The notes: generated from the sequence alone by a model not told the origin. A stretch of DNA of 64,000 nucleotides from Alphaproteobacteria bacterium (GCA_965216755.1 CBDCGL010000011.1:4608001-4672000), one strand, 5' to 3'; positions 1 through 64,000 are shown, numbered from the stretch's first letter. A program made the numbers and translations.

Positions 1-1278
1 GAAGATGGCGCATATTACGGTCACCCAAATCCGGCGCGTGACGAGTGCGTATTTGGAGACGGGGCTCTGCAAGGTGTTGCCCCGCTACCAAACTACGTGG
101 GTCCAATTGCGAATTTGGGCCGGTCACGGTCATCGAACGGGGTCATTGAGTTTGGCGGGCCAGCTTTTTGCAGTGAATTGGCGGGCGATCTAATCCTTGC
201 AAATTTTGTGACCGGTGACCTCACGCGGGTAAGGCTGGGCCGGGATGGTCTGCCGACACGTATCGGCAGTTTTCTGAAGGATTTTGACTGGCCGTTGCCG
301 CTTGCCCAAGCAGGCGACGGCGCGGTTTTCGTTGGCGAGTTCGGTGCGTCGTTGCTAACGGTCCTGATCCCCGGAGATGGTTGCTGGCGTAACGATTATG
401 CGGTTGTGCCAGAACGTATTGCCGATCCTGGCGGGACGATCATTGATGGGCGCATCTATGTGGTTGCGGGTAAGACACCGGCGGGGCCGCAAAGCTGGCT
501 GCATATCTATGACATCGACTCGAATACGTGGCGACGCGGGCCGGACATGCCTGGAACGGGCGTCGAGGATGCGGCCGTGGTGGCACATCAAGGTCAGGTC
601 TATGTATTCGGTGGCGCGCCAAAGCCGTTCAGCGGCGCGCTTGACCAGGCATCAGTGTTTGATCCGACGACCGAAACGTGGCGGTTACTCGCCTCTTTAC
701 TGCGTCCGCGGTCCGGGGCGGTGGCGCAAGCGCTCAATGGCGAGATTTACGTGGTCGGTGGGATGGACCCAGAAGGCGCGTCGCTGGATACTCTCGATAT
801 ATACGATCCTGAAAATGATTCATGGCGGCCAGGGCCGTCGATGTCGACCCGCCGCGACAATCCTGGTGCGGCCGTTGTCGAAGGCAAGCTATATGTATTT
901 GGCGGCCGGACGCGTGAGGCTGATGGGGTGAACAGTCTGGGTGAGTTGGAATCCATTGAGATCTTTGACCCGGTGGCTGGTGCGTGGCATCCCGGTGCGC
1001 CGATGCCCACTGGGCGCCGCCGAATGGTGGTTGGCGTCGATGGCGACCGAATCCGCGTCGTCGGTGGTGAACAGCCGCCCGACGGTTCGGCCTTCGCGGC
1101 CAACGAAGAGTACGACACGACAACCGACACCTGGCGAACATTGGCGCCGTTGCCAACGCCGCGCCATGGCGCGGTCGGGGGCACGACCGACGGTGTCACT
1201 TGGGTTGTCGCCGGCTCACCGGGCCGTGGTATTTTTGCGATCGATGCTGTCGAGAGTTTTTCGCTGGATCCGCACTGA
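1..1278 (+). CDS. Kelch-repeat beta-propeller protein, 5'-truncated by the window edge; N-terminal part resembles a glucose/sorbosone dehydrogenase-type propeller
   Basis: Frame is open from base 1 (EDGAYYGHPNPARDEC...). About six Kelch repeats (e.g. GQVYVFGG, GEIYVVGG, GKLYVFGG followed by [YF]DP...W). Confidence 0.85.
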   Translation, partial: EDGAYYGHPNPARDECVFGDGALQGVAPLPNYVGPIANLGRSRSSNGVIEFGGPAFCSELAGDLILANFVTGDLTRVRLGRDGLPTRIGSFLKDFDWPLPLAQAGDGAVFVGEFGASLLTVLIPGDGCWRNDYAVVPERIADPGGTIIDGRIYVVAGKTPAGPQSWLHIYDIDSNTWRRGPDMPGTGVEDAAVVAHQGQVYVFGGAPKPFSGALDQASVFDPTTETWRLLASLLRPRSGAVAQALNGEIYVVGGMDPEGASLDTLDIYDPENDSWRPGPSMSTRRDNPGAAVVEGKLYVFGGRTREADGVNSLGELESIEIFDPVAGAWHPGAPMPTGRRRMVVGVDGDRIRVVGGEQPPDGSAFAANEEYDTTTDTWRTLAPLPTPRHGAVGGTTDGVTWVVAGSPGRGIFAIDAVESFSLDPH

Positions 1279-2429
1279 TGCGTATCGGTTATCTTCATGA
1301 TTTGGACAGTGGCCAGCCAACATCAGGCGGAGCCATCCACGTTCGTAATTTGGTTGGAAAATTGGTGGCGCAAGGCCATAATGTTCATACATATGATTGT
1401 GAGACAAATAGATTATGTACAGTGTATCGGAGCGACTCACAGGGCATGGACGCTCTGCTTGCGAATATTGATGTTCTATATGTGCGCATTGATGGAACGT
1501 TTATCCATCAGGAACCCCTAATCCTTTCAACAATGGAGCGGCGCGGTCCAATTCCGATGGTATGGGAAGTCAACGCACCCGCGGAGGAGGAACTGTTGCG
1601 GCACCAGCAGGAGATCTTGCGGTCGGGGCTGCGAAAAAACCTGACACAACGGTGGCGGCGACAAGCTTTGAACAAGCGTATCGCGCTTGAAAACGACACA
1701 CGGCGTCGCTTGGCGTCTTCCGTGCGGGCGGCGATTTGCATGTCAGACGCCTCAAGGGATTACGCGGTCGAAGACTTGGGGGTCGACCGTGCGATTGTCA
1801 TACCTAACGGTGGTGATCCGGAGATGTTTAGCCCAGAAAGGGCAAATCATAGCTTTTATTCGCAATTTGGAAACGCGTTTCGGGTTGTCTACGCGGGCGA
1901 CTCGAGGTGGCCTTGGCAGCCGTTCGACACGATTTCGCAAGTCGCCGAGCTGGCGCATAGCGTTCGTGCCGATGTGCAATTTATTGTCCTCGATAACGCG
2001 CCGAGCGTGACGCCGAGAATGCCAAAGAATGTCAGCGTGTACGCGCGCATTCCCTACGAGGAGGCGTCGGCCTATATCGCGGGCGCGGATTTGGCATTAT
2101 GTCTTTATCGCGATGTCGCGAAGCTCAAGCACGGCTTCCATCTTTCGCCGCTGAAATTGTTCGACTACATGGCCTCCGGTCTTCCAGTTGTGGGATCGCG
2201 TTTGGGCCAAATTGCGCAGATCATTGAGGAAGGCGAGACCGGTTGGCTCGTCGACGACGAGCCGCTCGAGATCTATCACGCCATATCCGAGGCTCAGAAG
2301 AATCCCATACGCGCCGCGTCAATGGGCGCTGCCGGTCGCGCGCGTGTCATGGCACAACATACATGGTCGCATGTTGCCGAGAAAACGGCGGCGGTTCTAG
2401 CGCGGGCCGTTGACGAGAACGGGACGTAA
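1278..2429 (+). CDS. Glycosyltransferase family 4 (GT-B)
   Basis: ATG overlaps the upstream TGA. Motifs VIPNG and SPLKLFDYMASGLPVV...GETGWLV. Confidence 0.9.
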   Translation: MRIGYLHDLDSGQPTSGGAIHVRNLVGKLVAQGHNVHTYDCETNRLCTVYRSDSQGMDALLANIDVLYVRIDGTFIHQEPLILSTMERRGPIPMVWEVNAPAEEELLRHQQEILRSGLRKNLTQRWRRQALNKRIALENDTRRRLASSVRAAICMSDASRDYAVEDLGVDRAIVIPNGGDPEMFSPERANHSFYSQFGNAFRVVYAGDSRWPWQPFDTISQVAELAHSVRADVQFIVLDNAPSVTPRMPKNVSVYARIPYEEASAYIAGADLALCLYRDVAKLKHGFHLSPLKLFDYMASGLPVVGSRLGQIAQIIEEGETGWLVDDEPLEIYHAISEAQKNPIRAASMGAAGRARVMAQHTWSHVAEKTAAVLARAVDENGT

Positions 2430-2440
2430 AGTGCGCCGGA

Positions 2441-2956
2441 TCAATGGGCATCGACCCTGGGCAAGCGCCCCTCGGTGACCATGACGCGGAGTTCGTCGCA
2501 CGGCAATTTGCCTTCGGAGAATCCGGGCACATAGGTGTCGATGTCCTTCGAGAGCGATTGATCCTCGAGCGTGCGCACGTGGACAAAGCTTTCGACAGCG
2601 GCGCGTGTTAGCTCATAGGATTTCTCGTCATCTAGGTAAGTGCGCCAGGTGACTTGGATGTGCATACGCGCGCGCTCGTCGTCGAGGTCTCTTGGAACAT
2701 CGTGAAACATGGCTTCAAACCACCTGTGACGCATTCGTCCGAAGGGCTCGCCGCGCATCTGAAGCGCATCAGACGCCGGCAACTCAAAATCCCGATGGCG
2801 CGCTTCGGTGAAACGGTAGAATCCGTTAGCGGTACAAATCGGTTCGAAAAAGACAAGGGGATGATACAAGAAGTAGTCGATGTTGCGATAGAAGGAAAAC
2901 CCCAATACGACCAGAAGCAGCACAATCGTTGTGCGTCTTGTGATTTTCGTGTTCAT
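2441..2956 (-). CDS. Membrane-anchored hypothetical protein, array paralog A3 (putative immunity protein)
   Basis: Starts MNTKITRRTT, then a hydrophobic helix, FEPIC, and C-terminal LDDEKSYELTRAAV...GKLPCDELRVMVTEGRLP. Paralog of 3563-4063 and 4669-5169. Confidence 0.8.
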   Translation of the reverse strand: MNTKITRRTTIVLLLVVLGFSFYRNIDYFLYHPLVFFEPICTANGFYRFTEARHRDFELPASDALQMRGEPFGRMRHRWFEAMFHDVPRDLDDERARMHIQVTWRTYLDDEKSYELTRAAVESFVHVRTLEDQSLSKDIDTYVPGFSEGKLPCDELRVMVTEGRLPRVDAH

Positions 2957-3017
2957 CGGATGTCGCGGTTCGTGTGATGGCGGATGGACGAAGTCTTGGC
3001 GATCACGAGGGCAACCC

Positions 3018-3488
3018 TTATTTTGGCGGGATCTTCTCGCCGAAACGCGCCATGGCACCCATGGCGGGGCAGGAGATGAATGAATGGGGTTGGCCGCGGA
3101 GGTCGGGCAGCTGCTGATGGCAATTGTGTGGTGTTTCCCACGGCGCGCGGTCTGCCGCAAACAGAAATACATTGATGATTTCGTCTGTGTACATACCGAG
3201 ATGGTCACGACTCTGCACATAGGACCGGCGCACATGGAGTTCGCCATCTTTGCGCTTTTGCGCAAATGAAGCTCCAATACAGTGTTGAAATGTGTCGACC
3301 GCGGCGCGGTTGAACTCCGGGTGGAACGGCGGTTCCACTTTTTTTGAGCCGGCATTGCGCCAACCGTCGCAGGCCGGCGTAAACGGTGTTACGTGAAACT
3401 GTGTTCCGATGACTGCGTTGATGGTCATGGAGACGGCCAAAATGAGGGCAATGATAGCGATGGAAACGTACTCAATCCTTTTGGTCAT
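3018..3488 (-). CDS. Membrane-anchored hypothetical protein, array paralog B3 (putative immunity protein)
   Basis: N-terminal TM helix, VIGTQF, PFHPEFNRAA, KDGELH and four conserved Cys. Paralog of 4103-4594 and 5236-5706. Confidence 0.8.
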   Translation of the reverse strand: MTKRIEYVSIAIIALILAVSMTINAVIGTQFHVTPFTPACDGWRNAGSKKVEPPFHPEFNRAAVDTFQHCIGASFAQKRKDGELHVRRSYVQSRDHLGMYTDEIINVFLFAADRAPWETPHNCHQQLPDLRGQPHSFISCPAMGAMARFGEKIPPK

Positions 3489-3562
3489 GGGCGATCCACT
3501 GTCGGTGAGCAGAAGGTCCTCGTGTTGTCCACGGTGCAGTGCCTAAGCTGGTGTTGGCGTGT

Positions 3563-4063
3563 TCATGGCAATCGCCCCTCGGTGACCATGATGCGGAGTT
3601 CGTCGCACGGCAATTTGCCTTCGGAGAATCCGGGCACATAGGTGTCGATATCCTTCGAGAGCGATTGGTCCTCGAGCGTTCGCACATGGACAAAGCTTTC
3701 AACTGCGGCACGCGTTAGCTCGTACGACTTTTCATCATCCAGGTAAGCCCGCCAGGTGAGTTGGATTTGGTTGGTCAACCGCTTGCCGTCAAATTCTTGG
3801 GGCACATCGAATATCATGGCCTTAAACCAATCTCGGCGCATGTGTCCGAATGCCTCGCCGCGCATCTGCAACATATCAGAGGTGGGCAGTACGAACTTTC
3901 GGTGGTGGGTTTCAACGATGCGATGAAGCTTGTTGTCGTTGCAGATCGGTTCGAAGAAAACAAGCGGATGGTAATTGAAGTAGTCCATATTGCGGTAGAG
4001 CGAAAACAGCGATAAAATCGAAAGTATAACAATCGTAATATATCTTGTGATTGTCGTATTCAT
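3563..4063 (-). CDS. Membrane-anchored hypothetical protein, array paralog A2
   Basis: 166 aa with the same motifs as A1 and A3. Confidence 0.8.
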   Translation of the reverse strand: MNTTITRYITIVILSILSLFSLYRNMDYFNYHPLVFFEPICNDNKLHRIVETHHRKFVLPTSDMLQMRGEAFGHMRRDWFKAMIFDVPQEFDGKRLTNQIQLTWRAYLDDEKSYELTRAAVESFVHVRTLEDQSLSKDIDTYVPGFSEGKLPCDELRIMVTEGRLP

Positions 4064-4102
4064 GAAATGCCAGCCCTCTCGCTATGCTGGTGGATGGGAT
4101 AT

Positions 4103-4594
4103 TCAATAGTCCGAAAACGATCCTTTTTTCGGTGCGACCTTTTTTCCGTGTCGCGCCATGGTGCGTATCGCCCCACAGGAGATGAAGGGACCATAGTGAC
4201 CGCGAAGCTCAGGGAGTCGTGTGTTGCAGTTGTGTGGGGCTTGCCAAGGCGAACGTTCCGCCGCAAACAGAAATACATTCACGATTTCGTCTGTGTCCAT
4301 CATGCGATTATCGCGATGTCGAACGAAGGACCGCGGTAAATGCAATTCGCCATCTTTGTGTTTTTGCGCAAATGGACCATCGAAACAATGCTGGTACGTG
4401 TCAATAGCGGCGCGGTTGAATTCGGGATGAAATGGCAGCGCTATTCTTTCTGGCATTTTGCCTCCCCATTCTTCGCATCGCGGCATAAAAGGAACGGTGT
4501 GAAACTGCGTGCCAATGACAACGTTGATGGTCATGGAGACAGCCAATATGAAGGCAACAAAAACAATCGAGACGTACTGAGATTTCTTGGTCAT
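4103..4594 (-). CDS. Membrane-anchored hypothetical protein, array paralog B2
   Basis: 163 aa with the same motifs as B1 and B3. Confidence 0.8.
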   Translation of the reverse strand: MTKKSQYVSIVFVAFILAVSMTINVVIGTQFHTVPFMPRCEEWGGKMPERIALPFHPEFNRAAIDTYQHCFDGPFAQKHKDGELHLPRSFVRHRDNRMMDTDEIVNVFLFAAERSPWQAPHNCNTRLPELRGHYGPFISCGAIRTMARHGKKVAPKKGSFSDY

Positions 4595-4668
4595 GGGAGA
4601 TCCATCGTTGGTTGGCAGAACGTCCTCGTGTTGTCCACGGTGCAGTGCCTAAGCTGGTGTTGGCGTGT

Positions 4669-5169
4669 TCATGGCAATCGCCCCTCGGTGACCATGATGC
4701 GGAGTTTGTCGCAGGGCAACTTGCCTTCGGAGAATCCGGGCAGATAGGTGTCGATATCCTTAGAGAGCGATTGATCCTCGAGCGTTTGCACATAGACAAA
4801 GCTTCTGACAGCGGCGCGTGTTAGTTCATAGGACTTCTCATCGTCCAAAAAAATTTTCCAGGTCAACCGTATCTGCTCCGGTTGATACATGTAGATGATT
4901 CTGTAAATGGCACTCTCAAACATCGTTCTGAACCGATTTCCGCGCATATGCGCAAATGTTTCGCCGCGTTCCTGGAACGCGTCGGAAGTCGGTCGAACGA
5001 AGTTCCTATGGTGGGCGTCGGTAATCCGCTTATATCCGCTATCAGTACAGATCGGTTCAAACAAAACCAATGGCAGCTCGTTGAGATGTTGCACGTTCCG
5101 GTGGAGCGAAAATGCGAGGAAAATCGCGAGTACCATGATGCATAACGTTCTCGTGAACCGTGTACTCAT
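4669..5169 (-). CDS. Membrane-anchored hypothetical protein, array paralog A1
   Basis: 166 aa with the same motifs as A2 and A3. Confidence 0.8.
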   Translation of the reverse strand: MSTRFTRTLCIMVLAIFLAFSLHRNVQHLNELPLVLFEPICTDSGYKRITDAHHRNFVRPTSDAFQERGETFAHMRGNRFRTMFESAIYRIIYMYQPEQIRLTWKIFLDDEKSYELTRAAVRSFVYVQTLEDQSLSKDIDTYLPGFSEGKLPCDKLRIMVTEGRLP

Positions 5170-5235
5170 AGCGTACTATCTATAGATGTCGTTTTTTGGT
5201 GAAGCCGTTCGTCCGGAGTTTGCGGGAATGCCAAG

Positions 5236-5706
5236 CTACTGCGCGTCTAAATGTTGGCCGCGACGGACAACAGCATCTATTGCCGCGCAATAGTGGTCGC
5301 CATCCGTTCGACCTGCCACGGCGGGCGGCATACTGCTGCACTTATGCGATGAATAAGATGGTCCGCGATCGGGCGCATAGAGGAATACGTTTAGGATAAA
5401 GTTTGTTATGCGATGTCTTGCTTCAAGGTCTTTTGAATGTATGGGAACAACGTGGAGTTCACCGTCTTTGCCCATTTGGGCAAACGACCCGCCAAGGCAA
5501 TACTGGAGTGCGTCGACGGCGGCCTGATTAAACGTCGGATGAAACGGCAACTCGATATCATCTGGAACTTCACCGCGTCGCAACTCGCAATAGGGCATGA
5601 ATGGTGCCACCGGAAATTGTGTGCCGATGACGGCGTTGAACAGCATGGACCCGGCGAGAAGCACGGTCAGAACGACGATTGCGATATGTGCGGTTTTTTT
5701 CGGCAC
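5236..5706 (-). CDS. Membrane-anchored hypothetical protein, array paralog B1 (first gene after the putative toxin)
   Basis: GTG start (VPKKTAHI) aligns with MTKK/MTKR of B2/B3 and gives the same 471-bp length as B3. Starts just after the stop of 5714-7054. Confidence 0.75.
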   Translation of the reverse strand: MPKKTAHIAIVVLTVLLAGSMLFNAVIGTQFPVAPFMPYCELRRGEVPDDIELPFHPTFNQAAVDALQYCLGGSFAQMGKDGELHVVPIHSKDLEARHRITNFILNVFLYAPDRGPSYSSHKCSSMPPAVAGRTDGDHYCAAIDAVVRRGQHLDAQ

Positions 5707-5713
5707 GGCTGAA

Positions 5714-7054
5714 CTAGTCGGGTTGTTCAATCCATTGAAATTGCGGGTTGGTAAATTTGCCGTTGACTCGCTGGACCGAGCCGGTCACGCGCTCGCGCCA
5801 ACTTGATTTAATGTCGAAGGGTGCACCAAGGCCGTAGATTTGAAGCATGTTGCCCTGCTCGGCCGAAATGCCTTTATTGTCGAAATTGAAGGTGTCCTCG
5901 AATTCGAACAGGACGTCACCGTCGATATGGTAGTGCTGGCCCCGTCGTGTCACGCTGAAATCACCGCTCGACTTGAGCTTCGCGCTCTTGAAGGCGAGGT
6001 AATAGTCGCGATCGCTTATTGCCTGAAAGGGGTTGCGATAAGGGTCTCGATCCCAGTGATCGGATATGTCAATAGTGTCGCCATCGCGCAGGCTCTTGAG
6101 TTTGTTTTCAAACAACAGTTTAGTTCCCGCGGCCTTGCCGCGATCATCGTCATCACGTTTCAACTGAAAGCCGAGAACGAACCGATTCCTGTTTTTCTGA
6201 GCCGCCTCTTGGACCGGCTCGTAGGATCGAATCATTTGGGACGGTAGGGCAATGTTTCGATCTTTTCGTGGAAGCTGCGCAGCGTCCAAGAAGTGTCGGG
6301 TCAAACGGCCGAGCATGGGCATGCCGAAAGACGCGGCGGTGTCGGCAATGAAGTTGAATTGACGATGTGCAGTTCCAAGCTCGGTGTCCGGACCGTGAAG
6401 ATCCGACAGAAAGACGCCAGAGGGGGATCGATGGGGCTCCGCGGGTCCCGAATAGTGTGCCGCCGCCCGCAGCACATCGTTTAAATCATCGCCGGGCGCG
6501 TCGTTTTCACGGACATTGCGGATGCCCTGACGATTTGCAGCAACGCCGGGCGTGGGCGGGCCGTAATTGGGATTATTGTCCGCCTCCGGTAGGTTGTAGC
6601 GAACGGCATCATAGATCGTGTCGTTGCGCGACGGCTCATTGAGCGGGAAGGGCCGGAGCGGCGGTGATGGCTTCGGCGGCGCAATTTCCGGGTGCAATAT
6701 GGGCGACGGTTCAAAAAGTCCGTTGCCAACAGAACCAAACTGCGAATTGACGGGCGCCAACTGTGCCAAGGCCCGGAGTGGAAAGGGCGGCGGGCCCAAG
6801 GGCGCGGCGGCAAAGTGCGCTGTAAATGGATTTGGTGGCAGAGGCGCGGCACCGGCGACCGGCCGTGCCGGCGTGGGATTCGATAGCGGAGCGGGTTTGC
6901 GCGGCGGTCGTGCGGGATCTGGCGCGGCAGATGTTCGGTGTTCGAGTTCCGCCAATACCTCACGAATCGTCTGCTCGATTTCTTGGGAACGCGTAAGTTT
7001 CGGCTGTCTGCCATGCGGCTCTTGCTGCCGCTCGGAGATCGATCGTATAGCCAT
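5714..7054 (-). CDS. Hypothetical protein with Pro-rich N-terminal region and colicin M-like C-terminal domain (putative toxin/effector)
   Basis: 446-aa ORF with a Pro/Ala-rich stretch at about residues 45-170. C-terminal LAFKSAKLKSSGDFSVTRRGQHYHIDGDVLFEFEDTFNFD resembles the ColM catalytic region by eye. Function is inferred. Confidence 0.6.
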   Translation of the reverse strand: MAIRSISERQQEPHGRQPKLTRSQEIEQTIREVLAELEHRTSAAPDPARPPRKPAPLSNPTPARPVAGAAPLPPNPFTAHFAAAPLGPPPFPLRALAQLAPVNSQFGSVGNGLFEPSPILHPEIAPPKPSPPLRPFPLNEPSRNDTIYDAVRYNLPEADNNPNYGPPTPGVAANRQGIRNVRENDAPGDDLNDVLRAAAHYSGPAEPHRSPSGVFLSDLHGPDTELGTAHRQFNFIADTAASFGMPMLGRLTRHFLDAAQLPRKDRNIALPSQMIRSYEPVQEAAQKNRNRFVLGFQLKRDDDDRGKAAGTKLLFENKLKSLRDGDTIDISDHWDRDPYRNPFQAISDRDYYLAFKSAKLKSSGDFSVTRRGQHYHIDGDVLFEFEDTFNFDNKGISAEQGNMLQIYGLGAPFDIKSSWRERVTGSVQRVNGKFTNPQFQWIEQPD

Positions 7055-7089
7055 GATCAGTATCCAATAAAAAAGGCATATAACAACGT

Positions 7090-7118
7090 ATTATACAATA
7101 ATTCGTAGGGCGCTGCAA
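7090..7118 (-). promoter_or_regulatory. sigma70-type promoter TTGCAG-N17-TATAAT
   Basis: On the minus strand, -35 TTGCAG at 7118-7113, a 17-nt spacer, and a perfect -10 TATAAT at 7095-7090. Lies in an AT-rich patch ~35 bp upstream of the ATG at 7054. Confidence 0.7.
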
Positions 7119-7306
7119 CTTAAAATTGAAACCGGGATAGAGCCGGTGTCTGACGCGTGCCGATCTGTCTTGGCACGTCGCCCAGAATGCCAAGAATAAT
7201 CCCCGGCGGCGGCGACGTCATGGCGAGAGTTAGGCGATATTGTGGCGGAGAGAGTGACGGGTGCGGCCGTCACATCGGCCGAATCGAACAGATCGACCAA
7301 AAAGCC

Positions 7307-10300
7307 TTAGGTGAGGGAGGCCAAAAACGCTTTTGCGGCTAATAAATCGGGTGTGTCAAAGCCTTCATCGAAAGCGGCATGGATGGGCGTGATCAGGTCG
7401 CGCGCCTGGTTTGTCTGGTCTTGTTGGTTCCACAACTGCGCGAGGGAAAGGGCGGCGCGCAGCTCTAGTGCGCGGGCACCTTGGCCTTGTGCGACCACCA
7501 GGGCATTGGCAAATCGGCTGGCGGCGGAGTCCGCGTCGGGCTTGGCAACCTGCAAGGCCGCCTCACCGGAAAGGCGGAGGAGTTCCGCTTTCCAAAAGCC
7601 TTCGCCGGTCTCTTCCATAAGCGCGAACGCCTTGTCGATTTCGGCCAACGCGTCGTCGGGGCGACCGGCGTGTAGCAGAGCTTCGGCGGCCAAGCCGCGG
7701 AAATAGGTCGCACTCATTTGCGTACCGGTCTTGAGACAAAGCTGCACCCCTTCGGTGACTTCGTCCGGGCCGCCGCGCTCGTTACCCGAGATCGTGCGCG
7801 CCCAACCGCGTACAACGGTGGCGATGCCGACATACATGGCAAGGCCAAGGTCGCGGCCGATGACCAAGGCCTCCTCGGCGCAGGCCTGTGCCGCGGCGGG
7901 GTCGCGACGAAATTGATGGACCCAACTGGCCCATACCAGGCCGTGGGCGACACTGGGCGGGTGCCCAAGCTGCCGCGCGAGGGCGATCGCCTGGTCGACG
8001 TCGGCCTTGGCGCGATCGGGCGTGCCGATCAACCAACGGGCCAGGGCGCCTTGACCCAATCCGCACACGGCCGGGTCATGCCCGCCATATCGGGCGGCTT
8101 GGCCACCATGACTGTCGCGGTCGTACAAAGGCAGTCCGGTCTCCACGTGCGAGAGGCCGCGCCGTATGTCGCCATGCCATAAAAAGGTCGTCCAGGCCGC
8201 ATGATTGGCTTGAAGCCGCAACTCGACCGCTTGGTCTTGTTCGGCAATGTCGAGAAGTTCGTTGGCGTGGCCGATGGCGTGACCACTGCCGACACCCGTT
8301 TGTTGAAACAGCCAACTGCCCCACAAGGCCGGGAATTGTTGGTGTATGTCACCCAGGCTTTGGCAAATTCCATGCGCTTTTTCGTATATGTTCTTGGCCG
8401 TCTTTGATGCCCAGCCTTCGGTCACAATCAAGGCGGGGCCCAATACCGTATAGACGGCCAGTTCCTTTTGACGCCGCGTGTCGTCGTCAGGTGTTTGCTG
8501 GAGACATTCCAATGCCTTTTGCAGGTGACCGATGGCATCCTTGTTTGCGGCGTGGCGGACAGCCAACTGGCCGGCCCTCAGCCAACAGCCTGCGGCGTGC
8601 TCCACCAAGCCTGCCGATTGGTAATGGTGCGCCAGCAGCTCCGGCCGATTTTCCTCGATATGCGGATCGATCCGCCTGAGCGCCCCGGCGACCTTTTCAT
8701 GCCAATGGCGGCGCTTGTTGCGCAGCAGGGAATCCATCGCCGCTTCGTGCACCAAGGCGTGCTTGAAACTGTAGGAGACGCGCGACCCGCCGCCGCGCTG
8801 GAAGACGAGGCCCGAACTGACCAGCGCGGTCAGCGCGTCTTGCAAGGTTACTTCGTCCATGGGCGAGACCGCGGCAAGAACCTCATAGGCGAAGTCGCGG
8901 CCAATACAGGCACCGATCTGAGCCACTTCCTTTATCGGCGCCAATTGGTCTAGCCGTGCCATCAAGCTATCGCGCAACGTGGTCGGGATTTCCAGTGTCG
9001 GCATTGTTCCGCGGACTTCATATCGGTTGCCAACGTCTTCCAGATACCCGGCTTCGAGCACCATCTTGGTCAGCTCTTCGGCGAACAAGGGAATTCCGTC
9101 CGTCCGCTCGATGATCTGGTCGAGTACGGCTTGCGGCAGCGCTTTGGCGCGCGCAACACCGGCGATCAGGGCCGCGCCCTGGCGCCGCGTCAGGCGATTG
9201 AGTGCGTGCACCGTGACGTGGCCGTAGCCGAGCCACGGCGGTTTAAATTCCGGGCGATAGGTAACGATTAGCAAAACGCGTCGGTCATGGATGTTGTCAA
9301 TAAAGGCTGAGATCGCTTCCAGCGTTGTTTCATCGATCCAATGCGCATCTTCCACTACCATCAGAACCGGTTGTCGGCCGGAGAGACCGGTCAATTGTTC
9401 GACCAACGCCTCCATCGTTCTTTCTTTTTGCTTTTGTGGGCCGCCTGCGCGCAGCGGATAGCGGTCTTGTTCGATCGACAACATGGCGGCAAAAAGCGGC
9501 GCCACGGCGGCGACGTCGCCGGTGCCTTGGCTTAGCAGGGTTTCGAGCTTGTCGAGCTGTTCGATAGCCGTGTCGTTGCGGTCGAAACCCGCCGCACGCT
9601 GCAAATGCTCGATCAAGGGATACAGGGCGGTGTTAACAAAATAAGGCGAGCATTGGTAGCGCAGCCGAATATGTGGTTCTTCGGCCACGTGTCGGCATAT
9701 GGTTTCGGTGATGCGGCTCTTGCCGATGCCCGGCTCGCCGCACAGCAAAACCACTTGTCCTTCGCCGGCTTTGGCAAGACGCCAGCGTCGCAACAGCAAG
9801 CCGGTCTCTTCCTCGCGTCCGACCAATGGCGATAGATGCTCGGCATGGGCCGCGAAGCGGCCGTCGACTTGCGCGACCCCGGTCACGTGCCACGCACGGA
9901 GCGGTTCAACAATACCCTTCAAGACATGCTCGCCGAGATTCTCGAGCTCGAAGACGCCAGCGACAAGTTGGCGCGTCGTCGGGGCAATCACGACTTGGTC
10001 CGGTTTCGCCAAACCTTGGACACGGGCGGCAACATTTGGCGTCTCGCCGACCGCGGCATTCGGCAGATCGGCCCCGCCGTCGTGCGAGGCGCCGACGACG
10101 ACCGCGCCAGTCGCGATACCGACACGAACCCGCAGCGGCTCGGGCGAATCGATTGCCTTGACAGCTTGGACAATGTCGAGCCCCGCGCGCACGGCACGCT
10201 CAGCGTCGTCTTCATGGGCGACTGGCCAACCGAAATAAGCCATAACGCCGTCGCCCAAAAACTGCGCCACATGGCCTTCGTAACGTTCGATGACTTTCGC

Positions 10301-10681
10301 GCAGGGTTGGCGATAGGCGCGCATCAAGGCGCGCAAATCCTCGGGGTCCAGACGCTCCGACAGGGCCGTCGATCCAACCAAATCACAGAACATCACCGTA
10401 AGCTGGCGACGCTCAGCACCAGGCGCAGCGTTGGGCGCCGCGCTATCGCGCGGGGTGTGTTCTTCCGCGGATTGCGAAGGTGCTTGTTCCACAAAGGAAT
10501 GTTGGATTCCGTCGCGTAGCGCCTTAAGTAATTTGCGGCGGTGGCCGAGGCTCAAACCGAGGTTGGCGAAATCCGCGTCGTTCAGTTCGGCAAGTACATC
10601 AAGGTCGACGTCATTTGATTCGAATGCGTCAGCGTATTGACCGAGCCCGATCGCTTCCAGCCAGCTGCGTATGTTTGTCAT
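7307..10681 (-). CDS. Class III adenylate/guanylate cyclase with SAM, AAA/STAND ATPase and TPR domains
   Basis: SAM (WLEAIGLGQYADAF), cyclase (ERRQLTVMFCDLVGST, GDGVMAYFG), Walker A (GEPGIGKS), Walker B (VVEDAHW), helical TPR-like C-terminus. Confidence 0.93.
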   Translation of the reverse strand: MTNIRSWLEAIGLGQYADAFESNDVDLDVLAELNDADFANLGLSLGHRRKLLKALRDGIQHSFVEQAPSQSAEEHTPRDSAAPNAAPGAERRQLTVMFCDLVGSTALSERLDPEDLRALMRAYRQPCAKVIERYEGHVAQFLGDGVMAYFGWPVAHEDDAERAVRAGLDIVQAVKAIDSPEPLRVRVGIATGAVVVGASHDGGADLPNAAVGETPNVAARVQGLAKPDQVVIAPTTRQLVAGVFELENLGEHVLKGIVEPLRAWHVTGVAQVDGRFAAHAEHLSPLVGREEETGLLLRRWRLAKAGEGQVVLLCGEPGIGKSRITETICRHVAEEPHIRLRYQCSPYFVNTALYPLIEHLQRAAGFDRNDTAIEQLDKLETLLSQGTGDVAAVAPLFAAMLSIEQDRYPLRAGGPQKQKERTMEALVEQLTGLSGRQPVLMVVEDAHWIDETTLEAISAFIDNIHDRRVLLIVTYRPEFKPPWLGYGHVTVHALNRLTRRQGAALIAGVARAKALPQAVLDQIIERTDGIPLFAEELTKMVLEAGYLEDVGNRYEVRGTMPTLEIPTTLRDSLMARLDQLAPIKEVAQIGACIGRDFAYEVLAAVSPMDEVTLQDALTALVSSGLVFQRGGGSRVSYSFKHALVHEAAMDSLLRNKRRHWHEKVAGALRRIDPHIEENRPELLAHHYQSAGLVEHAAGCWLRAGQLAVRHAANKDAIGHLQKALECLQQTPDDDTRRQKELAVYTVLGPALIVTEGWASKTAKNIYEKAHGICQSLGDIHQQFPALWGSWLFQQTGVGSGHAIGHANELLDIAEQDQAVELRLQANHAAWTTFLWHGDIRRGLSHVETGLPLYDRDSHGGQAARYGGHDPAVCGLGQGALARWLIGTPDRAKADVDQAIALARQLGHPPSVAHGLVWASWVHQFRRDPAAAQACAEEALVIGRDLGLAMYVGIATVVRGWARTISGNERGGPDEVTEGVQLCLKTGTQMSATYFRGLAAEALLHAGRPDDALAEIDKAFALMEETGEGFWKAELLRLSGEAALQVAKPDADSAASRFANALVVAQGQGARALELRAALSLAQLWNQQDQTNQARDLITPIHAAFDEGFDTPDLLAAKAFLASLT

Positions 10682-10817
10682 GGGAATAGATTACACTGCC
10701 GCTGCGAATTGTGCAGCCGGCTGTCTTCTGCGACCAGCAGTGCTGCTGCCGACCGGTGGTGTTTTGCGTATGTTGCCCTATCATGGGGATGCCGAAGACA
10801 GCCCTTAGGAGCAAATC

Positions 10818-13325
10818 GTGTCAGAGCCCAACAAGACGAAGACAGCACCGTTTGAAGGCGTGCGGGTCATCAATCTGAGCGGCGCATGGGCGGGACGTAT
10901 CGCGGCCATGCTTCTGGCCGATCAGGGGGCAGACGCTATCGATATCCAGCGTCCTGACCGGAATAGACACCCGGCGGATCCGCTGATCGATCGCGGCAAA
11001 CGGGTGGTTCGTTTGAATTTCAGCCGGGATGAAGAAAAACAAAAGGCCATAGAATTGGCGAAGTCCGCAGATATCGTGATCGACAACATGCGGCCCGGTG
11101 CCGCGAAGCGATTCGGTTTGGACTATGAGAGTCTAAAACTGGCCAACGAGGCATTGGTGCATGTGGCCTTGCCGGGCTTTGCAAAGGGCGATGTCCGGCA
11201 CCAAGCGTATGCGTGGGAGGGTGCGGTCAACGCAGCCGTCGGCGTTTTTACCGACGTTGCGCCATTGGGGCCTTTGCTCGGCGGTGAGCCCATCTACACC
11301 GCAATACCCATGGCATCCGCGTATGGCGGTGTACATGGCGCCTTGGCCGCGGCGCTGGGCCTATTCCACAGAATGCGCTCCGGTCAGGGGCAGCATATCG
11401 AAGTGCCCCTTGCCGACGCGGTCCTATCCGCGATGGCGCTGTTGGCGGCAAAGATCGAAGGCCAGCCGGCGCGTTACAATTTGCCGTCAATCGACAATCC
11501 CATGATGAACGTGGCGTTTCCAATTTTTCGTGATTTGGCCGACCATTTGACGGCCAAGCACCGGGCGTTGATCGCGGGATACTTGAAAAGCTATCAGTTG
11601 CCGACATTCAATGATTTCGAATGTGCCGACGGCCGACGAATCTTCTTGAACGCCACTGACCATGTCCACCAATCGCGGGCCGCGCTCGAAGTCTTGGGAA
11701 TCTTTGACGACTTGGTCGCCGAAGGTTTGGTGATCGGCAACCCTTATGCCGAGACCGACGGCGGCAACAATCTCAACAACACCCGATCGTTGTCGCCGGC
11801 GTGGCAGAAGCGGTTGATTGAAGCTGTGGCGGAGCGGTTCAAGACGCGACCGGCGCATGAATGGGAAACCGCACTGCGTGACGCAAATGTGCCGAATACG
11901 CTGATCCAGACAACGGCAGAGTGGTTGGCTCGTGAAGAACTAAGGGCCGGCGCTGTGGTTAGCACGCTCGGCGATCCGGAGTATGGCGAGACAATTCAGG
12001 CCGGACGGTTTTTAAGTTTGGACGGTCCCGATATGGCGTCGCCGTCATTGTCGTCCAGATCATCGGTTGGCGGCGATGTCGACTGGCGCGCGGACGGTCT
12101 ATCGATCCAAACTGGGGACAAAACAAACACGTATAAGGGCATGCTGGATGGTGTACGCGTGCTTGATCTTTCGAATGTCATTGCAGGTCCGGCGGCGGGG
12201 CGCACGTTGGCCGAATTTGGCGCCGACGTTATTCGGATCGATCCGCCGGCGCCGCAAGCCGGCCCACGCATGACCAATTGGTTTGGCGTCGATGTCAACC
12301 AAGGCAAGCGCGCCATGATCTTGGATCTCAAGTCCGAACGAGGGCAAGAGATCATGACCCGACTGGTCGCCAACGCAGACGTGGTGTTGCACAATTTCCT
12401 AGACCGATCCGCCAAAACGCTCGGCATTGGCCATAATCAACTCACGGCTATCAAGCCGGACATCATTTCGTGCCAGATCAGTGCTTGGGGCGGTCCGGAC
12501 GGCGGCCCATTCAAGGATGATCCGGCATTTGACCCAGTATTGCAGGCGGCGAGCGGCATCATGGCGCGCTACGGCACCTCGCAACAGCCGGTGTTGCACG
12601 CCATCGCATCGTGTGTGGACTATATCACCGGCTTCGCGGCAACACTTGGAATCGTGCAGGCGTTGGCCGCAAGGTCAGCCGGGCGTGGCGGTGCATATGT
12701 TCGGACGGCACTTGCCATGGGCGCGCAGCTTGTGCAGTTCCCTTTTGTGATCGATCACATGGCGGTTGAACATGGCCGCGAACCGTCCGGCCAAGACGCT
12801 CGGGGCGACGGCGCGCACCAACACCTATACCGCGCCGACGATGGGTGGGTGTTTGTCGGCTGCCGCCGGCTCGACTTGGCTGCAGTTTCAGATGCACTTG
12901 GCGCGACTGCCCAAAACGCTCAGGCGATCGCTGAAAAAGCTGGAAAGCATTCAATGAAACAACTGATGTTGCTGCTGGACCGCGTTCCGGGCGCTGTGGC
13001 CATGCCGGTGGCATCGCTGCAATCAATACGCGAGTCGCACACCGTGGATGCGGACGAGACGATGCAAGTGGCGGCCACCAACGGTTCGCTACAACTGGTG
13101 CGATCGCCACATCCGTCCGGCTATCCCACGACATTGCCGGTGCCGACATGGCATCGCCCGGACAGTACCGTCGTACGTCGCTTGTTCCCGGCCCCGTGGC
13201 CCGGAGCCCATACGCGCGATATCTTGCGGGAAACTGGCTGGACATTTGCGGAGATCGACCAGATTCTGGCGGACGGCGCGGCTGCGACGGAATGGCCAAT
13301 GCTCAAACACTATTTGCCCAAATAA
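10818..13325 (+). CDS. Class III CoA-transferase with two tandem CaiB domains (DddD-like)
   Basis: Two CaiB N-terminal motifs (FEGVRVINLS...LLADQGAD; LDGVRVLDLSNVIAGP...LAEFGADVI). 835 aa. Candidate catalytic Asp in AFDPVLQA. Confidence 0.85.
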   Translation: MSEPNKTKTAPFEGVRVINLSGAWAGRIAAMLLADQGADAIDIQRPDRNRHPADPLIDRGKRVVRLNFSRDEEKQKAIELAKSADIVIDNMRPGAAKRFGLDYESLKLANEALVHVALPGFAKGDVRHQAYAWEGAVNAAVGVFTDVAPLGPLLGGEPIYTAIPMASAYGGVHGALAAALGLFHRMRSGQGQHIEVPLADAVLSAMALLAAKIEGQPARYNLPSIDNPMMNVAFPIFRDLADHLTAKHRALIAGYLKSYQLPTFNDFECADGRRIFLNATDHVHQSRAALEVLGIFDDLVAEGLVIGNPYAETDGGNNLNNTRSLSPAWQKRLIEAVAERFKTRPAHEWETALRDANVPNTLIQTTAEWLAREELRAGAVVSTLGDPEYGETIQAGRFLSLDGPDMASPSLSSRSSVGGDVDWRADGLSIQTGDKTNTYKGMLDGVRVLDLSNVIAGPAAGRTLAEFGADVIRIDPPAPQAGPRMTNWFGVDVNQGKRAMILDLKSERGQEIMTRLVANADVVLHNFLDRSAKTLGIGHNQLTAIKPDIISCQISAWGGPDGGPFKDDPAFDPVLQAASGIMARYGTSQQPVLHAIASCVDYITGFAATLGIVQALAARSAGRGGAYVRTALAMGAQLVQFPFVIDHMAVEHGREPSGQDARGDGAHQHLYRADDGWVFVGCRRLDLAAVSDALGATAQNAQAIAEKAGKHSMKQLMLLLDRVPGAVAMPVASLQSIRESHTVDADETMQVAATNGSLQLVRSPHPSGYPTTLPVPTWHRPDSTVVRRLFPAPWPGAHTRDILRETGWTFAEIDQILADGAAATEWPMLKHYLPK

Positions 13326-13454
13326 TCTGCTCCCGATCAGGATTTCTGGGTCGGCGAGACATCCAACATTGGATCGCCGCATTCTATATGAATCAGAGGC
13401 ACCGCATACTCTTCTGCCCCGTAGGAAAAACCCCGATACGCATTCGAGGACTTC

Positions 13455-15131
13455 ATGACGGTCAAATCCGACATCGATATTGCCCGCGACGCAACTTTGT
13501 TGCCGATTCAAGAGATTGCCGCAAAACTCGGCATTCCAGCTGATTGTTTGGTGCCCTTCGGCCACGACAAGGCGAAAATCTCCAGTGACTTTGTCCGCGA
13601 TCAATCGGAACAATCGGATGGCAAGCTGATTTTGGTGACGGCCATCAACCCGACCCCCGCCGGCGAAGGCAAAACGACCACCACCGTAGGATTGGGTGAC
13701 GCGCTCAATCGCATCGGCAAGCGAGCGGCGATCTGTCTGCGAGAGCCATCGCTAGGACCGTGTTTTGGCATGAAGGGCGGCGCAGCTGGTGGCGGGCTTG
13801 CGCAGGTTGTGCCCATGGAAGACATCAACCTCCATTTCACCGGTGATTTTCACGCCATTACCAGCGCACACAATCTGCTCAGCGCCATGATCGATAATCA
13901 TATCTATTGGGGCAATGCGGCAGGACTGGATATTCGCCGGATCACGTGGCGGCGCGTGTTGGACATGAACGATCGGGCCCTGCGCCAAATTGTCGCATCA
14001 CTTGGCGGCGTTGCGAACGGATTTCCGCGCGAAGCTGGATTTGACATTACTGTGGCATCCGAGATCATGGCGATTCTTTGTCTAGCCATGGATCTACCGG
14101 ACCTGCAGGCGAGATTGGGCGATATCATCGTAGGCTATCGCCGCGATCGTTCGCCGGTGTTTTGTCGGGATATCAAGGCCGATGGCGCTATGACAGTGTT
14201 GCTCAAACAAGCGATGCAGCCGAATTTGGTCCAGACGCTTGAAAACAACCCAGCGTTCATTCATGGCGGGCCATTCGCCAATATCGCGCATGGCTGCAAT
14301 TCCGTCATTGCCACACGCACAGCACTGAAGCTGGCCGATTATGTGGTCACGGAAGCGGGATTCGGCGCTGATTTGGGAGCCGAAAAGTTCTTCAACATCA
14401 AATGTCGTAAAGCTGGCTTGAAACCGCAAGCAGCGGTTATTGTCGCAACGGTTCGCGCACTAAAGATGAATGGCGGCGTTGGCAAGGATAATCTTGCAAA
14501 TGAGAATATTGCAGCCGTCAAGAAGGGGTGTGCAAACCTCAGACGACATATCGAGAACGTAAAGCAATTCGGGGTCCCTGCCATCGTGGCGATCAATCAT
14601 TTTTCGAACGACACCGATGCTGAAATTGTTGCAGTCACGGACAACGTCATGCGCCAAGGCGCCGAGGCTGTGGTTTGTCGGCATTGGGCACAAGGATCAG
14701 TAGGGGCCGAGGAATTGGCACGAAAAGTGGTTGATCTGATCGACGGCCGTGGTGCGCAGTTTGCCCCCCTTTATGACGACGATCTGCCGTTGTTCAAAAA
14801 AGTCGAAGCGATTGCGAAACGCGTCTATAGAGCGGATGAAGTGCTGGCCGATCGGAAAATCCGTGACCAATTGCGTCAGTGGGAAGAACGCGGTTTCGGG
14901 CGCTTGCCCATCTGTATCGCCAAGACACAATATTCGTTTTCCACGGATCCGAATTTGCGAGGCGCACCGAACGGCCATTCAGTGCCGATCCGCGAGGTTC
15001 GGCTCGCGGCGGGGGCTGGATTTGTTGTCGTCATTTGTGGTGATATCATGACCATGCCCGGATTACCGCGAGTTCCATCGGCCGAGGCGATATACATTGA
15101 CGATGCGGGCGAGGTCCAAGGGCTTTTTTAG
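13455..15131 (+). CDS. fhs: Formate--tetrahydrofolate ligase
   Basis: Motifs [63 protein letters not shown]. Confidence 0.97.
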
Positions 15132-15212
15132 CATGGCACTAAGTTTCAAGTGCCGGCGCGCCGATCGACTTGAAGGTCGTGCGCAGACTGCATTGGCGGA
15201 GCCGGAGATAAC

Positions 15213-15989
15213 TCAGAATCTGTGAATGAGCAATCCACCGTCTGCCTGAATGCTTTGGCCGGTGGCAAAGGCAAGTTGACCGGTGGCGAGTGCGGCGGCG
15301 ACAGAACCCATGTCGCGCGGTTGTCCGAGATGGGGCACGATCGTTAGTCCTTCCTTTGCGCGCTTGATGTACATATCGCGCGCCGGCGCCGACATGTCTG
15401 TTTCGATCAGACCAGGTTGGATTTCGTAAGAACCGATTCCCTCCGCGCCAAGGCGCACCGCGAACAACTTAGCTATCATCGACATGGCAGCTTTGGATAC
15501 ACAATATTCCCCTCGGTTGATCGAAGCGGCCTGTGCGTTTACCGATGACACAGTAATAATGCAGTGGTGCACTTGAGGCTCACGTTGGCGGCCGAGAACC
15601 CGCTTGGAGAATGCTTGGCTCAAGAAGAACGCGCCACGGGCGTTGATGGCCTGGCAACGATCATAGCTTTCCGGTAAAACATCGAGAAGATCGCCTCGGC
15701 TAAGCACCGAAACACCAGCATTGTTGACCAGTGTCGTCATGGGGCCAAGAGCAGCTTCCGTTGTGTCCAGCATAGACTTATGGCACTCGATGTCCGACAC
15801 GTCGCCGACGACCGCTACGGCCTTGACGCCAAGGGCCTCAACGTCCGCCATCGTTGTGCGCATCTGGTCGCCGTCTTGCCGCGCATTGACGCCAATGCAA
15901 AAACCTTGATTTGCCAAGGCAAGGGCGATGCCCCGACCAATGCCGCGGCTTGAGCCCGTGACCAAGGCGACATGTTGTGCGTCGCTCAT
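15213..15989 (-). CDS. Short-chain dehydrogenase/reductase
   Basis: TGSSRGIG, NNAG and YCVSK (YxxxK). Start overlaps the ACAD stop. Confidence 0.9.
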   Translation of the reverse strand: MSDAQHVALVTGSSRGIGRGIALALANQGFCIGVNARQDGDQMRTTMADVEALGVKAVAVVGDVSDIECHKSMLDTTEAALGPMTTLVNNAGVSVLSRGDLLDVLPESYDRCQAINARGAFFLSQAFSKRVLGRQREPQVHHCIITVSSVNAQAASINRGEYCVSKAAMSMIAKLFAVRLGAEGIGSYEIQPGLIETDMSAPARDMYIKRAKEGLTIVPHLGQPRDMGSVAAALATGQLAFATGQSIQADGGLLIHRF

Positions 15990-17149
15990 AGATTTGATGC
16001 TCCATTCTTGATCAAGTCGCGCGCGATGATGACACGCTGAATTTGATTTGTCCCTTCGTAGATCTGCGTAATCTTAGCGTCACGATAGAGCCGCTCGACC
16101 TCAAAGCCTTGAATGTAGCCGGATCCACCAAAAATCTGTACTGCGTTCGCCGTGTGAGTCACGGCGATATCGCCCGCGAAGCATTTTGCCATTGAACACG
16201 CAGCTGTCGCAGGTTCTTCGTTGTCTAGCATAATAGCGGCGCGGTGGACCATGGCGCGGGCAGCGGTCACATCTTTCGCCATGTCCGCCAACATCCATTG
16301 AATCCCCTGGTTGTCGACGATCAACCGATCAAACTGCTTGCGCGTTTGGGCGTATTCCAAAGCGGCTTCCAATCCGGCTTGCGTGATGCCAACCGCCAAG
16401 GCACCAATGCCGACGCGACCTTTTTCAAGCACGCTCATCATAATGTGAAAACCGCGGCCCTCCGGCCCAAGCAATGCGGCTTCGGGCAAATCGACGTTGT
16501 CGAAAGAGAGTGCGCCGACTTGGCTGGCGCGTTGACCCATCTTGCGTTCCTTGGGGCCACGCATCACGCCGCGCGCATTGAGGTCGACAATGAAGATGCT
16601 CATGCCACGGTGGCCAGCTTCAGGATCAGTGCGACAAAGGACGAAGCCGAGATCCGCCACCGGCGCATTGTGGATCCAAAGCTTGTTGCCGTTGAGGCGC
16701 CAGCCGTTCTCGGTTCGCAGCGCCGTCGATCTGATCCCGGACACGTCGGAACCCGCGTCGGCCTCGGTTATGCAATAAGCGACCCGTGACTCGGCCCGAA
16801 GTATTCTGCCCAGGAATTTTGCGCGCTGTTCATCGGTACCGTAGCGGGTGAGCAATGTGCCAATCAGTTCAATCAGGCCGCATTGGTCTGCGACCGAGGC
16901 GTAACCCCGGGCAAGCTCCTCCATGACTATCACGTAGGCATAACAGTCCAAACCGACGCCGCCATGCGACTCTGGCACTGTGATACCGAACAATCCGAGA
17001 TCCGCCATTTTGGCATATAGCTCACTCGGGAACCGCTCCTCGCAGTCGAGTGTTTCGGCCAACGGCCGGATGTCGTCATTGGCAAAGCGCCGGGCCGTGT
17101 CTCGAACGTGTCGGTAAGTTTCGTCGTCAAGTCTTGGAATGGGAAGCAT
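15986..17149 (-). CDS. Acyl-CoA dehydrogenase
   Basis: Motifs TEADAGSD, LNGNKLWI, KMGQR, QIFGGSGY, IYEGTNQIQR. Confidence 0.93.
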   Translation of the reverse strand: MLPIPRLDDETYRHVRDTARRFANDDIRPLAETLDCEERFPSELYAKMADLGLFGITVPESHGGVGLDCYAYVIVMEELARGYASVADQCGLIELIGTLLTRYGTDEQRAKFLGRILRAESRVAYCITEADAGSDVSGIRSTALRTENGWRLNGNKLWIHNAPVADLGFVLCRTDPEAGHRGMSIFIVDLNARGVMRGPKERKMGQRASQVGALSFDNVDLPEAALLGPEGRGFHIMMSVLEKGRVGIGALAVGITQAGLEAALEYAQTRKQFDRLIVDNQGIQWMLADMAKDVTAARAMVHRAAIMLDNEEPATAACSMAKCFAGDIAVTHTANAVQIFGGSGYIQGFEVERLYRDAKITQIYEGTNQIQRVIIARDLIKNGASNL

Positions 17150-17220
17150 AGGAACTGCTCACGTTGGAACGATGCGCGCTGTCCGCTGCATCTTCAAGGT
17201 TCAGGGTATTTTCTAATGAA

Positions 17221-17236
17221 GTAACTATATGGTTAC
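17221..17236. promoter_or_regulatory. Inverted repeat GTAAC-N6-GTTAC, putative TetR-family operator
   Basis: gtaactatatggttac lies ~70 bp upstream of the ACAD start, beside a TetR gene. Confidence 0.45.
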
Positions 17237-17317
17237 ATATAGCATGGGATCGCGTTGATCAAGTAAGAAAATGCCATGGCTATTTGTCAGCTGACCAGGG
17301 CGGTGCGCCACGGTGGT

Positions 17318-18064
17318 TCACATCTTACGTACTAGGCGGCGAATCGTTGTCAGGTTGAATTCCAGTCGCTCCGCCAGTGCGGTTTCTGTCATAAACTCCC
17401 GCCCGTATATGACCGATCCAGTAAAGCGATTAGTGAGATAATAATATCCTATTGCGGCGATTGTGATGGCTAACTGCGTCGGGTCTATGCCTTTTCGGAA
17501 TACGCCCTTTTTTACACCTTTGTCCAAGATCTGCTCGATTAGTTCGCCAAACGGCCGATGGATGTTGCGAATTTCTGTCGATTTCTTAATGTGGCGTGCG
17601 CGATGCAGGTTCTCGCTGTTGACCAATGTCAAAAATTCGGGATTTTGGAGATAGTAATTCCAGGTAAACTCGATCAATTGGTCAAGCGCGGGCTCGGGCT
17701 CGAGCTGCTGCAGATTAAGAGCGCGTTCGGCGGCGCGAATGTTGGCGTAGGCATCCTCCAAAACGGCAGCAAAAAGCGCTTCTTTGCTACCAAAGTAATG
17801 ATAGATCATCCGTTTGTTGGCCCTTGCCGAGGCCGCGATCTGGTCAACACGCGCCCCGCCCAATCCATGCTTGGCGAATTCCTTCTTGGCTGCGATCAAG
17901 ATACGGCGTTGCGTTGCTTCGGCGTCGCGGACACGGGGCGCCGTCATTGGCTTGGTTGAGCGCTGTGAGGTCGCTCCCGTCGCTTGTGCCATGTCGGCAG
18001 TCTCCTCTGCATAGCCAAGGTTTGCGGGGAACTTGGTTATAGGTGGCCGCGTGTTTGATGCCAA
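17318..18064 (-). CDS. TetR/AcrR-family regulator (RutR/NicS-like); true start may be downstream of 18064
   Basis: HTH region ILIAAKKEFAKHGLGGARVDQIA...NKRMIYHYFGSKEALF; C-terminal SENLHRA. Confidence 0.9.
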   Translation of the reverse strand: MASNTRPPITKFPANLGYAEETADMAQATGATSQRSTKPMTAPRVRDAEATQRRILIAAKKEFAKHGLGGARVDQIAASARANKRMIYHYFGSKEALFAAVLEDAYANIRAAERALNLQQLEPEPALDQLIEFTWNYYLQNPEFLTLVNSENLHRARHIKKSTEIRNIHRPFGELIEQILDKGVKKGVFRKGIDPTQLAITIAAIGYYYLTNRFTGSVIYGREFMTETALAERLEFNLTTIRRLVRKM

Positions 18065-18255
18065 GGCACCTTAACCGGTCAGGCGCCCCACGGTCTGCCA
18101 CGAAGAACCAAGCATGCGAACAACTCTGTCGGTCGCAATTGCCATCTGGCGCACTTATGATGGGTGGGAGCGAACCGAATTGGCGGCTGAAATAGGTGTA
18201 AGTTGCCGTCGTGCTCGTGTTGCGTTTCGAGACTTGCGACAAAGGAGGTGGCGTC

Positions 18256-18981
18256 GTGAACCATAGTCCGCAGAATCAGGATGAGGTGGTGCGTCTTCAG
18301 CGACTGCAGAGTGCGCTGCAGGAGGCGTTTGCCGAGGCTTCACGGATTTATCAGGCGCGTGGATTTCAGCGCCGGATCGGATTCGGGAAAAGGCCCGCTT
18401 TGATCAATGTCGACCTGGCGAATGCTTGGACGCGACCGGGCAATCCATTCACTTGCGACAATATCGATGAACAGATTATTCCCGGTGTACAGCAGTTACT
18501 TGCGGCGTGCAGGGACAAGGGACATGCGGTCGTCCATGTGACAACGAATTATCAGGTCACCGACCGGTCCGATCCACATACCGACATGGGTTTGTGGCAC
18601 TGCAAGATTCCGGTGGAGGTGGTTGATGCCAAGGATGAGGAATTGTGGGCGATCGACTCGCGAATCGCGCCCATAGACGGTGAGCAGGTGTTGATCAAGA
18701 AGCGGGCGAGCGCGTTTCACGGAACCTATCTGGCAGGCTATTTGCGCGCCGCCAACATCGATACGATTCTTGTAACTGGTGTGACCGCTTGCGCTTGTGT
18801 GCGCCAAACCGTGTGTGATGGACTGGCGGAGGGTTTCCGCACAATTGTGGTTCGCGAATGTATCGGTGACAGGGTGCCTGGCGCTGTGGAATGGAACCTG
18901 TTCGACATCGACGCCAAGTTTGGCGATGTTGTCGGACTCGAAGAGTGCTTGTCCTATTTGCGCGCGATCCGGGCAGCCTAA
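18256..18981 (+). CDS. N-carbamoylsarcosine amidase (isochorismatase-family cysteine hydrolase)
   Basis: RBS AGGAGG precedes GTG at 18256. RGFQRRIGFG-RPA, DLANAWT, DMGLW, RASAF and IGDRVPG--WNLFDIDAKFGDV match Arthrobacter CSHase as recalled. Confidence 0.8.
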   Translation: MNHSPQNQDEVVRLQRLQSALQEAFAEASRIYQARGFQRRIGFGKRPALINVDLANAWTRPGNPFTCDNIDEQIIPGVQQLLAACRDKGHAVVHVTTNYQVTDRSDPHTDMGLWHCKIPVEVVDAKDEELWAIDSRIAPIDGEQVLIKKRASAFHGTYLAGYLRAANIDTILVTGVTACACVRQTVCDGLAEGFRTIVVRECIGDRVPGAVEWNLFDIDAKFGDVVGLEECLSYLRAIRAA

Positions 18982-19035
18982 CATCACCACGCCTGGCGCG
19001 GATCGGCTGGTCGCGACGGGTGTGCGGAAATTCGC

Positions 19036-19509
19036 GTGACCAAGCGATATCGCATACGGGCTTTCGCGCCGTCGGATCTTGACAAGGCCATGCGCCTGTT
19101 TCGTGAGACTGTTCTCGCGGTGAACGCGCGTGACTATTCGCCGGCGGCCTTAGCGGTGTGGGCGCCGCCGGATCTCGATCGGGCGGTATGGGGCGCGCGC
19201 ATGGCCCGTCATGAAACATGGGTCGCGGACGATGTGGGCGACGTCGTTGGCTTTGCCGAATTGGCGCCACCGGATATGTTGCACATGTTGTACGTTCATA
19301 AATGTCGCCTAGGGCAGGGGATTGGGACGGCTTTGCTCAGCCAATCGGAGGCGACAGCGCGCCGACTTGGCGCGAGTTCGGTTCGGGTCGTGGCCAGCAC
19401 GACTGCGCGACCGTTTTTCGCCAAGCTTGGTTTTACGATGCAGGGGCAGCAAAATATTGAACGCGCGGGCGTATCGCTTTTAACTTATCGCATGCAGAAG
19501 CTTTTGTAA
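19036..19509 (+). CDS. GNAT-family N-acetyltransferase
   Basis: LYVH---GQGIGTALL acetyl-CoA binding motif; ARPFFAKLGF. Confidence 0.88.
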   Translation: MTKRYRIRAFAPSDLDKAMRLFRETVLAVNARDYSPAALAVWAPPDLDRAVWGARMARHETWVADDVGDVVGFAELAPPDMLHMLYVHKCRLGQGIGTALLSQSEATARRLGASSVRVVASTTARPFFAKLGFTMQGQQNIERAGVSLLTYRMQKLL

Positions 19510-19746
19510 GTTTTTGAAGTCGTGGCGACAGCGGGTTATTGGGTCGGAGCCATGTGCCGGGTCCGGTGAATCCGCTCTTTCGCAACATTGTTGTAGTGTC
19601 GCAACATCTCACGTGCGAATTGGTCACAAACCCACTGTTCACGTTCGACACGCGTCATCTAGACTGTGACTCTGTTCTGGAGCTTGTGTAGACTCTAAAT
19701 AGGTGCGCCACCCCACCCGTCCGGCGTACCTAACTCGGTCAAACTG

Positions 19747-19786
19747 CCGTCGCGCCACATTGCCCCGGCGCGACGGTTTTTCTTTT
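19747..19786 (+). terminator. Rho-independent terminator
   Basis: 10-bp stem ccgtcgcgcc/ggcgcgacgg with a 10-nt loop, followed by tttttctttt. Confidence 0.7.
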
Positions 19787-19882
19787 GCGCGGATTATCCG
19801 GGCCAGTTGGATGAACAACCAGTGACAAAAATGAGTCAAAACGGGTGGGGATCCTTATGGTTGTGATGGTCAGCGCTCCATA

Positions 19883-21565
19883 TCACTGCGAGGTTGTGGA
19901 GTTGGCGACGTAGCCGTTTTCAATGTCAAAACGGACCGCCTGTGGATTGCGATCCTGCGGCGATCCGAACCCACCGCCTCCTGACGTTTCCAACCGCAAG
20001 ACATCGCCTCTTTGTAGTTCCAAGTCGCGCTCTTTCGCGTCGAGCACCTGTTCTTTGCCATTGCGTTGCAATGTGAGTCGGCCGGTCGCGCCGGGCTCGC
20101 CGCCAGCCAGTCCATAGGGCGCAAAGCGAAATCTTTCAAAACTGGAATTGAAACGGCCCACGGGTGCATCCAACCGCCATTCTCTTACCAGGCCAAGGCC
20201 TCCTCTATATTGCCCCTGACCGCCCGATCCGACCCGCAAGCCGTAGGTCGTAAAGGTGATCGGGTAAGAGCTTTCGATGATCTCGATGGGCGCGTTTGCC
20301 AAATTGTGAAATCCAGCCGACAAGGCATTGGGGCCGTCATAGGTTGGTGCTGCACCCCATCCACCAACTTCGATCTCGAAATAAACCTGGCGGCGTCCGT
20401 CCGCCAACACCGGCTCGATCGTGTAAACGTAGCTGACGCCGTAGTACGCGGCGGGAATTCGTTGCGGCAGCGCCTGCGACATTGCGCCGAGGACTGTGTT
20501 GACGATGCGATGACCGACCGCCATGCGGTTCGCTACAGACGCCGGATGATTGGCGTTGACAACAGAACCCGCTGGGGCATGGACAGTGATCGGGCGATAA
20601 CATCCGGCATTGGGCGGAATATCACCGCCGGTGGCCGACATGATCGCGTAATAGACGGCGGACTTCGACATGTTCAACGTACAATTGACCGGGCCGCGGA
20701 CCTGTGCCGCCGAACCGGATAAGTCAACGGAAATGGTATCGGTGTCGATCGTCACCGCAGCGCTAATGCGAATCGGTTCGTCGACAATACCGTCGCCATC
20801 AACGAAGTCTTCAAACGTAAAGGTGCCATCGGGCATGGCTGATATGGCGCGCCGCATGGCCAGCTCAGATTGCAACTGAATCTGGTTCGTCGCCGCGCTG
20901 ACGATTGCAGGCCCAAATTTGTCGACGAGACGGCCAATCCCCGCGGCACCGATGTCAAGTGCGGCGATTTGCGCAATGATATCTGCCGCGACCATCTCCG
21001 GTTCACGCACGTTGAGCGCGATTATCTCGATCAGGGCGGCGTTTCTTTTGCCGCGTTCGACGATCTTGATCGCGGGTATGCGCAAACCTTCGCGAAAAAT
21101 CTCGGTGGCGCCGGGATCGTAACTACCGGGCGCGCCGCCGCCCATGTCAATGTGGTGGCAGAGGGTACCCGCGATTGCAATGCGCTGGTCGCCAGCGAAT
21201 ACGGGCTTGAAAGCGATAATATCGGGCAGGTGTTGACCGCCGCTGTGATAAGGGTCGTTGGTTACGATGACATCTCCGGGCTGCCACGCGTCGACAGGAA
21301 TATGCCGATCAATAATTGTCTCAAGGCATGTCGACATCGAGTTGAGGTGCACTGGAATGCGCGACGACTGTGCCACATTGTTGCCATCCGCGTCGAAAAC
21401 AGCGGTCGAATAGTCAAGGATCTCGCGAACCGACGGCGAACGGCTGGTCCGAGCAATGGCGACGCTCATCTCCTCGGCCGCGGCGACCAACGCGTTGCGG
21501 ATCACTTCAAGTCGAATTGGGTCGATGGCCCCGTGGCCGTCCTTTTGTTCCTGTTCAGTCATCAT
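19883..21565 (-). CDS. hyuB: Hydantoinase B / oxoprolinase subunit
   Basis: Motifs DPIRLEVIRN, TNDPYHSGGQHLPD, HHIDMGG, GGGGFGSP. ATG overlaps the hyuA stop. Confidence 0.9.
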   Translation of the reverse strand: MMTEQEQKDGHGAIDPIRLEVIRNALVAAAEEMSVAIARTSRSPSVREILDYSTAVFDADGNNVAQSSRIPVHLNSMSTCLETIIDRHIPVDAWQPGDVIVTNDPYHSGGQHLPDIIAFKPVFAGDQRIAIAGTLCHHIDMGGGAPGSYDPGATEIFREGLRIPAIKIVERGKRNAALIEIIALNVREPEMVAADIIAQIAALDIGAAGIGRLVDKFGPAIVSAATNQIQLQSELAMRRAISAMPDGTFTFEDFVDGDGIVDEPIRISAAVTIDTDTISVDLSGSAAQVRGPVNCTLNMSKSAVYYAIMSATGGDIPPNAGCYRPITVHAPAGSVVNANHPASVANRMAVGHRIVNTVLGAMSQALPQRIPAAYYGVSYVYTIEPVLADGRRQVYFEIEVGGWGAAPTYDGPNALSAGFHNLANAPIEIIESSYPITFTTYGLRVGSGGQGQYRGGLGLVREWRLDAPVGRFNSSFERFRFAPYGLAGGEPGATGRLTLQRNGKEQVLDAKERDLELQRGDVLRLETSGGGGFGSPQDRNPQAVRFDIENGYVANSTTSQ

Positions 21566-23616
21566 GCACCGATTTTTCTGAGACGAAGATGGCCGCCAAG
21601 GTCCGGTTCGAGTCGCCATGCCGGGGGCACGAAGTGGGTCGCGAACGGCTCTTCGATGATGGCTGGTCCCACAACGGGCGCGATAATCGCGTCCCGTTCG
21701 TAAATGGGCAGATCGCGCCAGTCACCACCAACATAGACAGACCGCCTGCCGACAGACACCGGCGAGTCACCCTTTGATTCCGGGGCGCCACGTGGTTTCG
21801 GGAGTTGCCCGATGGCGCGCAGCCGTATTGTGACGACCTCAACCGGGTCTTGCGGGTGGGCGTGGGCGTAACGCATTTGATGCAGCTCATGGAATCGCGA
21901 AACGGCTGCGCGGAGCATCGCTTCATCGGGGACGTTCCGGCCCCAAGGAACCAGCAATTCGTAAGCTTGACCGCGATAACGCATGTCCGCACTGAACTGC
22001 CATTCGCGATTTGCCGGCGCAACCCCGTCTGCATCGAGCATAGATTCACCTTGCAGAAGAAGCGCGCTCGCAATATCACGAATTGGGCCGAGCTCCGAAG
22101 TGGTGGCAGTGACGAGGCGCGTCTGCGCGAGGTCATGGGCAATATCACTGGCCAAAAAACCACCGGCGGAAAGCGTGGCCGGGTCGCGTGGCAAGATAAT
22201 AGTATCGATACCCAACTCCTCGGCGATATCGGCGGCGTGCAGTCCGCAGGCACCGCCAAACGAGACGAACGCGAAATCCTCGGGATCAAGACCTTTCTCG
22301 AACAGGCTCAGGCGCACCGCCGCGGCCATGTTCGACGTGGCAATCGCGAGCATTCCCTCGGCGGCACTTTCCACAGTCATTTCGAGGGGCCCTGCGAGGC
22401 GAGTCGCAATGGCACGGTGAGCTAGTTGACGATCCAAAGGCATGGCGCCATCCAGAAACGCCGCGCCGTCGATGCGTTCCAGCACGACGTTGGCGTCCGT
22501 GATTGTCGGTTCCGTGCCGCCGGTGCCGTAGCAAGCGGGCCCTGGCTTGGCGCCGGCGCTTTGTGGACCGACACGAACGCGGTCGCTGTCATCGATCCAT
22601 CCAATCGAGCCACCGCCCGCGCCGATCGTGCGGATTTCGACCATTGGCAAGCGAACGGGATGGCCGGCAACAATGCCATCGGTGACGACAGCCAGATTGC
22701 CGTCGTGGACCACGGAAATATCAAAACTGGTGCCACCCATGTCGCCGGCCACGAGATTCGGCGCGCCCAAAACTTGAGATAGTCGGTGCGCGGCGAGGGC
22801 GCCACCACAGGGCCCGGAAACGAGCAAACGCGCCGGCAGTGTCGCGGCCTTTTCAGGTGTGCTGACGCCGCCATTCGATTGCACGACGTAGAGCGGGCTT
22901 CCGATCCCGTCATCATCAAGGCGCCGACGCAATCGCCCGAGATAATCTCGCACCGTGGGCATCAACAGGGCGTTTAGGACCGTCGTCGAGGTACGTTCGA
23001 ACTCGCGAATCTCCGGGCTCAGCTCCGTCGAAATCGAGATAGCTAGATCTGGATACCGCCGCGCAAGCCAATCTCGGACGAACTGCTCATGCCGGGGATT
23101 CGCGAAAGCATTGAGCAGACATACGGCGATGGTCCGAATGCCGGCGGTTGCAATCGCATTACCGATTTTGGCAAGTGATGTTTCATTCAATGGCAATGTA
23201 ATGGTGCCGTTCGCGGCCACGCGCTCGTCCAGCCCAAACCGATGTTTGCGCGGCACCAAGAGGGGGCGCGATTCGGGCGCGAGACCGTACACGTCGCGTC
23301 GCGCGTGGCGACCAATCTCGAGCACATCTTCGAAGCCAGAAGTCGTAATCAGCGCCCCTGACGCAAGCTTGTTTTGAATGACGGCATTGGTCGCAATGGT
23401 TGTCCCATGAATGACAAATGACAACTGTGAGGTGGCAAAGCCCAAACGCCTTTTGGCCTGATCCAACGCATCGATCAAACCGCGCGACGGATCGTCGGGG
23501 GTGGTTGACGCCTTGAACGACCAAGTCTCGCCGCTCGACTCATGGAGAATTTGGAGATCCGTGAATGTGCCGCCGATATCGGCTGCGACACGGTAGGTGA
23601 TATCCGATGTTGTCAT
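21562..23616 (-). CDS. hyuA: Hydantoinase A / oxoprolinase subunit
   Basis: Motifs DIGGTFTD, HGTTIATNA, DMGGTSFD, IGAGGGSI, GPQSAGAKPGPACYG. Confidence 0.92.
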   Translation of the reverse strand: MTTSDITYRVAADIGGTFTDLQILHESSGETWSFKASTTPDDPSRGLIDALDQAKRRLGFATSQLSFVIHGTTIATNAVIQNKLASGALITTSGFEDVLEIGRHARRDVYGLAPESRPLLVPRKHRFGLDERVAANGTITLPLNETSLAKIGNAIATAGIRTIAVCLLNAFANPRHEQFVRDWLARRYPDLAISISTELSPEIREFERTSTTVLNALLMPTVRDYLGRLRRRLDDDGIGSPLYVVQSNGGVSTPEKAATLPARLLVSGPCGGALAAHRLSQVLGAPNLVAGDMGGTSFDISVVHDGNLAVVTDGIVAGHPVRLPMVEIRTIGAGGGSIGWIDDSDRVRVGPQSAGAKPGPACYGTGGTEPTITDANVVLERIDGAAFLDGAMPLDRQLAHRAIATRLAGPLEMTVESAAEGMLAIATSNMAAAVRLSLFEKGLDPEDFAFVSFGGACGLHAADIAEELGIDTIILPRDPATLSAGGFLASDIAHDLAQTRLVTATTSELGPIRDIASALLLQGESMLDADGVAPANREWQFSADMRYRGQAYELLVPWGRNVPDEAMLRAAVSRFHELHQMRYAHAHPQDPVEVVTIRLRAIGQLPKPRGAPESKGDSPVSVGRRSVYVGGDWRDLPIYERDAIIAPVVGPAIIEEPFATHFVPPAWRLEPDLGGHLRLRKIGA

Positions 23617-23634
23617 TACGTTTTACAAAGCATG

Positions 23635-24276
23635 CTAAGCGATTGCAGTGGCAGCAATCGGCGTTTTCGTGCGCAGTGACGCAACAACCGAGTCGCAAGA
23701 TGACACCGTGCCAAAATGCGTTGCGATGTCGTAAAGCGACGACAGCTGTTCCCGCGGACCGGTGGCCGCCACACAATCCTCAGGCACGACAACTTGATAG
23801 CCGTGAAAAAACGCATCGTGGACCGTCGCGCGAACGCAGATGTTCGTGACGACCCCACAAATGACCAGCTGGTCGACCATCATGTCCCTCAAAGTGAGAT
23901 CGAGGTCGGTGTTAAAGAAGCCCGAAAATCGTCGTTTCTTGACCACCAAATCCGCCGACTGGGGCGTCAACTCTTCGACAATCTCGGCGCCCCAGGTCCC
24001 TTCGATACAATGCGGTGTGCGCTTCAGGAACTCACGGTCTTGGCGGAGGGTTGGCCTATGACTGTCGACCAAAAAGACGATCGGCGCGCCGACGGTCCGC
24101 GCAGCCAAAAGAAGACACTGTTGCGGCGGATACAGCCGCGCGCAATCTGGAAGCACCATTTTGCCACCGTCTTTGCAGAAATCGTTCAGCATATCAACAA
24201 CCAAGACAGCGGTTCGCTTTGGATCGAGCGTGACTAGGTCTTGGTGCCGATGGGCCGAGAAACTGTCGTTGTTCAT
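23635..24276 (-). CDS. Isochorismatase-family cysteine hydrolase (nicotinamidase-like metal motif)
   Basis: Motifs VVDMLNDF, DSH...PHC, KRRFSGF, TNICVRAT. Confidence 0.88.
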   Translation of the reverse strand: MNNDSFSAHRHQDLVTLDPKRTAVLVVDMLNDFCKDGGKMVLPDCARLYPPQQCLLLAARTVGAPIVFLVDSHRPTLRQDREFLKRTPHCIEGTWGAEIVEELTPQSADLVVKKRRFSGFFNTDLDLTLRDMMVDQLVICGVVTNICVRATVHDAFFHGYQVVVPEDCVAATGPREQLSSLYDIATHFGTVSSCDSVVASLRTKTPIAATAIA

Positions 24277-24511
24277 GGCAGCATCGATCCTTTTGTCGCG
24301 AAACTAACTGGCGCAATCCACGTCAAGAAAAGCACCTTATTTGAGCAATATGCGGCCGGTTGGTCCATGTTCATGGCAAGTCGGGCTGTCCGTTGACTCG
24401 GTCGCAGGGGCACTCTAACGTTCACCGGTTGCCGCAGCATAGCAGTGTTCCCACATGTGAAGCGCCGCGCATTGCGTTGCGCGAAAAGCAGAGCGATTTC
24501 AGGAGGCAGGC

Positions 24512-25753
24512 ATGCCAATCACGCGAAGAGATTTCCTAGGTTCGACGGCCGCCTGTGCCGGGTTGGTTGCCGGTGCATCTTATCTGCCACGCATGAGTTT
24601 GGCGCAAGACACAATTACTATCGCGCAAATTCACGACCAGTCGGGCGGGCTCGATATCTACGGCAATCCGATGGTTGAAACATTCAACTTGGCGGTCGAC
24701 GAGATTAACGAGGCAGGCGGCTTGCTTGGGCGCATGGTGGCGCCAATCAACTATGACCCGCAGTCGAACATGCAGCTATATGCACAATACGCGCAAGAAG
24801 CGGCGTTAAGTGATGAGGCGGTTGTTGTTCATGGCGGCATCACCAGTGCATCGCGTGAGGTCATTCGGCCGGTTTTGAAACGATTTGACACATTGTATTT
24901 CTATAACACCCTTTACGAGGGTGGCGTCTGCGATCGCAACACATTCTGCATGGGTACAACGCCAGCCCAAACGCTTGAAAAAATGGTCCCGTATGTCATG
25001 GATCGGTATGGCAAATCCATGTACATCGTGGCGGCGGACTACAATTACGGCCAGATCACCGCGAAGTGGGTCACCAAATACTGCCGAGATCACGGCGGCG
25101 AGGTCGTGGGCGCCGAGTTCTTCCCGCTCGACGTGACCGACTTCGCATCGTCGATCAACAAAATCCAGGCCGCCAAACCCGATCTTGTTATGTCGGTCCT
25201 GGTCGGTGGCGCGCACATCTCATTTTATCGTCAGTGGTTCGCGGCGGGGATGAAGAGTGAGATTCCAATCGCGTCGACGACTTTCGGCGCCGGCAATGAA
25301 CACATCATCTTGTCGGAGGAGGAGGGCAACGGAATCATCTACGCCTGTGGGTATTTTCAGGAACTGGATACGCCGGAGAGCCGCGCCTATGTCGAGCGTT
25401 TTGCGGCGAAGTACGGTGCCGAACATTCCTATCTGACGGAATTGCCGACCGCGACCTATGAGGGCGTGAAGATCTGGGCGAAAGCTGTCGAGAATGCCGG
25501 TTCGCTGGATCGAATGAAGGTCATCGAAGCACTGGAAGACAATTTGAGCATAGCGGGGCCGACCGGGACCGTTACGATCGATCCCAAAACCCATCACACT
25601 CAACGGACCGCGCTGATCGCGGAGTGTCAAGACAAAGGATTCAGCCTGTTGGAGGCGTTTCCGGATCGGCCGCCCGCCGACACCGCCGCCGTTTGTGATC
25701 TCGGTAGCAATCCAAACGACAACCGGCAGTACGAAATCGAAGTCGACATCTAG
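24512..25753 (+). CDS. Urea/short-chain amide ABC substrate-binding protein (UrtA/FmdD/AmiC-like), Tat signal
   Basis: TRRDFL twin-arginine signal; GGITSASRE, LYEGG, DYNYG. Confidence 0.88.
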   Translation: MPITRRDFLGSTAACAGLVAGASYLPRMSLAQDTITIAQIHDQSGGLDIYGNPMVETFNLAVDEINEAGGLLGRMVAPINYDPQSNMQLYAQYAQEAALSDEAVVVHGGITSASREVIRPVLKRFDTLYFYNTLYEGGVCDRNTFCMGTTPAQTLEKMVPYVMDRYGKSMYIVAADYNYGQITAKWVTKYCRDHGGEVVGAEFFPLDVTDFASSINKIQAAKPDLVMSVLVGGAHISFYRQWFAAGMKSEIPIASTTFGAGNEHIILSEEEGNGIIYACGYFQELDTPESRAYVERFAAKYGAEHSYLTELPTATYEGVKIWAKAVENAGSLDRMKVIEALEDNLSIAGPTGTVTIDPKTHHTQRTALIAECQDKGFSLLEAFPDRPPADTAAVCDLGSNPNDNRQYEIEVDI

Positions 25754-25797
25754 GCCGCCGAAGGCGGGGTCGTTCTTGGGGGGGGGCGGAACCGCAA

Positions 25798-26664
25798 ATG
25801 GACCTGGCGCTTGTTGTCCTGATCCAAGTCATCAGCACGATTGCCAGCCTGGCGCTGATCAGCGTCGGATTGGCGGTCATATTCGGCATGATGCGGGTCA
25901 TCAATTTGGCCCACGGCGAGTTCCTGATGCTTGGTGGTTATGCAACCATCATTGCAACACGCAATGGGGTGAGTATATGGCTGGCGATGTTGGTCGTGGC
26001 GCCGGTCGTGGTCGGCGTGGTTGGCATTGTAGTCGAGCGCTTTGTCATACGATTCTTGTATGGACGCATGATCGATACCATGCTGGCAACTTGGGGGTTG
26101 AGCCTGTTTTTGATTGGGCTGGTGACAACGATTTTTGGCAACACGATTGAGGGCGTGACCGCACCACTCCCTGGCGCGTCAATCGGCACTTACAAGATCA
26201 GCCTCTACAGTTTGTTTGTTATCGGATTCACTTTGGTCCTGTTTGTGGGACTGTACATCGGCTTCCGCTTTACGCGGCTTGGGTTGATCGCGCGCGGGAC
26301 GATGCAAAACCCGGCGATGGCGTCGGCCTTGGGTGTGCGGCCGAGTCGTGTCTATGCCTCGACATTTGCAGTTGGTGCAGCGCTAAGCGGTTTGGCTGGC
26401 GGCATATTGGCGCCGGTGTCCGGTGTCGTTCCGACCATTGGAATCGCGTACATCGCGAAGGCATTTATCACCGTCATCACAGGCGGGGCTGCCGTACTGA
26501 CGGGCACCAGTTTGGCGTCGACGTTTTTCGGGACGGTGAACCAAGTCGTGACAATGCTGTGGACGCCGGTCTATGGCGAAGTGGCGCTTTTGCTGGCGGC
26601 CATCATTTTGCTGCGACTGATGCCGCAAGGCATTACCGGGCGCTTCCTCGGGCGGGGCGTTTAA
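25798..26664 (+). CDS. HAAT-family ABC permease (UrtB/LivH-like)
   Basis: GLAVIFGMMRVINLAHGEF; polytopic hydrophobic protein. Confidence 0.9.
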   Translation: MDLALVVLIQVISTIASLALISVGLAVIFGMMRVINLAHGEFLMLGGYATIIATRNGVSIWLAMLVVAPVVVGVVGIVVERFVIRFLYGRMIDTMLATWGLSLFLIGLVTTIFGNTIEGVTAPLPGASIGTYKISLYSLFVIGFTLVLFVGLYIGFRFTRLGLIARGTMQNPAMASALGVRPSRVYASTFAVGAALSGLAGGILAPVSGVVPTIGIAYIAKAFITVITGGAAVLTGTSLASTFFGTVNQVVTMLWTPVYGEVALLLAAIILLRLMPQGITGRFLGRGV

Positions 26665-27713
26665 TGGGTAATCGTCGGGGCTTACTGGCCCCGCTGCTGG
26701 TCAGCACGGGCGGCATCATAGCTGTTTTTTTGCTTCCACAGTTCGTCGGTTTGTTCACGCTTTTGCAAGTAACTGTGTACGCGGTGATGGCGATATTGGC
26801 ATTGAGCTTGGCACTCATTTGGGGATTCGCCGGTATTCTTTGCTTTGGTCAAGCAGCGTTTTTTGGTTTGGGCGCATACGGATATGCAGTCGCCGCGTTT
26901 AACGTGGTCGATACCTCAGGTGCCGTTATCGCCGGTATCGCCTTGCCGGCCGCGTTTGCCGCCGCGCTTGGATACTTCATGTTTTATGGTCGATTGAACG
27001 ATGTGTACGTTGGCGTGGTGACGCTTGTCGTTACTTTGATTTTGTTCAAGTTTATGGGGCATACCGCGGGCAGCGAGTACAAGATTGGGCAGGCGCGACT
27101 GGGCGGGTTTAATGGCATCCCTGCGGTGCCGACCGTGACGATGCCAGGCGACCCCCAGTCGATGGCCGGGCCAAGAGAGTTGTTCTACTTGACGGGGGGC
27201 GCCTTGACGGCAACCTACCTCGGCTTGTCGATTTTTCTGAACGGGCAATTTGGCCGCACCATTGTTGCGATCCGCGAAAATGAACTACGGGCGCAGCTGC
27301 TAGGATACGATGTACGCTTGCGCAAGTTGATCGTGTTTGCTGTCGGCGGCGGGATTGCAGGTTTGGCCGGGGTGTTGTTTGTGAATTGGGGTGCGTTCGT
27401 CAGCCCCGACGTCTTCAGTTTAGCGACGACTGCGAAAATCATCATCTGGGTTATCGTTGGTGGGTTGGGCACGCTTGTTGGACCCATCATCGGCGCCATC
27501 GGGTTGGAGTATGTGACCCGTCAGCTTGGCGCCGGGGCTCAAACCGTGATCAATAGCAATCTCGTCTTGGGCGCGATCTTGCTGGTGTTTGTCTTGGCGG
27601 TGCCGCGCGGTGTCGTGCCGACCGTGGCTGCAATTTGGCAGAACTGGCGTAGTGCCGCTGCGCGACGCTCGGATCCGACGGTCGAACCAAGAAAATCCAA
27701 CGATGTCACCTGA
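26664..27713 (+). CDS. HAAT-family ABC permease (UrtC/LivM-like)
   Basis: WGFAGILCFGQAAFFGLGAY, AIRENELRAQLLGY. ATG overlaps the previous stop. Confidence 0.9.
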   Translation: MGNRRGLLAPLLVSTGGIIAVFLLPQFVGLFTLLQVTVYAVMAILALSLALIWGFAGILCFGQAAFFGLGAYGYAVAAFNVVDTSGAVIAGIALPAAFAAALGYFMFYGRLNDVYVGVVTLVVTLILFKFMGHTAGSEYKIGQARLGGFNGIPAVPTVTMPGDPQSMAGPRELFYLTGGALTATYLGLSIFLNGQFGRTIVAIRENELRAQLLGYDVRLRKLIVFAVGGGIAGLAGVLFVNWGAFVSPDVFSLATTAKIIIWVIVGGLGTLVGPIIGAIGLEYVTRQLGAGAQTVINSNLVLGAILLVFVLAVPRGVVPTVAAIWQNWRSAAARRSDPTVEPRKSNDVT

Positions 27714-28431
27714 AATAGTGTTGGAAACGCGACGTCTTACCATGCGTTTTGGCGGTGTGGTTGCTGTTGATCAGGTGGATTTCGCGGTCCAGCGCGGCGA
27801 ACTTCGGTGCCTCATTGGACCAAATGGCGCTGGTAAGAGCACGTTGTTTAAATGCCTCACCGGTCAATTGCGCGCGTCGATGGGCCGCGTGGTCTTTTGC
27901 GGTCACGACATCACACGCGCCCAACCACATGAAATCGCGCGACTTGGCATGGGCATCAAGACCCAAGTTCCGAGCGTTTTCGATGGGCTCAGCGTGCGCG
28001 AAAATATATGGCTTGCCGCGCGACGGGGGGTCGGAAAGGCAAAGGCGCGCGAGATCAGCGCCGAGATCTTCGACGAACTGGCTTTGGCGCCGATTGCCGC
28101 GCGGATTGTTGGTGCTTTGGCGCATGGCCAACGTCAGCTTGTGGAGTTGGGTGTGGTCCTGGCCGGCCGACCAAGTTTGATTCTTCTCGATGAGCCAACC
28201 GCCGGGATGAGCCAGGACGAAGTTGCCCGGACAGCCGATCTCATCCGACGCTTGAACGAAACCACTACACTGATCGTGGTCGAACACGACATGCAATTTA
28301 TTAAGATGATCGCCAGTCACGTCACAGTTCTCCACCAGGGACGCATTCTGATCGAAGACGAGATTGATGTCGTGATGGCCGACCAAAATGTGCGTGACGT
28401 CTATCTGGGGCGTTCCGAGGCGGCGGCATGA
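27703..28431 (+). CDS. ABC ATP-binding protein (UrtD/LivG-like)
   Basis: GPNGAGKST, LAHGQRQ, LLDEPTAG, VEHD. Confidence 0.92.
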   Translation: MSPEIVLETRRLTMRFGGVVAVDQVDFAVQRGELRCLIGPNGAGKSTLFKCLTGQLRASMGRVVFCGHDITRAQPHEIARLGMGIKTQVPSVFDGLSVRENIWLAARRGVGKAKAREISAEIFDELALAPIAARIVGALAHGQRQLVELGVVLAGRPSLILLDEPTAGMSQDEVARTADLIRRLNETTTLIVVEHDMQFIKMIASHVTVLHQGRILIEDEIDVVMADQNVRDVYLGRSEAAA

Positions 28432-29135
28432 GCTTGGTCGTTGCCAATTTGCGGGCGTCATATGGACGAATTCCAATCCTAGACGGCATTGACCTGGCGC
28501 TTGATGACGGTGAGGTCGTCGGCATCCTTGGCCACAATGGCATGGGGAAATCCACGTTTCTGAAGACGCTGGTCGGACTGGTGCCGGCCACCGCCGGCAA
28601 GATCAAATATGACGATCGGGAGATTACGAGATTGCCGACGCCGGCGCGGTGTCGACTCGGAATGGGCTATGTGCCGCAAGGCCGCGAAATCTTTCCGGGT
28701 TTAAGTGTAAGAGACAATCTGCGCATGGGTTGTGTGACAAGGCCCAGCGAGGAAGCCGCGGCAATTCGGGATGCATTGGACGCCTTTCCCCGTTTGGTTG
28801 AGCTTTTGGATCGAATGGGTGGTGCGCTAAGTGGTGGCGAGCAACAGATTTTGGCATTGGCACGATGTTTGTGCGCGCGGCCACGCCTGGTGCTCTTGGA
28901 CGAGCCGACCGAAGGCATTCAACCTTCGATCATCGAAGAGATCGGCGATACGCTGCGGCAGCTTGTGCGCGCGCGCAAGTTGACGCTTCTTCTGGTAGAG
29001 CAAAACCTGGAATTCATACGCGCGCTCTCGGAACGTGTGCTGATCATGCAGAAGGGCAAACTGACCCGTGAACTGTCGGCGGCTCATTTGCAGGATGCCG
29101 ACGTCGTCAGCGAATTTATTGGCATTGGGGGCTGA
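28428..29135 (+). CDS. ABC ATP-binding protein (UrtE/LivF-like)
   Basis: GHNGMGKST, LSGGEQQ, LDEPTEGIQPSII. Confidence 0.92.
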   Translation: MSLVVANLRASYGRIPILDGIDLALDDGEVVGILGHNGMGKSTFLKTLVGLVPATAGKIKYDDREITRLPTPARCRLGMGYVPQGREIFPGLSVRDNLRMGCVTRPSEEAAAIRDALDAFPRLVELLDRMGGALSGGEQQILALARCLCARPRLVLLDEPTEGIQPSIIEEIGDTLRQLVRARKLTLLLVEQNLEFIRALSERVLIMQKGKLTRELSAAHLQDADVVSEFIGIGG

Positions 29136-29217
29136 CCCTGGCCTAGACGGGATATGTTCAGCGATTGGTCGCGATAAAAAAAACGAACTTGGTCATTCTA
29201 TGAAACAGGAGGGCCCG

Positions 29218-30732
29218 ATGGCCGTAAGAGGACCGACGAAAGACCAAATCATTGCACTTGGCGCCGATCTCGGCATGTCGTTTTCGGACGCGGAGATCGC
29301 GGCGTTCGAAGCAACCTTTGCCGGCACGGTTGCCGCCTACAACGCAATCGATCAAGCGCCCGATTTTATACCGGAGGTCAAATATCCACGAACGGCTGGT
29401 CGGCGACCCGGCGCGGAAGAGAATCCGCTTAACGCGTGGTATTGGAAAACTTCGATCAAAGGCACCGACAGCGGTCCGCTTAAAGGGCGCACAGTTGTCT
29501 TGAAGGACAACGTTTGTTTGGCCGGCGTTCCTATGATGAACGGTGCCTCAACTCTGGAGGGCTATGTACCGGAATTTGATGCGACGATCGTGACCCGTCT
29601 GTTGGACGCCGGCGCTGAAATCGTCGGTAAGGCGACGTGCGAGTATTTCTGTCTGTCGGGCGGCAGCCACACAAGTGCACCGGCTCCAGTCGAAAACCCG
29701 CGTAAGAAAGGGCATATGGCCGGTGGCTCGTCGTCGGGGAGCGCCGCCCTTGTCGCCGCGGGCGAGGTCGATATGGCGATCGGCGGTGACCAAGGCGGCT
29801 CGATCCGAATTCCGTCTGCATATAGTGGCTGTGTCGGTATGAAGCCCACACACGGTTTGGTGCCCTACACTGGGATCATGCCCATCGAATCGACCATCGA
29901 TCATACCGGTCCGATTACGGCGAATGTGGCGGACAATGCCTTGCTGTTGGAAGTATTGGCCGGCAAAGATGGTCTGGATCCGCGCCAATATGACGTCCGT
30001 ACCGAAGCCTATAGCCGGATCATGGCTGAAGGCGTTGCCGGGTTGAAGATTGGTGTTCTCAAGGAAGGCTTCGGTCACGCCAACTCGGAGGCGGATGTCG
30101 ACGAGCGGGTACGGGGGGCCGCAGATGTGCTTGCGGCTGCCGGCGCCCAAGTCAGCGAAGTCTCTGTTCCGATGCACCTGATGGGCCAAGTGATTTGGAC
30201 CCCAATTGCCTTAGAGGGCCTGCAGTGGCAGATGATGCACGGCAACGGTATGGGGATGAACTGGAAGGGACTCTACAATACGGGCCTTCTAGACTATCAC
30301 GCCAACTGGCGGGACCGCGCCGATGAGCTGTCGCTGTCGCTTAAGGTGTCTATGTTGATCGGCGAATACTTCATTCGCGCCTATCGGGGCCGTTTCTACG
30401 CCAAAAGCCAAAACTTGGCACGGCAACTCACCGCTGCGTATGACCAAGCGCTGAAGAGCGTGGATATTTTGCTGATGCCGACGCTGCCCCTCAAGGCGCC
30501 AAAAATGCCGGCATCTGACGCGCCGCCCGATGAGATTCTGCAGCGCGCCTTTGAGATGTTGCCGAACACGTCACCCTTCGATGCAACAGGGCACCCTGCA
30601 ATTTCGGTGCCCTGTGCGATGAGCGACGGATTGCCGATCGGTTTGATGTTGGTCGGCCGGCATTTTGACGAGGCGACATTGTATCGTGCTGCCTTAGGCT
30701 TTGAGCAGACTGGGGATTGGACAGCGCGCTAA
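29218..30732 (+). CDS. Amidase-signature family amidase, of the type often linked to nitrile hydratases
   Basis: LKDN (Lys), GGSSSGS, GGDQGGSIRIPS (Ser-cisSer-Lys triad). RBS caggagg precedes ATG 29218. Confidence 0.93.
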   Translation: MAVRGPTKDQIIALGADLGMSFSDAEIAAFEATFAGTVAAYNAIDQAPDFIPEVKYPRTAGRRPGAEENPLNAWYWKTSIKGTDSGPLKGRTVVLKDNVCLAGVPMMNGASTLEGYVPEFDATIVTRLLDAGAEIVGKATCEYFCLSGGSHTSAPAPVENPRKKGHMAGGSSSGSAALVAAGEVDMAIGGDQGGSIRIPSAYSGCVGMKPTHGLVPYTGIMPIESTIDHTGPITANVADNALLLEVLAGKDGLDPRQYDVRTEAYSRIMAEGVAGLKIGVLKEGFGHANSEADVDERVRGAADVLAAAGAQVSEVSVPMHLMGQVIWTPIALEGLQWQMMHGNGMGMNWKGLYNTGLLDYHANWRDRADELSLSLKVSMLIGEYFIRAYRGRFYAKSQNLARQLTAAYDQALKSVDILLMPTLPLKAPKMPASDAPPDEILQRAFEMLPNTSPFDATGHPAISVPCAMSDGLPIGLMLVGRHFDEATLYRAALGFEQTGDWTAR

Positions 30733-30758
30733 GGCGAACGACCGCCGCGGGCCACCGC

Positions 30759-31913
30759 TCATAGCGCTTGCTCGTAAATCTTCAGTGCGTCGTCGACCTG
30801 GACGTCACGCGGATTGTTGATCAGCAAGCGCTGCTGCTTCATGGCGTCTTCCGCCAGCATCGGCAAGTGATTGTGGCTGATTCCGACGTCGCGAAGGCGC
30901 TTGTCGATTTTGAGGTCGTCGATCAGCATCTCGATGCTGTCGATGAACCGGGTCGTCGTCTCGGCGGCCGTGCCCGGGGTCAATCCGGGGATCGCGACAG
31001 GGGCGATTTCGGAATACAGCTCATCCGCGACCGGGGCATTAAATCGCAAGACGTGCGGCAAAACCAATGAGTTCGATAAGCCGTGCGGAACATGGAAATG
31101 ACCGCCGATGGGATAAGCGAGGGCGTGAACGGCGGCGCAGGGTGCATTGGCGAAAGACATGCCCGCTAGCATAGAGCCAAGCAGCATTTTGCCGCGCGCC
31201 TCGAGGTCTTGGCCATCGCGGCACACGGCGCGGATGTTATTGCCCAATAGCGCCAACGCTTCGCGCGCCAGTGCATCTGAAACCGGGTTTTTTCTTAGCT
31301 TCGTGGTGTACGCCTCAATCGCATGAACCATTGCGTCTATTCCGGTCGCCGCGGTGATGTGGCTCGGTAATCCCACCGTTAGCTCGGCATCGAGAACCGC
31401 CCAATCCGCATATAAGATCGGTGACACGACGCCCATCTTGACGGCCTCGCCGGTCGTCACGATGGCTATGGGCGTGACTTCCGAACCGGTGCCCGCCGTG
31501 GTCGGGACCTGGATAAGCGGCAACCGGCTGCCTTTGGCGTTCTCAACCCCGTATGCTTCGGCGATCGGTTGGTCGCTGGCGATCAGGAAGGCCACGAGCT
31601 TGGCCACATCCATGGAGCTGCCGCCGCCGAATCCGACAACGCCGTTGGCCCCGATTTCGCGCGCCAGCGCGCCGGCTTTAAGAACTGTCGCTTCCGATGG
31701 ATCCGCCTCGACTTCGGCAAACACCACAGGTTCCAACCGCGCGGCGCGCAAGCTTTCAAGGCCGGTTTCAAAGAGCCCCAATCCTTTGATACCTGGGTCT
31801 GTGATAAGCAAAACCTTGGTGGCGCCGAGCTGCGTCATCAAGGAGCCGAGCTGGCTTGTCGCCCCAATTTCAGAAAGTATTGATGGAACGGTTTGAAATT
31901 TAAACGCTTTCAT
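30759..31913 (-). CDS. Iron-containing alcohol dehydrogenase
   Basis: GGGSSMD, PTTAGTGSE, DAMVHAIE, HALAY...HVPHG. Confidence 0.92.
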   Translation of the reverse strand: MKAFKFQTVPSILSEIGATSQLGSLMTQLGATKVLLITDPGIKGLGLFETGLESLRAARLEPVVFAEVEADPSEATVLKAGALAREIGANGVVGFGGGSSMDVAKLVAFLIASDQPIAEAYGVENAKGSRLPLIQVPTTAGTGSEVTPIAIVTTGEAVKMGVVSPILYADWAVLDAELTVGLPSHITAATGIDAMVHAIEAYTTKLRKNPVSDALAREALALLGNNIRAVCRDGQDLEARGKMLLGSMLAGMSFANAPCAAVHALAYPIGGHFHVPHGLSNSLVLPHVLRFNAPVADELYSEIAPVAIPGLTPGTAAETTTRFIDSIEMLIDDLKIDKRLRDVGISHNHLPMLAEDAMKQQRLLINNPRDVQVDDALKIYEQAL

Positions 31914-32053
31914 TTCTCATCCTCGTGCCGCGGTTCGCTGGCTAGAAGTACATTATCGGTGCGCGAGAATAACTGCATGCGTCTACCTGTGCCACCATGC
32001 GATCATCTCGGCAAAGCGTGACCTTTGGACGGGAACTGGCTCGGAGGCGAGAC

Positions 32054-33529
32054 GTGGGCAAATCGGCAGAACGTGCGGATCTCATTATACGACAGGCTAG
32101 GTTGATTGACGGCGCCGGCACACCCAGCGTGGTCGGCGATTTGGCGGTCAACGATGATCGGATCAGTGCGGTTGGTGATCTGGGCAATTTGTCGGCAGGA
32201 CGCGAGATCGACGGCCGCGGTTTGGCCGTGGCGCCGGGGTTCATCGATGTTCATACACACGACGATCGTGCGTTGATCAGCGATCCGCTGATGGCATGCA
32301 AAGTGAGTCAGGGCGTTACGACGGTGGTGACCGGAAACTGTGGCATCAGCCTGGCACCCCTGAGTGGTACAGGCACGCCGACACCGCCCCTGGACCTTAT
32401 CGCCGAAGATTTGTCGCAGACGTTCAGTGATTTTGGAGCGTATTTAGATCGCTTGGATGGGGACCCACCGGCGGTCAACAGTGTGTCGCTGGTCGGTCAC
32501 TCCACACTGCGGATGGGGGCGATGGATGCACTGGATCGCGCGGCGTCCGACGTGGAGGTCGCATGCATGTGCCGCGCCCTGACCCAGGCGCTGGCTGGTG
32601 GGGCGGCCGGCCTTTCGACCGGCCTCTACTATGAACCGGCCCGCGCCGCAAAAACGAGCGAAATAATCGCGCTCGCCGAAATCCTGTCCGAGGCCGGCGC
32701 GATTCATACCACCCATATGCGCGACGAAGGCGACAAAATTGACCAGTCATTGGCGGAGACGTTTACCATTGGACGCGCTGCCGGCGTGCCGATTGTCATT
32801 TCCCATCACAAGGTCACCGGACACGCCAATCACGGCCGCACCCCGGAAACGCTGGCATTGATCGATCAAGCGCGTGCCGTACAGCCCATCGCGTTCGACG
32901 TGTATCCCTATGTCGCCGGTTCAACCGTCCTTAGCCCGGACCGCCTTGGACCGGCAAGTCGGGTCATCGTTACGTGGTCGCGCGACCATCCGAGTTTTGC
33001 CGGCCGCGATCTGTCTGACATTGCGGCCGAATGGGATTGTGATCAAGAGACCGCGGCGGAGCGGCTCGCGCCGGCGGGCGCGATTTATTTCACTTTGTCC
33101 GAGGACGATGTGAGGCGCGTGATGTCGCACCCCGGCGCGATGATTGGATCGGACGGGTTGCCCCATGATCGGCATCCTCATCCACGGTTGTGGGGAACGT
33201 TTCCGCGCGTGTTGGGACACTATGCGCGCGATCTTGGCCTTTTCAGTCTGGAAGAGGCGGTTCACAAAATGACGAGTCTTCCCGCCGAGCATTTCGGGAT
33301 CGCAGCGAGAGGTCGCCTGAAAGTCCAGAATTTTGCGGACATTGTCATCTTTGATCCCGAACAGGTTATCGATCGCGCCACTTATGAACGTCCGACGACG
33401 CCGGCCGGCGGCGTCATCGAGGTCTTGGTTAACGGTCGAACTGTTTGGCAGGGGGGTGCCATGACAGGAACGCGACCTGGTCGCGCGTTGCGCCTGGACC
33501 AACTAAGCACGTCACTTCAAACTTCGTAG
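32054..33529 (+). CDS. N-acyl-D-amino-acid deacylase (D-aminoacylase, amidohydrolase)
   Basis: PGFIDVHTHDD, GNCGIS, HMRDE, SHHK, GSDG, PHPRLWGTFPR. RBS ggagg precedes GTG 32054. Confidence 0.92.
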   Translation: MGKSAERADLIIRQARLIDGAGTPSVVGDLAVNDDRISAVGDLGNLSAGREIDGRGLAVAPGFIDVHTHDDRALISDPLMACKVSQGVTTVVTGNCGISLAPLSGTGTPTPPLDLIAEDLSQTFSDFGAYLDRLDGDPPAVNSVSLVGHSTLRMGAMDALDRAASDVEVACMCRALTQALAGGAAGLSTGLYYEPARAAKTSEIIALAEILSEAGAIHTTHMRDEGDKIDQSLAETFTIGRAAGVPIVISHHKVTGHANHGRTPETLALIDQARAVQPIAFDVYPYVAGSTVLSPDRLGPASRVIVTWSRDHPSFAGRDLSDIAAEWDCDQETAAERLAPAGAIYFTLSEDDVRRVMSHPGAMIGSDGLPHDRHPHPRLWGTFPRVLGHYARDLGLFSLEEAVHKMTSLPAEHFGIAARGRLKVQNFADIVIFDPEQVIDRATYERPTTPAGGVIEVLVNGRTVWQGGAMTGTRPGRALRLDQLSTSLQTS

Positions 33530-33595
33530 ACTTGTGTTTCAGTTCCGCGAAGTGTCAGATCGGCCGACTGGCTCCACTCTGGCTTGGCAGAGCGT

Positions 33596-33937
33596 TTACG
33601 TTGTCAGGATGAAGCCGACGGCGGCGATGGAGACGATCGACAACAGGATAATCGCGAGAATGAGCGATGATTTGCTCTTGTTTGTCGACTCTAAGGCCAA
33701 CCCCAGCGACTGGATGCGCATTTTGTGCGACGTAATTTCAGCCTTTAGGCTTCGGATTTCATCGGATTTTTGATCCAAATCGCCGGTGAACTTGTTGACT
33801 TCTTTGGTTTTTGTCGCGAGGGCCTTTTGGCTTTTCTTGAGTTCCTCCTCGGTCGTTGCGAGCCTAGATGTTAGCTCCGCGTTTTCACTCTTTAGCGTTG
33901 TGCTCAAATCCCGGAGATGTTCCAAGGCAACGGACAT
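33596..33937 (-). CDS. Coiled-coil protein with C-terminal membrane anchor
   Basis: Heptad-like charged helix followed by LILAIILLSIVSIAAVGFIL. Confidence 0.6.
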   Translation of the reverse strand: MSVALEHLRDLSTTLKSENAELTSRLATTEEELKKSQKALATKTKEVNKFTGDLDQKSDEIRSLKAEITSHKMRIQSLGLALESTNKSKSSLILAIILLSIVSIAAVGFILTT

Positions 33938-34159
33938 TGTCGGCTCCGCGAACTTTTTCTTTGAACTAAGTGATTCAAACTAGTTCGAAACTCGTGTGTT
34001 TCGAGTGGAAGTGGGCATTTCGAACTACGAATGTTTGCCCAAATCATTTGATAGGTGCAAGTGCCCCATTGTCGGGCAATTGCCAAAAAGCTTCCCTAAC
34101 AATCGGTGGGATTTGCAATCATGGGTTGCGTGAATTGCGTCCCAACCACGCCACGAAAG

Positions 34160-34393
34160 TCAGCGCTTCTCGCATCTGAAATTATAGATCGCGGTGAGGC
34201 CGGCGACGGTGACCGGGGCGACTTCGACCAAGACCGCACTTTTCTCAAAATCCGCGCAATGGGCTTGGGCCAAAGGCCCGGGGTTATGGTTGCTACTGGC
34301 CTTTACTGTGACGCCCTTACTATCGCCGGTGATCACTTGCGGCTCAAACGCACAGCCGGCCACGACAAGCCCGGCAAGAAGCAGTCTCTTCAT
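34160..34393 (-). CDS. Small lipoprotein
   Basis: MKRLLLAGLVVAGC signal with lipobox; GGAGG RBS; two further Cys (AQAHC, FRC). Confidence 0.75.
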   Translation of the reverse strand: MKRLLLAGLVVAGCAFEPQVITGDSKGVTVKASSNHNPGPLAQAHCADFEKSAVLVEVAPVTVAGLTAIYNFRCEKR

Positions 34394-34655
34394 CTCACCT
34401 CCGCATCACAGAGAGTCTCGGCCGCAATGAGAACAAAACAGAAATATCAGACGTCTTCGCGCCAGGGTCGCCAAAGAAATGTTTCATTCTGTTAGCATGA
34501 ATAATTGCACCAATCGTTAAAGCATTCGGTACTCTCCCCGAGCGCACGGCGCACGCACGAGTCCTCGGATGCTGCGGTCGGTCGGCCCCGGGTCAAGAGA
34601 GCGCGCCCTGTTTGGCCATGATTTGGCCACAACGCGCCGCTAGATTGGCCTTATT

Positions 34656-34811
34656 ATGAAGGAAGCAAAGCAGATCCAACCTCGTGCGAAAGAGCGTAAG
34701 TGCCTGATGTGCGGTCGGACCTTCCAATCGGAAGGGGTCCACCATCGAATCTGCGGCAAGTGCAAGAGCAGTCAGACATACCGCAGCGGTGTGAGCCGGT
34801 TTGACGTGTAG
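34656..34811 (+). CDS. Small zinc-finger protein (51 aa, absent from the ORF track)
   Basis: Hand translation: MKEAKQIQPRAKERKCLMCGRTFQSEGVHHRICGKCKSSQTYRSGVSRFDV, with two CxxC motifs. Confidence 0.75.
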   Translation: MKEAKQIQPRAKERKCLMCGRTFQSEGVHHRICGKCKSSQTYRSGVSRFDV

Positions 34812-35113
34812 CTGCCGGTCCGCAGCCGGCGCTTTTCACGATTTCACCGACCTTTAATGTACGATCGTCCAGCTCGCCCGGCGCGTCGGCTGGGGGCTGA
34901 TGTCATTGGTCAAGCCTGCGCGCGGCGCCCAGTTGGCTCGTGCGCGCTGGCCAAGGATACGGCGTCGCTCGCGTGCGGCGGTCAGAAATTCATCAATTTT
35001 CAATAGTCAAAAGCTGTCAAGATGCGCGCTGGTCGTGCATTTGTTATATTCGGTATTCCCCGCCTTGGCCATCGCCCGCCCTCATTAACGCGCGTGTATG
35101 TGAATACCCGGCC

Positions 35114-36034
35114 ATGTTTCTGTCCAGTGATTACACTCGTTGGCTTGAACGCCAGATTCAAAACCAGATTGTGTCCGTCGAGGCCATGCGCGAATCCGGC
35201 TACATGAACTGGCCCCGCCACGTGCAAGTGGAGACAGTGGCACTTTGCGATGCGGCGTGCGCGTTTTGTCCATATCCCGGGTTGGCACGGAAGGGCGCGC
35301 GCCTTTCCGACCAAAGCATTGCAAAAATCCTTGCAGACTTGGCGATGATTCCGCGCAACCTGGCATTCGAGTTTGCACCTTACAATGTCAATGAACCGTT
35401 CCTTGACGATCGCTTGCCCGATATTTTGGATGAGGTCGATAACAAACTGCCACACGCACAAATATCGTTGGTAACAAACGGAACGCGGCTGACCGATGTG
35501 CTATTGGCCCGCATCGCGCGATTGCGCAATGTTGCGTATCTATGGATTTCAGTGAACGCGTGTCAGGCGCAAGACTATCAACGGCTCATGAAACTAGATT
35601 TCAACGAGACAGTGGCAAGATTGCGCACTATTCAGCGAGAAAAGCAGTCCGGCGACTTCGCGCACAAAGTTGTGATTTCCCGTGTCATGGATGGCAGTGA
35701 GGCGGACGAGCAGTTTCTGCAATGGGGCAAGCAAGAATTCCCCGAATTCGAGACGGGATTGTTGCCTCGGCAAAATTGGATCGGTCAAATTGAAAGCGCC
35801 AAGACATTGGCGGAGGTCCCCCGTTTGCCATGCAAACGGTGGTTCGGTCTCTCCATACTCGCAAACGGCGTTGCCACCATGTGCTGCATGGATGGCCGCG
35901 GTGAATGGGCCCTAGGAGACATCGCGGCGACCGACTTGGCAAGCCTCTACAACAGCGCGACCTGGCGCGCCGTTCGCAAGAGTGCTCTGGACCGATTGGA
36001 TACGGCGGGATGTCGTGCGTGTACCTGTGTCTGA
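35114..36034 (+). CDS. Radical SAM protein with SPASM/twitch-like C-terminal domain
   Basis: CDAACAFC (CxxxCxxC), NEPFLD, C-terminal PCKRW...CCMD...CRAC. Confidence 0.88.
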   Translation: MFLSSDYTRWLERQIQNQIVSVEAMRESGYMNWPRHVQVETVALCDAACAFCPYPGLARKGARLSDQSIAKILADLAMIPRNLAFEFAPYNVNEPFLDDRLPDILDEVDNKLPHAQISLVTNGTRLTDVLLARIARLRNVAYLWISVNACQAQDYQRLMKLDFNETVARLRTIQREKQSGDFAHKVVISRVMDGSEADEQFLQWGKQEFPEFETGLLPRQNWIGQIESAKTLAEVPRLPCKRWFGLSILANGVATMCCMDGRGEWALGDIAATDLASLYNSATWRAVRKSALDRLDTAGCRACTCV

Positions 36035-36343
36035 GGCGGGGAGCCACGGCCGGATCAATATCTTTGATCTCTCGGAACGGCTTTTTTGCGTAGCTTACGC
36101 AATCGTATCTTGCCTCATTGCTGCTATGCGTTGTGACAATTGTAGGGCCGTGTCGAGAGAATTCGCGGTCTCTCGGGGGCCGCACCAAGGCCAACCGGCC
36201 GCATGCATATTCGTCCAATTGATCTGGATCGGCATACGCGCTATCAACACTTCGCGTAGGACTGGCACCGACATGGGTGTGCGGTCGAGGAACGGAGCGC
36301 GACGCTGAGCTAAGCACGGGGTTGGTTTCAGGAGACGCTAAAG

Positions 36344-37588
36344 TTGAGCAGAATTGTCGCGAGCGTTCTATCTGTCGCATTCATTGTTTCGGCGTTGACC
36401 ACGACCGCAGCCGACGAGGGTGCCATCGTTGGGTCGCCCTCGTACCAAGAGATTTCGGGTTCAATTGCCATAGAAGGGCGGCTGTTCGCGCGCCCACCAC
36501 TTTACGAGGGCCAAAAACGGCACAGCGCGTCTGTCGTGGCGGAGCCGGAATATTACGCTGAATGGGATGACCAGACGAGCTTGACCGTAGCACCATTCGT
36601 GCGCGTCGATAGCGCCGACCCAGAGCGAACCCATGTCGATGTAAGAGAGCTGTATTTACGTTTGGTTGGCGATGATTGGGAATTGGGTGGCGGCGTCGGG
36701 AAAGTTTTCTGGGGTGTTACGGAGTCGCGACATCTTATTGATATTGTTAATCAAACGGACCTAATTGAGAATATCGACGAAGAGGACAAACTCGGCCAAC
36801 CCATGCTCAATCTGACGTTGATTCGCGATTGGGGCTATGTCGATTTATTTTACCTGCCTTACTTTCGTGAGCGAACTTTTCAAGGTCGCCGCGGGCGGTT
36901 GCGCAACCAACTTGTTATCGACACGGATCAAACGCGTTATACGAGCGGTGTTGAAGAATGGCACCCGGATTTTGCGGCCCGCTACAGCAATTCGTTCGGG
37001 AATTGGGACCTAGGTATTGCGCATTTTTACGGCACGAGCCGAGAGCCGTCGTTTAGCATCGGTCTGACGTCCGGCGGCGCGCCGACCCTGATTCCAGAGT
37101 ACGAATTGATCAACCAAACCTCAACCGACATCCAATACACGACCGGTGCCTGGTTGTGGAAATTCGAAGGATATTACCGCCAAGGCCAGAAGAACCGTCG
37201 CGGTGACGAGGAAAACTTCTATGCGATGGTCGGCGGGTTCGAATATACCCTATTCGGTCTATTTGACAGCGACATCGATTTTGGGATCTTGACGGAGTAT
37301 TTGCGGGACAGCCGACTGCGTCGTGCGAGCACGGCCCTGCAGAACGATATATTTATTGGCGGTCGCATTGCGCTCAACGACGCGCAGGACACGCAATTGT
37401 TGGCGGGGGTCATCCAGGACCTTCGGGAAACCACCCGTCTCTATTTTGTCGAGGCCAACCGGCGATTTGGCGACAGTTGGCGGGCCACACTGGAATTGCG
37501 TAGTTTTACCAGTGTGGATAATAGCGATATTCTGTTCAGCATTCGAGACGATGACTTTGTGCAATTGGAGCTGGCATATTTTTATTAG
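36344..37588 (+). CDS. Putative outer-membrane beta-barrel protein
   Basis: Signal peptide, alternating beta-strand pattern, VRELY and aromatic C-terminus LELAYFY. Confidence 0.8.
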   Translation: MSRIVASVLSVAFIVSALTTTAADEGAIVGSPSYQEISGSIAIEGRLFARPPLYEGQKRHSASVVAEPEYYAEWDDQTSLTVAPFVRVDSADPERTHVDVRELYLRLVGDDWELGGGVGKVFWGVTESRHLIDIVNQTDLIENIDEEDKLGQPMLNLTLIRDWGYVDLFYLPYFRERTFQGRRGRLRNQLVIDTDQTRYTSGVEEWHPDFAARYSNSFGNWDLGIAHFYGTSREPSFSIGLTSGGAPTLIPEYELINQTSTDIQYTTGAWLWKFEGYYRQGQKNRRGDEENFYAMVGGFEYTLFGLFDSDIDFGILTEYLRDSRLRRASTALQNDIFIGGRIALNDAQDTQLLAGVIQDLRETTRLYFVEANRRFGDSWRATLELRSFTSVDNSDILFSIRDDDFVQLELAYFY

Positions 37589-37775
37589 CCGGCTGAACGG
37601 TGTGGTTCATCTACGCGGCCTCGTCACCATTGCCGAGCCCACAATCAATTGGCGGCGCGCCTGACAAGCGGTTCGGCGAAGCAACCGCGGTACCCGTGGA
37701 GTTTTGGGCGTGGGTTCCCGCCGATCGCGACGCCGTACCGTATCGACACTTGCTCTGCGAAGAGGTGTGAACGCT

Positions 37776-38438
37776 CTAAGCCTCGGTGTCGCCCTTGGCC
37801 ACCATTCCAAACCAGTCATCGACTGTGATTTGGCCACCTTCTCTGTCGGCGCGGCCGTGGTCTTCCGCGGGTAGGGCCTCTTGCACGATATCAATCCGCT
37901 TCCAACCGGCAAGTGGTGTCGCGGTGTCTTCCCGCGGAACGTAGCGACTGGTTTCTGCACGTTGCATGCGGTGAACGTAACGCGGGCAGTTTGGAAACGC
38001 ATGGGTGACCGCGACGCGCACGACCAACTGCGCCTCTTTATACGCGTCCATTAAGGGATCATCGTTGGAAACCGAGGCGACACCTTGAACACGGAGCCGA
38101 ATTGGTTTCTCAAAATCCATGAAAAGGAGACCTACTTTGCCGCTACTCGTGATGTTGCCCATCGAGTAAAACATGCCATTGCCGTCATAACTCGGGAACG
38201 CGATCGTCTTATTGTCGACAACTTTTACAAACCCTGCATCGCCCCCTTTGTAAGATACGGTTGGTGAACCGTTTTCATCGACCGTGGAAAGCCAGAACAT
38301 GTCGCGGCTCTCGATAAACGCCTGGTCGTTCTCACCAATTTCACTTGCTACAAATCCGCCTTCGATCAAATCAGCGATGCGCCTGGTATCAAACTGATCT
38401 TGGAACGAACGATGGGCTGGACCAAACAATGTACTCAT
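37776..38438 (-). CDS. Pyridoxamine 5'-phosphate oxidase-family FMN-binding protein
   Basis: PTVSYKGG, FPSYDGNGMFYSMGN, NCPRY. Confidence 0.88.
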   Translation of the reverse strand: MSTLFGPAHRSFQDQFDTRRIADLIEGGFVASEIGENDQAFIESRDMFWLSTVDENGSPTVSYKGGDAGFVKVVDNKTIAFPSYDGNGMFYSMGNITSSGKVGLLFMDFEKPIRLRVQGVASVSNDDPLMDAYKEAQLVVRVAVTHAFPNCPRYVHRMQRAETSRYVPREDTATPLAGWKRIDIVQEALPAEDHGRADREGGQITVDDWFGMVAKGDTEA

Positions 38439-38776
38439 AGTGTGCCGTGCCTCCCCTAGATCTTAGATCCGCACATGTTTTCGAATTGCGGCACGCCGGC
38501 CGCGAACAGGCGCGCACGCTAGCACCAAATTGCCGGCGCGTGATAGCCGCATTCGCAGAGCTTGAGCGGCCTTGGCTTGCGCAGGACGCCGGCGGGATTT
38601 GGTATCCGCTTGCCAAGAGTCTTGCTTTTGCGCGATCCGAATACCGTGAAGGTTTGCCGGTCTGAGCCGCGGCCGGCCGCTTTCTCGAGGCGGAAGCGTA
38701 GCCGCCATGTGTGATTACCATGGCGGCGTGTTGTGCGGCCGCTAGGCCTGGAACCCGTGACGATCGTGTCGGTGAC

Positions 38777-38949
38777 TAGGCCCGCGACATCGCGCAACGC
38801 CACCATGAATTGATCAACGTCCTCGCGCAGGGGTCGGACAGTCTGGAAAATTCCGATGCCGCCTGGAGATCTTGATTGGCCGCTTCGCCCGACTCCTGCG
38901 CCGCGTGAGTCACGCGGCCGATGTTGGATGATACATCCCGTGTGCCATT
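38777..38949 (-). pseudogene. Frameshifted C-terminal remnant of a methyl-accepting chemotaxis protein
   Basis: Hand translation gives NGTRDVSSNIGRVTHAAQESGEAANQDLQAASEFSRLSD, then after a frameshift LREDVDQFMVALR. This is a typical alphaproteobacterial MCP tail. Confidence 0.65.
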
Positions 38950-39500
38950 GCTCTGTCGTCCTAAGAAATCGGTGGGTCAGCCCGCGTGAGTTGAAGTCAG
39001 GTCTGGGATATTTCTGGTTGCGATCGCCTCCCATGCCCGGCCCTTTTTGAGGTTTCGAGCGAACCCCATGCTTGCTGCACAGAACTGATATGTCGGATTT
39101 CGTTTTGACCGCGCAATTTGCTTGTATATTCGCGGCGAAACGGGCATTGGCATATGCGCATGCGGGCTGGAGCGATCATTGGACGGTGCCATGATCCTTG
39201 AGCATTGCGAGGAGGGCGTACGGCAGCAAGTGCTTTCCATCGGATGTGGTGCGTTTAACCGGAATGTCCGTGGGGTCTTGATTATATCGCTATTTGCTTC
39301 AAGCCCTTGAAAGCTAGGATTGTCTTGCATAAGTTACCGGGCCGGTGGCATCGGGCGCCCCTTTTTGCAGAAGCGTCGAACCGGAATTGCGTCACTTAAC
39401 GCGCGTCGCTTGGGAACTGACTGGATCGGCTTTCAGTTGGTGCGTGGGCGGGGTTGCGATTTGGCGCGCGGCTTGGATTTGAATTGGAGCGGTCGCAGGC

Positions 39501-40478
39501 ATGGATGCATTGATTGACGTCAGCGGGATCGTCAAACGGTTTGGCGCCATTCCCGCTGTTGACGGCATATCCTTCGAAGTCCGTCGTGGCGAAGTGCTGG
39601 GTTTTTTGGGCCCCAACGGTGCCGGCAAGTCCACGACCATGCGAATGATCACGGGGTTCTTGACGCCCGATGGCGGGCGCGCCCAGGTTTGTGGTCATGA
39701 TGTTGTTGACGAGACAACCGCCGCACAGGCCAAGATTGGCTATTTGCCCGAGGGTGCACCCCTTTATGGAGATATGACAGCAGCGGACCTGCTGGAATTC
39801 GTGTCCCGGGCGCGTAGTATGGACGCCGGTGGCGCGCGTCGGCGCATTGATTGGGCCGTAAAGCAACTCTCGCTTGAATCGGTCATTGATCAATCGATCG
39901 ATACGCTTTCGAAGGGGTTCAAGCGCCGCGTCGGGTTGGCCCAGGCTATTGTCCATGATCCGGATGTGCTGATTTTGGACGAGCCGACGGATGGTCTGGA
40001 CCCCAACCAAAAGCACGACGTGCGCAAACTCATCGGTGAATTGGCGCGCGAAAAGGCAATTGTGATCTCCACGCACATCTTGGAAGAAGTCGATGCGGTG
40101 TGCACACGCGCGATGGTGATCAATCGCGGTCGCGTTGTCGCCGACTGTTCCCCTATGGAACTTGCCGCGCAGTCCCGCTATCACAATGCCGTCACATTAC
40201 GTGTCAGGAATATGACTGGTGAGGTTTTGCGTAAGGCATTGGAAACGGTGTCGGGCGTCGACGGCGTCGAGATCGAAGCTGATGTCAATGCCGATGCCGA
40301 AAATGGCGCGACAAGTTGTACGGTTTTTGCCCGCAATGGCGCGTCAATTGTTGGGGCGGTCAGCCAGCACGCCCACAACGTTGGCTGGGAAGTTGACGAA
40401 TTGCATGTCATGTCTGGCCATCTTGACGATGTCTTCAGATCCATGACCACCAGCGACACGGCCGCAAGCGCGCGCTAG
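39501..40478 (+). CDS. ABC transporter ATP-binding protein (GldA-like)
   Basis: GPNGAGKSTT, LSKGFKRRVGLAQA, LDEPTDGLDP. Confidence 0.92.
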   Translation: MDALIDVSGIVKRFGAIPAVDGISFEVRRGEVLGFLGPNGAGKSTTMRMITGFLTPDGGRAQVCGHDVVDETTAAQAKIGYLPEGAPLYGDMTAADLLEFVSRARSMDAGGARRRIDWAVKQLSLESVIDQSIDTLSKGFKRRVGLAQAIVHDPDVLILDEPTDGLDPNQKHDVRKLIGELAREKAIVISTHILEEVDAVCTRAMVINRGRVVADCSPMELAAQSRYHNAVTLRVRNMTGEVLRKALETVSGVDGVEIEADVNADAENGATSCTVFARNGASIVGAVSQHAHNVGWEVDELHVMSGHLDDVFRSMTTSDTAASAR

Positions 40479-40502
40479 CAAAGCAACGAAGTCTGAACCG
40501 CC

Positions 40503-41237
40503 ATGCACGAGACCTTTGCCGTTTTTAGACGTGAGCTGTCGGGCTATTTTGCCACGCCCGTCGCTTACGTTTTCATCGTGATTTTTCTGTTTCTGACGGG
40601 AATGTTCACGTTTTACATGGGCGACCTCTATGAAAGAGGCCAAGCGGACCTGGAACCATTCTTCATCTGGCACCCTTGGTTGTATTTGTTTCTAATTCCC
40701 GCTTTGTCCATGCGTCTGTGGGCCGAGGAAAGGCGAACCGGGACAGTCGAACTCTTGATGACGTTGCCGATTTCTCCGTTGCATGCGGTGATGGGAAAGT
40801 TCTTGGCCGCGTGGTGCTTTACCGCGATTGCCTTGATATTGACGTTCCCCGTCTGGCTGACCGTCAACTTTCTGGGGTCGCCCGACAATGGCGTTATCTT
40901 GGCGGGATATATGGGCAGCCTTTTGATGGCAGGTGGATTTCTCGCCATCGGATCCTGCATATCGGCGTTGACCAAGAACCAAGTTATCGCTTTTGTCATT
41001 GCGGTGGTTGTGTGTTTTTTGTTCACGGTTAGCGGGCTACCGTTGGTTTTGAACTTCTTTAGCGGCTGGGCGCCCCAGGCGCTGATCGAAACGATTGGTT
41101 CCTTCAGCTTTTTGACCAATTTTCAGGATATGTCGCGGGGCGTCATCGATTTGCGCAACGTGATCTACTTCGCGTCATTGATCGCGATTTGGCTGTACGC
41201 CAACGTGATCGCGGTCAACCACTACAAATCGGCGTAA
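40503..41237 (+). CDS. ABC-2 permease (GldF-like)
   Basis: RELSGYFATPVAY, MRLWAEERRTGTVELL. Confidence 0.9.
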   Translation: MHETFAVFRRELSGYFATPVAYVFIVIFLFLTGMFTFYMGDLYERGQADLEPFFIWHPWLYLFLIPALSMRLWAEERRTGTVELLMTLPISPLHAVMGKFLAAWCFTAIALILTFPVWLTVNFLGSPDNGVILAGYMGSLLMAGGFLAIGSCISALTKNQVIAFVIAVVVCFLFTVSGLPLVLNFFSGWAPQALIETIGSFSFLTNFQDMSRGVIDLRNVIYFASLIAIWLYANVIAVNHYKSA

Positions 41238-41247
41238 GGGCCTGGCG

Positions 41248-43227
41248 GTGATGAACAGAGGATCGCAAAAGCTCGCCGGTGTCGCGCTCATCTTGGCGGT
41301 GGTCGCATTCGTCGCGTTGAATGTGTTGTCGAACACGATTTTCAGCAGCGCGCGTGTCGATCTCACGGAAGAAGGCTTGTACACGTTGTCCGACGGATCC
41401 AAGTCCGTTCTTGGCAAACTATCGGAGCCCATCCTCTTGCAGTTCTTTTTCACGGAGGATTTGGCGACGGAGTTCACCAGCATCCGTGAGTACGCCATGC
41501 GCGTGCGCGATCTGTTGGAAGAGTACGTGGCGTCCTCCAATGGCATGTTGCGGATGGAAGTGATCAATCCCGAACCGTTTACCGACGCAGAGGACCTGGC
41601 TGTTAGCAATGGTTTGCAAGGCGTTTCGATCAGTTCTGGCGGTGAGCGTCTTTATTTCGGACTAGCGGCAACCAATACGACCGACGACCTCGAAGTGATG
41701 CCGTTCTTTCAGCAAGAACGAGAGCCATTCCTCGAGTATGACCTGACGCGCTTGATCTTGAGTTTGGACAACGCCAAAAAGCCGGTTATTGGACTGGTGA
41801 GTCATCTACCGATCAACGGCGGCATGGTCACGGATCCGCGCACGGGTCAGCCGAGCATGTCGGACCCCTGGGTTGTCATCCAACAGCTTCAACAGTTCTT
41901 CGACCTCCGCGATCTCGGGAAAGACGCGACGACGATCGATGAAGACGTCGATGTGCTGATGATCGTTCATCCGCGCGATCCGGCGCCGGAGTTCTTGTAC
42001 GCGGTTGACCAGTTTGTTCTAGCCGGTGGCAAGGCGCTGATTTTTGTCGATCCGTTTTCGGAGATTGGCGCCGCCACCGCCGAAGAACGAAATCCGATGG
42101 ATACCCAAAATTCCAACATGCAGGATGTTTTTTCGGCGTGGGGCATCGAATTGTCGCCGGGCATGATCGTGGGCGATATCGAGGCCGCGCGCATGGTCGG
42201 CATCGGTGGCGCGCAGCGACAGCAGGCCGTGCCTTACATCCCGTGGATGGAGTTGCGCGAGCAGCATTTTAACCGCGACGAAATCGTGACCAGCCAATTG
42301 GGGCGTTTGAATGTTGGCACGATCGGCAGTTTCCGTAAGCTGGAGGACGGTGCGGAAACGTCGTTCACGCCGTTGATCCAATCCGGCCCGCAGGCCATGG
42401 AGTTTGAGCGCTATTTGGTTCAGTTCCGGCCCGACCCCGAAGCTCTCTTGGAGAATTTCGTGCCGGCAAATGAACCGTTCACCTTGGCCGCGCGCGTCGC
42501 AGGAAACGTGCAAAGCGCTTTTCCTGACGGACCGCCGGGAGAAGATGGTGACAGTCGCGCGGCGGAGACGGGCGCAGGGGAAAACGGGCAAGAAGCGGCC
42601 GGCGAAGATGGCAATACCGCTGGTGCGGCCACGATACCGGATGGCCATCTTGCGGAATCGGTTGAACCGATATCTGTTTTGCTCGTGGCCGACAGTGACA
42701 TTCTGGCAAATGGACGCTGGGTCCAACTTCAAGATTTTCTTGGTCAAAGCGTCGCCATTCCAGTCGCCGACAATGGGGCCTTCGTTGTGAATGCGTTGGA
42801 GGTCTTGGCAGGTGGTAACGATCTGATCGGCCTGCGGACCAGAAGTTCCGCCGTACGCGAATTTGATGTTGTCGCCGACTTGCGACGAAACGCGGAAGCG
42901 CGCTACCGGGAAACGGAAACGCAACTGCAAGCACGTTTGCAGGAGACGGAAAGCAAACTCGCCGAGCTGCAGGGATCAGATACTGGCGATGCGATGGTGC
43001 TGACGGACGAACAGCAAGCCACCATTGAGGAATTCAGAGCCGACTTGGTTTCGACCCGGCGCCAGCTTAGGGATGTTCAATTCGCACTGCGGGAAGATAT
43101 TGAGAACCTGGGCGTTTGGTTGAAGTTTCTCAATATCGGACTCGTGCCGGTCCTTGTAGCGGGCATTGCGATCGTGGTGTCCTTGGTGCGACGCCATCGG
43201 CGCAGACGGGGTGTGGCACATGCGTGA
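41248..43227 (+). CDS. GldG-like ABC-type auxiliary component
   Basis: DLTEEGLYTLS, EYDLTR, VDQFVLAGGK; N- and C-terminal TM helices. Confidence 0.88.
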   Translation: MMNRGSQKLAGVALILAVVAFVALNVLSNTIFSSARVDLTEEGLYTLSDGSKSVLGKLSEPILLQFFFTEDLATEFTSIREYAMRVRDLLEEYVASSNGMLRMEVINPEPFTDAEDLAVSNGLQGVSISSGGERLYFGLAATNTTDDLEVMPFFQQEREPFLEYDLTRLILSLDNAKKPVIGLVSHLPINGGMVTDPRTGQPSMSDPWVVIQQLQQFFDLRDLGKDATTIDEDVDVLMIVHPRDPAPEFLYAVDQFVLAGGKALIFVDPFSEIGAATAEERNPMDTQNSNMQDVFSAWGIELSPGMIVGDIEAARMVGIGGAQRQQAVPYIPWMELREQHFNRDEIVTSQLGRLNVGTIGSFRKLEDGAETSFTPLIQSGPQAMEFERYLVQFRPDPEALLENFVPANEPFTLAARVAGNVQSAFPDGPPGEDGDSRAAETGAGENGQEAAGEDGNTAGAATIPDGHLAESVEPISVLLVADSDILANGRWVQLQDFLGQSVAIPVADNGAFVVNALEVLAGGNDLIGLRTRSSAVREFDVVADLRRNAEARYRETETQLQARLQETESKLAELQGSDTGDAMVLTDEQQATIEEFRADLVSTRRQLRDVQFALREDIENLGVWLKFLNIGLVPVLVAGIAIVVSLVRRHRRRRGVAHA

Positions 43228-43275
43228 TCAGTGCGCCAAGCTGGACGATATTCGACATAGACGCGTGACGAAGCG

Positions 43276-44580
43276 ATGAAGAATAAGACACTCGTGATAT
43301 TGGCGGTGATCGCGGTCATTTTTGTTGTCGGTGCAATTTTCGCTGTGCAACAACGCGACTCGGCGTCGCGGCAGCAGGTGGTTGGAGAACGTCTGTTTCC
43401 GGGGTTGGTGGATCAGGCGAATGACGTGGCCAAGCTGACGGTCTTCAGCCCAGACGGGGAATACGCCATGGTCCGCGTCGACGATGGCTGGATTTTGGAG
43501 ACGAAAGACGGATATCCGGCGAAGTTTGACAAGGTGCGCGGCGCCATACTCGCAGTGGCTGATACGGAACTGATTTCAGCCAAGACCAACGATCCTTCGC
43601 GGCATGGCGAACTTACGCTTGGGGAGCCGGACGGGGCCGACGGTGCTGGCACGCGCGTTATTCTTACCAATGCCGATGATCAGCCACTGGCATCGTTTAT
43701 TCTGGGCAAATCCGGGCGTGGGGCGAACCGACACTATGTGCGGCGTTCGGACGAAACGCAAACCTGGTTGGCGCAAAGCCGGCTGGACCTGGGCGCCGGC
43801 GCGCTTGACTGGGTTGAAAAGGTCATAACCACGATCGATCGTGATCGGGTTCACAAGGTAACGATCGACCACCCAGACGGGTCACAGGTCGTCGTCGATA
43901 AGGCCGGGCTCGCCGGCAGCACAATCGCATTGGCGGATATTCCAGAAGGCGCGACTATCAAGGACCGGGCTATCTTGGGCGGCATCGTCAGTGCGTTGAC
44001 CTACCTGGCATTTGACGATGTGGCGAATGCGGAGTCGCGTGAATTCAGCGAGACTTCTATTATCACCACGGTCAAGACGTTTGATGGCCTTAGTGTCGTC
44101 GTCGAGAGTATGCCGGTCGAGGACCAGGTCTGGATCAAGATGTCGGCACGCTTTGACGAAACTGACATTGTCGTTCCGAGTGATGTGCCGGAAGAGACGG
44201 CCGAAGAAGGCGATGCTGCGGCTGGCGAAGAGGAGCCAGTGGAATCGGCAAATGACTCCGACGAAGCCGAGACAGAGACAGCCCCTGACCAGGAAACCGA
44301 TGACGGTCCGCTTCTAAGCGCCGAAGAGGCGCAGCAAGAGGCCGACGATCTCAATGCTGTTTTTCAGGGTTGGGTTTTCGCTTTGGCCGAGCCAAAGGCT
44401 GAGCGTCTCATATCGACGATGGCCGACATCGTCGACTATCCGGAACCTGACCTGGAACTGGAAGATGGTGATTTGCCGCCACTGGAAGGTGGCGCCGATC
44501 TACCGGATAACATACCAGGACTGGAAAGCGTGCTGCCGAACGCGACCGGCGACGCAACAACGGACGGGAACAGTCCATAG
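43276..44580 (+). CDS. DUF4340-like membrane-anchored protein with acidic C-terminus
   Basis: N-terminal TM helix, GYPA and YVRR motifs, canonical position after a GldG-like gene, D/E-rich tail. Confidence 0.75.
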   Translation: MKNKTLVILAVIAVIFVVGAIFAVQQRDSASRQQVVGERLFPGLVDQANDVAKLTVFSPDGEYAMVRVDDGWILETKDGYPAKFDKVRGAILAVADTELISAKTNDPSRHGELTLGEPDGADGAGTRVILTNADDQPLASFILGKSGRGANRHYVRRSDETQTWLAQSRLDLGAGALDWVEKVITTIDRDRVHKVTIDHPDGSQVVVDKAGLAGSTIALADIPEGATIKDRAILGGIVSALTYLAFDDVANAESREFSETSIITTVKTFDGLSVVVESMPVEDQVWIKMSARFDETDIVVPSDVPEETAEEGDAAAGEEEPVESANDSDEAETETAPDQETDDGPLLSAEEAQQEADDLNAVFQGWVFALAEPKAERLISTMADIVDYPEPDLELEDGDLPPLEGGADLPDNIPGLESVLPNATGDATTDGNSP

Positions 44581-44590
44581 TCAAGTCCGA

Positions 44591-45472
44591 TTAGCGTTTG
44601 CTGCCAAGAATGGCACCGGTTTTTGAGCGTGGGTCACGCAGCATCCAGCGGCCTGCGTCGACGGATGCCAGAAAATCGGCGACCGATCGGTTGAACATAT
44701 CCGGCTCTTCTAAATTGATGGTGTGCCCGCTCTGCGGAATGACCAGGAGTCCCGCGCTGGGAATCGCCCGTTTCAGATAGACGTCCGCGTCAAGACACGG
44801 TTCGTCTTCGTCACCCGTAACAATCAGCGTTGGCACCGTGAGGTCGCGCAGTTGTGGCTCCAGGTCGTAGAGCGAGGGTCGCGTTTTCATATAGCCCCGC
44901 AATGTGTTGGCCGAGCCCTTTGCGGAGTGTTCGCCGAGCTGGTCGGCGAATTCCTGCCAACCGCGTGGGTCCTTGTTTTGGAACTGAACGCGTGTCGGTC
45001 CGATGGCGTAGCTCTTGGCCGCATGTTCGGCGCCATGTTCGTCGAAAGCGGCCGCCGCGGCTTCCACTTCCTCCAGGAAACGCTCGCGATTGTGCTTGTC
45101 AGCGCCGTAACCACAGCCGGCGACGACCAATGACAAAGCACGATCGGGGTGGCGCAGGCCGAAATGGAGTGTGGCGAAGCCACCCATTGAAAGGCCGACC
45201 ACATGAGCCTTGTCGATGCCGAGGTGGGTTAAAACATGACCAATGTCGTCGGCCACGATGTCTTGACCATGTTGATCAGGGTTGTCCGTGATATCCGAGG
45301 GAGGGTAGCCCCGTGCACTGTATGTGATGCAGCGGTAGCGGCGGCTGAAATAGCGAACCTGCGGCTCCCAACTTCGGTAGTCGCCAGCAAACTCATGGGC
45401 AAAGATGATGGGCGTGCCTTGCCCGGTTTCTTCATAGTAAAGCTTGATCCCGTTGGCATTGGCATAGGGCAT
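44591..45472 (-). CDS. Alpha/beta hydrolase
   Basis: GLSMGG nucleophile elbow; GDEDE; GHTINLEEP. Confidence 0.9.
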   Translation of the reverse strand: MPYANANGIKLYYEETGQGTPIIFAHEFAGDYRSWEPQVRYFSRRYRCITYSARGYPPSDITDNPDQHGQDIVADDIGHVLTHLGIDKAHVVGLSMGGFATLHFGLRHPDRALSLVVAGCGYGADKHNRERFLEEVEAAAAAFDEHGAEHAAKSYAIGPTRVQFQNKDPRGWQEFADQLGEHSAKGSANTLRGYMKTRPSLYDLEPQLRDLTVPTLIVTGDEDEPCLDADVYLKRAIPSAGLLVIPQSGHTINLEEPDMFNRSVADFLASVDAGRWMLRDPRSKTGAILGSKR

Positions 45473-45579
45473 GGTCGACCTCTCCACACGCGTCGTGAGC
45501 GACGATGAGCTTACACCAAGACTAAAGGTGACCGACGATTTCCGACACTCGTTTGACTCATATCAGCCGTGTCGATGCC

Positions 45580-45845
45580 GACCGGGATCCATTGCGATTG
45601 TATTTGACGCCGGTGCCGCAAAACTCATTGTCGAGCAAGAAACGGAAGCAAGCGCGGACGCAAGAGTAGGTCGGTTCTCCAGGCTCTCGTTCAAGGTTGC
45701 GGATGCGACGGTCGCCCACGATATGTTGCGACGCCGCGGCGTGGTTCTTGCGGGGGCACCCGATCCACAATATTGGGGCGGCACTTTGGTCCATTTTGAG
45801 GATCCAGATCGCAACGTTCTCACATGGGTTCAGTACCCAAACTAA
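45580..45845 (+). pseudogene. VOC/glyoxalase-family protein, apparently missing its N-terminal half
   Basis: LSFKVAD...GV...QYWGG...FEDPDRN is the second VOC module. No plausible first module or start codon. Confidence 0.55.
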
Positions 45846-46858
45846 CACGTTGCCTTTTCCGCTTCGGTATAGAACGCATCGGCGTGGCAGTCCGGTCGGC
45901 GCAGCCCGCGCGCGACCAGAAGATCGATCGTGCTTTCGACCATTGCTGGCGGACCTGCGACATAAGCTTTCCACCCGGTGAGCTCGGCGTGATCGGCTGC
46001 TGCCACAGCACCGACGAGACCTGTGCGAAATTCTGTCGGACCCGCCGGCTCGGACAATACCGGTGTGAAGGCGACGTTGTCGTGCGCGGCCGCGAGTTTG
46101 GCAAAATATTCGATAAGGTAGAGATCCTGTTCTTGACGGGCGCCAAAATAGACATGAAGTGGCTGTTCCATGCCGAATGCAACGGCGGTTTCAACGATGG
46201 ATTTGATGGGGGCGAGACCCGACGAACCAGCGATGGCCAACATCGGGCCGTCGAATGAGTCGCGCAGGAACGAAACACCCAACGGGCCCTCGACACGCAC
46301 GCGATCGCCGATCTTCAGCGTATCCTTGACGTGGCCACTGACGGTGCCCTCCGCAATTTGCCGGATGTGGAATTCTATCTGACTTAGGCCGGGACGGTTG
46401 GCCATAGAAAAGTCACGCGGCGGCTGGCCATCAAAAGTTAGGCTGGCATATTGACCGGCTGAAAATGCAAATGGTTCCCCCGAGTCGATGTTCAGGCCGA
46501 TCACCCGAATATCGTGTGTCGCATCCATGACGGACGATACGGTGCAGGCGAGAACCCGATTTGGGTGTGCGACGACTTCTTCGGCATACAGGAAGGCGAC
46601 CTCGCAGTCGCTCTTTGGTTCCGCGCGACAGGCAAGGATAAGGCCGCGGTCTTTTTCTTCCGGTTTCAGGACAAAGGATGAGTGGAAGCGCAGCTTGACA
46701 TCGCCCGACAGCAATGCGGATTTGCATGCACCACAATTGCCAGAGCGGCATCCGAATGGATAGTCAAGGCCGGCGACCAAGGCCGCTTCGAGGATTGTCT
46801 GGCCGGCTTTCGTCTCGAAGGTCCGATCAAACTGGCGAACTTTGATTGTGTGTGGCAC
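45842..46858 (-). CDS. 2Fe-2S ferredoxin-NAD(P)H reductase (oxygenase reductase type)
   Basis: CRSGNCGAC and LAC (2Fe-2S), RDFSMA (FAD), GSSGLAP, AGPPAMV. Confidence 0.92.
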   Translation of the reverse strand: MPHTIKVRQFDRTFETKAGQTILEAALVAGLDYPFGCRSGNCGACKSALLSGDVKLRFHSSFVLKPEEKDRGLILACRAEPKSDCEVAFLYAEEVVAHPNRVLACTVSSVMDATHDIRVIGLNIDSGEPFAFSAGQYASLTFDGQPPRDFSMANRPGLSQIEFHIRQIAEGTVSGHVKDTLKIGDRVRVEGPLGVSFLRDSFDGPMLAIAGSSGLAPIKSIVETAVAFGMEQPLHVYFGARQEQDLYLIEYFAKLAAAHDNVAFTPVLSEPAGPTEFRTGLVGAVAAADHAELTGWKAYVAGPPAMVESTIDLLVARGLRRPDCHADAFYTEAEKATC

Positions 46859-46992
46859 GTTGCTGCGTCCGTGAGTTCCGAAGGGTGGGCTGTGGTCTCC
46901 GATGGACCGGGCGGACATTAGTCGTGCTGCGTCCTCGGGGTCAAACCGTACGCGCTGGCGCGCTCAGCCCACAGAAAAGTACAGAGTGCATC

Positions 46993-47691
46993 ATGACCGA
47001 ATTTGTCTTGCCGGAATGGCCACGATCCGCCGTGGCCGTTTCGGGAACCGAGAAGACTTTTGCGGTTCACCATATCTATTGCGTCGGGCGCAATTACGCT
47101 GAACATGCGCGCGAGATGGGAACTGATCCCGATCGCGAACCACCGTTCTTCTTTGCGAAGAGCGCTGATTGTGTGGTTCCGGGCGGAGGCCGTGTTGTGT
47201 ATCCGCCGCGCACCGCGGATCTTCACCACGAGATCGAGTTGGTGGTGGCGATCGAAAAAGCCGGCGCGGATATACCGCGCACCGCCGCGAAGACGTACAT
47301 TTTTGGCTACGCGGTTGGCCTGGACTTGACCCGCCGAGACTTGCAAGCCGAAGCCAAGGCCAAAGGGCGGCCCTGGGATGTTGGGAAATCATTCGCGATG
47401 GCAGCACCGATCGGTGCATTGCGTCCTGCCGCCGACATCGGACATCCCGTTGCCGGGGCGATCTGGTTTGACGTCAATGGAAAGCGCCGCCAAGCGGGGG
47501 ATTTGCGTGACATGATCTGGCGGGTCGACGAAGTGATCGCCGAATTGTCAACCTACTACACGCTCATGCCGGGCGATTTGGTTTTTACCGGGACGCCCGC
47601 CGGTGTCGATGCGCTGTCGCCGGGTGATCACGGTCATGGCCACATTGACGGTGTCGGGGACCTTACTATCGAGGTTGTTGCGGGTTCATGA
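46993..47691 (+). CDS. Fumarylacetoacetate hydrolase-family protein (fumarylpyruvate hydrolase-like)
   Basis: YCVGRNYAEH, HHEIEL, DLTRRDLQ, TGTPAGV. Confidence 0.92.
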   Translation: MTEFVLPEWPRSAVAVSGTEKTFAVHHIYCVGRNYAEHAREMGTDPDREPPFFFAKSADCVVPGGGRVVYPPRTADLHHEIELVVAIEKAGADIPRTAAKTYIFGYAVGLDLTRRDLQAEAKAKGRPWDVGKSFAMAAPIGALRPAADIGHPVAGAIWFDVNGKRRQAGDLRDMIWRVDEVIAELSTYYTLMPGDLVFTGTPAGVDALSPGDHGHGHIDGVGDLTIEVVAGS

Positions 47692-47702
47692 CATTGAAAT
47701 CC

Positions 47703-48119
47703 TCAAGACAGTGTGTCACGAAAGTCGGTCGGAATGGGCGCGGCGCGCAGACGCTCAGGATGCTCGCGGTCGCGAACACCGAGAATGCGAATTTCGAAAC
47801 CGATCGCAACTGTCTCCGCCTTGGTCACAAATCGATGCGCCATCTTGAAGGTTTTCCGTTTCCATTCCGCGACGGAGCTGCGCACGACGAAATGGTCACC
47901 ATGGCGCATCGGCGATAGGAACTGGGCGCCGGTCTCGACCAAGGGCGTGCCGAAAAAAGCGTCGAACCGTGCCCGAAGTGCCGCGTGATCAAGTCCACGT
48001 GATTCGAGAAAGGCCCAGGTGGCTTCATCCATCCAACGGTAGAAATTCGGGTAAAATACGATCGCGGCGGGATCGCAGTCGCCCCATTCGACTCGGCGGG
48101 CTAGCACATGTTCGGTCAT
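47703..48119 (-). CDS. 4-hydroxybenzoyl-CoA-type thioesterase (hotdog fold)
   Basis: WGDCDPAAIVFYPNF. Confidence 0.88.
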   Translation of the reverse strand: MTEHVLARRVEWGDCDPAAIVFYPNFYRWMDEATWAFLESRGLDHAALRARFDAFFGTPLVETGAQFLSPMRHGDHFVVRSSVAEWKRKTFKMAHRFVTKAETVAIGFEIRILGVRDREHPERLRAAPIPTDFRDTLS

Positions 48120-48217
48120 GGTGGCATGTTTCTCCGGCTTTCGATTCGGATATCGTAGCAATATCGGATGCAGGGACCCATCGCGCATATGCGTGCACGG
48201 GAGATTGAGCAGCGGCC

Positions 48218-48670
48218 ATGAGCAAACGGTATTTGGACGATTTTGTGCCCGGCGAAACCATCATGTTGGGTCAGCGTACATTGTCGAGAGATGAGATTGT
48301 CGCCTTTGCCACTGACTTCGATCCTCAGCCTTTTCACATTGATGAGAAAGCCGCACAAGGGACGATCTATGGCGGCCTGATTGCCAGCGGTTGGCACACC
48401 GTTGCCGTATTGATGCGTATGCTGGTCGATGGCTTGCTATCCCAGTCGGCCAGTCTTGGTTCGCCGGGTGTCGACAAACTGCGCTGGCTGAAGCCTGTGC
48501 GTCCTAACGACACCCTGACGGCACGCGGTAAGGTGCGAACGGTACGGCTGTCACGGAGCAAACCGGACCGAGGGATCGTCGAAATCACCTATGAAGTGAT
48601 TAATCAGAACAATGATTTGGTCTTGACCATGGATGCGTTGGGCATGTTTGCGCGGCGCACCGGCGCATAA
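48218..48670 (+). CDS. MaoC-family dehydratase
   Basis: FDPQPFHID, GLIASGWHT, PVRPND. Confidence 0.9.
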   Translation: MSKRYLDDFVPGETIMLGQRTLSRDEIVAFATDFDPQPFHIDEKAAQGTIYGGLIASGWHTVAVLMRMLVDGLLSQSASLGSPGVDKLRWLKPVRPNDTLTARGKVRTVRLSRSKPDRGIVEITYEVINQNNDLVLTMDALGMFARRTGA

Positions 48671-48690
48671 GGCCGGGCAGAAAGCGGTGA

Positions 48691-49353
48691 TCAATCTCGA
48701 ACTGGGTCGACTGCAAGTTGATCCGGGCGCAGCGCGCGACTGACACCGATCATACTGTCGCGTGTCACCAATTGTGCCAAACGGTCTTCCGCCCACCCAT
48801 TGGTACCGTCGGGGCGTTCAGGCAATACCAGATACCGCATGTCCGCTGTCGAATCGTGAACTCGGACGGCGACCGAATCCGGTATGTCCGTGCCGAACTC
48901 TCGCAGCAGAGCACGCGGTTCCCGCACTGCGCGCGCGCGATAATTGCGGCTCTTATACCAATCCGGCGGCAAGCCCAATATGGCACGCGGATAACAGGAA
49001 CATAGTGTGCAAACGATCAAATTATGTGTGCTTTCGGTGTTCTCGACGACCACCAGTTTTGTCCCGTCGACCGCAATATCCAACGCCTCGACGGCGGCGC
49101 TGCCGTCAGAGAGCAGGTGTTGCTTATAGGATGAATTAGTCCAGGCTCTGGCAACGACGCGCGCGCCTTGTGCTGGTGAGCGCGCGTCCATGCGCTCGAT
49201 CTGGCGGCGCAACTCGTCGCCGGTTATGACGCCCTTTTCGAGCAGCAATTCGCGTACCGCTTGCTCTAGCATCTGGTACTCGCCGCGGGGTTCGTCGTCT
49301 TGGATTGGTGCGTGGTCATCGTTATGACCAGGGGATGTCGGTTCGCGACTCAT
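48691..49353 (-). CDS. Cobalt-type nitrile hydratase alpha / thiocyanate hydrolase gamma-like subunit
   Basis: VVARAW, VCTLCSCYPR metal-binding motif, YLVLPERP. Confidence 0.92.
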   Translation of the reverse strand: MSREPTSPGHNDDHAPIQDDEPRGEYQMLEQAVRELLLEKGVITGDELRRQIERMDARSPAQGARVVARAWTNSSYKQHLLSDGSAAVEALDIAVDGTKLVVVENTESTHNLIVCTLCSCYPRAILGLPPDWYKSRNYRARAVREPRALLREFGTDIPDSVAVRVHDSTADMRYLVLPERPDGTNGWAEDRLAQLVTRDSMIGVSRALRPDQLAVDPVRD

Positions 49354-49646
49354 GGCCTCGGGCCTCCTGGTTCAAGCCAATGTTCATAGATTTCGATATC
49401 CACTGTGTCCATATCGGCGCCGCCATGGTCGGGCCAAATGGTAGATTGGTCGAAACGGACTCGATAGAGCGGCTGCTTCGGGCGACCATCGCCGCCATAG
49501 GCGAGAGTTTCAGGATTGCCAAAAGTGCCACAGATACGCTCGACCACGCCCGTGTGGCCGCGAATGTAGTAGGGGGTGCGCACATGGCCGGTATGTTCAC
49601 GGCTGCTGACGATGACCGTGTCGCCGACTGAAAACTTCGCGACCAT
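49350..49646 (-). CDS. Nitrile hydratase beta C-terminal (SH3-like) stand-alone subunit
   Basis: FSVGDTV, GHVRTPYYIRG, LYRVRF, IYEHWLE. Confidence 0.9.
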   Translation of the reverse strand: MVAKFSVGDTVIVSSREHTGHVRTPYYIRGHTGVVERICGTFGNPETLAYGGDGRPKQPLYRVRFDQSTIWPDHGGADMDTVDIEIYEHWLEPGGPRP

Positions 49647-49957
49647 TAGCCGGACGTCTCCCGCTGCCGGATGTCAGCGATGCGTCTATCCAACTCGTCT
49701 TGGTCGATGACGCCTTTTTCGACCAGGATTTTGGCGATCGACGCAATCCAGCGCTCATAGTAGGACAACGTATTGTAGGCGTCCGGATCGAGGGACTCGA
49801 TGCCCCGGCGCAATTCATCCACCCGCATGAGACGTTTTTCTTGTGCCAGCAGCGACAGGATCGCATCGACCCTCTTCTCCCAGGGCGCGTATTCATACTC
49901 AGACTTGTCGACAGGGCCGGCCGGTAATCCGCCCAAATCGTGTACGCCACGGCTCAA
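49646..49957 (-). CDS. Nitrile hydratase beta N-terminal stand-alone subunit
   Basis: GVHDLGG, WEKR, DELRRGIE, SYYERW, LVEKG. Confidence 0.9.
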   Translation of the reverse strand: MSRGVHDLGGLPAGPVDKSEYEYAPWEKRVDAILSLLAQEKRLMRVDELRRGIESLDPDAYNTLSYYERWIASIAKILVEKGVIDQDELDRRIADIRQRETSG

Positions 49958-49996
49958 GATTTATCCCTCCCCACTATGTCAAATCCAGCGCAGATC

Positions 49997-50884
49997 TCAC
50001 GACAAGCGATCAACAAATTCGGCAACCGCGGCGCCAATCTCATCGGGCGAATCCTCCTGGATAAAGTGAGTTCCTTTGACGGTCACCTCCGTCTGATTTG
50101 GCCACGATCGACAAAATTCACGCTGCGGTCCGACTAAAATGATACCCGGATTGGCATTGACGAACAATTTGGGCATGTCGTTCGATGCGAGCCATTCACT
50201 ATAGTCGCTCGCGATGGCAACCACATCCTCAGGTTCGCCGCCAACCGGGATCTGACGTGGCCATGTCAAGGTCGGTCGCCGGGATTCGCCAGGTTCCAGA
50301 TACGGTCTACGATAGACCGTCATCTCCGCTTCAGTGAGACCGCGCATGACGGCACCGGGGAGCAAGCGTTCGACAAATAGGTTCTTCTGCAAGACCATTT
50401 CCTCGCCGGCCGGACTGCGCAGGGCCCGGAACATGTCGCGGATGCTGTCCGGCCACTCATCCCAGGTCACCGGGCGAGCCAGAGCCTCCATGTAGGCGAT
50501 GGCTGCCACGCGGTTGGGGTTGCGTCGCGCCCAGTCAAAACCAAGCGCGGATCCCCAGTCGTGGACGACGAGCACAGCACCGCGCAGATCCAGGGCATCG
50601 AACCAGGCATCGAGAAAGCGGCGGTGATCGACAAATCGATAATCCCCGTCGGGGGCCTTTCCGGAGTCTCCCATGCCGATCAAATCGGGTGCGAGGCAGC
50701 GGCCCTTGCCCTCCAGATGCGGAATGACATTGCGCCACAGATACGACGATGTGGGATTGCCATGTAGGAATACGATCGGCCGCCCGTCCTCTATCCCGGT
50801 GTCGACATATGACATATCGCTGTCAAGGACGGCCAAGCGCTTCCGCGGATGCGGATCCAAGTGGGACGCATTGCTGTCAGTCAT
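49997..50884 (-). CDS. Haloalkane dehalogenase (DhaA/LinB-type)
   Basis: [30 protein letters not shown] (nucleophile Asp), [18 protein letters not shown]. Confidence 0.93.
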
Positions 50885-51029
50885 TTCCGTCGTACCTCGT
50901 TGCCCAATTCATATGGGGACATTGTTCCCGAGCCGATGACCAGTTAAGGTCAGCACCTTGTCGACGACCAAGGCTCGCGCAGGTGGGCTTATTGGTCAAG
51001 TGTCCCAACAGCTGTCAATGGATCGGGAA

Positions 51030-52256
51030 ATGGACTTCGAATACTCACCGAAGGTGAAGGAACTCCAGACGCGGGTAACTGCGTTTATGGAAGAGCATAT
51101 CTACCCAAATGAGCCTGTATTCCAAGAGCAGCTGAATAGCGCGACGACTCGCTGGAGCATCCCGCCTGTGATGGAAGAGCTCAAGCAAAAGGCACATGCG
51201 GCGGGCCTATGGAACTTGTTCTTGCCGGAAAGCAACCGCGGCATGGGATTGACGAATCTGGAGTACGCGCCGTTGTGCGAAATAATGGGCCGGTCGCCGA
51301 TCGCGCCCGAGGCTTTCAATTGCTCCGCGCCCGATACGGGCAACATGGAGGTGCTGGAGCGCTACGGCACAGAAGAACACAAGAAGCAGTGGTTGGAACC
51401 GCTGCTGAACGGTGAGATCCGTTCCGCCTTTGCGATGACCGAACCGCGCGTCGCGTCCTCAGATGCCACGAATATCGAGTCGTCAATCACCCGCGACGGT
51501 GATGAGTATGTGATCAATGGTCGCAAATGGTGGACGTCAGGGCTTGGCGATCCGCGCTGCAAAATATTGATTTTCATGGGAAAAACGGATCCAAGCGCGG
51601 AGCGGCACAAGCAGCAATCGATGATTTTGGTGCCGGTCGACACGCCGGGGATCAACGTTGTTCGCACGTTACCGGTGTTTGGCTTCGACGATGCGCCGCA
51701 CGGCCATTGTGAGGTTGATTTTGAGAATGTGCGTGTGCCGGCCACCAACATTTTGCTGGGCGAAGGGCGCGGCTTTGAGATCGCGCAGGGACGTCTCGGA
51801 CCTGGTCGCATTCACCATTGCATGCGTTTGATCGGGCTGGCCGAGCGGGCTCTGGAAAAAATGCTCGTGCGTGTCAAGAACCGCGTTGCTTTTGGTAAGC
51901 CGTTGGCGGAGCAGGGTGTGATTATGGAACATATCGCCGAATCACGACTCGATATTGATCAATCGCGGCTTTTAACGCTGAAGGCCGCGCACATGATGGA
52001 TACCGTCGGCAATAAAGCCGCGCGCAAAGAAATTGCCATGATAAAGGTCGCTGCCCCAAATATGGCGTTGCGTGTGATTGATCGGGCGCTGCAAGCGCAT
52101 GGTGGCGGTGGCGTGACCGAGGGCTTCGGTTTGGCTGAGGCTTGGGCAAACGCGCGCACATTGCGGTTGGCGGACGGCCCGGACGAAGTGCATCGCGCGG
52201 CCATTGCGAAGCAGGAATTGCGGCGTCAGATTCGACCGGAAATTACCAACAGCTAA
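51030..52256 (+). CDS. Acyl-CoA dehydrogenase (ACAD10/11-, FadE2-like)
   Basis: [47 protein letters not shown]. Confidence 0.93.
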
Positions 52257-52262
52257 GACGCG

Positions 52263-53033
52263 ATGGATCGACTCAAAGATAAGGTCGCGATCATCACCGG
52301 CGGTGCCTCGGGGCTTGGCAGGCAGTCCGCCATCCGCATGGTCGAGGAGGGCGCACATGTCATTCTGACCGATCTCAACTCCCTGACGGGTCAGGCAACC
52401 GCGGACGAGATCGGCGGCGATACGATTTTTTTGGAACATGACGTGGCGCACGAGTCGGGTTGGCAAGCGGTGATGGATGTTGTCCTGCAGCGTCATGGCC
52501 GCTTGGACATCCTGGTCAACAGTGCCGGCGTCGGGTTCATGAACAATATAGAAGACGTATCTCTTGATGAATGGCGCCATGTCCACGCGGTCAATTTGGA
52601 CGGTACGTTCCTGGGCTGCAAATACGCGATTGGTGCGATGAAACGGACCTCGGTCGAGTCGGCGGCTTCGATCGTCAATATATCGTCAGTCTCTGGGCTG
52701 ATCGGCGGCCACAATTTGGCAGCCTATAATTCCAGTAAAGGGGGCGTTCGGTTGTTGACCAAATCCGTCGCGCTGCATTGCGCGCGCGCCGGCTACAATA
52801 TTCGTTGCAATTCGGTACACCCGACTTTTATTGCCACGCCAATGGTCCAGGCGATGATCGACGCTGGGCCCGATCCGGAACGAGCCCAGCAGAAATTGGC
52901 GCGGCAGGTGCCCCTGGGCCATATCGGCGAACCAGACGACATTGCGTGGGGCGTCGTCTATCTGGCATCCGACGAGTCAAAGTTCATGACTGGCGCGGAA
53001 TTTGTCGTAGATGGTGGTATCACCGCCATGTGA
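52263..53033 (+). CDS. Short-chain dehydrogenase/reductase
   Basis: TGGASGLG, YNSSK, NSVHP. Confidence 0.92.
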   Translation: MDRLKDKVAIITGGASGLGRQSAIRMVEEGAHVILTDLNSLTGQATADEIGGDTIFLEHDVAHESGWQAVMDVVLQRHGRLDILVNSAGVGFMNNIEDVSLDEWRHVHAVNLDGTFLGCKYAIGAMKRTSVESAASIVNISSVSGLIGGHNLAAYNSSKGGVRLLTKSVALHCARAGYNIRCNSVHPTFIATPMVQAMIDAGPDPERAQQKLARQVPLGHIGEPDDIAWGVVYLASDESKFMTGAEFVVDGGITAM

Positions 53034-53053
53034 CAGACGCCCGATCGCTTTGC

Positions 53054-53515
53054 TTACCGATAAACGATGGCCATTGTCTCAGCGATACACGCCGCCCGCT
53101 CTTGATTCTCGATCTCGATCGTTATTTCGCCGGTGATCCGCAGACCGTCATTCTTGACCGGATCAGCGGCCTTGAGCCGGTAGTGGCCGCGGATCCGAGA
53201 GCCAGCTGGAACCGGTGCCGTGAATCGTATCCGATCTGATCCGTAATTGAGGCTTTGGCGCACGGTTTCGAGTTTGTAGATGTTGGCGATCATGATGGGC
53301 ACCATGGACAACGTCAAATAGCCGTGTGCGATTGTCTTCCCGCCCGGAAGCTCCTTTGCCGCACGTTCCGCGTCGACGTGTATCCATTGAAAGTCTCCGG
53401 TCGCTTCTGCGAAACGATCGATCCGTTCTTGATCAATTCTCACCCAGTCGCTCACGCCGATTTCTTGACCCACCAGAGATTGCATTTCTTCAAAGCTCTC
53501 GATCGTGCGCATCAT
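53054..53515 (-). CDS. MaoC-family dehydratase
   Basis: FAEATGDFQWIHVD, IAHGYLTLS. Confidence 0.9.
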   Translation of the reverse strand: MMRTIESFEEMQSLVGQEIGVSDWVRIDQERIDRFAEATGDFQWIHVDAERAAKELPGGKTIAHGYLTLSMVPIMIANIYKLETVRQSLNYGSDRIRFTAPVPAGSRIRGHYRLKAADPVKNDGLRITGEITIEIENQERAACIAETMAIVYR

Positions 53516-53580
53516 GTCCTCTTGCCATAGTTGTCGTATCCTCATAGCGCAATTGATCTGTCCCGGGCTACCATGTGCGC

Positions 53581-54465
53581 ATGACCTCTGATTCGATCAA
53601 AACGATTGGCTTTATCGGCCTCGGCAATATGGGCGGCCCCATGGCATCACGACTTGTCACGGCCGGACACAGTGTCGTTGGTTACGACAAAGCGAACATG
53701 ACCGGTGGCGCCGCAACGGGGATCTCGTTCGCCGCGTCGGTTGCTGATGTGGTCGCGCGCAGTGACGTTGTCTTGTTGTCGCTGCCGGATGGTCGCGCGG
53801 TGAATGCTGTCGGCGCGCAGATTGCGGAGACGGCGGACCGACGCGCGCGGATCGTCGTCGACCACTCGACGATTGGTCCCGCGGCGGCGCGCGAAGTGCA
53901 CAGCACATTGCGCGATCTTGACATCGGTTTCTTGGATGCGCCGGTCAGTGGCGGTGTCGCCGGTGCCCGCGCCGGTAGCTTGGCGATGATGATTGCCGGC
54001 GATCGCGACGTTGCACGCCGCTTGGATCCGATTTTGGCGCCGATGGCCAAGAACCGGTTTCTTGTCGGCGATCAGCCCGGCCAAGGGCAGGTCATGAAGG
54101 TTCTAAACAATTTCCTGTCTGCGGTGGCCATGATCGCCACCAGCGAGGCGGTCAGTTTCGGAGAACGGCAGGGCTTAGACCAATCAACCATGACCGACGT
54201 CCTGAATGTGTCCACCGGCCGGAACAGTGCGACCGACGACAAGTTTCCCAACCGCATTACCCCCGAAACCTTCGATGCGGGCTTTACCGTCGACCTCTTG
54301 ACGAAAGACGTCGGGCTTTATCTGGATGCGGTGCTGAAAACCGGAACCGCGCACGGCGTGGGCGATGTCGTCATTAAAGTACTGCATGAAATGCTGGCGG
54401 CTGAACCCGGTGCCGACTTCACGCGGATTTTTCCTTTTATTCGCGATCGCGCCGATAGCAGCTAG
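53581..54465 (+). CDS. Beta-hydroxyacid dehydrogenase (3-hydroxyisobutyrate dehydrogenase family)
   Basis: GFIGLGNMG, DAPVSGG, KVLNN, KD. Confidence 0.9.
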   Translation: MTSDSIKTIGFIGLGNMGGPMASRLVTAGHSVVGYDKANMTGGAATGISFAASVADVVARSDVVLLSLPDGRAVNAVGAQIAETADRRARIVVDHSTIGPAAAREVHSTLRDLDIGFLDAPVSGGVAGARAGSLAMMIAGDRDVARRLDPILAPMAKNRFLVGDQPGQGQVMKVLNNFLSAVAMIATSEAVSFGERQGLDQSTMTDVLNVSTGRNSATDDKFPNRITPETFDAGFTVDLLTKDVGLYLDAVLKTGTAHGVGDVVIKVLHEMLAAEPGADFTRIFPFIRDRADSS

Positions 54466-54572
54466 CAAGCGTCGTGTGCAGGAAATGCGCTTGCGTTGGT
54501 GCGGATTTCCGTTCAAGACGCTGCTCATATTTCAGGGATCGCCGCGGCGACAAAACTTCAGGGGCTTGAAAC

Positions 54573-56666
54573 ATGGCAGAAATGGTCAATTACACGCGCC
54601 AGGGCAAAGTCGGTGTGATTGCGGTGAACAATCCGCCCGTGAACGCACTGTCCGTCGGCGTTCCGCAGGGAATCATCGATGGCCTCAAATCTGGCGGGTC
54701 GGATGATGACGTCGTGGCTATGGTCCTCGTCGGCGGCGGTCGCACCTTTATATCTGGAGCCGATATCAACGAATTCTTGAAACCGCCACCCCCGGGCAAC
54801 GCAACCATATTCGATGTGATTGATGCCCTGGAAGCGGCGACCAAGCCGGTCATCGCGGCTGTACACGGTACGGCGTTGGGCGGCGGGCTTGAGGTTGCGA
54901 TGGCGTGCCACTATCGCTGTGGTGTCGAGCAGGCGCGATTTGGGCTGCCGGAAGTGCTTCTTGGTATTTTGCCCGGTGCCGGCGGGACCCAACGTTTGCC
55001 GCGGCTGATTGGCGTTGAGGCGGCGCTGCCGTTGATGACATCCGGAAGCTTTGTCCCAGCTGCGAAAGCCAAGGATCTCGGGATTATCGATGAAATCGTC
55101 GACGGAGACTTGTTGACCGGAGCAACGACGTTTGCCCAAAACGTCGTCTCGGAAGGCCGGCCATTGCGCAAAGTGCGTGACGAGGCTGCCGCACCGCCAG
55201 ATTCGCCCGACTTCTTTAAGGACTTCGAGGCCTCGTTGGCCAAGCCGGCGCGTGGCTATTTGGCGCCATATAAAATTGTCGAATGCGCACGTGCAGCCGT
55301 CGAATTGCCTTTCGACGAAGGGATCGCCAAGGAACGTGCGCTTTTCCAGGAGTGCATGGCATCGGACCAAGCCAAGGGCTTGATGCAGCTGTTTTTTGCC
55401 GAGCGCGAAGCGAACAAGATCCCCGACGTGCCGCGCGACACGGAAACCCGACCTATTAAGTCGGCGGCGGTGATCGGTGCCGGGACGATGGGCGGTGGGA
55501 TCGCCATGAATTTTGCCAACGTCGGAATTCCCGTGACGGTACTGGAAGTGAAACAGGAACCGTTAGATCGCGGCATGAAGACGATTGCTGGCAACTATGC
55601 GCGGACCGTCAAGCGCGGAAGGTTGAGCCAAGACGCCATGGACCGGCGCATGGCATTAATCAGCCCCACCACGAGCTACGACGACATTACGGACGCCGAT
55701 ATCGTTATCGAAGCCGTATTCGAGGAAATGGACATCAAGAAGGAGGTGTTCGGCATCCTCGACAAGATTGCCAAGCCCGACGCAATTCTGGCCACCAATA
55801 CGTCAACGTTGGATGTGGACGAAATCGCCGCTGCCACCAGCCGGCCTGAATCTGTGATTGGCACGCATTTCTTCAGCCCGGCTAACGTCATGCGATTGTT
55901 GGAGGTGGTGCGCGGTGCCAAGTCGGCGAAAGACGTCATTGCCACATCCATGCGGCTGGGCAAGGCCATCAACAAGGTGCCGGTGCTGGTCGGTGTGTGT
56001 GACGGATTTGTCGGCAACCGCATGCTGGCACGCTATACGCGCCAAGCATTCAAAATGATTGAGGAGGGCGCCCTACCACAACAAGTCGACAAGGCACTGT
56101 ATGACTTCGGCTTGGCCATGGGGCCGTTCGCCATGGGTGACCTGGCCGGACTGGATGTGGGCTGGCGCATTCGAAAACGCCGCGCGGCCGAGAAGGCGGA
56201 AATCCAGGATGCCTCGCCGATCGAGGATCAGATCTGCGAAATGGGCCGGTTCGGCCAGAAGACCGGGGCCGGTTGGTACAAATATGCCGAGGGCGACCGC
56301 ACACCGATCCCTGACCCGGACGTGGAGGCGTTGATTCTGAAACATGCCGCCGATCGCGGGATTAATCGACGACCCATTGATACGCAGGAGATCGTCGAAC
56401 GCTGCATGTATGCGCTCGTGAACGAAGGCGCAAAAATACTTGAGGAAGGCATCGCCATTCGGGCCAGCGACATCGATGTGATCTATGCCAATGGTTACGG
56501 CTTCCCCAGGTATCGCGGAGGCCCCATGTTTTATGCCGATCGCGTCGGATTGAAAGAAGTCTACGATGCTGTGTCACGTTTGTACGATACGTACGGTGAG
56601 GAATGGGAGCCCGCGCCATTGCTCAAGCGACTTGCGGAATCGGGTGGCACATTCAACAAGCGATAA
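54573..56666 (+). CDS. Bifunctional enoyl-CoA hydratase / 3-hydroxyacyl-CoA dehydrogenase
   Basis: NPPVNAL, GGGLE, PEV (crotonase); GAGTMG, EAVFE, NTSTL, HFFSP. Confidence 0.95.
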   Translation: MAEMVNYTRQGKVGVIAVNNPPVNALSVGVPQGIIDGLKSGGSDDDVVAMVLVGGGRTFISGADINEFLKPPPPGNATIFDVIDALEAATKPVIAAVHGTALGGGLEVAMACHYRCGVEQARFGLPEVLLGILPGAGGTQRLPRLIGVEAALPLMTSGSFVPAAKAKDLGIIDEIVDGDLLTGATTFAQNVVSEGRPLRKVRDEAAAPPDSPDFFKDFEASLAKPARGYLAPYKIVECARAAVELPFDEGIAKERALFQECMASDQAKGLMQLFFAEREANKIPDVPRDTETRPIKSAAVIGAGTMGGGIAMNFANVGIPVTVLEVKQEPLDRGMKTIAGNYARTVKRGRLSQDAMDRRMALISPTTSYDDITDADIVIEAVFEEMDIKKEVFGILDKIAKPDAILATNTSTLDVDEIAAATSRPESVIGTHFFSPANVMRLLEVVRGAKSAKDVIATSMRLGKAINKVPVLVGVCDGFVGNRMLARYTRQAFKMIEEGALPQQVDKALYDFGLAMGPFAMGDLAGLDVGWRIRKRRAAEKAEIQDASPIEDQICEMGRFGQKTGAGWYKYAEGDRTPIPDPDVEALILKHAADRGINRRPIDTQEIVERCMYALVNEGAKILEEGIAIRASDIDVIYANGYGFPRYRGGPMFYADRVGLKEVYDAVSRLYDTYGEEWEPAPLLKRLAESGGTFNKR

Positions 56667-56732
56667 TCCGGCGGTCCAGGACCGTTTCGGCGACGCTGTG
56701 GCAACAAAGTATGTATTCAGCAGGAGTATCAA

Positions 56733-57914
56733 ATGACTGACGCCGTCATCGTCTCGACCGCGCGCACACCGATAGGAAAAGCATTCCGTGGCGCGTTCAA
56801 CAATACCCACGGCGCGACGATCGGCGGGCATGTGATCAAACATGCCGTCGATCGGGCGCAAGTCGACCCCGGTGAAGTCGAGGATGTGATCATGGGCTGC
56901 GCGATGCCGGAAGGCGCGACCGGTGACAACATCGCGCGACAATGCGCGCTGCGTGCCGGATTGCCGGTGACGACGGCCGGTGTGACGATTAATCGCTTTT
57001 GTTCGTCAGGCCTCCAGGCGATTAGCATGGCGGCACAAAGGATCAAGGTCGATCAGGTTCCCGTCATGGTCGCCGGGGGATTGGAGTCGATCAGCCTGGT
57101 GCAGAACAATCGAAACGATCACAGGCTTCATGAAAGCTGGATCGACGATCACAAGCCCGAAGTCTACATGCCGATGATTGACACGGCCGAAGTTGTTGCC
57201 AAGCGATATGACGTCAGTCGCGCGACGCAGGATGAATACGCCTTACAAAGTCAAATGCGTACCGCCGCCGCACAACAAGCCGGACGATTCGACGATGAGA
57301 TCGTGCCCATGCCGACCACCAAATTGGTTCAGGACAGGGAGAGCGGCGCGATTTCCGAGCAAGACGTAACACTTGAAAAGGATGAGGGCAATCGGCCGAG
57401 CACGACCCTGGAGGGTCTCGGCGGACTGGAGCCCGTGCGTGGACCGAACGCGTTCATTACCGCGGGGAACGCGAGCCAGTTGTCAGATGGTGCGTCGGCC
57501 TGTGTTGTGATGGATGCCAAGGAAGCCGAGCGCCGTGGACTTGAGCCGCTCGGTGTTTATCGGGGGCTTTCGGTCGCCGGCTGCGAGCCTGACGAAATGG
57601 GGATCGGACCGGTGTTCGCCGTACCCCGCCTGTTGGAACGGCACGGCCTGACGATGGACGATATCGATCTGTGGGAGCTCAACGAGGCCTTTGCTGTGCA
57701 GGTTCTTTATTGTCGCGACCGATTGGGGATCCCCAACGAGACCCTCAACGTCGATGGTGGCGCGATTTCGATCGGTCACCCTTATGGCATGAGTGGCGCG
57801 CGAATGGTCGGGCACGCATTGATCGAGGGTAGACGGCGCGGCGCCAAATATGTCGTCACGACCATGTGCATCGGTGGTGGCATGGGTGCGGCTGGGTTGT
57901 TTGAGATCAATTAG
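56733..57914 (+). CDS. Acetyl-CoA C-acyltransferase (thiolase)
   Basis: NRFCSSG, NEAFA, GHPYG, CIGGG. Confidence 0.95.
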
Positions 57915-57953
57915 GCCGCTATTGCGGCTGTCGAGCTAGCCGCAGATCAGGTT

Positions 57954-57992
57954 AAAAAAAAGCGGCGGTCAGAAGACCGCCGCTGATTTTTT
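57954..57992. terminator. Probable bidirectional rho-independent terminator
   Basis: A-run, 10-bp stem agcggcggtc/gaccgccgct with a 4-nt loop, then a T-run, between convergent genes. Confidence 0.85.
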
Positions 57993-58006
57993 CGGTCGCG
58001 AATGGG

Positions 58007-60136
58007 TTAGGCAATCGCGGCCTTAATTACGTTCGGGGTGAGTGGAAGTTCGCGCCCACGCGCGCCCACTGCGTCATGGACCGCGTTCGCGATCGCCGCC
58101 GGGACAACCGTGACCACCGGCTCGCCCGTGCCGGCCGGGTAAGGGCCGCTTTGGATGAGCACGATGTCGATTTCAGGCACTTCGTTGATACGGAGAACTT
58201 CGAAAGTGTCGAAGTTGATTTGCTCGATAGCGCCGTTGGCCATCGTGGCTTTTTCCTTCAACGCGTGACTGACGCCCCACAGGGCCGAGCCTTGGATCTG
58301 CTGGATACATCCGTCGGGATTGCCCGCCGTACCCACATCCATTGCTACCGTGAGCTTTTGCACGGCCGACGTACCACTGTCGGGATCGACGTGGACCGCG
58401 GCCACACACGCCGTCCACGAAGGTGAACCACGTTCCTGAGCCGTGACGCACGAGATAACCACGCCGACGTTTTCACCGAGCGGTTTGACACCGTATCCGG
58501 CTTGGCCGGCGACGGTGACGAGGGCATTGCGCAGGCCGTGCGCACCGCCAACTCTGTTCGGTAGTGTGCCGGCGTTCTTACCGGTCGCATCGAGAATGTC
58601 CAAGCGCATGTCGAGGGGATCTTTGCCGATCTTGCGCGCGAACTCGTCTATGAAGCTTTCGACCGCCCAGAACGTCTAGCCGGGGGCCATGCGTTTTGTC
58701 GCCCAACCACAACACACCGAGTGATCGAGGGCCGTTGGTTTGCCCGCCGCATCGACGCCTCCCTTGGCGCGCTGATATGTCAAGGATCGATGGAAGTCGA
58801 ACTGCACGTCCTGTTCACGCGTATACACGAGCTTCACAGGTCGCCCCAATTCCTCGGCAGCGAGTGCTGCCGGTATCATTTGCTCTGCTTCGAGACGCCG
58901 TCCGAAGCCACCACCCAAGTATTGTTGGTGGATCATGACGTTCGCTGGATCTACGCCAACCGCTTTCGCGACAATGGCTCCACCGCGCGTTTGCCACTGG
59001 CTGCCGGCGAAAATGTGCCAAACGCCACCTTGTTCAATGACCACCGCGTTTTGCGGTTCCATGACGCCATGATAGTTGATGTTGGTGACACATTCGGCTT
59101 CGTGAGTGGCCGCCGAGCCCGACAAGCCCGATTCGACGTCACCTTCAAGGACGCAGGCGAGACCTGAATTCGGGTCATCGGTCAGGCTCTTGGCGTGCTC
59201 GAGAATGTCGCCATTGCTGACACCCGCGTTCGGGCCAAGGTCCCAGTCGACTTTGATTGCGTCGGCCGCTGCTTTCGCACCATGAAATGTCTCAGCAACT
59301 GCGATCGCATAGCCTTTTTGCGCGTTCGTGGCGTCTTCAGCGACAACTATCCCGATGTAACCGTTAATGCCTTTCGCGGCGGTATCGATGACGCTCTTCG
59401 GCATGGCGCCCCAACGCACTGGTGGGCTGACCCAGTGACTGTAGACCATATTCGGTATGAAGACGTCGATACCATAACGCGCCGTGCCATTGGTTTTCGC
59501 CGGAACGTCGAGGTGCTGCACCGGTTGACCGACAATCTTGTAGTCGCCGAAGCTCTTCAATTCGAGAACCTTAAGCTCGTCTTCGGTAAAGGACCGGCTA
59601 ATGTCGCGCTTGAGACGATTTCCGCATAAGTCACGCTGCGGCCCGTGCCTGAATGGGTGACCGAGCTGTTGCTGGCACCACATTCTCCGGCAGGCACGCC
59701 CATAATTCCGGCGCCGACCTCGATCAAGGCAATCCGTCCGGACGCGCCTGCGCGCGACAGCAGGTCAAAGGTCCAGTTCACGCCCCAGCTGCCACCGGTG
59801 AGCATAGGGCCCCATTTCTCGTGGCTATCAGGATTCGATGCGGATGTCGTTCCGATCGACTTCAAGCTCCTCGGCGACCGATTGGGCGCGCCCCGTACCG
59901 ACATGCTGGCCCATTTCGGCCTTCGTGATATGCACGGTGGTAGTGCCGGACGGTTCCATCGAGATGAAAAGGCTCGGGTCGCAGTTGCCGGCCGCTAACG
60001 CTTCCTTTGCGCTTCCCGGCAGCGTTGGAAGCACAGAGAAGCCCATTACGAGGCTCGCGCCCGCTGCCGCCCAGACCACCATGAATTGGCGACGTGTCAG
60101 GCCTTCCATTTTCGAAACGTCCATGTGCTTGGTCAT
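58007..60136 (-). pseudogene. IorB-like molybdopterin-binding aldehyde/isoquinoline oxidoreductase subunit, disrupted
   Basis: TRRQF, KAEMGQHVGT, TGGS and LGGGFGRR are spread over different frames. Frameshifts near 59840 and 59610; in-frame TAG at 58676-58678. Confidence 0.88.
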
Positions 60137-60591
60137 GGCCAGGCTTCCATCGCGGCGCGTTTGATCGCTTTTTTGATACGAACGGAGGCCATGCAGCGGC
60201 ATGTATTGCCCTGCATGGCATCAACGATTTCATCATCCGACGGTGACGGAACTTCGTTGAGCAGAGCCGCGGCCTGCATGATCTGCCCAGACTGACAGCA
60301 GCCGCACTGCGGAACTTGCTCGGCCACCCACGCTTTCTGAACCGGATGCTGACCCTTGGGGTCGAGGCTTTCAATGGTCGTAATACGCGTGCCGACCGCG
60401 TCCGCCAAATCCACCTGGCAAGAACGTACGGCTTGCCCGTCAATGTGAACAGTGCAAGCGCCACGCAGTCCGGCTCCACACCCGAACTTCGTGCCTGTTA
60501 GGCGAAGCGTCTCGCGAATAAGCCACAGAAGCCGGGTATCATCTGGCGCATCCACGACATGTTGAACGCCGTTTATCGTGAGAAGTGCAAT
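60133..60591 (-). pseudogene. IorA-like (2Fe-2S) small subunit, probably degenerate
   Basis: KFGCGAGLRGACTV (ligand Cys replaced by Arg), QCGCCQSG, CRC. GGAGG RBS is followed by ATT instead of ATG. Confidence 0.75.
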
Positions 60592-60822
60592 TTTTCCTCC
60601 ACTGAGTGAGTCGATGGTCTGTGTGCCCTCTCGAAAACCGAACGGAAAAGCATCCATGCGCCTGCCACGGGCGCAAATCTTCGGATTTTGGCCGCGAACT
60701 TAGATCAATTGAGATGCCCCAGCAAGCGCGCCCGTGGACGATAAGGGCCTGCAATCAATAAGGTTTTGGCCTTCGCGAGGCCCAGCCGTCAGGTGGCCAA
60801 GCGTCAGGTGGTGGCGCCTGTT

Positions 60823-61593
60823 TCAGACGCAACGCCCGCCGTCGATTTCCAACATAACGCCGGTAACCAGCGCGGCTTCGTCCGACGCCAAATATACGGC
60901 CGCAGCGGCGATGTCCTCAGGCGTGCTCAATCGTCCCAAAGGAACTGTGGCAACAAATCGCTTCCGCGCTTCATCTGGGTCGCCGTCACCTAGGAAATAG
61001 TCGGATAACATCGCCGTGTCACCGGCGACAGGGCAAATCCCGTTGACGCGGATTTTGTGCTCTGCTACTTCCAGCGCCAGCGCCTTGGACATGGGTACCA
61101 ACGCGCCCTTTGTGGCGTTGTACGCCGCCAGATAGGGTCTCGGGCGAATTGCTGCCGTCGAGACGATATTGACAATGGCACCGCCGCGCCCTTGTTTGAT
61201 CATGACAGGCACGGCATGGCGCGCGCCCAAATAAACGCTGCGCACATTAATCCTGAACAATTCGTCAAAGATGTCTTCTGGCGTATCAACCAGCGCTTGC
61301 GGCCTCTGGCCGATTGCCGCGTTTTGAACCAACACATCCAGGCCGCCGTAGCGTTCGATGGTGGCTTTGATCATGGCCGCAGTCGAATCGGAATCAGAAA
61401 CGTCACATTGGACGGCAAAGCTTGCACCGCCGGCACTGGTAATTGAATCCGCCGTATCCTGAGCGGTGTTGAGATTGATATCCGTGGCGACGACTTGGGC
61501 GCCTTCTTCGGCAAACCGCGTTGCAATCCCCCGGCCAAATCCCGAGCCTGCGCCGGTGACGATGGCGATTTTGTTCTTGAGCCTCATAGACAT
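60823..61593 (-). CDS. Short-chain dehydrogenase/reductase
   Basis: [17 protein letters not shown]. Confidence 0.92.
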
Positions 61594-61753
61594 TTGTCTC
61601 CCCTGCGATGGTTTGTCAGTGTCGTGTTAAGAAATGCCAATAGCGCAATGGTGTATGCCCAATTTCGCAATTTGTGAATGGGTTTGACACGGCATTAAGC
61701 TGCGACTTGTCTCGCACAATTCGACGGAGTGGGCCTGGTCCCAAGGAGCTCTT

Positions 61754-62812
61754 ATGCAAGTCGGGTTTCGCCGAGCTGAGGATGTGGTCGTGTTACCTTG
61801 GGCAGCGCTCCGTCGCTATCTCGCTGCAGAGGGATTTGTCATGTCCGATGCGGAGCCGCGGCAGTTCGCGGGCGGTATGGGCAATCTCAACTATTTGATC
61901 GAAATCGACGGCAATCCCCACGTATTGCGACGTCCACCACTGGGGCCGATTCCACCCGGTGCCAATGACATGCGGCGAGAACATCGCGTGCTTAGGCGCC
62001 TGTGGCGGGTTTTCGCTTTGGCGCCGCGCAGCGTCGTGTTCTGCGCGGACGAACAGGTCATTGGTGCGCCGTTCTTGATCATGGAATATCGCGACGGCGT
62101 TGCAATCAGCGGCGCGCAGTTGCCGCACTCACTGGACGACCCGGCTTCGGCACGCGCGCTCACCGAAATGCTGATACGCATTCTCGCCGACCTGCACGCT
62201 GTTGCGCCTGAAGAGCTCGGCTTGGCCGACTTCGGCCGTCCCGACGGTTTTTTGCAGCGCGCGGTCGAAGGTTGGACAAAGCGGGCTTTGCTGGCGACCG
62301 ATAACGCGCCGCCGCCTGCGGTCGGCCCAGTGCGTGATTGGCTGCGCGCCCAATACCCACCACGAGTCACACCGACGTTGCTGCACAATGACTTCAAATT
62401 GGACAATGTGTTGATGGCGCGAGACGACTTGACCACGCCGGTGGCAGTGATCGACTGGGACCAGGCGACGCGCGGCGATCCCTTGTTCGATCTGGCAACT
62501 TTGTTGAGCTATTGGACGGAGACCACCGATCCAGACGCTATGCGCCAACTGAGACAGATGCCGACCGCCAGACCCGGAGCGTTATCCCGTCGCGATGCCA
62601 TGGAACTTTACACTGAACTGACCGGCCGCGATTTGAGCGCGTTCAAGTTCCACCGCGTGCTTGCGATGTATAAGTTGGGCATCGTTTTCATCCAACTTCA
62701 CGCACAATATCGTCGTGGCACGGTCGCCGACGATCGCTACGAACCATTCGGACGCATCGGCAGTGGGATCATCGATTTTGCTCACGAGGTCGTCTTGGAT
62801 CGGCTCGCCTGA
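61754..62812 (+). CDS. APH/choline-kinase-like phosphotransferase (ACAD10/11 N-terminal-like)
   Basis: VLRRPP, DMRRE, HNDFKLDN, IDWD, GDPLFDL. Confidence 0.9.
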   Translation: MQVGFRRAEDVVVLPWAALRRYLAAEGFVMSDAEPRQFAGGMGNLNYLIEIDGNPHVLRRPPLGPIPPGANDMRREHRVLRRLWRVFALAPRSVVFCADEQVIGAPFLIMEYRDGVAISGAQLPHSLDDPASARALTEMLIRILADLHAVAPEELGLADFGRPDGFLQRAVEGWTKRALLATDNAPPPAVGPVRDWLRAQYPPRVTPTLLHNDFKLDNVLMARDDLTTPVAVIDWDQATRGDPLFDLATLLSYWTETTDPDAMRQLRQMPTARPGALSRRDAMELYTELTGRDLSAFKFHRVLAMYKLGIVFIQLHAQYRRGTVADDRYEPFGRIGSGIIDFAHEVVLDRLA

Positions 62813-62859
62813 AACCTGCGGCTCGGTGCAAGAGTCTGCATGAAGAAGGAAAAGGAAAG

Positions 62860-63936
62860 ATGACAATGCGTGTTTCCGCTGACGCCTTGGCAAACATCGT
62901 GAGCACTATTTTCAGGGCCGCGGGCAGCCATGACACTGAGGCTGCGGCAATTGGTCGCCATTTGGTCGAGGCCAATTTGGTGGGCCATGACAGTCATGGC
63001 GTGATCCGCGTGCCTTCTTATGTCGAGTGGGTGAGGGCCGGGAAGATGTCGGCTAACCAATCGATCACCGTGGCTTTCGAAACCGACAGCATGGCCGTCG
63101 TCGATGGTAATTTCGGCTTTGGCCAAATTATCGGTGAACAAGCTGTCGACCTGGGCATCGAAAAATGCCACGCCAGCGGAATTTCAATTGTCGGACTGCG
63201 CAATAGCGGCCATGTCGGCCGGCTCGGGGATTGGGCTGTTCGCGCGGCCGATGCGGGTTTCCTTTCCATGCATTTTGTCAATACCAGCGGCGGTGGGATT
63301 TTGGTTGCACCGTTTGGTGGTACGGACCGGCGCCTGTCCGCGAACCCACTGGCGGTCGGCGTTCCCGTCGCGGGTCGATCTCCGATCATTCTCGACATGT
63401 CGACTTGTGTGATTGCGGAAGGAAAGATCCGGGTCGCCAAAAACAGGGGAGTCGATGTTCCCGAAAACGCGATTGTTGATAGCCAAGGCCAGCCGACCAC
63501 AAGCCCCGACGTCTTTTATGGTGACCCGCCCGGCGCAATTCTGACGATCGCGCAGCATAAGGGCTATGGCCTGTCGGTCATTTGCGAGGTTTTGGCTGGT
63601 GCGCTGACCGGTAGCGGCTGCAGCAACCCGGACAATCCGACCGCCAAGAAGATCGTCAACGGGATGCTTTCAATCTACATCGATCCCGAACGCATGGCCG
63701 GCAACGCATTTGGCGGCGAGATTGACCGGCTGATCAAATGGGTCAAGGCATCGCCGACCGCGACGTCGGACGGCGAGATTCTCATGCCCGGCGATCCCGA
63801 GGAACGAACCAAGGCGGAGCGGCGTACAAAGGGCATTCCGTTGGACGATGCTACGTGGACGCAACTGTTGGGGGCGGCCGACCAGGCCGGCGTCGGCCCA
63901 GAAGAAATAGAGTCGATCATTGCCCATGGCGCATGA
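62860..63936 (+). CDS. Ldh_2-family (malate/lactate/ureidoglycolate) dehydrogenase
   Basis: GHDSHG, HVGRLG, NPLA, HKGYGL, MPGDPE. Confidence 0.92.
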   Translation: MTMRVSADALANIVSTIFRAAGSHDTEAAAIGRHLVEANLVGHDSHGVIRVPSYVEWVRAGKMSANQSITVAFETDSMAVVDGNFGFGQIIGEQAVDLGIEKCHASGISIVGLRNSGHVGRLGDWAVRAADAGFLSMHFVNTSGGGILVAPFGGTDRRLSANPLAVGVPVAGRSPIILDMSTCVIAEGKIRVAKNRGVDVPENAIVDSQGQPTTSPDVFYGDPPGAILTIAQHKGYGLSVICEVLAGALTGSGCSNPDNPTAKKIVNGMLSIYIDPERMAGNAFGGEIDRLIKWVKASPTATSDGEILMPGDPEERTKAERRTKGIPLDDATWTQLLGAADQAGVGPEEIESIIAHGA

Positions 63937-64000
63937 TCGGTTTGGCCCCAAAGATTGGTGAAAACCGTGTGGTAAGATAGCTGTTTGTAACTCGATCGAA

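Follow-up and report, generated by a model that had tools for sequence, protein, structure and literature searches.

The minus-strand locus at positions 2441–7118 of the analysed window (the whole 64,000-nt stretch of alphaproteobacterial DNA) is most likely a weapon-and-shield system of a known kind, made from protein families that no database names. It comprises a 446-aa gene, termed E, followed by six small genes in the order B1-A1-B2-A2-B3-A3. With a probability of about 60%, we consider it a bacteriocin-type toxin and immunity operon, in which E would be a modular toxin resembling colicin M (ColM) and the B and A proteins the shield.

Organization of the operon

The single minus-strand unit of the preliminary description is borne out by the ORF listing and by direct repeats with a period of 1106–1107 nt. 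The features are as follows (all on the minus strand):

7090..7118, candidate sigma-70 promoter, read by eye (TTGCAG at 7118-7113, 17-nt spacer, TATAAT at 7095-7090)
5714..7054, gene E, 446 aa, with a proline-rich N-terminal half and a colicin-M-like C-terminal domain
6395..7054, E residues 1-220, 18.6% proline, low complexity, no detectable relatives
5717..6394, colicin-M-like domain, E residues 221-446 (AlphaFold2 model, Foldseek, VIA-align, profile alignment)
5882..5896, codons D387-T-F389-N390-F391, ColM counterpart D226-K-Y228-D229-F230, with Tyr changed to Phe and the second Asp to Asn
2427..5745, repeat unit of about 1106 nt in three tandem copies (4640-5745, 3534-4639, 2427-3533), each with one B and one A
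5236..5730, B1, 164 aa, TTG start, 17-nt overlap with the end of E
4669..5169, A1, 166 aa, membrane helix at the N-terminus, PxC at 39-41, Cys153
4103..4594, B2, 163 aa
3563..4063, A2, 166 aa
3018..3488, B3, 156 aa
2441..2956, A3, 171 aa, start assigned from the homologous A1 and A2 (Met of MNTKITRR)

The promoter proposed earlier upstream of E is retained as a candidate: its -10 box is perfect, and the consensus scan of promoters (3 sites versus 3.6 ± 1.9 in shuffled sequences) does not list it because the -35 box agrees at just 3 of 6 bases. A terminator-like hairpin (7147-7131, minus strand) lies directly upstream of this promoter and ends the upstream gene; none was found inside the B-A array, where the small genes are spaced by 39–74 nt. 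The ORF of E is intact, as are all six small genes, and the open frame of A3 extends farther upstream, across B3. The 36 other large ORFs scanned in the window are metabolic or transport genes, in agreement with the earlier statement that it contains no delivery genes.

The repeat search revealed three direct copies, which are 71–84% identical over 300 nt, a signal far beyond chance. The sliding identity of the units is 28–83% over the first ca. 930 alignment columns and rises to 85–98% over columns 931–1080, which correspond to the last ca. 50 codons of A. At the protein level the A copies are 58–61% identical to each other, with nearly identical final ca. 60 residues, and the B copies are 42% identical and diverged along their whole length; thus, the divergence previously ascribed to the central parts of both families holds for A and not for B. 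Pairwise dN/dS values are 0.03–0.46 wherever dS was computable and 0.18–0.26 over whole genes, and therefore all six small genes appear to be maintained by selection; E has no close homologue with which selection could be measured. The comparison of A with B (hhalign probability 87.5% over 77 residues) makes them look like distant paralogues, hence their strict alternation is explained by duplication of a two-gene unit and need not point to the heterodimeric immunity suggested previously.

A family probably related to colicin M

E lacks a signal peptide and cysteine residues, and searches of Pfam and NCBIfam yielded no family for it at E ≤ 1. The phmmer search of 1.84 billion representatives retrieved 174 proteins at E ≤ 1e-3 and 38 at E ≤ 1e-10 (the query counted in both). 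Among the matches listed, 147 of the 149 non-self homologues begin at E residue 192 or later (the two remaining listed matches are P0011, covering residues 124-443, and P0106, from residue 192), the region ca. 225–445 aligns at most about 20 residues from the C-terminal end in most of them, and the longest homologue has 738 aa. Judging by these sequence comparisons, the C-terminal domain of E belongs to a family unannotated in databases, and residues 1–220 are a candidate translocation or linker region. The sole recurrent N-terminal domain among the 61 homologues scanned is PG_binding_1 (32 at E ≤ 0.01, 24 above the Pfam cut-off). E does not qualify as a strict polymorphic toxin (PMC3482391), as none of the 61 carries PAAR, Rhs, LXG, filamentous haemagglutinin or a similar trafficking domain; one trait of such loci is present, namely an immunity-type gene directly downstream followed by diverged paralogues (three B and three A). 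The family HMM finds matches in 13 of the 401 genomes searched from this class, in 1–3 places per genome, including some fragments.

In the fold search suggested in the preliminary description, the model of E residues 220–446 obtained with AlphaFold2 (pLDDT 91.6) points to ColM-type bacteriocins. ColM-type bacteriocins occupy each of the top 8 Foldseek rows against the PDB (E 1.1e-3 to 5.7e-3, probability 0.84–0.99, TM scores 0.22–0.28), and PaeM, colicin M, pectocins M1/M2 and syringacin M make up 12 of the first 13 rows listed, the exception being BtpeA-CTD, a domain of a type VI effector. VIA-align gave Z 5.2–7.2 over 140–171 residues in 12 of the 16 top rows, all values being below 8, a range for which the tool warns of a possibly common arrangement and in which an unrelated pilin scores 6.9–7.0. 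The family profile aligns with colicin M chains at E 0.17–0.21, with the profile stretch 'GtVtheweDtYDFn' falling on ColM 'GVV-RSYDDKYDFN', so that the HxWxDxYDF block of the family lies on D226-x-Y228-D229-F; a second stretch, 'lehyldgsg', falls on 'LAHYLWGNG', but gets no positive score by itself (-1.3 to -1.9 bits). The fold matches, not decisive alone, support the relationship in combination with this motif alignment. Furthermore, Pfam Colicin_M is the third commonest weak match of the family (2 of 76 aligned members, best E 0.05), and in the language-model comparison the neighbouring clusters are those with DUF3289, DUF6402 and Colicin_M (scores 0.92–0.96). Colicin_M itself (PF14859) gave no match above cut-off with E and none in its own genome, the control genomes being silent too. 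Taken together, the C-terminal domain of E is most likely remotely related to the catalytic domain of colicin M.

The known ColM-like bacteriocins (PaeM, syringacin M, pectocins M1/M2, burkhocins), the best fold matches of the domain, share with the E-family profile the 'H-Y-L-x-G-x-G' and 'D-x-Y-D-F' blocks and, like E, they lack a signal peptide, are modular and carry the catalytic-type domain at the C-terminus. Unlike in ColM, the N-termini of the E family are of the PG_binding_1 or proline-rich type rather than known translocation or receptor domains, E has no Colicin_M Pfam match, and the conserved His-Arg of the signature DxYD(x5)HR, in which D226, Y228, D229, H235 and R236 are described as essential (PMC8469651), is absent across the whole family. 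The joint-highest structural match is the C-terminal domain of BtpeA (Z 7.2, rmsd 3.9 Å, 171 residues aligned, 14% identity), a Bacteroides fragilis type VI effector whose structure includes its partner BtpiA (PDB 9jdi); it differs from E in phylum and delivery system. Another comparison is offered by DUF3289/DUF943, a type VI effector reported as a homologue of colicin M together with its immunity protein (PMC11148199), where a remote ColM-like toxin is likewise followed by a protein of about 155 aa with an N-terminal membrane helix (L056, L057). DUF3289 is the language-model cluster nearest to the E family (score 0.96), but hhalign gave a probability of 1.8% for the E family versus two DUF3289 proteins, only the H-x-x-x-G-x-G block being common, and 0.5% for A/B versus DUF943. 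Neither family was matched in Pfam scans of the window proteins and the 76 aligned members; the positive control, the gene that follows DUF3289 in L056, matches DUF943 at 2.1e-23.

The copy of the motif in E itself is altered. In the 76-row alignment the D, Y, D and F columns contain D in 72, Y in 71 (F in 5), D in 63 (N in 10) and F in 72 members, and only E, with its D-T-F-N version, combines H383F, Y389F and D390N; it also carries G356K and G265D at near-invariant glycines. The first three changes fall on conserved, probably catalytic positions, and E may therefore be weakened or inactive. The locus could then be an orphan-immunity island, in which E is dead or strongly weakened and the retained small proteins guard against toxins of other strains. 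This reading, which we regard as unlikely, agrees with the fact that among the 76 members only E combines these substitutions, with the nearly abolished activity (<2% left) that PMC8469651 gives for ColM Y228A and D229A, the counterparts of Y389 and D390, with the natural ColM-like domain of PmnH, which has a degenerate motif and according to the same source seems inactive, and with the failure to find a release route for E. On the other hand, D387, the counterpart of the most critical residue of ColM, is retained; Phe for Tyr (5/76) and Asn for Asp (10/76) each occur in other members; the YNF form is found in intact homologues with membrane partners of their own (L042, L043); and E has both an intact ORF and a perfect -10 box.

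Small membrane proteins and the partners of E-family genes

All six small proteins (156–171 aa) exhibit one hydrophobic helix within residues 1–35, a PxC motif at 38–48 and a last Cys 13–23 residues before the end, in line with the N-terminal helix and conserved cysteines originally noted. A has two invariant cysteines (C41, C153) and B has four (C48, C78, C131, C148); B1, with its N-terminal membrane helix, has PxC at 46–48 and the four conserved cysteines. An anchor with periplasmic-type cysteines is what would be expected of immunity to a periplasm-acting toxin, as exemplified by Cmi, for which a membrane anchor and essential C31 and C107 are described (PMC8469651). The anchor, a Cys soon after it and a Cys near the C-terminus recur in 6/6 A/B proteins, with no sequence or fold similarity to Cmi or YebF detected by the profile of 11 rows or the B1 model (pLDDT 78.3, mostly helical). 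From their position and architecture, the six are probably membrane-anchored immunity proteins of the producer.

The preliminary description recognized neither family, and this stands. Neither A nor B matches a known immunity family in Pfam or NCBIfam, the PDB sequence search with the 11-row profile returned nothing at E ≤ 10, and the fold search with the B1 model, also suggested previously, yielded no convincing match (best Foldseek E 1.1, best VIA-align Z 3.4). No relatives of A or B were found outside their own genome: the word-based search with A1 returned just its three own copies, the profile search with A/B plus foreign partner rows found relatives of the foreign rows alone, and when A or B was compared by profile with either of two foreign partner families, the probability was no more than 0.7–10%. 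A paper on lipocone proteins describes a 'novel Colicin M-like toxin domain' with a rapidly evolving, membrane-anchored BamE-like immunity protein (PMC12419801). The idea is the same, a new ColM-fold toxin with fast-evolving membrane-anchored periplasmic immunity; by its description there, that domain is fused to lipobox or cystatin-like N-termini, unlike E, and the B1 model is mostly helical without a BamE match.

The neighbourhood survey proposed at the outset covered 16 foreign regions drawn from family-HMM matches (ORFs called by our own script) and revealed a membrane-protein partner of the E-family gene in 14. In 8 regions the next same-strand gene codes for a cysteine-containing protein of 149–225 aa with a single N-terminal helix, and in 1 for a Sel1-repeat protein with an N-terminal helix; multi-helix membrane partners occur in 5 (2 convergent, 2 same-strand, 1 in tandem arrays of up to 6 copies), and no partner was recognized in the remaining 2. 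As in the window, tandem partner genes are found at L050 and L053. PxC from a few to about 25 residues past the helix, with the last Cys 9–23 residues from the end, is common to 5 of 9 foreign single-helix partners and the six window proteins. The reverse scan from one partner family identified 2 loci, one on a contig already found and the other in an independent alphaproteobacterial MAG with a 495-aa E-family member directly upstream (E 3.8e-33). The membrane partners in 14/16 regions thus agree with the two kinds of immunity described for ColM-like bacteriocins, Cmi-type and PmiA-type, which involve either an anchored periplasmic protein having two essential cysteines or a protein integral to the membrane (PMC8469651, PMC5277000). 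As in those bacteriocins, an immunity-type gene adjoins the toxin gene; unlike there, it is mostly on the same strand and overlaps it, and the window contains six. The toxin and immunity character proposed earlier thus gains partial support, from the ColM-related domain, the recurrent partners and the anchor with cysteines; the strict polymorphic-toxin class does not hold.

Two other explanations bear on the same genes. E could be an envelope enzyme of the cell itself, acting for instance in turnover of lipid-linked precursors, with A and B as co-transcribed envelope proteins of another function. PG_binding_1, present in 32/61 homologues, is common in housekeeping wall enzymes, and the lack of any known immunity family or fold for A/B would fit too. 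We regard this as improbable: a housekeeping periplasmic enzyme needs an export signal, and a signal-peptide-like N-terminus was found in 0 of 82 family members of at least 300 aa; the family is patchy; the G+C content of the locus (0.49–0.55, with gene E windows reaching 0.62) is below that of most flanking windows (0.56–0.67); and the partners are fast-evolving, vary in kind from one locus to the next and occur as tandem arrays, a pattern of conflict genes. The phage T4 holin T combines one helix with a disulfide-bonded periplasmic domain, and the operon could by analogy be a lysis cassette, with an endolysin-like E and small membrane proteins acting as holins or antiholins that give access to the periplasm. 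A signal-less E directly followed by small membrane proteins, the PG_binding_1 of its relatives, the location of the L053 cassettes (one genome) within a cluster of head-tail genes of phage or GTA type and a predicted phage 'tail protein' with the same fold as the E domain (E 8.7e-4) point in this direction. However, three to six tandem diverged copies, partners of 277–278 aa with 6–8 predicted helices (on our own scale) and convergent partners fit immunity genes and not holins, and no other phage genes were found in the window, which makes this reading very improbable.

Proposed mode of action and release

Colicin M works in the periplasm and cuts lipid II between undecaprenol and the pyrophospho-sugar. 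In the preferred bacteriocin-type reading, the C-terminal domain of E would attack lipid II, the undecaprenyl-pyrophosphate-linked peptidoglycan precursor, from the periplasmic side of the inner membrane, and this attack would stop cell-wall synthesis. The proline-rich N-terminal half, which lacks a Sec signal, would have a role in release or in entering the target cell. The A and B proteins would be held in the inner membrane by their single N-terminal helix, with the Cys-containing domains facing the periplasm and blocking the toxin there. The most likely cognate immunity protein of E is B1, whose gene overlaps the end of the E gene, and the older, diverged B-A copies may protect against variant toxins of relatives. 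As to the route of release, the analysis found neither an export signal for E nor a type VI system or a lysis gene; searches of the 99.8%-complete genome with TssC (PF05943) and Hcp (PF05638) gave no match, both being matched in the E. coli control.

A bolder version, which we hold only tentatively and consider rather unlikely, is that the locus represents an undescribed, mainly alphaproteobacterial ColM-like branch without His-Arg (in E also without the Tyr and the second Asp), released independently of type VI secretion and paired with a new immunity fold working as an obligate B+A unit. If this were true, release would perhaps proceed via lysis linked to phage- or GTA-like particles, and the B+A immunity would be disulfide-bonded and membrane-anchored, each of the three units being specific for another toxin variant.

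Organization of the operon and its small membrane proteins

The ORF listing shows an unbroken run of seven minus-strand genes at 2441-7054, and a direct-repeat search finds three direct copies of the B-A unit at a spacing of 1106-1107 nt, which bears out the preliminary description of a minus-strand gene, E, followed by three tandem two-gene units:

5714..7054, minus strand: E, 446 aa
5236..5730, minus strand: B1, 164 aa, with a 17-nt overlap with the end of E
4669..5169, minus strand: A1, 166 aa
4103..4594, minus strand: B2, 163 aa
3563..4063, minus strand: A2, 166 aa
3018..3488, minus strand: B3, 156 aa
2441..2956, minus strand: A3, 171 aa, start chosen from homology, as the open frame continues across B3

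Apart from the E/B1 overlap, the intergenic gaps measure 39-74 nt. The candidate sigma70 promoter described previously can be read in the sequence upstream of E (7118-7090: TTGCAG, a 17-nt spacer and TATAAT), but it was not listed by the consensus scan, because the -35 box fits just 3 of 6 bases; promoter-like sites in that scan were no commoner than in shuffled sequence. A terminator-like hairpin (7147-7131) lies between the operon and the upstream gene, and a scan of the B-A array found none inside it. The product of the gene directly upstream (7307-10681, minus strand) has 1124 aa and combines SAM, adenylate/guanylate cyclase and AAA_16 domains; no evidence tying it to the operon was seen. 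Windows 2501-6000, covering all six small genes and the 3' part of E, have a G+C content of 0.49-0.55, against 0.56-0.67 in most flanking windows; the 5' part of E reaches up to 0.62. This low G+C would fit acquisition from another source, but neither a mobility gene nor a tRNA was found near the operon (the tRNA search covered 1-20000).

The single N-terminal transmembrane helix and conserved cysteines noted before are seen in all six small proteins: one hydrophobic helix falls inside the first 35 residues (five of the proteins have basic residues ahead of it), a Pro-x-Cys (PxC) motif follows it after a few residues, and the final Cys is found 13-23 residues before the C-terminus. The B family has two additional invariant cysteines. 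The A copies are 58-61% identical to one another and the B copies 42%, while A and B are related to each other by hhalign with a probability of 87.5% over the first 77 residues, and look like distant paralogues. The strict alternation of A and B, initially regarded as unusual, therefore needs no further explanation, as two rounds of duplication of the two-gene unit would suffice. The duplications are old, most comparisons between copies showing saturated synonymous sites. The dN/dS ratios are 0.03-0.46 where computable (0.18-0.26 for whole genes), and therefore selection maintains all six genes. The last third of A shows dS of ~0.5 with dN of 0.01-0.07, and DNA identity is 85-98% across the final ~50 codons of A versus 28-83% in the remaining unit, a pattern suggestive of gene conversion or of a module under strong constraint.

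Neither A nor B, which the first inspection had failed to recognise, matches any family in Pfam or NCBIfam, and a word-based search of 5.8 billion sequences with A1 returned just the three copies from its own genome (A1 and two paralogues). Fold searches with the model of B1 (pLDDT 78.3) revealed no convincing structural neighbour, and no link of A or B to the known colicin M immunity protein Cmi, YebF, BamE or DUF943 was found; membership in DUF943 was ruled out by profile comparison (probability 0.5%). Prediction of a complex of the periplasmic parts of B1 and A1 with the C-terminal domain of E (with E scored) gave a score of 0.01 and a mark of 0.32; this is no verdict and therefore counts neither for nor against binding.

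The C-terminal domain of E and its family

The N-terminal half of E (residues 1-220) is rich in proline (18.6%) and has no cysteine, no signal peptide and no relatives found, and the sole hit of a word-based search with E was the query. An exhaustive phmmer search identified a family of 174 representatives (E-value <=1e-3, query included), and in most of the matches listed E residues ~225-445 align to within ~20 residues of the match's C-terminal end. An N-terminal PG_binding_1 domain was detected at E-value <=0.01 in 32 of the 61 longer homologues (24 exceed the Pfam cut-off); none of these 61 carries a known toxin-trafficking domain, and a signal-peptide-like N-terminus is absent from all 82 family members of >=300 aa. 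Ten homologues that were looked up are metagenomic singletons, nameless or annotated 'hypothetical protein'.

The AlphaFold2 model of E residues 220-446, built from a 76-row alignment, is confident (pLDDT 91.6); the first eight rows of the Foldseek search against the PDB are all colicin M (ColM)-type bacteriocins (PaeM, colicin M, pectocins M1/M2; E-values 1.1e-3 to 5.7e-3), followed by the type VI effector domain BtpeA-CTD and syringacin M. VIA-align superimposed the domain on ColM-type and BtpeA-CTD chains over 140-171 residues with Z 5.2-7.2, values that the tool regards as not decisive (Z<8) and that an unrelated pilin also attains (Z 6.9-7.0 over ~110 residues). The link also has support from sequence: a profile of 24 mostly domain-only family members matches colicin M chains at E-values of 0.17-0.21, with 'GtVtheweDtYDFn' aligned on 'GVV-RSYDDKYDFN' and 'lehyldgsg' on 'LAHYLWGNG', the second stretch being without a score of its own. 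Two lesser indications agree with it: Pfam Colicin_M matches two of the 76 family members weakly, and DUF3289, DUF6402 and Colicin_M are found among the language-model neighbours; a Pfam Colicin_M search of 401 genomes of the phylum gave no match, the control genomes being equally silent. We conclude that E very probably ends in a remote colicin-M-like domain of a family absent from Pfam and NCBIfam. DUF3289 is a ColM-like type VI effector by experiment, with DUF943 as its immunity (PMC11148199); assignment of the present family to DUF3289 was ruled out (profile-comparison probability 1.8%). Among viral structures in BFVD, the E domain model matches just A0A8S5UBA3 (E-value 8.7e-4, probability 1.00, query TM 0.49), a predicted 'tail protein' of 668 aa from an uncultured tailed phage. 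Some phage tails may carry a ColM-like domain.

Conserved positions of the toxin family (76-row alignment) and state in E
G265: 69 rows; Asp in E
G356: 75 rows; Lys in E
R370: 70 rows
G372: 71 rows
G379: 73 rows
H383: 66 rows; Phe in E
D387: 72 rows; kept in E
Y389: 71 rows; Phe in E
D390: 63 rows, Asn in 10; Asn in E
F391: 72 rows
W441: 73 rows

According to PMC8469651, the ColM family signature is DxYD(x5)HR, and D226, Y228, D229, H235 and R236 of ColM are each essential. Compared with ColM, the His-Arg pair is missing throughout the present family, and E departs further: the combination 383F, 389F and 390N is unique to it among the 76 rows, the nearest being Leu, Phe and Asn in one homologue (P0048). 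The first Asp (D387), the counterpart of the residue most critical in ColM, is retained. Given these substitutions and the family-wide lack of His-Arg, this copy may therefore be a fully active variant, weakened or dead. The last option would make E a disarmed toxin whose A/B shield has been retained; the three substitutions point that way and the preserved D387 the other, and we consider this explanation unlikely.

Membrane-protein partners in other genomes

The toxin-family HMM matches 13 of 401 sampled genomes of the class (window's genome included), with 1-3 matched places per positive genome, some of them fragments. Sixteen foreign regions were fetched and annotated with a longest-ORF script and a hydropathy threshold, which give rough calls. 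In eight of them (L039, L040, L041, L045, L047, L050, L051, L052) the next same-strand gene, often overlapping, encodes a protein of 149-225 aa with one N-terminal helix and cysteines. The partner in L048 is a Sel1-repeat protein with an N-terminal helix, L042 and L043 (the latter from the window's own taxonomic family) have convergent partners of ~200 aa with several helices, and the same-strand partners in L044 and L046 (277-278 aa) have 6-8 predicted helices. L053 contains two toxin-family genes, each followed by small 3-5-helix proteins, with six tandem copies after one of them, and L050 has two single-helix paralogues in tandem (170 and 179 aa). Membrane-protein partners were found in 14 of the 16 regions, in tandem in L050 and L053, and none was recognisable in L038 and L049. 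A reverse search with the profile of one partner family found two loci, one being a contig already in the set and the other an independent MAG with a 495-aa toxin-family member directly upstream of the partner.

Cmi is ~117 residues long in total. Its essential cysteines are C31 and C107 (PMC8469651), and immunity to ColM-like bacteriocins is provided by either anchored periplasmic or integral membrane proteins (PMC8469651 and PMC5277000), a split mirrored by the partner types found here. The A/B layout of PxC after the helix and a late Cys is common to five of nine foreign single-helix partners, and one of the other four shows this two-Cys spacing but no PxC. HMMs of A and B found nothing significant among all ORFs of the 16 foreign regions (best E-value 0.32), and comparing A or B by hhalign with two of the foreign partner families gave non-significant probabilities of 0.7-10%. 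We regard an envelope function unrelated to conflict as an improbable alternative for the operon, and a lysis cassette with holin-like partners as the least probable one.

Details of three of the regions:

L042 (G340:C1:4244000-4257000), 4340-7890: a full toxin-family member (597 aa) has a convergent membrane gene, and beyond them lies an 86-aa remnant of another member, likewise with a convergent membrane gene, in what looks like a decayed duplicate module
L050 (G107:C1:510000-522000), 4991-9394: past the tandem paralogues, two genes whose products (one of 406 aa, the other of 195 aa and bearing an N-terminal helix) have no Pfam match and may be a second, unrelated toxin-immunity pair
L053 (G140:C34:258000-274000), ~4800-12000: two ColM-like genes, for proteins of 219 and 245 aa, alongside eleven small membrane genes whose products have 3-5 helices; third-position G+C of the cassette is lower (0.38-0.47; 0.49 in one small helix-free gene)

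The genes flanking the L053 cassettes are presumably phage or gene-transfer-agent (GTA) head-tail genes, which suggests that toxin cassettes can travel as cargo in phage/GTA-like clusters.

Delivery, proposed function and significance

The window's genome is 99.8% complete and contains E as its only toxin-family member. TssC and Hcp had no match in it (an E. coli control matched), which rules out type VI delivery. Genes neighbouring the operon encode a Kelch protein, a GT4 glycosyltransferase, the SAM-cyclase-AAA protein, a CoA-transferase and a formate-tetrahydrofolate ligase, and the 36 other large ORFs scanned in the window are metabolic or transport genes, in agreement with the earlier statement that it holds no delivery genes. 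The proline-rich N-terminal half and the missing signal peptide are what would be expected of a colicin-type bacteriocin released by lysis. On the minus strand at 58007-60479, two neighbouring ORFs (200 and 335 aa) with pieces of MoCoBD_2 and MoCoBD_1 and a third, family-less one of 205 aa look like a molybdopterin oxidoreductase large subunit in pieces.

ColM acts in the periplasm, where it cleaves lipid II (PMC8469651). We propose with a probability of about 0.6 that E acts as a bacteriocin-type toxin and would attack lipid II at the periplasmic face through its C-terminal domain, that B1, and perhaps A1 too, would be its cognate immunity, and that the remaining A and B copies would guard against variant toxins.

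A ColM-like toxin with membrane-bound immunity is an already known kind of system, and the lipocone paper (PMC12419801) mentions another 'novel Colicin M-like domain', whose membrane-anchored immunity evolves fast; the present family might be among that paper's source data. What appears new is a sizeable unnamed family, mainly metagenomic and alphaproteobacterial, with PG_binding_1 or proline-rich N-termini, its motif without the His-Arg pair, the unnamed partner families, and the sixfold B-A array beside an atypical toxin copy. The literature search found no account of this toxin together with the six-gene B-A architecture.

Lipid II is among the best validated antibacterial targets, and to our knowledge few protein families destroy it. 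A further ColM-like family, with at least 174 diverse representatives and usually a membrane partner of its own, would broaden the known range of this weapon and would supply natural active-site variants (no His-Arg family-wide, Tyr and one Asp missing here), with which to test which residues the chemistry really requires. The sixfold array would offer a compact system for studying the evolution of immunity specificity and, if E is dead, the locus would be a clear case of a shield outliving a lost sword.
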